DNA from: Aliivibrio fischeri ES114
GTDB taxonomy: Bacteria; Pseudomonadota; Gammaproteobacteria; Enterobacterales; Vibrionaceae
Assembly (NCBI RefSeq): GCF_000011805.1
Contig: NC_006841.2
Length of the DNA: 32,000 nucleotides
Reading direction: 5' to 3' (one strand)
Positions within the stretch are counted from its first letter, which is position 1. Every line of letters starts with the position of its first letter. This document shows positions 1 through 32,000 of this stretch, in pieces. The notes beneath the pieces were generated by a model. The model had not been told where the DNA came from. It ran no database searches and saw only the letters and a list, made by a program, of their open reading frames with translations. The position numbers and the translations under genes are program-made.

Positions 1-560
1 ATCATTTTGCTCCAACTCAAATGCTTCTAACGGGGATAGCTTTAAGTGCAGGGTTAGATGCGTTTTTACGAATTGCTTTATCATCAGGACAAGATAACGT
101 TAAAGCGCTATTAACCTGGTTGTCTGGTTCAACTTACTTAGTTTCGATGAATGATGTGTATTTGCTTGCCGTAGGGGTATCGTTGTTTTTTATTTTCGCG
201 ATGAAATCACATCGATGGCTAGATTTAATGGGATTAGGAGACACGGTAGCGAGCAGTGTTGGTCTATGTTGTCGTCGAGTTCGATTGTTTTTATTATTGT
301 TTGTTGCCGCACTAACCACCTTATGTACGATTATTATCGGACCTCTTAGTTTTATTGGTTTATTAGCTCCTCATATGGCTCGCTCACTCCATCAATATCA
401 AGCTTCACATCAACTCATTGCAGCGAGTTTGTTAGGCGGTTGTTTAATGATTTTAGCGGATTGGATAGGGCGAGTGATGTGGTTTCCATGGCAATTCCCG
501 GCTGGATTATTGGCATCATTAATTGGCGGTATCTACTTCTTATATTTAATGCGAAAGTAA
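1..560 (+). CDS. C-terminal part of a FecCD/FhuB-type iron-siderophore ABC transporter permease (5' end outside window)
   Basis: ORF 21..560 stays open in the same frame back to base 3. The product is polytopic and hydrophobic with FecCD-family C-terminal patterns (GPLSFIGLLAPHMAR, ILADWIGR, PAGLLASLIGGIYFLYL). It lies directly upstream of a siderophore cluster. Confidence 0.8.
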   Translation, partial: HFAPTQMLLTGIALSAGLDAFLRIALSSGQDNVKALLTWLSGSTYLVSMNDVYLLAVGVSLFFIFAMKSHRWLDLMGLGDTVASSVGLCCRRVRLFLLLFVAALTTLCTIIIGPLSFIGLLAPHMARSLHQYQASHQLIAASLLGGCLMILADWIGRVMWFPWQFPAGLLASLIGGIYFLYLMRK

Positions 561-654
561 TATCCTTATTTTAACTATTGATATTAAACATATTTTTATG
601 ATGTTGCACAAGATTTAAATTATTTTATAAATTCGCTAAAAAACAGTTGATCAT

Positions 655-673
655 TTTAATGAGAATCATTAGC
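655..673. promoter_or_regulatory. Fur box upstream of iucA
   Basis: tttAATGAgAATCATTAgC matches the 19-bp Fur consensus GATAATGATAATCATTATC at 15 of 19 positions (hand count). It sits about 35 bp upstream of the iucA ATG in an AT-rich intergenic region. Confidence 0.7.
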
Positions 674-708
674 ATTCGCATTCGTTAATTAAAAACAACG
701 GAAATGTT

Positions 709-2484
709 ATGAAAACTAATGATGAGTTTGATTATGCAATAAGGGGAGGGAATGATGTTCCTGCTGCCTGTTTCCTTAATTCTTTGGCTAGAGAATGCGC
801 TGCAATTCAAATAATAAACAATCAATATGAAGCTTATTATCGAATTCCCTTAGGAAGTACTGATGAGATTCAAATTCCATTAAATTACGTTTCATCAGTT
901 GGTCTACATGAATATTGCTTCCCTGCAGTATTGTATGCCGAGGAGTCCAGAGCCATCGGCTTTGAAGAGGTCGTAGAGAAAATATTAGAACAACCAGCGT
1001 TGGTAGGGCTAATAACGAAAGAACAGAAAGAAACTTTTCTAGAGCGAGTAAATGAAAGTTACAGTAATACGTATTTTGGAGCCAGAAATAACCCATATTC
1101 AACGATTCTATTCTCTGAAGCACTAAATTTTCAACAAGCAGAACAAGGTTTGCTGATTGGACACTCTTTCCATCCTGCCCCTAAAAGTCGTGAGCAATTC
1201 AGTGAAGAAGATGCGAGAAGGTATTCTCCCGAGCTAGGGGGTGAGTTTGCTTTATGTTGGTTAGTTGTTGATTCATCAATTCTTATTTCTGGTTCTTCTG
1301 GACAGTACAATGCGAAAGAGCGGTTAGAGCAACTGGTTTCTCAAGATCATCTTTTATCTTTAGCCTTGAGTGGTGTTATTCATGAAGGGGAACACCTTTT
1401 TCCCGTTCATCCTTGGCAGTGGACGGTCTTACAAGAGAATGAAGATATTCAAACTTATATTCAGTCTGGCTTAATTAGAGAGCTTGGTGAGATCGGTTCA
1501 GCATGGTATCCAACCTCATCAACTCGTTCGCTGTATTCACCAACTTTACCGTATATGTTGAAGTTTTCATTAAGTGTGAAGTTAACCAATTCCATTCGTA
1601 ATTTATCTTTAAAAGAAGTGATACGCGGAACCCGATTAAACCAATTATTTTATGATACTGAGTTAAGTAATGAATTGGGACAAGAACAAGGTTTTCAAGT
1701 TATGCAAGAACCCAGTTATTTGGGGTTAACCAACAAATCGGGTGAGGTGATAGACGAGAGTCTTGTGGCATTTCGTGATAACCCATTAAGTTCAAAGCCG
1801 GAAGAAGAAGCCGTAGTTCTTGCCACGTTAACACAACAAAATCCTTATGGTGGTGAAAGTTTATTAGCGAAAAGAATCAAGCATTATGCAAATTCGTCCC
1901 AGCAGTCGTTATCCCAAGTGGCTGAGCAATGGTTTAGCGCTTATTGTCAGTATGCGGTTATCCCTTTATTTAACCTTCAAGCTAATTATGGTTTGGTTTT
2001 TTTGGCACATCAGCAGAATATTGTTATGCAGATGAAGTCTGGGTTTCCTATCGGTATGTATTATCGTGATTGTCAAGGAACAGGATATACGGATTTAGCG
2101 TTTGAGCGTTTTCCTGAAGCTTTAAAACAAACAAAGCAAGATATTGAAAACTATTGGAATTATGACAAAGTAAGACGTTATTTTGCTTATTACTTAATTA
2201 TCAATTCTACGTTTAATGTCATTGCATCTATCTCAGCTTATTGCGGCGTGAGTGAACAAACTTTATTAAAAGAGCTGCGTAAACAACTTGAGGTATTAAA
2301 AGCAAAAGGCGTACGGGATCCTCGCTGTTTAGACTATGTATTAGAAAGTGAAGCGTTGTGCTGTAAAGGTAACTTTTATTGTTATTTGCAAAACATGAAT
2401 GAGAATTCAATTCCTGATCCATCAGTTATTTATTTTGATTTACCTAACCCACTAGTTCATATGAAGGATGCGATGAATGTGTAA
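709..2484 (+). CDS. iucA: Aerobactin synthetase subunit, IucA/IucC-family NIS synthetase
   Basis: 591-aa ORF with IucA/IucC hallmarks (HPWQW, SIRNLS-type segment, LAHQQN). It is first in the canonical order A-B-C-D-receptor. Its stop overlaps the next start by 8 nt. Confidence 0.9.
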   Translation: MKTNDEFDYAIRGGNDVPAACFLNSLARECAAIQIINNQYEAYYRIPLGSTDEIQIPLNYVSSVGLHEYCFPAVLYAEESRAIGFEEVVEKILEQPALVGLITKEQKETFLERVNESYSNTYFGARNNPYSTILFSEALNFQQAEQGLLIGHSFHPAPKSREQFSEEDARRYSPELGGEFALCWLVVDSSILISGSSGQYNAKERLEQLVSQDHLLSLALSGVIHEGEHLFPVHPWQWTVLQENEDIQTYIQSGLIRELGEIGSAWYPTSSTRSLYSPTLPYMLKFSLSVKLTNSIRNLSLKEVIRGTRLNQLFYDTELSNELGQEQGFQVMQEPSYLGLTNKSGEVIDESLVAFRDNPLSSKPEEEAVVLATLTQQNPYGGESLLAKRIKHYANSSQQSLSQVAEQWFSAYCQYAVIPLFNLQANYGLVFLAHQQNIVMQMKSGFPIGMYYRDCQGTGYTDLAFERFPEALKQTKQDIENYWNYDKVRRYFAYYLIINSTFNVIASISAYCGVSEQTLLKELRKQLEVLKAKGVRDPRCLDYVLESEALCCKGNFYCYLQNMNENSIPDPSVIYFDLPNPLVHMKDAMNV

Positions 2485-3388
2485 ATATACAACGCTCATT
2501 TTTAATATAGAGCCAAGCCCCGCAATCACTTTTACGGTTTCAAATCAGGATCTTAAAGACTCTCAGCTTATTGAGAAGTCTTTGCAAGAAATCGATCATA
2601 TTTTTAGTACCAACTCAATTATTTCAGAGATTTATTTTGAATCCGAGATACCAAGCCAATTGGTTCAATCACTTCCTAGCCTTTATCAAAATAGGTTATC
2701 AAGAGAAGGGTTTTATCAACAAGTTGAACCATGGCATTTGCATTCACCATCGACTCTGTTTCCTTGGAGAGAAGTTCAGACACTATTACAGTACCGCCAT
2801 CATCCGTTGCGTCCTGAAATGCCAAAAGGAAGAGTGTATCAACGTCATGACCATAATATTGATGCAGAAATTAGTTTTAGAGTGTTTGATCTTGAAAAGG
2901 ATTTAGAGCGATTTACTGCATGGATGAATGATCCTCGAGTCGCTAATTTCTGGGAGCAAGCATGGAGTTATGAAAAGTTGGCTGAATTCATTAAAGAGCG
3001 CTTGGATGACCCACATATTATTCCTCTTATTGGTGAGTTTAATGGTGAACCATTTGGTTATGTTGAAGCATATTGGGTAAGTGAAGACCGATTAAGTCCG
3101 TATTACGATGTTCAACCTTATGATCGTGGGATTCACCTCTTGGTGGGGGAGCAAGCATTTAGAGGACCAGAATATTTTAATTGTTGGATGCGAGCGATCA
3201 GCCATTACCTCTTTATTGATGATGTTAGAACTCAGCGAATAGTATTGGAGCCAAGAGCGGATAATCATCGTCTATTCAATCGTATACAGGAAGTTGGGTA
3301 CAAAAAATGTTTTGAATTTAATTTCCCTCATAAACGTTCAGCATTAATGATGATTAAAAGACAGTCATTCTTTTCGGAGCAGTGGTGA
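2477..3388 (+). CDS. iucB: N6-hydroxylysine acetyltransferase (IucB-type siderophore acyltransferase)
   Basis: 303 aa, with the C-terminal siderophore acetyltransferase pattern (FTAWMNDPRVANFWEQAW ... GIHLLVGE ... VLEPRADNHR). It sits between two IucA/IucC genes and overlaps both neighbours, suggesting translational coupling. Confidence 0.9.
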   Translation: MCKYTTLIFNIEPSPAITFTVSNQDLKDSQLIEKSLQEIDHIFSTNSIISEIYFESEIPSQLVQSLPSLYQNRLSREGFYQQVEPWHLHSPSTLFPWREVQTLLQYRHHPLRPEMPKGRVYQRHDHNIDAEISFRVFDLEKDLERFTAWMNDPRVANFWEQAWSYEKLAEFIKERLDDPHIIPLIGEFNGEPFGYVEAYWVSEDRLSPYYDVQPYDRGIHLLVGEQAFRGPEYFNCWMRAISHYLFIDDVRTQRIVLEPRADNHRLFNRIQEVGYKKCFEFNFPHKRSALMMIKRQSFFSEQW

Positions 3389-5148
3389 TGGAGCAAATTG
3401 CATTACATACTCACTGGTCCGCGGCAAACCGTAAAATGGTGGCTAAATTAATCAGTGAGTTAGCTTATGAACAAGCGTTTAAAATAGAGCAAAATAATCA
3501 AGGTTATGTATTGTTTCTTGATGATGGTGTTTGTTACCAATTCTTAGGTAAAACTAATATTTGGGGCCAAATAGTTATCGAACCTACTTCGTTAATTCGT
3601 AAACAGAAAAGTCTGAATTCTGATGTATTAGCAACTCAATTTATGATGGATATTCAGCGTGTTATTAACATTAGCGATGAATCGTTAGCTGAACATTTTG
3701 AAGATTTGAATGCCACTTTGTTAGGTGATTGCAAACTTGCACAACGTAAAACGAATATGTCTGCAAATGAGTTGGCTTTTTTATCATGCGAACAACAACA
3801 GCTTCTGCTTAATGGTCACCCTAAGTTTGCCTTTAATAAGGGACGCAGAGGGTGGGGAACACAAGATCTTTCATTGTACGCCCCAGAAGCAGAGCGAGCA
3901 TTTCAGTTAGCTTGGGTTGCGGTACATGAATCCATTTTAGATAAAGCAACAAATAACAAAGTGGACTGGAAACACTTGGTGCTTTCTGCGGTGAGTAATG
4001 CTGAATTGCATGTTATGAATTCACAGCTTTCATCATTTAATGTTGATAGTAGCGAATATACGTTTGTACCTGTACACCCTTGGCAGTGGGAACAAAAACT
4101 ATCAATTCTATTTTCTAGAGAAATGGCTGAGAAAACGTTGATTTATTTGGGGAAGTTTGGAGATGACTTTTTACCGCAATTATCAATTAGAACTTTGAGT
4201 AATATAACTCGTCCAGAGAGTTATGATATTAAATTGCCTTTAACGATCATGAATACTTCTTGTTATCGTGGTATTCCTGGCCGTTATATTCTTGCTGGTC
4301 CAATAGCGTCCGATTGGTTGGATTCTGTTTTTAAATCGGATCCTTTATTCGTTGATAAAAAAGCCGAAGTGTTACAAGAGCCAGCTGCAGGATTTGTTGC
4401 TCAGGCTGACTATAAGCTACTGACAGATGCTCCTTATCGTTACCATGAATTACTTGGTGTGATCTGGAGAGAATCAGCACAATCTAAACTGGGTGAAAAT
4501 GAGAGTGCAATATTAATGGCGGCACTGATGGAATCTGATGAATCTGGTGTGCCTCTGATTTCCGAGTACATTCAAGCCTCTGGATTATCAATAGAAGCGT
4601 GGTTAGATAAGCTGTTTGATGCCGTTGTGATCCCTTTTTATCACTTACTTTGTAAATATGGTGTATCCCTCATTGCTCACGGACAAAACGTAACGTTAGT
4701 TATGGAAGATGGGGCACCAAAACGCATTTTATTGAAAGATTTTCAGGGAGACATGCGTCTCGTTGAACGAGACATTCCAGAGCAAGAAAACCTTGATCCT
4801 TTAGTTAAAGAAGTGACAGTTAAATTACCTGAAGAATTAATCATTCATGATTTGCAAACTGGTCATTTCGTTACGGTTCTTCGTTTTATCTCGCCACTTG
4901 TCGAAACTCTAGGATTGTCTGAAATCGAGTTTTATAGGGTACTTGCTCAACGAGTTCGCATTTATATGGCTATGACCCCTGAATATAAAGACAGATTTGA
5001 ACGTTTGGATCTGTTTAAACCCAGAATATTACGCATAGGGCTTAATTTAGCTAAGTTTCGACATAGTACGGATTCGAGTGCTTCTCGTATGCTTCCAGAT
5101 ATGGACGATAAGGTAGATAACCCACTGTACATCGCTTTAAATCAATAA
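3382..5148 (+). CDS. iucC: Aerobactin synthetase subunit, IucA/IucC family
   Basis: 588-aa ORF with HPWQW, SIRTLSN and IAHGQN motifs. The ORF track starts at GTG 3382. The ATG at 3388 overlaps the iucB TGA (TGATG) and is an equally good start. Confidence 0.9.
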   Translation: MVMEQIALHTHWSAANRKMVAKLISELAYEQAFKIEQNNQGYVLFLDDGVCYQFLGKTNIWGQIVIEPTSLIRKQKSLNSDVLATQFMMDIQRVINISDESLAEHFEDLNATLLGDCKLAQRKTNMSANELAFLSCEQQQLLLNGHPKFAFNKGRRGWGTQDLSLYAPEAERAFQLAWVAVHESILDKATNNKVDWKHLVLSAVSNAELHVMNSQLSSFNVDSSEYTFVPVHPWQWEQKLSILFSREMAEKTLIYLGKFGDDFLPQLSIRTLSNITRPESYDIKLPLTIMNTSCYRGIPGRYILAGPIASDWLDSVFKSDPLFVDKKAEVLQEPAAGFVAQADYKLLTDAPYRYHELLGVIWRESAQSKLGENESAILMAALMESDESGVPLISEYIQASGLSIEAWLDKLFDAVVIPFYHLLCKYGVSLIAHGQNVTLVMEDGAPKRILLKDFQGDMRLVERDIPEQENLDPLVKEVTVKLPEELIIHDLQTGHFVTVLRFISPLVETLGLSEIEFYRVLAQRVRIYMAMTPEYKDRFERLDLFKPRILRIGLNLAKFRHSTDSSASRMLPDMDDKVDNPLYIALNQ

Positions 5149-5176
5149 CAATAATATTAAATGGAGAAATAATAAC

Positions 5177-6475
5177 ATGACAGTCAGATTGGATTTGGCA
5201 GGGATCGGTGTTGGTCCCTTTAACCTAAGCATAGCGTCGCTTTTGGAGCCTCAAAAACACATTAATGCGACCTTTTTTGAAAGTCGAGAGTCTTTTGCTT
5301 GGCACCCCGGCTTGTTACTTGATAACACCAATATGCAGACGATGTTTTTAAAAGACTTAGTTAGTGCGGTGTATCCAGAAAGTCCTTACTCTTTTTTATC
5401 TTATTTAGTGAAGAATAAGAAATTCTATCGGTTTTTATCCGCAGAATTAAGTTGTATTAGCCGTCATGAGTTTTCAGATTATTTGGCATGGGTTTCTCAG
5501 CAATTAAGTAATGTGAAATTCTCAACCCATGTTGAGAATGTTGAATTTAACGGTGATTCGTTTGAAATCCAAACGACGAATGGAGTGTATGAGGCGAAAA
5601 ACTTATGCATTGGCACTGGTAAGGTTCCTTTTATTCCAGAGTGTGCCGTTCCACATATAGGTCCAAGTGTTTTTCATGCTGCGGAGATGGGATTACGTTC
5701 TCGTGATTTTACGAATAAGCGTGTTGTGATTGTGGGTGGTGGACAAAGTGGTGCAGACATATTTTTAAATGTGCTGCGAGAAAAATGGGGTAAACCTGCC
5801 TCATTAGATTGGGTTTCACGACGTTCTAATTTTCAGCCATTAGATGAAGCATCATTTACTAATGAATTTTTTACTCCTGATTATGTGAATGCGTTTGTTA
5901 ACTTGGCTCCGAATGTTAAACAATCAGAAATTGAGGCTCAAAAACTCACTTCAGACGGCATAACTCAACTTGCACTATTAGACATATATCGAGAGTTATA
6001 TCATCGTTTTGATGTATTAAAAGAAGATAAATGGGTTCGTTTGTTACCACATAGAACGATGAATTCATTGAATATTAATGAGTCTGAATTTTCGCTAGGT
6101 ATTCATAACGCATTAAGCCAGCAGTTAGAAATACATCAAGCGGACATTGTTATTTTAGCGACTGGTTTTAAGTCTCCTTATCCAGCTTGTTTAAACTCCA
6201 TCCTTCCTTTGTTGGATCTTGATGAACAAGGTCGATATCAATTAACGCCTGAATTTGAATTGAAATGGAAAGGCAGTAAGAACAATAAGATATTTGCTGT
6301 TAATGCCGGTATGCATAGTCATGGTATTGCAGAGCCTCAGCTGAGTTTAATGGCATGGCGTAGTGCTCGTATTATTAATCAGTTAACAGGAGCTGCGGTG
6401 TATGACATTGCGTCTAATCCCGGAATGATTGATTGGATCTCCGAACCAAAGGTATGCGAACCCACAACCGTGTAA
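5177..6475 (+). CDS. iucD: L-lysine N6-monooxygenase (flavin-dependent N-hydroxylating monooxygenase)
   Basis: 432 aa with an N-terminal FAD fingerprint (DLAGIGVGPFNLSIA) and a second dinucleotide-binding motif (VVIVGGGQSGADI). RBS GGAGAAA lies upstream. The position in the cluster fits. Confidence 0.9.
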   Translation: MTVRLDLAGIGVGPFNLSIASLLEPQKHINATFFESRESFAWHPGLLLDNTNMQTMFLKDLVSAVYPESPYSFLSYLVKNKKFYRFLSAELSCISRHEFSDYLAWVSQQLSNVKFSTHVENVEFNGDSFEIQTTNGVYEAKNLCIGTGKVPFIPECAVPHIGPSVFHAAEMGLRSRDFTNKRVVIVGGGQSGADIFLNVLREKWGKPASLDWVSRRSNFQPLDEASFTNEFFTPDYVNAFVNLAPNVKQSEIEAQKLTSDGITQLALLDIYRELYHRFDVLKEDKWVRLLPHRTMNSLNINESEFSLGIHNALSQQLEIHQADIVILATGFKSPYPACLNSILPLLDLDEQGRYQLTPEFELKWKGSKNNKIFAVNAGMHSHGIAEPQLSLMAWRSARIINQLTGAAVYDIASNPGMIDWISEPKVCEPTTV

Positions 6476-6578
6476 ATCTTTATAGTTTGGTTTTTAAAAA
6501 TTTTAAAAAAATAGTTGAATACGGATTTTTATCATTTGTATTCATTGTTGTGATAACAATATAAAAAAGAGAAAGTAG

Positions 6579-8753
6579 ATGAACGTTAAAAAAGGGAATT
6601 ATCCGTTAACTTTAGTCGCAATGGCAGTCGCTGTTGCAACGACGAGTGTCGCTATGTCAGTTCAGGCTGAGGAATATACATCGACAACGGAAGAAACGAT
6701 GGTGGTTGTTTCAAGCCGTACACCTAAAGCGATCAGTGAAATTCCAGGAACAGTATGGTTTGTTGATTCGGAGCAAATTGAACAAGAATACCGTGGTGGT
6801 AAAACACTGGGTGAGATTCTGTCAGCGACGATCCCATCTTTAGATGTAAGTAGTGGTGCAAGAACCAATTATGGTCAGAATTTACGTGGCCGTGCAATGC
6901 TTGTGATGATTGATGGTGTTTCGCTGCAATCTTCTCGCCCAATCAGTCGTCAGCTTGATGCGATTGACCCATTTAATATTGAACGAATTGAAGTACTCTC
7001 TGGTGCAACCTCTATTTATGGTGCGGGTGCTACTGGTGGTGTAATTAACATCATTACAAAAAAAGCAGATAGTGATGAATTGCAATTTGAAAGTTATGTG
7101 AGTGGCAGCTCAGGTTTTAATAGTGGAGATGATTTTGATTATAAACTTGCACAATCCATCTCAGGAGGTACAGAGAAAGTAAAAGCGAGAGTGTCTGCTG
7201 TATATACTGAAACTCAGGGATATTATGATGCTAATGGCGATATTGTTACGCCTGATATTTCTCAAGGTTCATTACAATATAATGAGACAATTGATTTACA
7301 AAGTACGGTAGATGTAGCTATCTCTGATACAAAGAATATCAATTTGTTAGCTCAATATTATGATAGCCAACAAGATTCTCCTTATGGTCTTTACATTAAA
7401 AATAATCAGTTTATTGACGTAAGAGAAGGGTTTGAGTCAGATCGTCAACATGGTACCGAACGTATTATGTTAAGTGCAGCTTATAGTGATTCAGAAGTGT
7501 TAGGTCATCAGTTAGTTGTAGAGGCATCTTATCGTAAAGAAGATCAGACTTACACGCCATATTATCAAAGTGCCTCTCAGCAAACGACGGATGTTATCTC
7601 TTTAAAAACAGCACTTGCGAAATCATTTGGAAAAGTGAATTTGGTTTATGGTGTTGATGCTTATATGGATAAGTTTGACAGTAATCAGGCTTTATTTGAT
7701 CCAACCATTGCCAATAACTCTGGAAATTTGGTTAATAAAACGTATGCAAAAGTTGGACGTTATCCAGGTGTAGAAGTTGGTTCTGTTGCTGGCTTTATTC
7801 AAGCCGATATTAATATCACTGATGATTGGTCTATTGAGGGTGGTTATCGTTATCAATATATGAATAATAAGATCGATGATTTTGTCGATTATAAAATTCA
7901 AAAGAAAATTGCTGCGGGAAATGGTGTTTCAGCTGATGCCGTACCTGGAGGTGAGACCGATTATACCGTTGGTTTATTTAACCTTGGCACGATATATAAA
8001 TTGACTCCAGAGTCACAAATATGGGCGAATTTTTCTCAAGGTTTTGATTTGGCTGACCCTGCTAAATATTACGGACAAGGCTCGTATTCTGCAGCTGATG
8101 CAAATGGTCATTATACGCTTCAAAATAGCATTAATGTTGCTGGTTCTAAAATGTCAGGGATAAAAACAAATAGCTATGAGGTTGGTTTTAGAACCGATCA
8201 AAGTGCTTTGAGTTTTCAAACTGCGGCGTATTTTTCTCAATCGGATAATTCAGTTAAATACAATAAGAAAACGTTGTTAATTGAAGATGTAGATAATGAA
8301 AAACGAGTTTACGGTGCTGAAGCATTGGTATCGTATTGGGTGATGGATAACCTTCAAATTGGGGCTTCTGGTCATTATGTAATTTCAGAATTACAAACTG
8401 ATGGAAAATGGGACGATTTAAGTGCAGGTGAGGCAAGTACATCTAAAGCAAACTCTTGGGTAGGTTGGTATGAATCTGATTTGGCATTAAAAGTTCAAAG
8501 CCAAACCATGTTCGATTATAAAGATTCAAGTGATAATGAATTGTCTGGCTATACCGTGTTTGACTTAGTGGGTAGTTATGAATTGCCTGTCGGAAGTCTA
8601 GGTTTTGGTATTCAAAATTTGTTTAATAAAGATTATACAACGGCTTGGGGACAACGAGCTCAGATCTTATATTCTAGCCATTATGATGCAGCTGCATACG
8701 ATTACAAAGGTCGTGGACGTACCTACACTCTTAACTACCAAGTGACCTACTAA
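6579..8753 (+). CDS. iutA: TonB-dependent ferric aerobactin outer-membrane receptor
   Basis: 724 aa with a signal peptide, a TonB box (ETMVVVSS), a plug domain and a long beta-barrel ending in an aromatic residue (NYQVTY). It is collinear with remembered E. coli IutA blocks (GATSIYGAGATGG, YYDSQQD, GRYPG, NLFNKDYTT, YDYKGRGRT). Confidence 0.9.
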   Translation: MNVKKGNYPLTLVAMAVAVATTSVAMSVQAEEYTSTTEETMVVVSSRTPKAISEIPGTVWFVDSEQIEQEYRGGKTLGEILSATIPSLDVSSGARTNYGQNLRGRAMLVMIDGVSLQSSRPISRQLDAIDPFNIERIEVLSGATSIYGAGATGGVINIITKKADSDELQFESYVSGSSGFNSGDDFDYKLAQSISGGTEKVKARVSAVYTETQGYYDANGDIVTPDISQGSLQYNETIDLQSTVDVAISDTKNINLLAQYYDSQQDSPYGLYIKNNQFIDVREGFESDRQHGTERIMLSAAYSDSEVLGHQLVVEASYRKEDQTYTPYYQSASQQTTDVISLKTALAKSFGKVNLVYGVDAYMDKFDSNQALFDPTIANNSGNLVNKTYAKVGRYPGVEVGSVAGFIQADINITDDWSIEGGYRYQYMNNKIDDFVDYKIQKKIAAGNGVSADAVPGGETDYTVGLFNLGTIYKLTPESQIWANFSQGFDLADPAKYYGQGSYSAADANGHYTLQNSINVAGSKMSGIKTNSYEVGFRTDQSALSFQTAAYFSQSDNSVKYNKKTLLIEDVDNEKRVYGAEALVSYWVMDNLQIGASGHYVISELQTDGKWDDLSAGEASTSKANSWVGWYESDLALKVQSQTMFDYKDSSDNELSGYTVFDLVGSYELPVGSLGFGIQNLFNKDYTTAWGQRAQILYSSHYDAAAYDYKGRGRTYTLNYQVTY

Positions 8754-8777
8754 CTGATTCTTTTGTAAATAAAATTA

Positions 8778-8812
8778 ATAAGGCTATCTTTATAAGATAG
8801 CCTTATTTTTTC
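8778..8812 (+). terminator. Rho-independent terminator after iutA
   Basis: Perfect hairpin TAAGGCTATCT / AGATAGCCTTA followed by a T-run, 25 nt after the iutA stop. Confidence 0.8.
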
Positions 8813-8935
8813 TTAATAACTGCCGAGTGTGTCCATGTATTGATGGCGATAATTCGGTATGATTGAAATATAAGCATTTTATTTATAAGGTGTAGAAGGT
8901 TTAGCCATTTATAAATTAGAAAAGGATGACAACTA

Positions 8936-9859
8936 ATGACATACGACACATTAATTACCATCGGCGTTTTGGTTTTCTTGGTCTTAGTTCTTATTGCTCT
9001 TGGGGTTAAAATGGTACCGCAAGGCTATAATTGGACCGTAGAACGTTTTGGACGATATACGCAAACATTGCAACCTGGTTTGAATATTATTATTCCATTT
9101 ATTGATGGTATCGGACAGAAAATCAATATGATGGAACAGGTTCTTGATATTCCAGCACAAGAAGTGATTTCCAAAGATAATGCTAATGTAACGATTGATG
9201 CGGTTTGTTTCGTTCAAGTTGTTGATGCAGCAAAAGCCGCTTATGAAGTAAGTGACCTTCAACATGCTATTCGTAATCTTACATTAACGAACATGCGTAC
9301 AGTGTTAGGTTCTATGGAGCTGGATGAAATGCTAAGCCAGCGAGATATGATTAACGTAAAACTGTTAGCGATTGTCGATGCAGCAACAAACCCATGGGGG
9401 GTAAAGGTTACACGTATTGAAATTAAAGATGTGCAACCACCTGCGGACTTAACTGCTGCGATGAATGCTCAAATGAAAGCTGAACGTAATAAACGAGCAG
9501 ATGTACTTGAAGCGGAAGGGGTGCGTCAAGCTGAGATATTAAAAGCAGAAGGTCATAAGCAAGCTGAAATTCTTAAAGCTGAGGGTGATAAGCAAGCTGC
9601 AATCTTGCAAGCAGAAGCTCGTGAACGTGCGGCTGAAGCAGAAGCTAACGCAACCAGAATGGTATCAGAAGCGATTGCTCAAGGTGATGTTCAAGCTGTT
9701 AATTACTTTATCGCTCAAGGTTATACTGAGGCAATTAAATCGATTGGCCAAGCAGAGAATGGCAAAATTATTATGCTACCATTAGAGGCAACAGGTTTAA
9801 TGGGCTCTGTTGCTGGCATTGCTGAGATGTTCAAAGCAGATAAAGAGGTCCAAAAATAG
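8936..9859 (+). CDS. qmcA: SPFH/band-7 (stomatin-prohibitin family) membrane protein, QmcA-like
   Basis: 307 aa, collinear with remembered E. coli QmcA ([48 protein letters not shown], repeated AEILKAEG segment). N-terminal TM helix; RBS AAGGA upstream. Confidence 0.9.
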
Positions 9860-9868
9860 GAGTTCACC

Positions 9869-10321
9869 ATGGAGTTTTTTGAACAGATGAATCATTGGCA
9901 CTGGTTGACTTTAGGGTTGTTACTACTTGCTGGTGAATTATTAGGAACTGCGGGCTATTTTTTGTGGATAGGGCTATCAGCGGTGGCTGTTGGAGCGCTA
10001 TATGCCGTGATACCACTTAGTTGGCAAATGCAGTGGATCAGTTTTGCTGTTTTTTCACTCTTTACGACTTGGTTGTGGTGGCGATATCAACATAAAAAAG
10101 ACATAAGTTCAGATGCAAAAAGAGCGCTTAATCAAAAAGATAAGCAACTAATTGGTCAAACATCTCGTTTGGAAGAAGATATTCATGCAGGTTCTTGTCG
10201 AATTGTATTAGGTGATACTACATGGTCCGCTAAAAGTGCCGTTGATATAGAAAAGGGAACGCTAGTTCGTGTGGTTTCTGTTGACGGTATTATTTTGACG
10301 ATTGAACCAGTAAAAAAATAA
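9869..10321 (+). CDS. ybbJ: NfeD-family membrane protein (YbbJ-like partner of QmcA)
   Basis: 150 aa with three N-terminal TM helices and a C-terminal OB-like soluble domain (GTLVRVVSVDGIILTIEP). It starts 9 nt after qmcA, the usual SPFH-NfeD operon arrangement. Confidence 0.85.
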   Translation: MEFFEQMNHWHWLTLGLLLLAGELLGTAGYFLWIGLSAVAVGALYAVIPLSWQMQWISFAVFSLFTTWLWWRYQHKKDISSDAKRALNQKDKQLIGQTSRLEEDIHAGSCRIVLGDTTWSAKSAVDIEKGTLVRVVSVDGIILTIEPVKK

Positions 10322-10338
10322 TTTAACATGTTCATTTA

Positions 10339-10388
10339 AAGTGGATGATTTGTTGTATTTAACTGCAATGAATCATTCACTTTTTTTA
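10339..10388 (+). terminator. Probable terminator after ybbJ
   Basis: AGTGGATGATT ... AATCATTCACT stem (one G-U pair) with a loop of about 20 nt, followed by TTTTTTT. Confidence 0.5.
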
Positions 10389-10557
10389 CATGTTCTTTGT
10401 GAAAGATATTTCCTTGTTTCAAATATAGTTAGCTTGTATTCATATATTCATAAATTAATGTACTTTTGTGCCTTTTTATTTTATTTTTTGCACCCTAGCC
10501 AAAGAATATAGCTATGGCGATAAAAATAATTATAAGTTAATTCAATGGACAAAAATT

Positions 10558-11808
10558 ATGGATTATAAAAACCTAACGGTACAAAAGAAAATTGCTACTG
10601 TTTTTTCTGTTATTGGTTTGGTAATGGTGGCATTTGCTCTGTTCCTTTTACAAGAATTAAATAAAGTAGAAGCAGAAGTAATTAACTTTACTGACTCTAC
10701 AGTACCGAGTGTGTTGTCTGCAGAAGAATTATATTTTGAAATGAACGCATATCGTCGAAATCAATATGCAGCATTAAATTATGAAACAAAAGATGCATTA
10801 GGCTTTTTAACTATTCTGTCGAAGCAAGAAAATGATATCAAAGCGGAGCTTGCAGCGTATGAAGCGACGGTTATTACTGAACATGAACGCCGTATCTTTG
10901 ATCGTGTTAAAAATAGTTGGAAAACCTATACGACTCAACTTAAGGATTTTAATAGTTTAGTTAGTAATCAAGAAATCAAACAAGCACAGAAAGAGTTAGT
11001 TAATTCATTTATTTTATTTGAAAATGTAGGGGCTGCATTAGATGGGTTAGTGCAAATCAATATAGGATTTGTTGCGAATAACCGAACAGCGATTATGCAT
11101 AGTGTTGATAATGTAACCACTGCAACAAAAGTGTCATTTAGTGCATTAATTGTATTTATGATTTTCGTAACTTTCTTCTTAGCTCGTCAAATTTGCCGCC
11201 CACTACATTTGGTTGTTGAGCAATCTAAAGCGATCGCAGCTGGGGATTTAACCTTTGAACTTCGTCGTGAAGAGATTGGTAATGATGAATTAGGCGCATT
11301 AGCTGATGCGAATATCGAAATGCAGTATCAATTGCGAACTTTAATTGAGAATACAATTTCAGCGGTAACTCAACTTTCAGTAGAAGTGAAAGAAATGAAT
11401 GACAGTTCAGAAAAACCGTTTAGTGATATGACAACGTCTTCTGATATTACGGTTGTTGCGGCTGCAATTGACGATATAAAAACAGCTATTGATGAACCTA
11501 AAAGAGAGTCAATTAAGCTAAATAGTATAGTTGAAATTATGGGCAGTATTGCTGAAGAAACCCATGCATTTGCTGCGAATGTAGCGAATGAGACTTCTAA
11601 TTTGGATAAACAAAATGATCGTTTTGAGATGATGGTGACTGAAGCTCATGCTCTTGCTAGTCATACTCAATTATCGACGAAAAAAGCAGTGACGTTCATA
11701 GAATCATTGCAAGAAAATATGACCTATAAAAACATTGAGCAATCGAGAATAAAATTATCTCAATTAGCAAATACACTACAAACATTTTTATCTTATTTTA
11801 AAGTGTAA
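10558..11808 (+). CDS. MCP paralog with intact sensor, TM2 and HAMP but a truncated, degenerate signalling domain (possibly decaying or non-canonical)
   Basis: From ATG 10558 (MDYKNLTVQKK, parallel to [11 protein letters not shown] of the two downstream MCPs) it is collinear without gaps through residue about 300. It is then 125 aa shorter. The hairpin tip reads IAEETHAFAANVANETSNLDKQNDRFEMMVTEAHALA instead of [37 protein letters not shown]. The ORF-track extension to GTG 10468 has no counterpart in the paralogs. Confidence 0.7.
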   Translation: MDYKNLTVQKKIATVFSVIGLVMVAFALFLLQELNKVEAEVINFTDSTVPSVLSAEELYFEMNAYRRNQYAALNYETKDALGFLTILSKQENDIKAELAAYEATVITEHERRIFDRVKNSWKTYTTQLKDFNSLVSNQEIKQAQKELVNSFILFENVGAALDGLVQINIGFVANNRTAIMHSVDNVTTATKVSFSALIVFMIFVTFFLARQICRPLHLVVEQSKAIAAGDLTFELRREEIGNDELGALADANIEMQYQLRTLIENTISAVTQLSVEVKEMNDSSEKPFSDMTTSSDITVVAAAIDDIKTAIDEPKRESIKLNSIVEIMGSIAEETHAFAANVANETSNLDKQNDRFEMMVTEAHALASHTQLSTKKAVTFIESLQENMTYKNIEQSRIKLSQLANTLQTFLSYFKV

Positions 11809-11963
11809 TTTTTAAACGCTATTTATATTTTCCATAATAAATTATTGCTCTAAGCTCAAGTTAAAAAATAAATTAATTTATATAAACTTTAATGTCATTT
11901 TTCAGGCGATATAAATTTGACGGTTGAGCTTATTAAAAATGAATTTAACATGGTGTTATCAAA

Positions 11964-12011
11964 AAATAAGTAATTTACAGCAATAAATTTTGTCGAATTA
12001 CTTATTTTTTT
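11964..12011 (+). terminator. Terminator-like hairpin in the MCP1-MCP2 spacer
   Basis: Perfect 12-bp stem AAATAAGTAATT / AATTACTTATTT with a 21-nt loop, followed by a T-run. It lies about 155 nt downstream of the MCP1 stop. Confidence 0.45.
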
Positions 12012-12084
12012 ACATTCGTAAAATTAGCAAAGGTTTCCGTTTCTTATGTAGTTACAAACGTTTAATTTAATTAACTTTTTTTAA

Positions 12085-12232
12085 ATTATAAAACTGTGTG
12101 ACTTTTAGATAATTTTATTTTACTTTCTCGCTTATCTACAATTTACGTTTGTAGGTGAGTTAATTCGTTAGCTCAAAATAACAATGCTCATGGAACGAGT
12201 AAAAAGAATAAATTATAAGGTTGTAAAATTAC
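12085..12232 (+). promoter_or_regulatory. Conserved 148-bp leader/promoter region of MCP2 (copy A)
   Basis: Aligns without indels to 14177..14324 (118 of 148 identical by hand count). Blocks such as ATTATAAAAC-GTGTGACTTTT and TGCTCATGGAACGAGT..AGAATAA.TTATAAGGTTGTAAAA are shared. Confidence 0.6.
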
Positions 12233-13864
12233 ATGAGTTACAAAAATTTAGCAGTACAAAAGAAAATTGCAGTTGTCTTTTCTGCCATTGGCGTGGTAAT
12301 GGTTACGTTTGCTTTTTTCCTATTACAAGAATTAAATAAAGTAGAGTCTGAAGTTATTAACTTTACAGATTCTACTGTCCCAAGTGTATTGTCAGTTGAG
12401 GCAATGTATTTTGAAATGTCCGTACTACGTCGTAGTCAATATGCATCATTAACATATAAAGAATATGACTCTGGTTTAGAGGCTTTGTTTAAGCGCCAGA
12501 ATACAACTTTAGCGAATATCAAAAACATGTTAGCTAGCTACGATGCAACAGTTGCAGGAGCAGAAGAACGAAGAGTTTTTGATGCAGTACTGGCATCATG
12601 GAAGGCTTATTCAAATCTTTTTCGTGATTTTCCTCAATTAATTAAAGATCGTGAACTTGATAAAGCTCATGCGATTTTAGTTAATTCGTTAGATGATTTT
12701 AATGGTGTTGGCGATGCAATGGATGGATTAGTTGATATTAACCTTGGTTTTGTTAGTAATAACCGTACTTCCATTATGAGTAGCGTTGATAGCGTAACAT
12801 TAGCAACAAAAGTATCGTTTAGTGCATTAATCGCATTTATGATCTTTATTACTTTCTTTTTAGCTCGTCAGATTTGTCGCCCATTAAACTTAGTGGTTGA
12901 ACAGTCTAAAGCGATTGCTGCAGGTGATTTAACGTTTGAACTTCGTCGTAGCGAGATTGGTAATGATGAGTTAGGTGCGCTAGCGGATACTAACATTGAA
13001 ATGCAGCATCAATTACGAATTCTAATTGAAGATACGATTTCTGCTGTTACTCAACTTTCAGCAGCGGTTGAAGAGATGAGTGCAATCTCTGAGCAATCTT
13101 CACGTGGTATGCAACAACAACAATCAGACATCACAATGGTTGCAGCTGCAATGGAAGAGATGAAGGCAACGGTTGCAGAAGTGGCAAACAACACTGAAAC
13201 AGCATCAACGTCTGCTCTAGAAGCGTCAGAAGAAGCGAAGCAAGGTAACCAAGACGTTCAATCTAATATTGAGCAAATTCAGATTGTTTCTCGTGATATC
13301 GAACAAGCAGGAGAATTGGTTGAAGAGTTAGAACGCGAATCAAATAACATCAGCGTGGTTGTTGAAGTTATTCGTGGTATTGCTGATCAAACGAACTTAT
13401 TAGCATTGAACGCAGCGATTGAAGCGGCACGTGCTGGCGAACAAGGTCGTGGTTTCGCGGTTGTTGCCGATGAAGTTCGTTCTCTTGCTGGTCGTACTCA
13501 ATCATCAACAAGTGAAATCGTTGAAATCATTGAGAAGTTACAAGCAAGTGCTGCACACGCTAAATCAGCGACAGATCAAAGTTGTTCTAAGATCCGTGTT
13601 TGTGTAGAGCAAAGTGTTCAAACGGGTAACTCAATTCAAATGATTGAAGAAACCATGATGAAAGTAACTGACACGAGCATTCAAATTGCAAGCGCATGTA
13701 GCCAACAAGATTCTGTAACAGAAGAACTTGGTCGCAATATTCAAAGCATGAGTCTATCGGCAAGTGAAGTTGCACTGGGTGCAGAGCAAACGGCTCAATC
13801 AAGTGTTGAGTTAGCGCAGTTAGCAAATAAATTACAAACTTCTTTATCGTACTTTAAAGTTTAA
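12233..13864 (+). CDS. Methyl-accepting chemotaxis protein (four-helix-bundle-type periplasmic sensor, HAMP, MCP signalling domain)
   Basis: 543 aa: TM1, a roughly 155-aa helical periplasmic domain, TM2, HAMP ([22 protein letters not shown]), and the canonical signalling hairpin [42 protein letters not shown]. Confidence 0.95.
12809..13815. repeat. 1,007-bp direct repeat copy 1 (TM2-HAMP-signalling part of MCP2)
   Basis: Aligns with 14895..15901 at a constant offset of 2086 with no indels. I counted about 27 nucleotide differences (about 97% identity). The encoded 335 aa are identical. Confidence 0.9.
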
Positions 13865-13887
13865 TTTTTGATTGAATTTAAAGAATA

Positions 13888-13917
13888 AAGTGATGGCAAA
13901 TGCCATCACTTTTTTTA
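13888..13917 (+). terminator. Rho-independent terminator after MCP2
   Basis: GTGATGGC-AAAT-GCCATCAC hairpin followed by TTTTTTT, about 25 nt after the stop. Confidence 0.8.
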
Positions 13918-14176
13918 TAAGTCCATAGGAAATCAACAATAATAGAAAGATTGTATAAAAAAATCTTTTAAAAAAAGCATTGGCGCTTTGTTTGTTGGCG
14001 GTATATTTTTGACCTTTGAGCCATAGTGAAAGTATTTTCACATTTTTTTATTGAATTTAGGTAAATTGTTACTTTTATCAATAACACCTTATTTACCTTT
14101 TTTACCATTTCAAAAATGCAATGGTTTGCTTGTTGTGGGATTTAATAACTTATTAATTTATTTAACCTTTATTGCA

Positions 14177-14324
14177 ATTATAAAACCGTGTGACTTTTTA
14201 CGTATTTTATTTTATTTTCTCGCCTCTCTGCCGATAACGTTCGCAGATGAGCTAATTTATTAGTTCAAAACAGTAATGCTCATGGAACGAGTGAGAAGAA
14301 TAATTTATAAGGTTGTAAAACATC
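14177..14324 (+). promoter_or_regulatory. Conserved 148-bp leader/promoter region of MCP3 (copy B), containing a sigma-28-like -10 element
   Basis: Collinear with 12085..12232. Only this copy contains GCCGATAA (14230..14237), the -10 consensus of FliA/sigma-28 promoters. No TAAAG-like -35 is seen at the expected spacing. Confidence 0.45.
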
Positions 14325-15950
14325 ATGAGTTACAAAAATTTAGCAGTACAAAAGAAAATTGCAGTTGTCTTTTCTGCCATTGGTTTGGTGATGATTGCGT
14401 TTGCTTTTTTCCTATTACAAGAATTAAATAAAGTAGAGTCAGAAGTTATTAACTTTACTGATTCTACTGTTCCAAGTGTGTTATCGGTGGAAGACGTATA
14501 TTTTGAAATGAACGCGTATCGTCGTAACCAATATGCAGCATTAACATATCAAGAAAAAGATTTACCAAACTTATTAGCTCTTTTGTCAAAACAAGAGGCA
14601 CAAATTCAATCTGATCTTGATGCATATGAAGCAACGGTTGCGAGTGCTGATGAACGTCGTGTTTTTGAGCGTGTTGCAAATAGCTGGCAGAAATACTTAA
14701 CTCAACTAAAAGAATTTAATGGTTTAGTTGCGAATAAAAAGGCTAAGTTAGCTCAACAAGAGCTTGTGGATTCTTTTTCTCAGTTTGAAGAAGTAGGCAC
14801 TGCTATGGATGGTCTACTTCAGGCTAACCTTGTTTTTGTTAGTAACAATAGAAAATCAATCATGGGCAGCGTTAATAACGTAACGTTGGCGACTAAAGTA
14901 TCTTTTAGTGCATTAATCGCATTTATGATCTTTATTACTTTCTTCTTAGCTCGTCAGATTTGTCGTCCATTAAACTTAGTGGTTGAACAGTCTAAAGCGA
15001 TTGCTGCAGGTGATTTAACGTTTGAACTTCGTCGTAGCGAGATTGGCAATGATGAGTTAGGTGCGCTAGCGGACACTAACATTGAAATGCAGCATCAATT
15101 ACGAATTCTAATTGAAGATACGATTTCTGCTGTTACTCAACTTTCAGCTGCGGTTGAAGAGATGAGTGCGATTTCTGAGCAATCTTCACGTGGTATGCAA
15201 CAACAACAATCAGACATCACAATGGTTGCAGCTGCAATGGAAGAGATGAAGGCAACGGTTGCAGAAGTGGCAAACAACACTGAAACAGCCTCAACGTCTG
15301 CTCTAGAAGCGTCAGAAGAAGCGAAGCAGGGTAACCAAGACGTTCAATCTAATATTGAGCAAATTCAGATTGTTTCTCGTGATATCGAACAAGCTGGTGA
15401 ATTGGTTGAAGAGTTAGAGCGCGAATCAAATAATATCAGCGTGGTTGTTGAAGTTATTCGTGGTATTGCTGATCAAACGAACTTATTAGCATTGAATGCA
15501 GCGATTGAAGCGGCACGTGCTGGTGAACAAGGTCGTGGTTTCGCGGTTGTAGCCGATGAAGTTCGTTCTCTTGCTGGTCGTACTCAATCATCAACAAGTG
15601 AAATCGTTGAAATCATTGAGAAGTTACAAGCAAGTGCTGCACACGCTAAATCAGCGACAGATCAAAGTTGTTCTAAGATCCGTGTTTGTGTAGAGCAAAG
15701 TGTTCAAACGGGTAATTCAATTCAAATGATTGAAGAAACCATGATGAAAGTGACGGACACGAGCATTCAAATTGCAAGTGCATGTAGCCAGCAAGATTCA
15801 GTAACAGAAGAACTTGGTCGCAATATTCAAAGTATGAGCCTATCGGCAAGTGAAGTTGCACTAGGCGCAGAGCAAACGGCTCAATCAAGTGTTGAGTTAG
15901 CACAATTGGCTTCAACTCTTCAGCAGTCTCTATCGCGCTTTAAAGTGTAA
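14325..15950 (+). CDS. Methyl-accepting chemotaxis protein (paralog of MCP2 with a different periplasmic sensor core)
   Basis: 541 aa with the same architecture. Residues 191 to about 525 are identical to MCP2. The periplasmic core (about aa 55-185) is strongly diverged. Confidence 0.95.
14895..15901. repeat. 1,007-bp direct repeat copy 2 (TM2-HAMP-signalling part of MCP3)
   Basis: See copy 1; offset 2086, no indels. Confidence 0.9.
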
Positions 15951-15991
15951 TTTGACGAGTCATTGAATTGAACTAGTGTGTACTAGAAATT

Positions 15992-16022
15992 AAAAAGGAG
16001 ATCATATGATCTCCTTTTTTGT
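15992..16022 (+). terminator. Rho-independent terminator after MCP3
   Basis: AAGGAGATC-ATAT-GATCTCCTT hairpin followed by TTTTTT. Confidence 0.8.
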
Positions 16023-16331
16023 ACAACAAAGAATGATAGAAAAGCATATTACCTTTCTAGCAAGCACAACGATAAACCAACAAATTAATTCTTCATTTTC
16101 ATTGATTAAGGAAGAATAACATCAAATATTTCAGCTGATTAGCCAATATAACCTTCTTTTAGTCCATTTTGCTTACATTCAATACGCGGATCATCAATAT
16201 GAAGTAAATTGAATTGATGTAGCACATACAGACGAAGCACTGATAGAGATAGTGATTAATTAAAGCTTTACATAAGAATAATTCTCAACTATATTAAGTT
16301 GTATCTGAAATGCATGTTTAAGGGCGTTGTT

Positions 16332-16553
16332 ATGATTAATTTTAAGAAAGTAACTCAAATTGGTGGTGCTATTTTATGTATCAGCTTAATAATTATAACT
16401 ATTTCATTATTAATTAGCTTTCCTTTTGCATCACATTTTTCAATTATGCAACAAGTTGCAGCGCATATAGTTACGATTGTAATCGCGGCTTTTGTTAAAA
16501 TTGGATACGTTGCTTTTATTGTTGGCAAATATGAAAGAGGATTAGCATTTTAA
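16332..16553 (+). CDS. Small hypothetical membrane protein (two predicted TM helices)
   Basis: ORF 16299..16553. The ATG at 16332 (MINFKKV) is preceded by AAGGG. The product is two hydrophobic stretches. No recognisable family. Confidence 0.4.
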   Translation: MINFKKVTQIGGAILCISLIIITISLLISFPFASHFSIMQQVAAHIVTIVIAAFVKIGYVAFIVGKYERGLAF

Positions 16554-16560
16554 TCCTAAG

Positions 16561-16592
16561 AAAATGAGTAGCTTATAGATGCTACTCATTTA
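16561..16592. terminator. Hairpin between convergent genes (probably terminates the minus-strand dehydrogenase gene, possibly both)
   Basis: Perfect 9-bp stem ATGAGTAGC / GCTACTCAT with an 8-nt loop. Read on the minus strand it is followed by TTTTCTT. Confidence 0.55.
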
Positions 16593-16617
16593 TGTATGAT
16601 TAAGAATGGGAAGGTAA

Positions 16618-17499
16618 TTAATTGGTTTTTTGTTTAATCGCTTTGATTAACACGGATGTATCCATTCGCCCTAAACCTTGCTCTTGAAGGTTTTGGTATT
16701 CTTGATCAACTTCTTCTGTTAGTGGCAGTTTAATATCATGAACCTTTGCTTCATCTAGACAGATACCAAGATCTTTTCTCATCCAGTCGATTGCAAAACC
16801 AAAATCAAATTTATCCTGAGCCATGGTGCTTGCGCGATTTTCCATTTGCCATGAACCGGCAGCACCGTGTTTTAATGTTTCAACAACAAGGTCAATATCT
16901 AGGTTAGCTTTTTCAGCAAGGATCAATGCTTCACTTAATCCTTTTAATACACCAGCAATACAGATCTGGTTTGCCATTTTACAGCGTTGGCCTTGGCCGT
17001 TTTCACCAAGAAGTGTAATGGCTTTTGCAAAACTTTGAATAACAGGTTTTGCGATATCAAAAGCGTCTTCGTTACCACCGCACATTACAGTTAATACACC
17101 ATTTTCAGCACCAGCTTGTCCGCCTGAGACAGGAGCATCAATAAAGTGATTACCTTGTACCTCACAGGCTTTTGCTAATTCGATTGCTAGCGTCGCTGAT
17201 GTTGTGGTGTTATCCACTAAGATCGCACCTGGTTTTAATCCAGCAAGAATGCCATCGTCGCCATAAATTACGCTACGGACATCGTCATCATTCCCAACAC
17301 AAACGAATACGATATCTGAGCCTTCAGAGGCTTCACGTGGCGTCGAAGCGGATTGCCCTTTGTATTCTGCAGCCCACTGCTTTGCTTTCGCTTCGGTACG
17401 ATTATAAACCGTTGTAGAATAACCTGCATTTTGAAGGTGACGAGCCATTGGGTAGCCCATAACGCCTAAACCGATAAAGCTAACATTAGTGATTTCCAT
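16618..17499 (-). CDS. NAD(P)-dependent oxidoreductase, 3-hydroxyisobutyrate dehydrogenase / 2-hydroxy-3-oxopropionate reductase family
   Basis: 293 aa with an N-terminal Rossmann motif (VSFIGLGVMGYPMARHL), central DAPVSGG and a C-terminal helical domain typical of the 6-phosphogluconate-dehydrogenase-like HIBADH family. Substrate cannot be assigned. Confidence 0.85.
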   Translation of the reverse strand: MEITNVSFIGLGVMGYPMARHLQNAGYSTTVYNRTEAKAKQWAAEYKGQSASTPREASEGSDIVFVCVGNDDDVRSVIYGDDGILAGLKPGAILVDNTTTSATLAIELAKACEVQGNHFIDAPVSGGQAGAENGVLTVMCGGNEDAFDIAKPVIQSFAKAITLLGENGQGQRCKMANQICIAGVLKGLSEALILAEKANLDIDLVVETLKHGAAGSWQMENRASTMAQDKFDFGFAIDWMRKDLGICLDEAKVHDIKLPLTEEVDQEYQNLQEQGLGRMDTSVLIKAIKQKTN

Positions 17500-17649
17500 G
17501 TCGATCCTTATTTATGTTGTAATATGATAGCCATTTAGTCTACTTTCTAAGTATTTATATGATTAATAGCTTGTTGATAGGACTCATGAGAATTAAAACA
17601 TATCTTGTAACAGTTTGATATCTGAATATTAACCGTATTTTGAGTGGGG

Positions 17650-18174
17650 TTAATACTTATTCAATAAGTCGATATTGAAATCGTTTAGATCAATACCAAA
17701 ATTAATTTCAGCTGCTTTTTCATATAGTTCATTTATGCTTTTCTGAACTGAAGTAATCGTAAGTGTATTGTTATCCAAAATGAATACTTGCTTTTGAGTT
17801 GTATAATAGAAGGCAAGTATTAATAGTGAATCATGGTCATTTTGCTCTGCTTTTGTCTTTATCGCTGCAAGTTTTCGGTAAATACGGTGATGGAGCTGTT
17901 TTAGTTTCCAAACATACATAATGTCATCAAAGTATGGGTAAGTTTTAACTTTATTCATAATGAAAGAAGTGGCTATGAGACTTAAGATGACGCCTAAAAC
18001 ATTGAGGTGAAAGTTACCTGTAGACCCTGATTTTGTCACACCTTCAAAACCAAAAAATGCAATCAGAATGGATCCAAATAAAATAGCAAGAGCTGCAAGT
18101 AAAGCAACAAAAGACACCATTACAAGATTGGTTTTCTTTCGGTAAGTATCTTTATCTATATTTTGAATTTTCAT
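17650..18174 (-). CDS. Hypothetical inner-membrane protein (two TM helices; resembles the gammaproteobacterial DUF3087 family from memory)
   Basis: 174 aa: a basic N-terminus (DKDTYRKKTN), two TM helices and a soluble C-terminal domain. The family assignment is from memory only. Confidence 0.5.
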   Translation of the reverse strand: MKIQNIDKDTYRKKTNLVMVSFVALLAALAILFGSILIAFFGFEGVTKSGSTGNFHLNVLGVILSLIATSFIMNKVKTYPYFDDIMYVWKLKQLHHRIYRKLAAIKTKAEQNDHDSLLILAFYYTTQKQVFILDNNTLTITSVQKSINELYEKAAEINFGIDLNDFNIDLLNKY

Positions 18175-18317
18175 ACCAGATCTCTCTTAATGAATTTATG
18201 CTTATTAATAAGTGTAGCGCGGAAATAAGTGGAATTGGAATTAAGAAAGAGTAACCGTTAGTGTTATCAAAAATTTAGTTATGAAAGGCCAATACGTTCT
18301 ATTGAATTGTAATCAAA

Positions 18318-18352
18318 GATAAAAAGCCATATCAAGAGGACCTGATATGGCT
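18318..18352 (-). terminator. Rho-independent terminator after the ArsP-like permease gene
   Basis: Perfect 10-bp stem AGCCATATCA / TGATATGGCT (18325..18334 and 18343..18352) with an 8-nt loop. On the minus-strand transcript it is followed by TTTTATCTTT. Confidence 0.75.
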
Positions 18353-18390
18353 GATTTTTATTATGTAATATCTTTTAATGCCAGACTATC

Positions 18391-19311
18391 CTAAAAGATA
18401 AATTGGTATAGGAAACCGGCTCCCATTGCCATACCTAAAATCACAGTTAGGAAGGCAATGATCATTTGGTTTTTGAAGATAGATTTCAATAAAATCACTT
18501 CAGTTAAACTTGCACCAGCACTGCCAATAATTAATGCCATAACTGCCCCTAGGCTCATACCTTTTGCAGCTAATGCCGCACTTAGAGGAATAACCGCTTC
18601 AGCTCGAATGTATAGTGGAATACCAATAACTGCAGCAACAGGAATAGCAAATGGGTTATTTTCACTTGCCACTTTAGCGACAAATTCTGTTGGCATAAAA
18701 CCGTAGATCATCGAACCAAGGGCAATACCGCCGATTAAGTAAGGTAATACTTTTTTGAAATCACTCCATGTGCTGTTCCAAATTTTCATCCATTTGCTTT
18801 GAGGTGCTTTTTTCTCTCCACCACAAGTTGAACCACAACATTTTGGCTCAGGTGCAATGTAAGCACTTTCTTTTACGTATTTTTCAAAACCAAGTTTTTC
18901 TAGTAAGTAACCTGCAATAACCGATACACCCATTGCAATAGCAAAGTAGAAAACGGTCACTTTAATACCGAAAGTAACTGCGAATAGCCCAATAATAATA
19001 GGGTTAAGTAGTGGGCTTGCAAATAAGAATACCATCATGGTACCAAATCCAGCTTTTGCTCGAAGTAAACCTTTTAAGAAAGGGATAGTTGAGCATGAGC
19101 AGAATGGAGTAATAGCACCTAGTAGACCAGCAACAAAATAGCCCCTGCCATTTTTTCCGCTCAAGATACTTTGGATTTTTGAAGGTGGAATATACTCCTG
19201 CAAAACACCAACTAGATAACTAATTAAAAGGAAAAGCACGGTTAGCTCTGCAGCTAAAAATGCAAACATATTAAGGGTGTCCATCACCATGTCTTGTGTA
19301 ATTGTAAACAT
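18391..19311 (-). CDS. Permease of the ArsP/DUF318 family (putative metalloid or organoarsenical efflux permease)
   Basis: 306 aa and polytopic. It has the family-typical TPFCSCSTIPF motif in an early TM segment and a cysteine-rich central loop (KCCGSTCGG). It is divergently paired with an ArsR-family regulator. Confidence 0.7.
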   Translation of the reverse strand: MFTITQDMVMDTLNMFAFLAAELTVLFLLISYLVGVLQEYIPPSKIQSILSGKNGRGYFVAGLLGAITPFCSCSTIPFLKGLLRAKAGFGTMMVFLFASPLLNPIIIGLFAVTFGIKVTVFYFAIAMGVSVIAGYLLEKLGFEKYVKESAYIAPEPKCCGSTCGGEKKAPQSKWMKIWNSTWSDFKKVLPYLIGGIALGSMIYGFMPTEFVAKVASENNPFAIPVAAVIGIPLYIRAEAVIPLSAALAAKGMSLGAVMALIIGSAGASLTEVILLKSIFKNQMIIAFLTVILGMAMGAGFLYQFIF

Positions 19312-19324
19312 AATCTAAATCTCT

Positions 19325-19348
19325 ATATTTCTGGAATAATCGAAATAT
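19325..19348. promoter_or_regulatory. Operator-like inverted repeat 1 (ATATTTC-N10-GAAATAT), proximal to the permease gene
   Basis: Perfect 7-bp arms separated by 10 bp (ATATTTCtggaataatcGAAATAT), 14 bp upstream of the permease start codon. Confidence 0.6.
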
Positions 19349-19373
19349 ACGCTTTTCAATTAGCATGATCAAC

Positions 19374-19397
19374 ATATTTCTAGTAATATCGAAATAT
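19374..19397. promoter_or_regulatory. Operator-like inverted repeat 2 (ATATTTC-N10-GAAATAT), proximal to the ArsR-family gene
   Basis: A second copy with identical arms and geometry (ATATTTCtagtaatatcGAAATAT), 49 bp from copy 1. It overlaps a TAATAT -10-like hexamer and lies 22 bp upstream of the regulator ATG. Confidence 0.6.
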
Positions 19398-19418
19398 AAA
19401 TTTAATGAGGAATAAATA

Positions 19419-19730
19419 ATGGATATCGAAATTATTGCTAAAGCATTGAAAGAATTAGGACATCCGACCCGTTTGGCTATTTATAAAGGGGTTGTACGTG
19501 CGGGTTATCAAGGTATTGCTGTGGGTGGATTGCAAGAAAAATTGAATATTCCAGGTTCTACATTGTCACATCATGTATCAGGATTAGTTTCTGCTGGATT
19601 AATTACACAGCGTCGAGAAGGCCGTACTTTATTTTGTGTTGCTGAGTATGAAAAGCTCACTTCGGTAATTGATTTTTTGCAAGATGAATGCTGTTTTGAT
19701 GAATCCAGTGAGACTAATGCGGATAAGTAA
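19419..19730 (+). CDS. ArsR/SmtB-family metalloregulatory transcriptional repressor
   Basis: 103 aa with a winged-helix core (LGHPTRLAIYKGV ... GSTLSHHVSGLVSAGLITQRREGR). It lacks the ELCVCDL site but has a C-terminal cysteine pair (DECCFDE) plus Cys73. Confidence 0.85.
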   Translation: MDIEIIAKALKELGHPTRLAIYKGVVRAGYQGIAVGGLQEKLNIPGSTLSHHVSGLVSAGLITQRREGRTLFCVAEYEKLTSVIDFLQDECCFDESSETNADK

Positions 19731-19753
19731 GTTAATAAAAAAGGAATAATTAA

Positions 19754-20227
19754 ATGAATGTTTATACTCAGTTTGAAAGTCCAATTGGCCAAATAACGGT
19801 TAACGCTAATGATGAGGGCTTACTTGGTGTTTGGTATGAAAGTCATAAAATGGAATTAAGTGAATTCGGTACTCGAGCCGATGACCACCCAATTTTAAAA
19901 TTAACGGTAACCCAATTAAAAGAGTATTTTCGAGGTGATCGTCGTGATTTTTCTATTCCGTTAGCGGCTAAAGGAACTGAGTTTCAAAATAAAGTATGGA
20001 AGGCATTAACGACCATTCCGTATGGTAAAACATGGTGCTACAAAGATCTTGCTATTGCAGTAGGTAACCCAAAAGCATCTCAAGCTGTGGGTGGAGCGAA
20101 TGGCAAAAACCCTATCTCTATTATTGTTCCTTGCCACCGAGTGATTGGCAAAAATGGTAGCCTCACTGGATATGCTGGTGGCGTTGATATTAAAGAAAAA
20201 TTATTGGCACTAGAATCAAACAAATAG
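19754..20227 (+). CDS. ogt: Methylated-DNA--protein-cysteine methyltransferase (O6-alkylguanine-DNA alkyltransferase)
   Basis: 157 aa with the active-site motif IIVPCHRVIG and the upstream helix-turn-helix region (YKDLAIAVGNPKASQAVGGANGKNP). Confidence 0.9.
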   Translation: MNVYTQFESPIGQITVNANDEGLLGVWYESHKMELSEFGTRADDHPILKLTVTQLKEYFRGDRRDFSIPLAAKGTEFQNKVWKALTTIPYGKTWCYKDLAIAVGNPKASQAVGGANGKNPISIIVPCHRVIGKNGSLTGYAGGVDIKEKLLALESNK

Positions 20228-20244
20228 GTACATTGACTTATGTT

Positions 20245-21585
20245 CTATAAAGGAAAGGTAAGCAAAAAAGTGGTTTTCTTTCCTTCTGATTGAACGGAAA
20301 TATCGCCGTTATGTAGATTCACAATTGAACGCACAATAGTTAAGCCTAAGCCTGCACCTGTGCTACTTGAATGTTGTCTGGATTTGTCTGCTCGATAAAA
20401 GCGTTCAAAAATAAAAGGTAAATCTTTATCAGGAATCTTATCTCCTATATTCGAGATAGATAACACGATGTTACTGTGGTTTTCCTCAATCTTAATTTGA
20501 ATATTGCTATCAGGTGCAGAGTGACGTATAGCGTTAGAGAGTAGATTATTTGCTACGCGTTGTATCATGGATTTATCACCCCAAAGAGATCCGTTCCCTG
20601 ATAGATGAATTGTTACTCCTGTTTCTTCAGACACAATGCTGTAGTACTCAATAATAGGGGCGAAGAGTTGCTCTAAATCTAATTGCATATTGTCTTTTAG
20701 TAATAAGTCATTTTCAGATTTAGCAAGATACAAGGTATCGTTAATTGTTTTGTTAATGCGTTCTAATTCTTCTAAGTTTGAAGATAAGATCTCTTGATAT
20801 TCATGAGGTGTTCTTGGTTGCGATAAGGTGACATGAGTCTGAGTCATAATATTTGAGAGTGGCGTTTTTAATTCATGAGCGATATCAGATGAAAAATCAC
20901 TGAGTCGTTCAAACCCAAGTTCTAATCGATCAAGCATCTGGTTTTGTATTTTTGCAAGTTCAACCAACTCGTTGGGTAAGTGTTCATCAGACAATCGAAT
21001 ACTTAGCTTATTTGGCTGAACTTGTTTGATGCGATCTTGTAAATATTGCAGAGGTTTAAACCCCATATTTACGATGATAAAGCTGCAAATGAAAGAGAGT
21101 AGGCTCGCGATACTAATTGACCATATTAAAATGCCTTTTAGTCTTTTATTGAACTCGATGTGATGATCAATATTAATACCAATAAGCAGTCCGGTATAAT
21201 TATTCTCGTTTTCTAGTGGGTAGTAGAGTGTTCTAAATGTACTTCCTGCATAAGTCCATTCGTTGATTTTTTTTGATTGTTTAAAGGCGCTGTCATTTGG
21301 AATTACATTGGTATTTTGTGTCAATGTGCCATTATCATTGGCAATCCAAATGTTAATACCGCGACTTTTTAAGGAAGCAAAAATTTCACTGCTAGTTATG
21401 CCTTCATTTTCTAATAAGACGAAAATGGAAGTCCGATTGGCGTTAATTAAACGGAGATCTTCTTCATAAAAATGGGATTGGACTAGGTATTGAATGGCAA
21501 AACCTAAGCCAATAAAGACAAATACAGAGGTAGAGAAAAACATTAATGTCAGTTTTAGTTTCATTGATAAGTAATGTTTTTTCAT
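20245..21585 (-). CDS. Sensor histidine kinase of the heavy-metal (CusS/CopS-type) subfamily
   Basis: 446 aa: two TM helices flanking a roughly 120-aa periplasmic domain, HAMP, H-box FSSDIAHELKTPL, and N/G boxes (LLSNAIRHS, GAGLGLTIV). It starts 4 nt after its response-regulator gene. Confidence 0.85.
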   Translation of the reverse strand: MKKHYLSMKLKLTLMFFSTSVFVFIGLGFAIQYLVQSHFYEEDLRLINANRTSIFVLLENEGITSSEIFASLKSRGINIWIANDNGTLTQNTNVIPNDSAFKQSKKINEWTYAGSTFRTLYYPLENENNYTGLLIGINIDHHIEFNKRLKGILIWSISIASLLSFICSFIIVNMGFKPLQYLQDRIKQVQPNKLSIRLSDEHLPNELVELAKIQNQMLDRLELGFERLSDFSSDIAHELKTPLSNIMTQTHVTLSQPRTPHEYQEILSSNLEELERINKTINDTLYLAKSENDLLLKDNMQLDLEQLFAPIIEYYSIVSEETGVTIHLSGNGSLWGDKSMIQRVANNLLSNAIRHSAPDSNIQIKIEENHSNIVLSISNIGDKIPDKDLPFIFERFYRADKSRQHSSSTGAGLGLTIVRSIVNLHNGDISVQSEGKKTTFLLTFPL

Positions 21586-21589
21586 ATAA

Positions 21590-22270
21590 CTAGCACTCGT
21601 CCATTTTATAACCCATACCGCGAACAGTATGAATTAGTGGGGTGTCGTAGGGTTTATCTATTTTAGAACGAAGTCGTTTTACCGCGACATCAATGACATT
21701 GGTATCACTATCAAAGTTCATGTCCCAAATCAGGGAGGCGATTGTTGTTCTTGATAATACTTCCCCTTGTTTACGCATAAATAACTCAAGTAATGAAAAC
21801 TCTTTTGCAGTAAGGGTAATATTATCTTGGTTTCTTGTGGCGGTTCGTTTTAACAGATCCAATTTTAAATCATGCAAAACTAACTCATTTGATGATGGTT
21901 GCGAAATCACTGATTTTGCTCTGAGGGCATTTTCAACACGAGCTTTTAGTTCAGCAAAAGCAAAGGGTTTAATTAGGTAATCATTTGCACCTAATTCAAA
22001 CCCTTTCACTCTATCATCAATTTGATCTTTGGCGGTGAGCATAATGATTGGCGTATCATTTTCACAATTCCGTAGTGTTTGTAGAATTTGCCAACCATTT
22101 AGCTTAGGTAACATGACATCTAAGATGATTAAGTCGTATTGATTGGTGGTTGCGTTATATAAACCATCAGCACCATCTTGTGATAGATCAACAGTATAAC
22201 CTGACTCTGTTAATCCCTTTTTTAGGTACTCTCCTGTTTTTGTTTCATCTTCGATAATAAGTAGTTTCAT
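21590..22270 (-). CDS. OmpR-family response regulator of the CusR/CopR (heavy-metal) subfamily
   Basis: Receiver domain (MKLLIIEDE, DLIILDVMLP, KPF) plus a winged-helix output domain (LTAKEFSLLELFMR ... VHTVRGMGY). Start chosen at ATG 22270 (purine-rich AGAAAGAAG upstream) rather than the ORF-track 22303. Confidence 0.85.
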   Translation of the reverse strand: MKLLIIEDETKTGEYLKKGLTESGYTVDLSQDGADGLYNATTNQYDLIILDVMLPKLNGWQILQTLRNCENDTPIIMLTAKDQIDDRVKGFELGANDYLIKPFAFAELKARVENALRAKSVISQPSSNELVLHDLKLDLLKRTATRNQDNITLTAKEFSLLELFMRKQGEVLSRTTIASLIWDMNFDSDTNVIDVAVKRLRSKIDKPYDTPLIHTVRGMGYKMDEC

Positions 22271-22373
22271 ATCATTACTTCTTTCTGCATGGAGAATAAT
22301 CAATGGTTATCAATACAATATAGACGTATCGTTCTTAGATGACACGTTGATTTAAAGAAAATAACATAAAAAA

Positions 22374-22754
22374 TTAGTCATTTGAGTTGCGTTCTAAATA
22401 ATGATATTTCGCATGAATTAATCCAGTGTATTGTATTTGTCCTTGCATGTTCATTGTTTCTTGAACGGTAATATAACTATCGTCATCTAAGCCAATACTT
22501 TGCGTTGTTGTTGATTCAAATGATGCGACTTTTAGTGCTTTTTTCAGTTCTTTCGGTGTACTTTCATCTAATTGATTTAATTTAGTTAACGCTTGATTAT
22601 AAGCCGCTTGTTTTGTTGATACGCTATCAGTGTGAATTACCGCACTGTTACTTTTACTAATGTAGTTACCGCTTGTGATTACTGGGTTTGCCATTGCGCT
22701 TGAGCTTGCAACAATAATTAGAGTAGTTAAAGCAAGTGATTTGAATGATTTCAT
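22374..22754 (-). CDS. Small secreted/periplasmic protein of unknown function (resembles Vibrio DUF3316 proteins from memory)
   Basis: Start at ATG 22754, preceded by a strong RBS AAGGAG at 6-nt spacing. Signal peptide MKSFKSLALTTLIIVASSSAMA; mature part about 100 aa. A CusR-box-like palindrome lies about 80 bp upstream. Confidence 0.65.
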   Translation of the reverse strand: MKSFKSLALTTLIIVASSSAMANPVITSGNYISKSNSAVIHTDSVSTKQAAYNQALTKLNQLDESTPKELKKALKVASFESTTTQSIGLDDDSYITVQETMNMQGQIQYTGLIHAKYHYLERNSND

Positions 22755-22833
22755 AATAGACTCCTTAATGAGCTTTTCTTGTTTAAGTAGGTTCATCATA
22801 ATCAAGTGATGGTAACAACAAAGGGTCTATTGA

Positions 22834-22849
22834 ATGACATTTTTGTCAT
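22834..22849. promoter_or_regulatory. CusR/CopR-type copper-box-like palindrome ATGACA-N4-TGTCAT
   Basis: gaATGACAttttTGTCATct has perfect half-sites and spacing relative to the E. coli CusR box as I remember it (AAAATGACAANNTTGTCATTTT). It lies in the divergent region between the small secreted protein gene and the cpxR-like gene. Confidence 0.6.
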
Positions 22850-22948
22850 CTTTATTTTTGTGTTGTGTCGCTTAATTCAATTCACTATTGCACTCTTAAT
22901 TACTGACGAATAGAATGCGAACGATTTTCATTTTAATGGTAAGTAAAC

Positions 22949-23614
22949 GTGTCCCGTATTTTAGTTGTTGATGACGACATTGAGCTATGCAATTTGTTGC
23001 AAGAAGTATTACAAGATGAAGGCTATGATGTCGATTGCGTACATTGTGGCGAAAGTGCTCTGGAATTTATTCAAACGCACTCCATAGATCTCGTTTTGCT
23101 TGATGTAATGCTACCAAAGCTAGATGGTTACCAAGTGGCTCGACGTATATGTCAGCGTTTTGCTACTCCTATCCTTATGCTTACGGCTTTAGGCGATGAA
23201 GCGTCTATGCTTGATGGATTGCAAGCGGGGGCGGATCATTTCATTGCGAAACCTTTTAATGTGCCAGAACTACTTGCAAGGATCACTGCGATTTTACGTC
23301 GTGTAGGGCTTGAACGTCAGCGTCAAAGCTATGTAGGTGCAACGGAAGATTTAGCAGAACAATTTTTACGTCTACCTTTAACTGAAACGGAATCAGAATT
23401 ACTGCAATACTTAATTAAAAATACGGACGTTGTTGTATCTAAAGCTGATTTACAAACCAATATTTTGAAAAAAGAGTTATGTCCATTTGACCGTAATTTG
23501 GATATGCATATTAGTAATATCCGCCGTAAATTATTGCAATCAGGCTTATCAAAGCAGCATATTAAAACGGTTCGTGGGCGTGGTTATAGTTTTATTAAAG
23601 TGGTTAATGGATAG
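22949..23614 (+). CDS. OmpR-family response regulator, CpxR-like
   Basis: 221 aa with a GTG start. Receiver domain (ILVVDDD, LVLLDVMLP, AKPF). The output domain has the CpxR-like block LCPFDRNLDMHISNIRRKL (E. coli CpxR: LTPFDRAIDMHISNLRRKL) and VRGRGY. Confidence 0.8.
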   Translation: MSRILVVDDDIELCNLLQEVLQDEGYDVDCVHCGESALEFIQTHSIDLVLLDVMLPKLDGYQVARRICQRFATPILMLTALGDEASMLDGLQAGADHFIAKPFNVPELLARITAILRRVGLERQRQSYVGATEDLAEQFLRLPLTETESELLQYLIKNTDVVVSKADLQTNILKKELCPFDRNLDMHISNIRRKLLQSGLSKQHIKTVRGRGYSFIKVVNG

Positions 23615-23619
23615 GGGGA

Positions 23620-25008
23620 ATGACGTTGCTTCGATGGTTTGAGTCGTGTCCCTCTTTTATTTGCAAATATAAAAATGGCCTAGCATTTCGTTTATTTAGT
23701 GCTTTTGCTGTGAGTCTATTTTTAATTATCTCTTTGCAAAGCTTGGCCGAAATTGCGTTGATGAAATCTATGCTCCGTATTCCTAGCTCTATTCAGACTA
23801 AGATGCTGGATTTGGCCGAGCAGGCAAATATCTTGATCGAAGAAGGGGATATGGATGAGTTAGCGGATTGGGCGAGTGCACAAGAGTACTATTTATTTGT
23901 TTTGGACCAAAATAACCGCCCAATTACACATCGCGATATGCATCCTCATTTTGAGTTTAAACTGAAATTTTTACGCCCTTTAAATACGCAATTGGATAAT
24001 GAAGTTAATCAACCCATTATTGGTATTCCGTTAGAAAACGGATTAACTATTGTGATTCAAATGCCGTATCAATATCACCCAGCTAATAATTTTCCTCTTT
24101 ATTTTGGGATTATTAAGTTAGTTATTTCTGTATTGATATTAGGGTTATTCTCTTGGGTTATTGCACGATATTTACAGCGACCTTTAGATAAGTTGAGAGA
24201 GGTTAGTCATAAGCTTGCTCAAGGTGATTTTGACGTAAAGGTGAGTGACGAAATTGGAAATTCGGTTCGAGAGTTCAGTGAATTAGCTCATGATTTTGAT
24301 AACATGACGCATGAAATTCACTCGCTAGCAGAAAAGCAACAGCGACTTATTCGTGATGTTTCGCATGAGTTAAGAACTCCATTAGCTCGGCATAATCTTG
24401 CGCTTCATTTATTAAAAAAGAAGGTTGCTCCTGATTATATTCACTTAGTTAACCGTTTGGAAAATGAATCTAATGAGATGAATGATTTAGTTGGAGAAAT
24501 CTTAGAATTTAGTCGATTAGAGAATTCTCGCTATAACACTAAACTAGAGCCTGTATTACTTGAAAGCTGTATCTCCGCACAAGTGATTCAAAGCCGCATG
24601 GATTTAGGACCGACACAATGTTTGGATTTTATCTGCTCTAAAGAAGCTCCAGTTGTTCATGCTGAACCTCGCTTAGTAACTCGAGTGGTTAAAAACTTAA
24701 TCACCAATGCGATTAAGTACGCTGGCGATAATGCATATATTCAAGTGGTTATCACAGAATATCGAAGCCGTGAGAAAAACCATGTGGCAATTATTGTTGA
24801 AGATAATGGCCCAGGCATACCAGAAGATCAGCTCTTAAATATATTCTCCCCCTTTACACGCTTAGAGTCGGCAAGAGATAAGCAATCAGGTGGTTATGGA
24901 CTCGGTTTGGCTATTGTAAAAGAGTCTATGTTTGTTATGAAAGGAAGTGTTGTTGCTGATAATCGTAAAGAAGGTGGATTAAGAGTGATGTTGTTGTTTC
25001 CAGTTTAA
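23620..25008 (+). CDS. Sensor histidine kinase, CpxA-like (periplasmic domain, HAMP, HisKA, HATPase)
   Basis: 462 aa; RBS GGGGGA. Two TM helices around a roughly 115-aa periplasmic domain, HAMP (RPLDKLREVSHKLAQGDFDVKV), H-box DVSHELRTPLAR, and N/G boxes (ITNAIKYA, DNGPGIP, GGYGLGLAIV). Confidence 0.85.
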   Translation: MTLLRWFESCPSFICKYKNGLAFRLFSAFAVSLFLIISLQSLAEIALMKSMLRIPSSIQTKMLDLAEQANILIEEGDMDELADWASAQEYYLFVLDQNNRPITHRDMHPHFEFKLKFLRPLNTQLDNEVNQPIIGIPLENGLTIVIQMPYQYHPANNFPLYFGIIKLVISVLILGLFSWVIARYLQRPLDKLREVSHKLAQGDFDVKVSDEIGNSVREFSELAHDFDNMTHEIHSLAEKQQRLIRDVSHELRTPLARHNLALHLLKKKVAPDYIHLVNRLENESNEMNDLVGEILEFSRLENSRYNTKLEPVLLESCISAQVIQSRMDLGPTQCLDFICSKEAPVVHAEPRLVTRVVKNLITNAIKYAGDNAYIQVVITEYRSREKNHVAIIVEDNGPGIPEDQLLNIFSPFTRLESARDKQSGGYGLGLAIVKESMFVMKGSVVADNRKEGGLRVMLLFPV

Positions 25009-25034
25009 AATACAATAACTTTAGTGTTAATAAT

Positions 25035-25075
25035 AAAGGCTAATTCTATAAAATTTAGGATTAGCCTTTTTTGTT
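25035..25075 (+). terminator. Rho-independent terminator after the CpxA-like kinase gene
   Basis: AAAGGCTAAT ... ATTAGCCTTT 10-bp stem followed by TTTTTG. Confidence 0.75.
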
Positions 25076-25222
25076 ATATATATTCATAAAACATATTAAA
25101 TAAATATATTTCACGGATATCGAATATTATTTTGTTATTGATTTCATAAGAGGGTTTTCATGATGATTATGCTAGTTGTTGCATTTAAAACTTAATGTAT
25201 ACTGCGCCGAATTATTTGGCTA

Positions 25223-26275
25223 GTGTATATTTTAGGTAAAATTTTGTTTAATAAATTATTAATTATCTTATGCGGTGTTATTTTTTGTAATATGGCCGTG
25301 GCGTCTTCTAATATAAAGACATCATCAGAAATTTCATTATCAACTTCTTCTATTTATGACTTTTTGGAACGTGATGAATCTTGGTTTGCGATTAAAGATA
25401 TTGCAGAGAAGAAAAACATTAACTCTGTAACTATCTACTTTCAAGGAAAGATTGATAATAACGTAACTCAAAGTCAAGTTGATGATATCAATGCGTTATT
25501 AACAACAAAGATGCAAGAATCAGGCTTATTGGTTCGTGATTGTCTTGAGTGTAATAAGACTCGACTTCATTTAACTAAAACCTCTATTAAATATCAACGT
25601 GGACTTGAAAGTAATAAAGAGTTGCGTTTACTGGGTCAAGAAATTCAATCTGACGCATTTTTAATGTGGCGAATGGGTTTAAGTGATTCCTCTCAAAATA
25701 TTACTCTTTCTTTAGTTCAGGCCGAAAATAATGAAACGATTTGGGCTGATGGTTATTTAATGACTAAAAAAGAAGAAGAAATTAAGAAGGAATTGAACCC
25801 ACACCAGTTTGGCTTCGCTATGAGCTATATTGATTTAAGTGGTGATGCCAAAGTTAATGGAGAAAGTCATGGTACTTTTAGTAACGTGACTGATTTTAGT
25901 CTTCGTTATTACACTCGTCATTTACCTAGTGAACGTTTGCATTTTGCTGTTATTGCAAATTACTTCCAAAATACGGATAGAAATAACTTATTTAATGTTG
26001 AAGGTGGTGGTATTGAAGGGCGTGTTTTATACACTTTAACTCCTTCTTGGCCGTCTCCGAGTTTATATATTGGTGCTGGTTCTCAATTCGTTGAAGGAAA
26101 GAACAGTTTCGCGATGCGTTCAGGTGTTGAATTTGCCTATATGAAGAATGGTTTTTTTGATATCGGTGTCGCTTATATTGAAAAGAACTCTTTCAAGAGT
26201 AAGCACCAAGGTGATGTTGTGACTGGCAAGTTTGGCGGTGCGGCTGTTGATTTTACTATTGGTTTTCGTTTCTAA
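25223..26275 (+). CDS. Secreted protein: N-terminal alpha/beta domain of the FlgO/LpoB/CsgG-like pattern plus a C-terminal outer-membrane beta-barrel-like region
   Basis: ORF from GTG 25223. A TTG at 25244 with AGGT 6 nt upstream would give a cleaner signal peptide (MFNKLLIILCGVIFCNMAVA/SS). The C-terminal third shows alternating hydrophobic beta-strand periodicity and ends in GFRF, with the terminal Phe typical of OMPs. Confidence 0.5.
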   Translation: MYILGKILFNKLLIILCGVIFCNMAVASSNIKTSSEISLSTSSIYDFLERDESWFAIKDIAEKKNINSVTIYFQGKIDNNVTQSQVDDINALLTTKMQESGLLVRDCLECNKTRLHLTKTSIKYQRGLESNKELRLLGQEIQSDAFLMWRMGLSDSSQNITLSLVQAENNETIWADGYLMTKKEEEIKKELNPHQFGFAMSYIDLSGDAKVNGESHGTFSNVTDFSLRYYTRHLPSERLHFAVIANYFQNTDRNNLFNVEGGGIEGRVLYTLTPSWPSPSLYIGAGSQFVEGKNSFAMRSGVEFAYMKNGFFDIGVAYIEKNSFKSKHQGDVVTGKFGGAAVDFTIGFRF

Positions 26276-26284
26276 GGGGCTGTT

Positions 26285-26827
26285 ATGAAAAAGCGTATTT
26301 TATTTGTTTCAGCCATTGCTATTCAATGCATGATGACTTCAATGGCATTGGCTAATGATATTACATCTCAGCAAACAGCAGAGAATATTCCTTTTGAAAA
26401 GAATCAATTATCTGTTCGATTGAATGGGGAACAATATCGTTCGGCGTTTCAAATTGACTTGTCTGATCCAAATTTGATTTTGACTATTGATACTGATCTT
26501 ATTCCTGAGGAAGACATTGATGCTTTGTTACCTGAATTAAATGATTCAGAAGAAGCTCAAGTTTCAGCATTTAATGAGCCTAAATCATTAGCTTTACGTA
26601 TAGAAGCAAAAGAAAAAGCGGCTAATGGTGATTTTGTAGGGGCCCTTGCCTTATTAAATGAAGCTGAAGCACTAACAGAAAACCCTGCAAAAGTACTGTC
26701 AATGAAAGGTAGTGTTCACTATAAGCTGAACCAAGTTGAATTGGCGATAGTGTCATGGAAAAAAGCATTAGAACTTGATCCATCACTTACAGAAGTCTCT
26801 GACATTATTCAATGGTTGGAAAAATAA
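26285..26827 (+). CDS. Periplasmic TPR-repeat protein
   Basis: 180 aa; RBS AAGGGG. Signal peptide ending ALA/ND. The C-terminal half reads as two TPR motifs (GDFVGALALLNEAEAL ... GSVHYKLNQVELAIVSWKKALELDPS). It starts 9 nt after the previous gene. Confidence 0.65.
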   Translation: MKKRILFVSAIAIQCMMTSMALANDITSQQTAENIPFEKNQLSVRLNGEQYRSAFQIDLSDPNLILTIDTDLIPEEDIDALLPELNDSEEAQVSAFNEPKSLALRIEAKEKAANGDFVGALALLNEAEALTENPAKVLSMKGSVHYKLNQVELAIVSWKKALELDPSLTEVSDIIQWLEK

Positions 26828-28551
26828 GAATGAAATCGTGTATTCGTTTTGTATGCATTAGCTTTTTATTTATTACCTCAATTGTTTTCGCGCAAACGTC
26901 GTTGCAGTTGGACCAAATGTCTTTTACTGCGGAATTAGAGCAACGACTTAATAGCGATATTGAACGAATTGCAGGTAAGAATATACATGTGCTTTCTATT
27001 CAGGCTGAGTTTATTCGTGAGGAGGTTGATGCTTCAACATCTAAACCGATAGTTGCTAAACAAAAACCAGAAGTAAAAAACGTTATTATGGATGATGCTC
27101 CTGAGCTTCCAGGCTTAGCAGGCATGTCTGCTTTCAATAAGAATACTGCTGCAAAAGTGTCGACAGTAAGCGAGGAAGTAGAGCAGCAAGAAGATGCGTT
27201 AGATAATGAACAAGTATCTAAAACGGAGAAAATGATCCGTTCTTTATCAACTACATTGTTATTAGATAATAGTGTGGATAAAGATACAGAGTTGCTTATT
27301 CGCAATCTGTTACTTGAGAAGTTGGAATACAACCCAATGAGAGGGGATCGTCTTGAGATTATTCGGATGGATATGGCTCCTGTATCAGAAATAACGGGAT
27401 CATCTATCGCACACTATTGGTGGGTGTTGGTTTTATTATTACTATTATTAGTTATTGGTTACTTACTTGCACGTAATCGTAAAGTATCTACAAAAGAAGT
27501 GGGTGTTAATGAAGTAAGTTCATTGCCTCCAATGCCTGAGCAATTGTTAGATACGAAAAAAGGCGAACTGAAAGCGTGTCGACAACAATTGGTTAAGTAC
27601 AGTTTGAGTGAACCTCAAAAAGTAGATGCGGTACTTCGTCGTTTAAGTTTGAATGAACAAAATATCCCTATGTTCGCTTCTTGTTATCAGGAACTAGGAC
27701 GTTCGTTGTTTACTTCAATGTTTCCTGCGTTAAATGAACATATTCCAGCGTATTTGAAGTATTTAGAAACGAACCCTGCTGATTATGATCGCTTGGTGAG
27801 AGATTTAACGGATTTACAATATTTATTAGTTGATGCGGTTTCTTCTGAGCAATTTGAACATCGCAGTCGACCATTTTCGTTTTTAGATAAATTGAGTATT
27901 AATCAAATTCGTTGGGTATTAGATGATGAGCCATTGCGCATTAAAGCATTAGTCTTAAGCCAATTGCCATCAGAAAGCTCAGCTAAGTTCTTATCAACGT
28001 TTACGGCTGAAGAACAAGCATTAATAGCAATAGAGATAGTTCAGTTTGATTCCATGCCAATGGCGACATTTGGTGAGATTGCCTCATCACTTGCTGCTAA
28101 AGCTCAATCGGTACCTGATTTTGAAACTGTAAGAACCGATGGTAATCAAATGTTGATGTCGTTACTTGATGGAATGAATTTACGTCAGCAAAACGATTTG
28201 TTAGATCAGCTAAGAGTGTCTTCGCCAGAAGCATATTTAAATCTACGTAAGGTGTACTACATTTTTGATGACGTGCTTAGAACGCCAACAGTCATTTTAA
28301 GCAATATATTACGCAGTATGAATCCTGAAATTTTAGCATTAGCGTTGATTAATTTAGATGATGAACAAGTCGCAGTCATTCTTTCAGGATTCCCTGAACG
28401 TATGATTGAAATGATTAAAGCTGAAATGGTGCGTTATAAAGATGCGTCGTATGATGAGCAAAACTCAGCAAAACAACAAGTTGTGATGTTAATGCGCCAA
28501 GCTATTGGAAATAAACAATTTACAATGAATGATTTGGAGTCTGTAGCATGA
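26812..28551 (+). CDS. Bitopic inner-membrane protein: miniaturised FliF-like N-terminal part fused to a full-length FliG-like cytoplasmic part
   Basis: The alternative start ATG 26830 (MKSCIRF) gives an N-terminal signal/anchor helix. A second TM lies at aa about 201-220. C-terminal aa about 355-570 are collinear with FliG middle and C-terminal domains (FSFLDKLSINQIRWVLDDEPLRIKALVLSQLP; YYIFDDV in place of MFxFEDL; ILRSMNPEILALALINLDDEQVAVILSGFPERMIEMIKAEM). N-terminal segments match FliF landmarks (ELEQRLNSDIERIAGKNIHV; NPMRGDRLEIIRMDMAP just before the TM; SEPQKVDAVLRRL after it). Confidence 0.7.
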   Translation: MVGKIRMKSCIRFVCISFLFITSIVFAQTSLQLDQMSFTAELEQRLNSDIERIAGKNIHVLSIQAEFIREEVDASTSKPIVAKQKPEVKNVIMDDAPELPGLAGMSAFNKNTAAKVSTVSEEVEQQEDALDNEQVSKTEKMIRSLSTTLLLDNSVDKDTELLIRNLLLEKLEYNPMRGDRLEIIRMDMAPVSEITGSSIAHYWWVLVLLLLLLVIGYLLARNRKVSTKEVGVNEVSSLPPMPEQLLDTKKGELKACRQQLVKYSLSEPQKVDAVLRRLSLNEQNIPMFASCYQELGRSLFTSMFPALNEHIPAYLKYLETNPADYDRLVRDLTDLQYLLVDAVSSEQFEHRSRPFSFLDKLSINQIRWVLDDEPLRIKALVLSQLPSESSAKFLSTFTAEEQALIAIEIVQFDSMPMATFGEIASSLAAKAQSVPDFETVRTDGNQMLMSLLDGMNLRQQNDLLDQLRVSSPEAYLNLRKVYYIFDDVLRTPTVILSNILRSMNPEILALALINLDDEQVAVILSGFPERMIEMIKAEMVRYKDASYDEQNSAKQQVVMLMRQAIGNKQFTMNDLESVA

Positions 28552-29330
28552 TCTCATTCAGTACTATTACCGGCTTATTGATGGCGTTTGGTGTATTAAT
28601 TGGTGCAGTAACAATGAGTACCGATAAATACATGTTATTTGTGAGTTTATCGAGTTTTCTTATTGTGCTTGGTGGAACATTAACTGCGGCGTTAATCAGT
28701 TATTCATACCCACTTATTTTGTCTTCGTTTAAAGGGTTACTTGTTAACTTGCTTGACGAGACAAACGTGACGAAATTTAAGCACGCATCAATCAAAAGAA
28801 CAGTTGAATGGAATCAGATCTTTCGATCAAGCGGCATGTCGGGTTTAGAAAATTCGTTAAATGATAATGAAAAAAATGACCCATTTATCCGTTTAGGTGT
28901 AGAACTTATTGGAACTGGTTATAAAGGTGAAGAGCTTAAAAAATTACTAGATGAAAGTAATCATAGTCAATATAAGCAAGAAATGACGCAAGCTGAGGTC
29001 TTAAACTCAATGGGTACTTATGCACCTGGTTTTGGCATGATTGGTACATTGATTGGTTTGATTATTATGCTTGATAATTTAAATGGTGATATGGCTGCTT
29101 TAGGTAATGGTTTAGCTGTTGCTTTATTGACGACTCTCTATGGCATTTTATTAGCTCAAGTGTTTTTCAAACCCGCAGCAATTCGTATTAGTCGTCGAGT
29201 AAATACCAATTTTGATAATCGTGAAATGCAAATTAATGCGTTTGTATTAATGACAGAAAAACGTCCTGATTTGTACTTACAAGATTCAATGAATGTACAT
29301 TTGCCGTTTAAGAAAAGGTTAGCGTCTTAA
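28548..29330 (+). CDS. Flagellar-type stator A subunit homolog (MotA/PomA family ion channel protein)
   Basis: 260 aa with 2+2 TM helices around a roughly 100-aa cytoplasmic loop. The TM3-TM4 region is near-collinear with remembered Vibrio PomA (APGFGMIGTLIGLIIML ... GLAVALLTTLYGILLAQVFFKPAA). The ATG overlaps the upstream stop (ATGA). Confidence 0.85.
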   Translation: MISFSTITGLLMAFGVLIGAVTMSTDKYMLFVSLSSFLIVLGGTLTAALISYSYPLILSSFKGLLVNLLDETNVTKFKHASIKRTVEWNQIFRSSGMSGLENSLNDNEKNDPFIRLGVELIGTGYKGEELKKLLDESNHSQYKQEMTQAEVLNSMGTYAPGFGMIGTLIGLIIMLDNLNGDMAALGNGLAVALLTTLYGILLAQVFFKPAAIRISRRVNTNFDNREMQINAFVLMTEKRPDLYLQDSMNVHLPFKKRLAS

Positions 29331-29972
29331 ATGAATAGAACAAGACCCAAGGTTGAGTTGAAAGACGATAATGATTGGATGATGACATACAGTGATGCCA
29401 TCACATTATTATTGGCCTTTTTTGTTCTGATTGTTGCTGTTTCTCAAGTGAATGAAGGTAAGTTAGAAGAACTAAAAGATGGATGGGGAAAAGTGGTTGA
29501 TACTGCGGCTCACCTGCCTATGCAAGAGCTAACCGCCGATATTCAGGAGATAGTTGAGCAAAAGAATTTAGATTCTGTCGTGGTCACGGCTGTCACCGAT
29601 GGTATACGAATTGATCTTAATAGTGAAAATTTGTATGACTCAGGTTCAGCATCTTTAAAGCCTGAAGGTAAAGCTCTTATTTCTGAATTTGCAGAAGCGA
29701 TGAAAGAGGTCGATTTAAATGGTCGTTCTATTATCGTTGAAGGGCACAGTGATGATTTACCCATTCATACAAAGCAGTTTGATAGTAATTGGGAGCTTTC
29801 TGGAGCAAGAGCCATAGAAGTGACTAAGCAATTGATCAAATTTAATGTGGATAAATCACAATTAAGAGCGGTGGCGTATGCGGATGCACAACCTCGGGCG
29901 GATAAAGCATTACCGATAGAACAACAGCGTCAATTAAATCGACGTGTTGTGATTTATATTAAAAGAAATTAA
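29331..29972 (+). CDS. Flagellar-type stator B subunit homolog (MotB/PomB family, OmpA-like peptidoglycan-binding domain)
   Basis: 213 aa. Single TM with the conserved channel Asp (WMMTYSDAITLLLAFFVLIV) and a C-terminal OmpA/MotB domain (GHSDDLPI ... NWELSGARA ... NRRVVIYI). It starts immediately after the motA-like stop (TAAATG). Confidence 0.85.
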   Translation: MNRTRPKVELKDDNDWMMTYSDAITLLLAFFVLIVAVSQVNEGKLEELKDGWGKVVDTAAHLPMQELTADIQEIVEQKNLDSVVVTAVTDGIRIDLNSENLYDSGSASLKPEGKALISEFAEAMKEVDLNGRSIIVEGHSDDLPIHTKQFDSNWELSGARAIEVTKQLIKFNVDKSQLRAVAYADAQPRADKALPIEQQRQLNRRVVIYIKRN

Positions 29973-30004
29973 AACAACAATAGCTGGCTAGCTGTAAATA
30001 AAGC

Positions 30005-30036
30005 AAAGCGCTCTAAATATAGAGCGCTTTTTTTAT
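30005..30036. terminator. Bidirectional rho-independent terminator between the motB-like gene and the convergent molybdoenzyme gene
   Basis: AAAGCGCTCT-AAATAT-AGAGCGCTTT hairpin flanked by an A-rich run on the left and TTTTTTT on the right. Confidence 0.8.
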
Positions 30037-30077
30037 AAGAAATGAATGCTTATCCCATTCTATGAATGATATTGGGA

Positions 30078-32000
30078 TTACCCATTCATTGGTGGGGTAA
30101 ACGCCGTTAATGTTGGTGCAACACCTGTGAATTTTTCAATTTTCACAACACCAGAATTACCACAGTTACCGTTACCTAGACGTGATGTTGGTATATCCAT
30201 AGTTAATACGTTTGGACCACCGTTTTTACACATACCTGTTTTAGGATCTAAGTCAGGCCATGCACCTTCATGGATACATACACTGCCTTTTTTGATGCCA
30301 TCAGAAACATGAGCACCAACCAAAACTTGCCCACGTTGGTTGTAAGCACGAACTAAGTCGCCATCTTTAATACCACGAGCTTTAGCATCTTCTGGGTGAA
30401 TCGTAATTGGTTCACGATCTTGGATTGCATACTCTTTACGAAGATCAGCATAGTTAAATTGGCTGTGTAAACGATGAGCAGAGTGCGACGTCATTAATTG
30501 AAGTTCGCCATCGGTGTAGTTGAACATCCATTCTGTTGGTTCCATCCATACAGGGTGTGGAGGACAATCATCTAACTTAAAGCCTTCGATGGTTTTTGAG
30601 AAGATCTCAATTTTACCACTTGGTGTACCTAGTGGATTCATGATTGGATCTTTACGGAAGTCACCAAAACGAACAAACTCGGCATTCTTTGCGTTCCATT
30701 TCATTTCGATAAGTTGGTTTGCTTCCCAGAACTTAGTGAAATTCATCATTGGAACACGTGCGTTTCGTCCACCTTTTTGAGCTGCTTTATAGAAATCACG
30801 AAGCCATTCCATCTCCGTTTTATTTTCCATATATACATTACGACCACCTGGTTTTAAATGTTCAGCCATATCTGCGAAAACATCTAAATCGTTACGTGCT
30901 TCATGTTGTGGCTCAACAACTTGTTTCATTGGAACTAGGTGTTGGTTAGAGTAGTCACCTGTCATCGTCATGTCATTACGCTCAAATGAGGTAGTGATTG
31001 GAAGAACGATATCCGCATGCTTTGCAGCAGCAGTCCAATATGGTTCTGAAATAACGATCAGTTCAGGTTTTTGCCACGCTTTAATCAAACGGTTGGTATC
31101 TTGGTGATGTGTAAAGTTTGCACCGCCTGCCCACCAAATCATTTTTAACTCAGGGAAAGTTAATGTATGGCCATTGTGTTGATATTGAGTTCCCGGTTTT
31201 TCTAAACATTCAACAATACGCGCAACAGGGAAAGCCGTTACTGAACCTTGAACTGCCCAATCGTTACCTGCTGATGAGCCACCGCCTAATGACGCTGACA
31301 TTGCTGGTAATACACCTGCATCACGTGTTGGGTTACCACCATTAGAGTAGTGGTATGAGTAACCAAAACCACCGCCCGGTAGTCCAACTTGACCAAGCAT
31401 AGAAGCAAGAACGGTTAGCATCCAGTGACGTTGTTCACCATGTTGTTGACGTTGCATACCCCAACCAGCCATAAGCATCGTGCGGTTTTCTTTGAAGATC
31501 TTAGCCAGCAATTCCATCTGTTTTGCTGGTACGCCACAAATCGCTTCTGCCCATTGTGGTGATTTCTCAATACCGTCTTCTTTACCCATTAAGTAAGTTT
31601 CAAATTGCTCGAAGCCCACAGTGTACTTAGAAAGGAATTCAGTATCGTGCTGCTGTGTTTTAACTAATTGATGAGCGATACCCATCATCATTGCCACATC
31701 TGATTGTGGGTTCGGTGCAATCCATTGTGCATTATCACCAAAGAATTCAGCAGTTTCTGAACGCATTGGGTCAATAATGATGATGGTTTTGCCTGATTTT
31801 TTCAGTTGATGGAAAAACTCAAGGCCTTGCCCGTCTGTTGAAGACCATGCAATTTTTAGTGTGTTTAATGGGTTTAGACCCCATAACACAACCACTTCAC
31901 TGTTTTCTAAAATAACAGGATAAGTAGTTTGTTGTTCATATACTTCGATAGAACCAACAACGTGTGGCATGATAACTTGAGCTGCACCTGTTGAGTAATC
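30078..32000 (-). CDS. torA: Molybdopterin oxidoreductase of the DMSO reductase family, TMAO reductase (TorA)-like; 5' end outside window
   Basis: The minus-strand ORF is open to the window edge. It is collinear with remembered TorA/DorA blocks ([68 protein letters not shown]). The periplasmic TorA call over TorZ or BisC cannot be confirmed because the N-terminal Tat signal region is off-window. Confidence 0.7.

Follow-up and report, generated by a model that had tools for sequence, protein, structure and literature searches.

A five-gene module of Aliivibrio fischeri ES114 joining a natural FliF-FliG fusion to a MotA/MotB-type stator: a candidate ion-driven envelope machine independent of the flagellum

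Organization and boundaries of the putative operon

The 32-kb stretch of DNA from Aliivibrio (Vibrio) fischeri ES114 analysed here (the window) harbours five same-strand genes, designated g1 to g5 (Table 1). Direct reading of the sequence confirmed the tight packing that an earlier note had ascribed to them: 9 nt separate the stop codon of g1 (TAA, 26273-26275) from the ATG of g2 (26285), g3 and g4 share an ATGA overlap (28548-28551), and g4 and g5 abut without gap (TAAATG). The g2/g3 junction depends on the start codon assumed for g3: with the g2 stop at 26825-26827, ATG 26812 implies a 16-nt overlap and ATG 26830, at which the homologues of g3 begin, a 2-nt gap.

Terminator-like hairpins were found on both sides of the module (25035-25069 and 30005-30030), in agreement with the bracketing by terminators proposed previously, from which a single transcription unit was inferred but is unproven; overall, nine terminator-like sites were counted in the region versus 3.7 +/- 2.3 in shuffled sequences. 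The upstream hairpin follows the stop codon of the preceding histidine-kinase gene (25008) and is predicted, from sequence alone, to end this gene and to insulate the module. The downstream hairpin scores on both strands and is common to the convergent molybdopterin oxidoreductase gene. A sigma-70-like match in the leader (25083-25110) is weak (9/12) and not significant, and Rfam yielded no riboswitch at gathering score, with only a chance-level match in 24950-25350. The remaining neighbourhood comprises two two-component systems, MCPs and an aerobactin-type cluster, in addition to the molybdopterin oxidoreductase. A scan of all remaining ORFs of 100 aa or more in the 32-kb window detected no further flagellar structural gene, so that the absence of further flagellar genes around the module, also noted before, holds within this scope.

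Table 1 Features of the module and its flanks
Feature	Coordinates	Strand	Description
Upstream intrinsic-terminator-like hairpin	25035..25075	+	14-pair stem 25035-25069, followed by a T-tract
AT-rich leader	25076..25222	+	presumed promoter region of the module
g1	25223..26275	+	secreted, predicted outer-membrane barrel; database homologues begin at TTG 25244 (343 aa)
g2	26285..26827	+	periplasmic TPR protein, 180 aa
g3	26812..28551	+	natural fusion of FliF (C-terminal half) and FliG; 579 aa, or 573 aa from ATG 26830
g4 (motA2, VF_A0186)	28548..29330	+	MotA/PomA-type stator A subunit, 260 aa
g5 (motB2, VF_A0187)	29331..29972	+	MotB/PomB-type stator B subunit, 213 aa
Downstream bidirectional terminator-like hairpin	30005..30036	.	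11-pair stem 30005-30030, T-runs on both sides
Molybdopterin oxidoreductase gene	30078-31970	-	oxidoreductase domains; convergent with the module

Stator subunits

Profile searches, which the earlier note had advised for the presumed PomAB/MotAB-type stator, detected MotA_ExbB in g4 (Pfam, 2.6e-23) and both MotB_plug (9.6e-14) and OmpA (6.6e-18) in g5. The best NCBIfam models, PRK09109 for g4 (144 bits) and MotD for g5 (158 bits), remained under their respective cut-offs of 237 and 283. Among proteins of solved structure, g4 aligned over its full length with MotA of C. sporogenes (4.4e-27) and PomA of Vibrio (5e-23) as closest relatives, matches to ExbB, TolQ and ZorA being negligible. R93 and E101 of g4 correspond in position and 8-residue spacing to R90 and E98 of E. 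coli MotA, and g5 combines a channel Asp (D22) with a plug segment and an OmpA-like peptidoglycan-binding domain. The Glu of the MotA2 pair is kept in 7/7 module MotAs compared, the channel Asp in 7/7 module MotBs. Hence g4 and g5 represent a flagellar-type MotA/MotB stator complete with the proton/sodium-channel Asp, plug, peptidoglycan anchor and FliG-contacting MotA Arg/Glu pair.

Both genes have been named and their mutants phenotyped in Vibrio fischeri ES114 (PMC3948606, PMC10441365). Insertion mutants in motA2 or motB2 showed normal soft-agar motility, and neither gene is activated by FlrA, which places them outside the FlrA flagellar regulon (PMC3948606). These stator genes are dispensable for swimming, and the abolished flagellar rotation that would have refuted the proposal of a separate machine was not encountered. 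A 'non-motility' role is nevertheless unproven, because what has been ruled out is soft-agar swimming alone, not surface movement.

FliF-FliG fusion protein

The C-terminal half of g3 was recognized by Pfam as FliG (FliG_M 1.2e-18, FliG_C 1.3e-16), as had been anticipated, and matches T. maritima FliG at 7e-9. The FliF part has no Pfam match. A profile of the g3 family run against PDB sequences, however, retrieved FliG (8e-45) as well as Salmonella FliF (8e-11, over FliF residues 226-558); the latter was still recovered by the N-terminal half alone (E=1e-8), and a PDB fusion of Vibrio FliF and FliG aligned in three stretches. This N-terminal half corresponds to the C-terminal half of FliF, i.e., the RBM3/S-ring region, the second membrane helix and the FliG-binding tail. 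The protein begins with a signal peptide and a periplasmic RBM3-like domain (alpha-beta-[insert]-beta-alpha-beta) interrupted by a disordered insert at 70-139, which contains an invariant LPGL. An RGD motif (177-179) and a single transmembrane helix (202-223) follow, and behind them a FliF-tail-like segment and FliG N(part)-M-C.

An AlphaFold2 (AF2) model of g3 reached only modest confidence (pLDDT 67), the models of g1 and g3 having been built from no more than 6-7 sequences. Foldseek matched it to full-length FliG (3hjl, 5.7e-9 over 331 columns) and to the Vibrio S-ring (8z5v/8z4d, prob 1.0, TMt 0.63), and the modelled C-domain superimposed on a stator-bound FliG_C copy (8ucs_H) with TMt 0.84 and rmsd 1.4. 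Position 530 corresponds to R281 of E. coli FliG and carries R or K in 123 of the 141 family members compared; the acidic torque-helix positions are conserved only partly among them. The FliM-binding EHPQ motif is absent, with DEPL in its place. Profile and fold evidence together substantiate the 'mini FliF-FliG fusion' of the earlier note: g3 is one polypeptide that joins the FliF S-ring/RBM3, second membrane helix and FliG-binding tail to FliG, and it retains the basic residue that is central to the torque helix of FliG.

Envelope partners

For g2, inferred earlier to be a TPR protein with signal peptide and assigned to the periplasm, Pfam bore out the TPR repeats (TPR_11 2.6e-8, TPR_2 1.8e-7). 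Between the signal peptide and these C-terminal repeats lie a small N-terminal domain, which is conserved, and a linker that varies; a lipobox-like Cys occurs in several homologues.

Evidence for g1 is weaker. Its N-terminal alpha/beta domain (about residues 65-185, CxxC at 107-110) is TolB-N/FlgO-like, and its C-terminal beta domain of about 10 strands ends in GFRF. Pfam gave no match for the window protein; among ten homologues, FlgO was matched by two (best 8.5e-4), OMP_b-brl by two (6e-3) and CsgG by one (0.2), and the family profile found nothing among PDB sequences. Foldseek with the AF2 model (pLDDT 61) returned TolB (5e-5) and, at prob 1.0 and TMt ~0.5, the small barrels NspA, OmpA-TM, OmpW, Ail and OmpX. 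The earlier designation of g1 as an outer-membrane-type protein is consequently supported by fold matches of a model of modest confidence and hardly at the sequence level, where both the FlgO/TolB-N and the barrel assignment are weak; the outer-membrane barrel remains a prediction.

Distribution and conservation of the module

At E<1e-30 the FliF-FliG fusion family comprises 195 representatives; almost all of them measure about 600 aa and show the same succession of signal peptide, periplasmic domain, transmembrane helix and FliG. Its genes were inspected in 17 independent loci from Vibrionaceae, Saccharospirillaceae, Fibrobacterales, Campylobacterales and deltaproteobacterial MAGs. A TPR gene adjoins the fusion gene in all 17 and MotAB in 14, with shuffled gene order; g1 homologues likewise occur in module loci. 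Complete five-gene sets, in permuted order, are present in L001, L005-7, L009, L010, L011, L013, L014, L016-18 and L019. Since the same set recurs in distant lineages despite permutation, its association is more than chance, and the five gene families do travel together across phyla. Three loci (L008, L012, L021) lack adjacent MotAB; the rotor-like protein may therefore dispense with a dedicated stator or rely on one whose genes lie apart from it. In none of the 17 loci do flagellar structural genes lie beside the module, an outcome of the neighbourhood comparison that favours the earlier proposal. Fib_succ_major proteins were observed on some module-bearing contigs.

Compared with other module MotAs, MotA2 of the window scored 158-186 bits for those of L009, L010, L013 and L014, 130 for that of L011 and 69 for that of L001, versus 98 bits with the best solved flagellar MotA and 85 with Vibrio PomA. 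Judged by such scores, the module MotAs appear to form a dedicated stator lineage, most members being closer to one another across phyla than to Vibrio PomA. Within Vibrionaceae the distribution is patchy. Between Aliivibrio species dN/dS amounts to 0.02-0.16 for all five genes, which are under purifying selection.

Genes adjoining the module elsewhere include RR-GGDEF (L005-7), PilZ (L008), an OmpR-type two-component system (L009, the type also present in the window), a GAF-HD protein (L010), RR/HK/PAS-GAF (L001), CheR (L017), a sigma-54 activator (L016) and FecR (L019). The two-component system of the window and the one in L009 are not orthologues (31% and 26% identity). In L014, a restriction-modification pair is located ~8 kb from the module.

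Relation to known systems

With the flagellar motor core the module shares the FliF (RBM3/S-ring, TM2, C-terminal tail) and FliG (M, C, torque-helix Arg) homology of g3 and stator subunits with plug, OmpA-like domain, channel Asp and Arg/Glu pair. It differs in that FliF and FliG are fused and the N-terminal half of FliF (TM1, RBM1, RBM2), the part that accommodates the export gate in the flagellum, is absent. Moreover, FliM/FliN, export apparatus, rod, hook, filament and L/P rings are missing from the window and the family loci, the FliM-binding motif is replaced, and disruption of the stator genes leaves swimming intact (PMC3948606). Engineered FliF-FliG fusions (Salmonella deletion-fusions; Vibrio PDB 8z4d/8z4g) likewise join both proteins covalently 1:1, but these are laboratory constructs of full-length FliF, whereas g3 is natural, widespread, much shorter and devoid of RBM1/RBM2. 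Such engineered fusions still build working motors.

An FlgO-like outer-membrane protein and a periplasmic TPR protein beside a stator also recall polar-motor scaffolds, namely the Vibrio FlgO/FlgP/FlgT H-ring and campylobacterotal PflA/PflB, TPR stator scaffolds according to PMC12054838. The FlgO likeness is marginal, however, g1 has its own barrel, and FlgP, FlgT and MotX/Y partners are lacking. The module resembles the 5:2 motors TolQR-TolA-TolB-Pal, ExbBD-TonB, GldLM/PorLM of the T9SS, AglRQS-Glt, SiiAB and ZorAB (functions listed in PMC12204202) in concept, i.e., an ion-driven inner-membrane motor that energises an outer-membrane or surface process and is encoded with periplasmic and outer-membrane partners; the N-domain fold of g1 additionally resembles that of TolB. 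These systems, in contrast, all run on motors of the ExbB/TolQ-like 'generic' kind, which have neither a plug nor an OmpA-type anchor, and employ a rod-like periplasmic transducer such as TolA, TonB or GldM (PMC12505986), whereas the module has a flagellar-type stator plus a FliF-FliG rotor, inferred to be ring-forming, and no TolA/TonB/GldM-like protein.

Proposed function and alternative explanations

Because the gene set recurs in distant bacteria and never beside flagellar structural genes, it seems to encode an undescribed ion-driven machine that does not serve swimming. The best reading, to which we assign a probability of roughly 0.6, is an autonomous, envelope-spanning rotor-stator machine assembled from flagellar-motor parts and independent of the flagellum, its operation being inferred. 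In this machine, g3 would form an MS-ring-like ring with a FliG ring on its cytoplasmic face, and MotA2/MotB2 units anchored in the cell wall would engage the FliG C-domains, turning or at least pushing the ring via ion flow. If g2 and g1 couple ring and/or stators to the outer membrane, the machine would channel inner-membrane energy to a process at the outer membrane or the surface, much as Tol, Ton, GldLM and Agl/Glt do. Although the output itself is unknown, we favour a role, controlled by signal transduction, in which the outer membrane or the cell surface is acted on mechanically or sensed. Direct evidence is lacking for ring formation by g3, for rotation of the complex and for interaction among the five proteins, and a 'flagellum-derived' origin, as opposed to an old sister of the flagellar core, is unproven. 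No phenotype of the operon is known, and full-text literature searching found no published description of the five-gene set.

V. fischeri is flagellated, every part is homologous to flagellar motor or motor-scaffold proteins, and RscS overexpression lowers motA2/motB2 about two-fold along with fliA, motX and cheV2. The genes could accordingly supply conditional accessory parts of the polar motor, with MotA2/B2 as alternative stator, g3 co-assembling with FliF/FliG, and g1 and g2 scaffolding the stators like the H-ring or PflB, all brought into play only in as yet unassayed settings such as high load, host mucus or low sodium. As in the auxiliary stators MotCD of Pseudomonas, PomA2B2 of Aeromonas and MotAB of Shewanella, a second MotAB-like pair would then serve a flagellated gammaproteobacterium, and the closest NCBIfam models of g4/g5 are indeed MotC/MotD-type, though below equivalog cut-offs. 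To our knowledge, however, those stators drive the regular FliG ring and come without a rotor gene, whereas the module stator is always linked to its own FliF-FliG, TPR and outer-membrane proteins. Normal swimming of the mutants and independence from FlrA (PMC3948606), DEPL instead of EHPQ, the mutual proximity of most module MotAs and the free-standing set in 17 loci without flagellar neighbours, including Fibrobacterales MAGs and Fib_succ_major contigs, render this explanation unlikely.

No better supported is a non-rotary signalling or sensing device, in which g3 merely provides a static framework while the stator acts as a gated ion channel and, by its engagement, informs regulators such as c-di-GMP or two-component pathways of the load on envelope or surface. 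It would account for the signalling genes often adjoining the module (window, L001, L005-7, L008, L009, L010, L016, L017, L019) and for the three loci without adjacent MotAB. These neighbours vary by locus, though, down to the non-orthologous two-component systems of the window and L009, and the kept RBM3 ring-building module, torque-helix Arg and MotA Arg/Glu pair point to a mechanical rotor-stator interface; sensing and rotation are not mutually exclusive either.

That the genes are a functionless leftover, in decay, of a second flagellar system (lateral-type) that was lost might be suspected from the missing phenotype and the patchy distribution, yet it is already contradicted by the data on selection and conservation: all five ORFs are intact and constrained, tightly coupled for translation and represented by detected, regulated transcripts, and the fused architecture and gene set persist across phyla, which makes decay highly improbable. 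Least credible is Zorya-type anti-phage defence by a MotAB-like motor sensing envelope perturbation, for the match of g5 to ZorB models (8e-20) is one that any MotB gives and the restriction-modification pair concerns one distant locus, while g4 aligns with ZorA models over no more than ~60 residues (1.6e-3) and lacks the long ZorA tail (260 aa vs >500), PADLOC has no match for g1-g3, ZorC/D-like genes are absent, and the module is flanked by housekeeping or signalling genes instead of defence islands.

Organization of the five-gene module

The earlier note had described an orphan rotor-stator module of five plus-strand genes, comprising g1 (predicted outer-membrane-type protein), g2 (periplasmic TPR protein), g3 (FliF-FliG fusion) and the MotA/MotB-type stator genes g4 and g5. 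All five reading frames were recovered by ORF calling (see table), and the gene junctions read from the sequence agree with that description. A gap of 9 nt separates g1 from g2, while g2 and g3 overlap by 16 nt or, with g3 starting at the ATG at 26830, are 2 nt apart; the start of g3 homologues matches this second ATG. An ATGA overlap joins g3 to g4, and g4 and g5 abut without a gap (TAAATG). Judged from this packing, and in the absence of transcript data, a single transcript for the five genes is plausible. No flagellar structural genes besides the module were detected in a scan of all other window ORFs of ≥100 aa, and fliM and fliN are absent from the window as well as from every family locus.

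Coordinates of the module genes and of other features of the window
Feature	Position	Strand	Remarks
g1	25223-26275	+	ORF, 350 aa
g2	26285-26827	+	ORF, 180 aa
g3	26812-28551	+	ORF, 579 aa
g4	28548-29330	+	ORF, 260 aa
g5	29331-29972	+	ORF, 213 aa
Terminator-like hairpin, one flank of five-gene block	25035-25069		
Terminator-like hairpin, other flank of five-gene block	30005-30030		scored on both strands
Aerobactin-type siderophore region	21-8753		FecCD-type permease fragment, then cluster, TonB-dependent receptor
SPFH/Band-7 protein and NfeD partner	8936-10321		
MCP-like genes	10468-15950		three in tandem
Antisense ORF inside g3	27000-27332	-	110 aa
Antisense ORF inside g5	29543-29764	-	73 aa

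The two antisense ORFs are most likely chance ORFs. A leader riboswitch (e.g. for c-di-GMP) was not found with Rfam: the gathering score was reached nowhere in the window, and the sole match in the leader was at chance level. A plasmid or mobile origin of the module was considered and rejected, as no PLSDB megablast match was obtained and the GC content of the module (0.30-0.375) is like that of its neighbours.

The rotor-like fusion protein g3

Residues 365-567 of g3 match the Pfam domains FliG_M (1.2e-18) and FliG_C (1.3e-16), and the protein aligns with T. maritima FliG at 7e-9. Unlike soluble FliG of ~330 aa, however, it carries a signal peptide, a periplasmic domain of ~170 aa and a transmembrane (TM) helix. 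The N-terminal half has no Pfam match, YscJ_FliF being absent even at E<=1. A family profile of 35 members run against PDB sequences recovered FliG (8e-45), Salmonella FliF (8e-11, FliF residues 226-558) and Vibrio FliF (2.6e-10), and the N-terminal half alone matched Salmonella FliF at 1e-8. The alignment to FliF spans the first RBM3 helix (FliF DVESRIQRRIE, g3 ELEQRLNSDIE), the second half of RBM3 with the RGD...F motif directly before TM2, TM2 itself and the FliG-binding tail. Homology begins only at FliF residue 221-226; TM1, RBM1 and RBM2 are missing, so that the full TM1-RBM1-RBM2-RBM3-TM2 architecture is not present. In flagella, this N-terminal part of FliF houses the export gate.

The AF2 model of g3 (pLDDT 67, from 7 sequences) predicts, in this order, a signal peptide, an alpha-beta unit, a disordered insert (70-139), a beta-alpha-beta unit, a TM helix (202-223) and a cytoplasmic part that is entirely helical. 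Foldseek aligned it with full-length Aquifex FliG (5.7e-9, 331 columns) and with S-ring/RBM3 structures of Vibrio and Salmonella (prob 1.0, TMt up to 0.63). The modelled FliG_C matched at TMt 0.84-0.88 and rmsd 1.4-1.6, the stator-bound FliG_C copy in 8UCS at TMt 0.84 and rmsd 1.4 Å. On the basis of these profile, Pfam and Foldseek matches to FliF and FliG, g3 is a natural fusion of the C-terminal half of FliF with FliG.

Motif conservation was counted in 141 full-length family members. Three motifs are nearly invariant: LPGL in the insert (133-136 of these), RGD (119-138) and PFxFL, with which the FliG middle domain starts. At the site corresponding to E. coli FliG R281, 123/141 members have R or K, and conservation of the acidic positions in the torque helix is only partial. 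The FliM-binding EHPQ(R) motif is missing in g3, T. maritima EHPQ aligning to DEPL, and the curated fliG cut-off is not reached (TIGR00207, 55.7 vs 226.7 bits).

The stator pair g4 and g5

The genes g4 and g5 are those named motA2 and motB2 (VF_A0186, VF_A0187) in strain ES114; judged from adjacency alone, g1-g3 are presumably VF_A0183-5. MotA2 contains a MotA_ExbB domain (2.6e-23) and aligns over its full length (residues 4-258) with solved flagellar stators, namely C. sporogenes MotA (4.4e-27), B. subtilis MotA (2.6e-23) and Vibrio PomA (5e-23), the alignment taking in the cytoplasmic torque-generating region. E. coli MotA contacts FliG through R90 and E98; R93 and E101 of MotA2 show the same 8-residue spacing, and the Glu is conserved in 7/7 module MotAs. 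MotB2 possesses a plug (MotB_plug, 9.6e-14), an OmpA-like peptidoglycan-binding domain (6.6e-18) and, in its TM helix, the channel Asp D22, which is conserved in all seven module MotBs. The pair is thus a flagellar-type stator by the structural criteria proposed for flagellar ('FIT') stators, i.e. plug, OmpA-type anchor and large cytoplasmic interface (PMC12505986).

Flagellar models score 1e-42 against MotA2 vs 3e-3 for TolQ and 4e-3 for ExbB, and the TolQ, ExbB and ZorA models all score 1e-3 or worse. Curated equivalog cut-offs for named flagellar stator proteins are missed by both g4 and g5: the best A-subunit model gave 144 bits (cut-off 237), PomA 126 (341) and the best B-subunit model, MotD, 158 (283). 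MotA2 scores 158-186 bits against the module MotAs of four related loci (L009, L010, L013, L014), 130 bits against that of L011 and 69 bits against that of L001, compared to 98 bits for the highest-scoring flagellar MotA of solved structure and 85 bits for Vibrio PomA. Most of the distant module MotAs thus outscore flagellar MotA/PomA in sequence comparison, which suggests that the module has a stator lineage of its own.

The putative envelope partners g2 and g1

In g2, a signal peptide is combined with TPR repeats at the C-terminus (2.6e-8). Its homologues share a small common N-terminal domain and often have a lipobox-like Cys (contexts LVGC, SACS and LMGC in distant homologues), with which the Cys of AIQC in the signal region of g2 (window 26303-26305, residue 7 region) aligns. 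Going by these sequence contexts, g2 may be a lipoprotein in many lineages, the A. fischeri lipobox being atypical.

For g1, no Pfam or NCBIfam match was obtained with the window protein, nor any match with a 10-member family profile against PDB sequences. Among its ten homologues, FlgO was matched by two (best 8.5e-4), OMP_b-brl by two (6e-3) and CsgG by one (0.2), none of these matches occurring in the window protein. The AF2 model (pLDDT 61, from 6 sequences) consists of an alpha/beta N-domain, for which Foldseek retrieved TolB (5e-5), and about ten C-terminal strands; NspA, the OmpA TM domain, OmpW, Ail and OmpX were further matches (prob 1.0, TMt ~0.5). It is reasonable to regard g1, as modelled, as an outer membrane protein with a TolB-N/FlgO-like periplasmic domain; given the low-pLDDT model and the few, marginal profile matches, this is the weakest part of the anatomy. 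The alignments behind the g1 and g3 models are shallow because index searches returned few homologues (20 proteins with the 35-member g3 alignment, only 5 close homologues with g1). The periplasmic N-domain of g1 also harbours a CxxC motif (CLEC, residues 107-110; window 25541-25552), which is kept in gammaproteobacterial homologues and L012, missing in L010 and L001, and could be a disulfide or metal site.

Distribution and gene neighbourhoods

An exhaustive profile search yielded 195 cluster representatives of the g3 family at E<1e-30. Nearly all members are ~600 aa long, align end to end and share the layout of signal, periplasmic, TM and FliG parts. Besides Aliivibrio (Vibrio) fischeri proteins with 99% identity, the family occurs within Vibrionaceae in A. 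logei, A. finisterrensis, V. penaeicida, V. nigripulchritudo, V. agarivorans and Vibrio sp. SCSIO 43136, and in MAGs of Saccharospirillaceae, Deltaproteobacteria, Fibrobacterales, Campylobacterales and Pseudomonadota. The largest subfamily comprises 59 representatives; Fib_succ_major-domain proteins on contigs L016 and L018 and a class-I W/Y tRNA synthetase gene upstream in L018, L013 and L014 suggest that it belongs to Fibrobacterota. In a proteomics paper on Fibrobacter succinogenes, only ExbB/ExbD-type MotA-family proteins are mentioned, and not the module.

Homology of all five products between loci was confirmed with iterated profiles. In independent loci, the g3 family gene always adjoins a TPR gene (17/17) and mostly motAB (14/17); a g1-like gene is present at 13 loci or more. 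Gene order varies: g1-g2-g3-A-B (A and B denoting MotA and MotB) is found in the window, L005-7, L009 and L011; g3-g1-g2-A-B in L010, L013, L014 and L016-18; g1-g2-A-B-g3 in L001 and L019; and g2-g3-A-B in L020, while L008, L012 and L021 have no adjoining motAB. Flagellar structural genes are neighbours at none of the family loci; elsewhere the module is flanked by housekeeping or assorted signalling genes that differ between loci. A conserved dedicated regulator was ruled out, as the OmpR-type two-component system upstream is kept in Aliivibrio and is not orthologous to that of the Saccharospirillaceae module.

In V. penaeicida and V. nigripulchritudo, a response-regulator/GGDEF diguanylate cyclase is encoded upstream of the module (L005 4917-6140; L007 3190-4413). 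Downstream, behind a 155-nt gap without terminator-like site, the same two species possess genes for a 1307-1330-aa AsmA-family protein and a protein of ~124 aa (L005 11442-15434; L007 9641-13564). The AsmA family is an envelope-spanning lipid-transport family, and its presence here may hint at an outer-membrane link. In L012, which lacks adjacent motAB, an additional 465-aa ORF (5380-6783) between the g1-like and TPR genes matches the g2 profile at 4.7e-27 and the g3 profile at 1.6e-30. In L020 (8953-12262), the module has no g1-like gene, and a Bat-like MoxR AAA+/DUF58/DUF4381/VWA set lies downstream of it on the same strand.

Genetics, selection and alternative explanations

Brennan et al. 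(2013) generated insertion mutants in motA2 and motB2, and soft-agar motility was unaffected; motA1 and motB1 mutants were non-motile, and FlrA, the flagellar master regulator, did not activate motA2B2 (PMC3948606). These swimming data and the absent FlrA control, together with the free-standing conservation across phyla and the distinct stator clade, disfavour the explanation that the module is a conditional accessory of the polar flagellum, which is accordingly held to be unlikely. About equally improbable is a non-rotary sensor or scaffold: signalling neighbours that vary from locus to locus and the lack of motAB at three loci would fit, but the retained torque interface would remain unexplained. 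The most probable explanation, at about 0.58, is an autonomous rotor-stator machine.

Comparison of A. fischeri with A. logei or A. finisterrensis gave dN/dS values of 0.09-0.16 for g1-g3 and 0.02-0.05 for g4-g5. As indicated by these low values, the module genes are maintained and not decaying; selection contradicts a pseudo-remnant, for which very little room is left. Slimmer still is the case for Zorya-like defence, since PADLOC was negative except for generic MotB matches with no match for g1-g3, and ZorA models reached only 1.6e-3 over ~60 residues of the 260-aa g4.

RscS overexpression in a biofilm study lowered motA2 and motB2 each about two-fold. In a genome carrying the label A. logei, all five genes of the module (L003 6424-11158) are close to those of A. 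fischeri (dS 0.20-0.33), whereas the adjoining two-component genes (L003 4128-6191) show saturation, with dS >1.5 or not computable. The dS mosaic suggests that the module was recently recombined or transferred between Aliivibrio species.

Proposed mode of action and relation to known systems

Domain content, retained channel, anchor and interface residues, conserved linkage and independence from swimming are directly supported by the data; the working of the machine is inferred. The FliF ring of flagella has ~33-34 subunits. By way of its RBM3 module, g3 might oligomerise into an MS-ring-like ring with a FliG ring on the cytoplasmic side, although multimer data are lacking. MotA2/MotB2, anchored to peptidoglycan, would bind FliG_C, and ion flow would rotate the g3 ring or exert force on it, with g2 and g1 possibly joining ring and/or stators to the outer membrane. 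Without RBM1/2, export gate or rod, such a ring cannot drive an axle, so that the output would have to be periplasmic, at the outer membrane, or a signal. It can be proposed, if only tentatively, that the module is a free-standing minimal rotary motor, with its own stators turning a FliF-FliG ring coupled via the TPR protein to an outer membrane protein for non-flagellar mechanical work; it would then represent a new class of ion-driven envelope machines widespread in uncultured bacteria, among them lineages seemingly belonging to Fibrobacterota.

The module is not a member of any known system compared. Most similar in working is the flagellar motor core; the module proteins, however, miss all curated cut-offs for flagellar FliG, MotA/PomA and MotB, and g3 lacks the N-terminal half of FliF and the FliM-binding motif. 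The likeness to the energy-transducing Tol, Ton, GldLM and Agl/Glt systems is conceptual, no TolA-, TonB- or GldM-type transducer being present among the five products. The hallmarks of Zorya, i.e. a long cytoplasmic ZorA tail and ZorC/ZorD or equivalent effectors, are absent.

Stator gene names and null phenotype were already known. No earlier description seems to exist of the fusion protein, of the five-gene unit or of how widely it is distributed: a full-text literature search, outside of which most subscription journals remained, revealed no description of g1-g3 or of the module as a unit. Non-flagellar 5:2 motors have all been placed in the ExbB/TolQ-like group (PMC12505986; functions listed in PMC12204202), while stators of the flagellar type, which have a plug, an OmpA-like anchor and a large torque interface, are at present regarded as flagellum-specific. 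The module represents a flagellar-type rotor-stator without flagellum: such a stator is firmly linked to a FliF-FliG rotor protein and outer membrane partners of its own, in a unit that swimming does not require and that is found again in distant phyla. If rotating, it would add to the very few biological rotary motors known and, with one rotor polypeptide, no known rotor-stator pair would be simpler, which recommends it for structural and single-molecule studies. The module may have arisen from the flagellar motor by reduction, or it may survive as a sister of a pre-flagellar rotor-stator core; as such a sister, it would reveal what FliF/FliG/MotAB can do as a unit in the absence of export apparatus or axle. 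It bears on the question from flagellum origin whether a rotor-stator core could exist and be useful without export apparatus, rod and filament. V. fischeri ES114 is a genetically tractable model symbiont for which single-gene mutants exist, rendering the proposal testable now. The labels 'flagellar motor switch protein FliG' and 'flagellar motor protein MotA2/MotB2' assigned to family members in databases are herewith corrected.

Other genes of the window

The remaining ORFs include two OmpR-type two-component systems, of which the one next to the module occupies 22949-25008, small housekeeping genes and a convergent molybdopterin oxidoreductase gene. The siderophore cluster encodes two IucA/IucC synthetases, a GNAT acetyltransferase and a lysine/ornithine N-monooxygenase, and the SPFH/Band-7 and NfeD genes are located between the siderophore receptor and MCP genes. 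The first of the MCP-like genes (446 aa) comprises only 4HB_MCP and HAMP, with no MCP signalling domain at E<1e-5, and may code for a truncated or divergent chemoreceptor.

Follow-up and report, generated by a model that had tools for sequence, protein, structure and literature searches.

The 32,000 nucleotides of Aliivibrio fischeri ES114 analysed here (contig NC_006841.2; hereafter the window) raise the question of what a protein that joins parts of FliF and FliG in one polypeptide does at a locus without any other flagellar genes in the window. The original prediction, made from the sequence alone, had recognized a single polypeptide in which a shortened FliF is fused in-frame to FliG, and had placed the locus outside the flagellar genes. 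The observation held and its interpretation largely held; the location is supported by the lack of other flagellar genes in the window and by the dispensability of motA2 and motB2 for swimming. What it had missed is that the fusion belongs to an operon-like cassette of five genes with its own stator, which is what gives the fusion its significance. The gene order is putative outer-membrane barrel protein (X), TPR protein, fusion, MotA2, and MotB2:

25035..25069, + strand: terminator-like hairpin between a response-regulator/histidine-kinase pair and the cassette (consensus scan only)
25223..26275, + strand: cassette gene 1 (X), secreted protein of 350 aa, with homologs in the same cassette of distant loci
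26285..26827, + strand: cassette gene 2, secreted protein of 180 aa with C-terminal TPR repeats (Pfam TPR_11/TPR_2/TPR_1, residues 135–168)
26812..28551, + strand: FliF(RBM3-collar-TM2-C-terminal helix)-FliG(N-M-C) fusion ORF, 579 aa as listed
28548..29330, + strand: motA2 (VF_A0186), MotA/PomA-type stator A subunit of 260 aa (Pfam MotA_ExbB, 2.6e-23)
29331..29972, + strand: motB2 (VF_A0187), stator B subunit of 213 aa (Pfam MotB_plug, 9.6e-14; OmpA, 6.6e-18)
30005..30030, no strand assigned: bidirectional terminator-like hairpin after motB2 (consensus scan only)

We take the fusion ORF to be probably VF_A0185, the TPR gene to be probably VF_A0184, and X, by gene order, to be probably VF_A0183. 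The start of motA2 overlaps the stop codon of the fusion gene (ATGA), and the hairpins at 25035..25069 and 30005..30030, although supported only by a consensus scan, are likely to mark the 5′ and 3′ boundaries of the operon.

The true start of the fusion is probably M7 (position 26,830), which would yield a protein of 573 aa, because this methionine is invariant among the homologs, is used in the NCBI models of 572–573 aa, and lies 3 nt past the upstream stop codon. The protein has two hydrophobic segments (residues ~9–31 and 197–224), the second of which is followed by ARNRK; judging from hydropathy, residues ~28–198 (~170 aa) should be periplasmic and the remainder cytoplasmic. The N-terminal segment ends in VFA/QT and could be either a cleaved signal peptide or a retained equivalent of TM1, a possibility inferred from sequence alone. 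The domains are arranged as follows:

26830..26892, + strand: N-terminal hydrophobic segment, residues 7–27 (Kyte-Doolittle peak at residues 7–15 and 19-residue window)
26911..27027, + strand: first half of RBM3, helix and long beta-hairpin strands, residues ~34–72
27028..27222, + strand: variable insert splitting RBM3 (equivalent of the beta-collar loop), residues 73–137
27106–27117, + strand: nearly invariant LPGL motif inside the insert
27223..27372, + strand: second half of RBM3, strand-helix-strand, residues 138–187
27340–27348, + strand: RGD motif within the second half of RBM3
27406..27477, + strand: TM2 equivalent, residues ~199–222, followed by the positively charged ARNRK (hydropathy; alignment with FliF TM2)
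27535..27654, + strand: helices equivalent to the C-terminal FliG-binding region of FliF, residues 242–281 (profile alignment with the C-termini of Vibrio and Salmonella FliF)
27607–27651, + strand: SEPQKVDAVLRRLSL segment of this region
27655..27867, + strand: FliG_N-like helical domain, residues ~282–352 (profile alignment from residue 11 of Aquifex FliG)
27868..28140, + strand: FliG_M, residues 353–443 (Pfam)
28141..28548, + strand: FliG_C, residues 444–579 (Pfam)
28393–28434, + strand: torque helix PERMIEMIKAEMVR in FliG_C

The fusion is homologous from end to end, and in the same order, to FliF from RBM3 onward and then to full-length FliG, with weaker support for FliG_N. The best match of the full-length family profile among PDB sequences is an engineered Vibrio FliF-FliG fusion chain (8z4d_1; 2.4e-54), which aligns in three collinear stretches that represent FliF 273–594, FliG_N, and FliG_MC. 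In a Foldseek search with the AlphaFold (AF2) monomer model (pLDDT 85), the top match is full-length FliG (3hjl; 2.6e-8, 336 columns, prob 1.0), followed by about twenty S-ring, RBM3, or β-collar structures of FliF (prob 1.00; 8z5v_A, 8z4d_1, 6sd1_A, 8ftf_A), with TM-scores of 0.45–0.61 (normalised to target). The family comprises at least 187 representatives of 50%-identity clusters at E ≤ 1e-30, and most of its best 150 members have 445–777 aa and a match that extends from the periplasmic part to FliG_C.

The FliF half consists of RBM3 with a collar-type insert, TM2, and the C-terminal FliG-binding helices. Its claimed similarity to FliF is not due to chance: a profile restricted to residues 1–225 of 38 family sequences and searched against 177,635 PDB sequences matches FliF chains at 2.8e-6, 8.3e-6, and 4.8e-5, aligns collinearly with Salmonella FliF 225–478, and finds as the second-ranked family the FliF-like ring protein SpoIIIAG (~0.006; 0.0057 for PDB 5wc3). 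The full-length profile aligns with Salmonella FliF 224–558 (E 1.4e-15), spanning TM2 to the C-terminal FliG-binding helix. In the AF2 model (pLDDT >94), the first half of RBM3 comprises a helix that runs to residue 54 and a strand at 59–71; it aligns to Salmonella FliF ~231–270. Its helix (ELEQRLNSDIERI...), which had been read as an RBM2-type segment, aligns instead to the first RBM3 helix (Salmonella VESRIQRRIEAIL...VHAQVTAQLDF). The insert is modelled with pLDDT <50 at residues 77–97 and 105–132; its LPGL motif (L99, P100, G101, and L102 in 71, 71, 70, and 62 of 74 family members) aligns with the VPGA of FliF ("GGVPGALSNQ").

The second half of RBM3 (strand 138–152, helix 157–170, and strand 180–186; pLDDT 95–98) aligns with FliF "RLSVAVVVN...QIEDLTREAMGFSDKRGDTLNVVNSPF". 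The proposed pairing of MRGDRLEIIRMDM with DKRGDTLNVVNSPF around the RGD motif held, and RGD is present in most of the 74 members (R177 in 64, G178 in 70, and D179 in 71). TM2 is modelled as a helix (residues 200–221). The pairing of SEPQKVDAVLRRLSL with the FliG-binding peptide DNDPRVVALVIRQWM was confirmed by the full-length profile, which aligns the family segment "lrqelvnlllgnpelvaevlrswlee" with "VLKAVRALVANEPELAAQVVKNWMND" of Vibrio FliF; in this region, 60 of the 74 members share P268, and at position 278, 31 carry W and 21 carry L.

The fusion lacks RBM1 and RBM2 of FliF and retains RBM3 with a shortened insert. Pfam YscJ_FliF, which represents RBM1/RBM2 (the SctJ-homology region), does not match the fusion even at E 10. 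Only ~30 residues separate the N-terminal hydrophobic segment from the RBM3 helix, which leaves no space for RBM1/RBM2, and every alignment with FliF begins at FliF ~224. The claim that most of the RBM2/RBM3 mass is missing therefore failed for RBM3, which is kept.

In the FliG half, Pfam models of FliG_M (residues 365–435, 1.2e-18) and FliG_C (residues 466–567, 1.3e-16) match above their gathering scores, and the full-length profile aligns with Aquifex (A. aeolicus) FliG (3hjl_A 11–327, 2.4e-48) and finds FliG chains in PDB at 7e-49. The proposed collinearity with FliG_M and FliG_C held by Pfam, phmmer, profile, and Foldseek; the C-terminal part is FliG proper with a torque helix, not merely an MgtE_N domain, and the N-terminal part is predicted to adopt an RBM fold, so that neither of the findings that would have refuted the prediction was obtained. 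The FliG_N stretch by itself is weak (E 3.7 against 8z4d_1), and the Pfam FliG_N match (1.8e-5) sits over the M region. Single-sequence phmmer matches FliG of Thermotoga maritima (1lkv) at 7e-9, whereas the match to Vibrio FliG is weaker (6e-5), which argues against a recent copy of the fliG of the host.

The fusion is nevertheless a homolog of FliG and not an orthologous switch protein, because the EHPQ motif is not conserved, the cassette contains no fliM or fliN, and the NCBIfam fliG equivalog cutoff is missed (55.7 vs. 226.7 bits). A conserved EHPQ FliM-binding motif was not found across the 74 members of the fusion family; it is reduced to DEPL in the fusion, and of the motif positions only E373 is kept (65 of 74). 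The torque helix is conserved in part. At R530, which corresponds to R281 of E. coli, 47 members have R and 21 have K (R/K in 68 of 74). At E538, which corresponds to D289, 34 have E and 5 have D, so that about half of the family (39 of 74) is acidic here; the counterparts of K264, D288, and R297 of E. coli are not conserved in the 74 members. In the MFxF motif, 67 of 74 share F485.

The five cassette genes travel together in distant bacteria. The cassette was found again in 11 of 12 informative related loci, whose GC content ranges from 37% to 67%; X, TPR protein, MotA, and MotB are homologous between them. The five families are adjacent in L001, L002 (where the contig ends in motB), L003, L005, L013, L014, L016, L009, and L010, and one divergent member (P0061 in L015) has no MotAB nearby. 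The genes that flank the five differ among loci, so the output of the cassette cannot be read from its context. All five ORFs are intact and under purifying selection, with dN/dS values of 0.005–0.19 in three Aliivibrio comparisons (X, 0.08–0.10; TPR protein, 0.11–0.16; fusion, 0.09–0.19; motA2, 0.005–0.04). Genes for FliM/FliN, rod, hook, filament, or export are absent from the cassette.

In X, an alpha/beta domain at the N-terminus, with CxEC as an invariant motif, is predicted to precede a C-terminal beta-barrel that terminates in ...TIGFRF. It has no match in Pfam but has homologs (blastp) in L013 (3e-37), L002 (4e-30), L003 (5e-24), and L005 (2e-8); a profile of the family has no match among PDB sequences. 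Foldseek relates its low-confidence AF2 model (pLDDT 61) to TolB and to the small outer-membrane barrels NspA/OmpA/OmpW/OmpX; together with the C-terminal motif, this allows only the tentative assignment of a TolB-N-like domain with an outer-membrane-barrel-like C-terminus. FlgO is a flagellar outer-membrane protein of Vibrio; its model (PF17680) matches two of 11 homologs of X weakly (0.006 and 0.04 over ~43 residues, below the 22.6-bit cutoff) but not X of the window itself. The TPR protein is homologous across cassettes (family alignment; BLASTP against L001, 5e-7) and carries a lipobox in several distant homologs.

MotA2 belongs to the flagellar clade, and its closest solved relatives are flagellar stators and not Tol/Exb proteins. 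It matches MotA of C. sporogenes (4e-27) and PomA (5e-23) in PDB and flagellar families at 1e-36 to 4e-42, whereas TolQ and ExbB reach just 0.003–0.06. It meets the description of a four-TM MotA whose cytoplasmic torque-generating interface carries charges of the R90/E98 type: R93 and E101 (i, i+8) lie in FRSSGMSGLE and are mostly conserved in cassette MotAs, although some have Q, H, G, or S at the R position. MotB2 has a TM aspartate (D22; kept in all eight cassette MotBs), a plug, and an OmpA-like peptidoglycan-binding domain. The best NCBIfam matches are second-stator families (PRK09109 for MotA2 and MotD PRK09038 for MotB2), but both proteins fall below all equivalog cutoffs (144 vs. 237 bits), which makes this stator a divergent member.

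Exact agreement of primer motA2_campbellF with positions 28571–28594 and a match of the motB2 primer at 29490 with 2 mismatches identify motA2 and motB2 of the window as the genes of published mutants. Insertion mutants in both genes swim like the wild type in soft agar, and the genes lie outside the FlrA regulon (PMC3948606). Upon RscS overexpression, both are down about 2-fold alongside some flagellar genes (PMC10804989). The soft-agar assays (PMC3948606) leave a flagellar role under other conditions possible.

The reading we favour, with a probability of about 0.7, is that the fusion serves as rotor subunit in a self-contained rotor-stator machine that is independent of the flagellum and has neither export gate nor FliM switch; a ring, rotation, or a phenotype has not been demonstrated by experiment, and the output is unknown. 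RBM1 and RBM2, which the fusion lacks, form the inner ring that surrounds the type III export gate in flagella. By analogy with FliF RBM3 and SpoIIIAG, the RBM3 parts would oligomerise to an S-ring-like ring with a short beta-collar at the periplasmic face of the inner membrane, but only a monomer model is available; FliF itself assembles into a ring of ~33–34 subunits. A ring of covalently attached FliG would be held beneath it. MotA2(5)B2(2) units, putatively anchored to peptidoglycan via the OmpA-like domain of MotB2 and gated by the plug, would let ions pass D22 and drive the torque helix of FliG by pushing on it, with the charge pairs that flagella also use (MotA2 R93 and E101 vs. E538 and R530 of the fusion). 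Given such a push, the ring would turn in one direction only, without switch, export apparatus, rod, hook, and filament. More speculatively, the collar with its invariant LPGL loop might be coupled via the TPR and outer-membrane proteins to a process in the envelope or at the surface; alternatively, the TPR protein might serve as a scaffold for the stator, as MotX or PflB do. Points against this reading include the partial conservation of the torque helix, the variable R position in some cassette MotAs, the divergent member without MotAB nearby, the inconsistent surroundings of the cassette, and the weak basis for assigning X to the outer membrane.

Of the rival explanations, the one that survives best, although it is unlikely, is that MotA2B2 is an energiser like TolQR/ExbBD or AglRQS that pulls on or remodels a partner without a spinning ring, with the fusion as a static or low-order membrane scaffold that passes force or signal to the TPR and outer-membrane proteins. 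The trans-envelope parts (motor, TPR protein/lipoprotein, and barrel with TolB-N-like domain) recall the logic of Tol-Pal and Ton, the charges of the torque helix are incompletely conserved, and there is no evidence for a ring. By contrast, the retained part of FliF is a ring-building motif with a collar insert whose solved homologs (FliF RBM3, SpoIIIAG) all form large rings, MotA2 groups with torque-generating flagellar stators and not with Tol/Exb, and the FliG_C residue that touches MotA in flagella is the best conserved of this domain.

Somewhat less probable is an accessory or alternative rotor-stator set of the polar flagellum that serves under untested conditions (high load, different ion, host), with the fusion inserting into or replacing part of the MS/C-ring and MotA2B2 acting as a second stator like Pseudomonas MotCD. 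All parts are homologs from the flagellar clade, V. fischeri is flagellated, the best NCBIfam matches of MotA2 and MotB2 are second-stator families, and both genes drop with some flagellar genes under RscS overexpression (PMC10804989). However, the mutants are as motile as the wild type in soft agar and neither gene belongs to the FlrA regulon; the fusion brings a membrane anchor and a ring-building motif of its own, but it has neither RBM1/RBM2 to seat an export gate nor EHPQ for FliM; the five-gene unit is conserved away from flagellar genes in very different genomes; and Vibrio FliG is not the closest relative of the fusion.

A decaying remnant of a lost second (e.g., lateral) flagellar system, or a Zorya-type anti-phage system, without rotor function is all but excluded: MotB2 matches ZorB models (8e-20) and MotA2 matches ZorA weakly (0.0016) through the shared MotAB fold, and many genomes are known to carry remnants of flagellar genes (PMC12199754), but the selection analysis of the five intact ORFs (dN/dS 0.005–0.19) largely refutes decay, the family of ≥187 clusters has conserved motifs, and the make-up of the cassette is constant in unrelated genomes. 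Zorya identity was rejected separately, as MotA2 (260 aa) lacks the ZorA tail and the other three proteins have no match to ZorC/ZorD or anything else in PADLOC.

Among known systems, the favoured rotor-stator machine resembles the core of the flagellar MS- and C-ring (FliF, FliG, MotAB/PomAB). The fusion is collinear with FliF ~225–560, with FliG_M and FliG_C and, on weaker evidence, with FliG_N, is encoded beside flagellar-clade MotA/MotB with TM aspartate, plug, and peptidoglycan-binding domain, and keeps the R281/E98-type pair. It differs from the flagellar core in being one polypeptide, in lacking RBM1/RBM2 and hence a seat for FliPQR/FlhAB, in its non-conserved EHPQ motif, and in a collar insert of ~65 aa (vs. 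~110 in Salmonella FliF); the cassette stator genes are not needed for swimming, and the cassette encodes no FliM/FliN, rod, hook, filament, or export components. Engineered FliF-FliG fusions, namely FliFG of Vibrio alginolyticus (PDB 8z4d/8z4g; PMC11481574) and reportedly also those of Salmonella, are single chains that assemble rings, but they are laboratory constructs with full-length FliF (RBM1–3) in a complete flagellar system. By contrast, the cassette fusion occurs in nature, lacks the N-terminal part of FliF, and is non-flagellar.

SpoIIIAG (PDB 5wc3), the sole non-FliF match of the N-terminal profile, shares an RBM that is interrupted by an insert from which a beta-collar-like ring is built, but the sequence similarity is marginal, and SpoIIIAG has neither a FliG part nor a stator and is restricted to sporulation in Firmicutes. 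Tol-Pal (TolQRA-TolB-Pal), ExbBD-TonB, AglRQS-Glt, GldLM, and ZorAB combine, like the cassette, an ion-driven inner-membrane motor of the 5:2 type with periplasmic and outer-membrane partners; however, none of them drives a FliG or FliF homolog, MotA2B2 belongs to the flagellar clade, and the PADLOC matches to Zor are generic.

In the searchable literature, no account of a natural non-flagellar machine of this build was found. The nearest precedent is a differently built FliF-FliG fusion of Chlamydiaceae (Bergeron 2016, PMC4768692), in which bacteria without a flagellum naturally combine a short FliF that has two hydrophobic segments with a cytoplasmic part that resembles FliG. This protein of ~330 aa has an RBM2-like region and an unassigned RBM, no SpoIIIAG-like (RBM3) domain, and FliG_M as its sole FliG domain; no MotAB accompanies it, and an interaction with the injectisome has been proposed (PMC4768692). 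By contrast, the cassette fusion keeps RBM3 with its collar insert, FliG_M and FliG_C and, on weaker evidence, FliG_N, and has a torque helix and a dedicated stator, and together with its cassette it looks like an undescribed non-flagellar ion-driven motor.

The fusion protein is homologous to, and collinear with, FliF from RBM3 (a ring-building motif) to its C-terminus followed by FliG. It is encoded in a conserved unit of five genes that includes a dedicated flagellar-type stator, is under purifying selection, and is dispensable for swimming. Two terminator-like hairpins bracket exactly these five genes:

25035-25069, terminator-like hairpin
25223-26275 (+), X, a secreted protein encoded upstream of the fusion
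26285-26827 (+), TPR protein, likewise secreted and encoded upstream of the fusion
26812-28551 (+), FliF-FliG-like fusion, 579 aa
28548-29330 (+), motA2, start overlapping the stop of the fusion
29331-29972 (+), motB2, product with a plug and an OmpA-like domain
30005-30030, terminator-like hairpin

The 579-aa open reading frame named in the original prediction is present, and close proteins (95-99% identical) occur in many strains of Aliivibrio (Vibrio) fischeri, which NCBI labels only as “FliG C-terminal domain-containing protein” or “hypothetical”. Translation probably begins at M7 (26830), 18 nt downstream of the listed start, because this methionine is invariant among homologs, lies 3 nt past the stop of the upstream gene, and agrees with several NCBI models of 572-573 aa. 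Hydropathy reveals two hydrophobic segments (residues ~9-31 and ~197-224), the second directly followed by ARNRK, which places ~170 residues in the periplasm, as predicted, and ~355 in the cytoplasm. The first segment ends with VFA|QT and, judging from sequence alone, might be cleaved off as a signal peptide instead of forming TM1.

The cytoplasmic half is recognizable as FliG even from the single sequence, with Pfam matches above the gathering score to FliG_M (residues 365-435, 1.2e-18) and FliG_C (residues 466-567, 1.3e-16) and a match of residues 353-563 to Thermotoga FliG (1lkv, 7e-9). A profile of 74 family sequences aligns with residues 11 to 327 of full-length Aquifex FliG at 2.4e-48, and the top Foldseek matches of the AlphaFold model (pLDDT 85) are full-length FliG structures (3hjl, 2.6e-8, 336 columns). 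Together, these matches make it likely that all three FliG domains are represented, the signal of the N-domain being weak when taken alone. The FliG motifs line up as follows: PFSF with the start of FliG_M, DDEPL with EHPQ, TDG with the Gly-Gly linker, YYIFDD with MFVFED, and PERMIEMIKAEM with the torque helix. Across the 74 family members, R530 (equivalent to R281 of E. coli) is R or K in 68 and E538 (equivalent to D289) is acidic in 39; the equivalents of K264, D288, and R297 are unconserved, and only the E is conserved at the EHPQ position. Within the FliG part, conservation is therefore strongest at the residue that contacts the stator, and the FliM-binding motif has not been preserved. 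The possibility that the C-terminal part is merely MgtE_N is ruled out by FliG_C and the torque helix. Among FliG chains in the PDB, those of Thermotoga (7e-9) and Aquifex (9e-6) are closer to the fusion than that of Vibrio (6e-5). A recent duplication of the host's fliG or pomA was rejected, as both the fusion and MotA2 are closer to proteins of other bacteria.

The relationship of the periplasmic half to FliF is visible only with family profiles or a structure model, because residues 1-233 as a single sequence have no Pfam match even at an E-value of 10. A profile restricted to residues 1-225 of 38 family members, searched against 177,635 PDB sequences, returns FliF and almost nothing else: Vibrio FliF at 2.8e-6 and 8.3e-6, Salmonella FliF at 4.8e-5, two more FliF entries at 5e-5 and 8e-5, and SpoIIIAG at 0.006. 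The match is collinear with residues 225 to 478 of Salmonella FliF. In this alignment, VESRIQRRIEAIL...VHAQVTAQLDF of FliF pairs with the RBM3 helix and first strands of the fusion, GGVPGAL with the nearly invariant LPGL of the family, RLSVAVVVN with the strand after LPGL, and QIEDLTREAMGFSDKRGDTLNVVNSPF with the helix and last strand of RBM3, after which TM2 follows. The full-length profile extends the match to residue 558 of FliF (E 1.4e-15), far enough to include the C-terminal helix through which flagellar FliF binds FliG_N. In the Foldseek list, about twenty structures of the FliF S-ring, RBM3, or β-collar rank just behind FliG, all with a probability of 1.00. In the AlphaFold2 model, a disordered insert divides the periplasmic part: a helix and long strand(s) precede it, and long strand(s), a helix, and a strand follow. 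FliF RBM3 and SpoIIIAG show this same split-RBM pattern.

The original prediction of a shortened FliF fused in-frame to FliG therefore held overall, and Foldseek on the AlphaFold model, proposed at the time as a check, agrees with it. What failed is the assignment of the first helix to RBM2, since it belongs to RBM3, and with it the account of which part of FliF is missing: RBM1 and RBM2 are lost and RBM3 is kept. In flagella, RBM1 and RBM2 form the SctJ-like part encircling the export gate (MS-ring structures, e.g., 6sd1-6sd5; PMC11739650).

The MotA- and MotB-like genes are VF_A0186 and VF_A0187, because the published V. fischeri primers for motA2 and motB2 match them exactly and with 2 mismatches, respectively. 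The nearest solved relatives of MotA2 are flagellar stators (MotA of C. sporogenes, 4e-27; PomA, 5e-23), whereas models of TolQ and ExbB reach just 0.003-0.06; MotA2 is closer to the clostridial MotA than to PomA. R93 and E101 of MotA2 lie within FRSSGMSGLE, and R90 and E98 of E. coli MotA share the same i/i+8 spacing. MotB2 carries the channel aspartate (D22). It is short (213 aa), with ~40 residues between the plug and the OmpA-like domain, as are all eight cassette MotBs aligned (213-238 aa); canonical MotB and PomB have ~310 aa. Such a stator would be expected to reach less far into the periplasm, an inference from sequence alone. According to Brennan et al. (PMC3948606), strains with an insertion in motA2 or motB2 are unaffected in soft-agar motility, and FlrA activates neither gene. 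Both genes are expressed, as indicated by an about 2-fold decrease upon overexpression of RscS (PMC10804989).

Among 1.84 billion cluster representatives searched exhaustively with HMMER, 187 match the fusion family at E ≤ 1e-30; their members are mostly metagenomic. Most of the best 150 representatives have 445-777 aa and match from the periplasmic part through FliG_C. Gene neighborhoods were examined for eight distant members and four relatives from Vibrionaceae and Shewanellaceae; one locus (L004) was left out of the informative set because its contig was too short, and no contig was obtained for another member (P0016) by exact look-up. Eleven of the 12 informative loci encode an X-like protein (~310-390 aa), a TPR protein, the fusion, MotA, and MotB in varying order, and X, TPR, MotA, and MotB are mutually homologous across these loci. 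The GC content of the loci varies between 35% and 67%. The remaining locus (L015, 10001-13709 of a 2.1-Mb contig) belongs to P0061 (771 aa), the most divergent of the members examined, and shows neither MotA/MotB nor TPR or X genes around it. P0061 is followed by a KAP-family NTPase, its FliG_M match is faint, and it may represent a separate subfamily with a different partner. The taxonomic range of the family remains poorly defined, because a search for related loci with one alignment (A5) got no further than Aliivibrio, two Vibrio species, and a single Shewanellaceae MAG. A word-indexed homolog search with the 74-sequence alignment contributed nothing beyond the close Vibrio set.

None of the examined cassette neighborhoods contains flagellar genes, and the genes beyond the five differ between loci. 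A BBP2_2 β-barrel porin gene follows the cassette in L016 (15406-16539) and also in L003, there together with genes for polysaccharide export (Wza-like Poly_export/SLBB, Wzz/GNVR-kinase, Wzy_C; 10614-16819). These neighbors hint at a possible link to surface polysaccharides but are absent from other loci. NHL-repeat proteins are encoded in L005. A 1330-aa AsmA-family protein adjoins the cassette of V. penaeicida (L010, 11442-15434), as does a StcE/TagA-type M66 mucinase lipoprotein that of the Shewanellaceae MAG (L009, 11822-14185); both are envelope- or surface-related, yet not conserved neighbors.

Two-component or PAS regulators are present in several loci (RR-GGDEF in V. penaeicida, RR-HATPase and PAS kinases in L001 and L014). 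In A. fischeri, the genes directly upstream of the cassette (22949-25008, +) encode a response regulator of the OmpR type (221 aa) and a histidine kinase with HK_sensor and HAMP (462 aa); the hairpin at 25035-25069 separates this pair from the cassette. The recurrence of such regulators suggests that the cassette may be under signal control. Other genes in the window are:

709-8753, aerobactin-type siderophore cluster (two IucA/IucC synthetases, GNAT acetyltransferase, lysine/ornithine N-monooxygenase, TonB-dependent receptor)
10468-15950, three consecutive 4HB_MCP-type chemoreceptor genes, the first (10468-11808, 446 aa) with sensor and HAMP but no MCPsignal at E ≤ 1e-5, possibly truncated or divergent
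20245-22805 (-), second two-component pair (CusS-like kinase, OmpR-type regulator) beside a DUF3316 protein, opposite strand to the cassette

Protein X has no Pfam match, and its family profile has none among PDB sequences. Its AlphaFold2 model, based on a shallow alignment (A7), is weak (pLDDT 61) and shows an α/β domain followed by about ten strands, with Foldseek matches to TolB and to the small outer-membrane barrels NspA, OmpA, OmpW, and OmpX. From these matches and the terminal aromatic residue (...TIGFRF), X is tentatively read as a TolB-N-like domain in the periplasm joined to an outer-membrane barrel, a low-confidence prediction. A CxEC motif (DCxEC; C107/E109/C110) of the periplasmic domain is kept in all 11 aligned homologs, very distant ones included, and might form a disulfide or bind a metal. 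Two distant homologs also match Pfam FlgO below its threshold, which is no more than suggestive.

In the mechanism we propose, RBM3 would build an S-ring-like ring bearing a covalently attached ring of FliG, which peptidoglycan-anchored MotA2B2 units would turn via the conserved charge pairs. That a single chain can serve as rotor is plausible in view of the rings formed by engineered FliF-FliG fusions (8z4d; PMC11481574). With a degenerate EHPQ and no FliM/FliN, the machine would have no switch, and with neither RBM1/2 nor gate genes, it would not secrete. More speculatively, the collar loop with the nearly invariant LPGL might be coupled via the TPR protein and X to a process at the envelope or surface; alternatively, the TPR protein might scaffold the stator, a role played in flagella by MotX or PflB. 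The bolder reading, to which we give slightly less than even odds, is that the five genes specify a rotary machine that stands on its own, spans the envelope, is driven by ions, and turns in one direction only. In it, MotAB-type stators would spin a ring of FliF-RBM3/FliG fusion subunits, with no filament, switch, or secretion apparatus, and the machine would use the TPR and barrel proteins to drive a process at the outer membrane or surface. Being widely but patchily distributed and about equally distant from every canonical FliG, it would then be either a surviving relative of the rotor-stator core that preceded flagella or derived from that core by ancient exaptation.

That the cassette serves the polar flagellum as a conditional accessory is an unlikely alternative; it would have to be reconciled with the unaltered motility of the insertion mutants and the lack of flagellar neighbors. 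A non-rotary energizer resembling Tol/Ton, with the fusion as adaptor, is also improbable; the conserved stator-contact residue and the flagellar affinity of MotA2, which matches TolQ and ExbB only weakly, speak against it. A relic or a defense system is largely excluded: the dN/dS of all five genes within Aliivibrio (0.005-0.19) shows that the cassette is not a decaying remnant, and Zorya defense was rejected with PADLOC.

If the rotary reading is correct, the cassette keeps only the torque-generating core of the flagellum (the S-ring part of FliF, FliG, MotA, and MotB) and adds periplasmic and outer-membrane partners. It would provide a natural minimal rotor of roughly 570 residues in a single chain, in which ring assembly, the stoichiometry of FliF to FliG, and the coupling to stators could be studied without export gate, switch, or rod, and would bear on whether the rotor-stator module existed apart from the type III export module during flagellum evolution. 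The system is directly testable, because V. fischeri is genetically tractable and motA2 and motB2 mutants have already been made.

To our knowledge, no rotor driven via FliG by MotAB-type stators exists outside flagella. Searches of the literature for a non-flagellar FliG/MotAB system, natural FliF-FliG fusions, FliG paralogs, and VF_A0183-0185 returned only a case from Chlamydia and the motility and transcriptome papers on motA2B2; neither the fusion family nor the cassette is described in the 8 million papers and preprints searched (subscription-only papers were outside the scope). What is likely new is the architecture of this flagellar rotor-stator core and the context in which it occurs, and there is a substantial chance that the cassette represents a new class of envelope machine. 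The closest natural case known is the FliF-FliG fusion of Chlamydiaceae (PMC4768692). Unlike the cassette fusion, it has an RBM2-like region but no RBM3-type domain, comprises only FliG_M, and is not accompanied by a stator.
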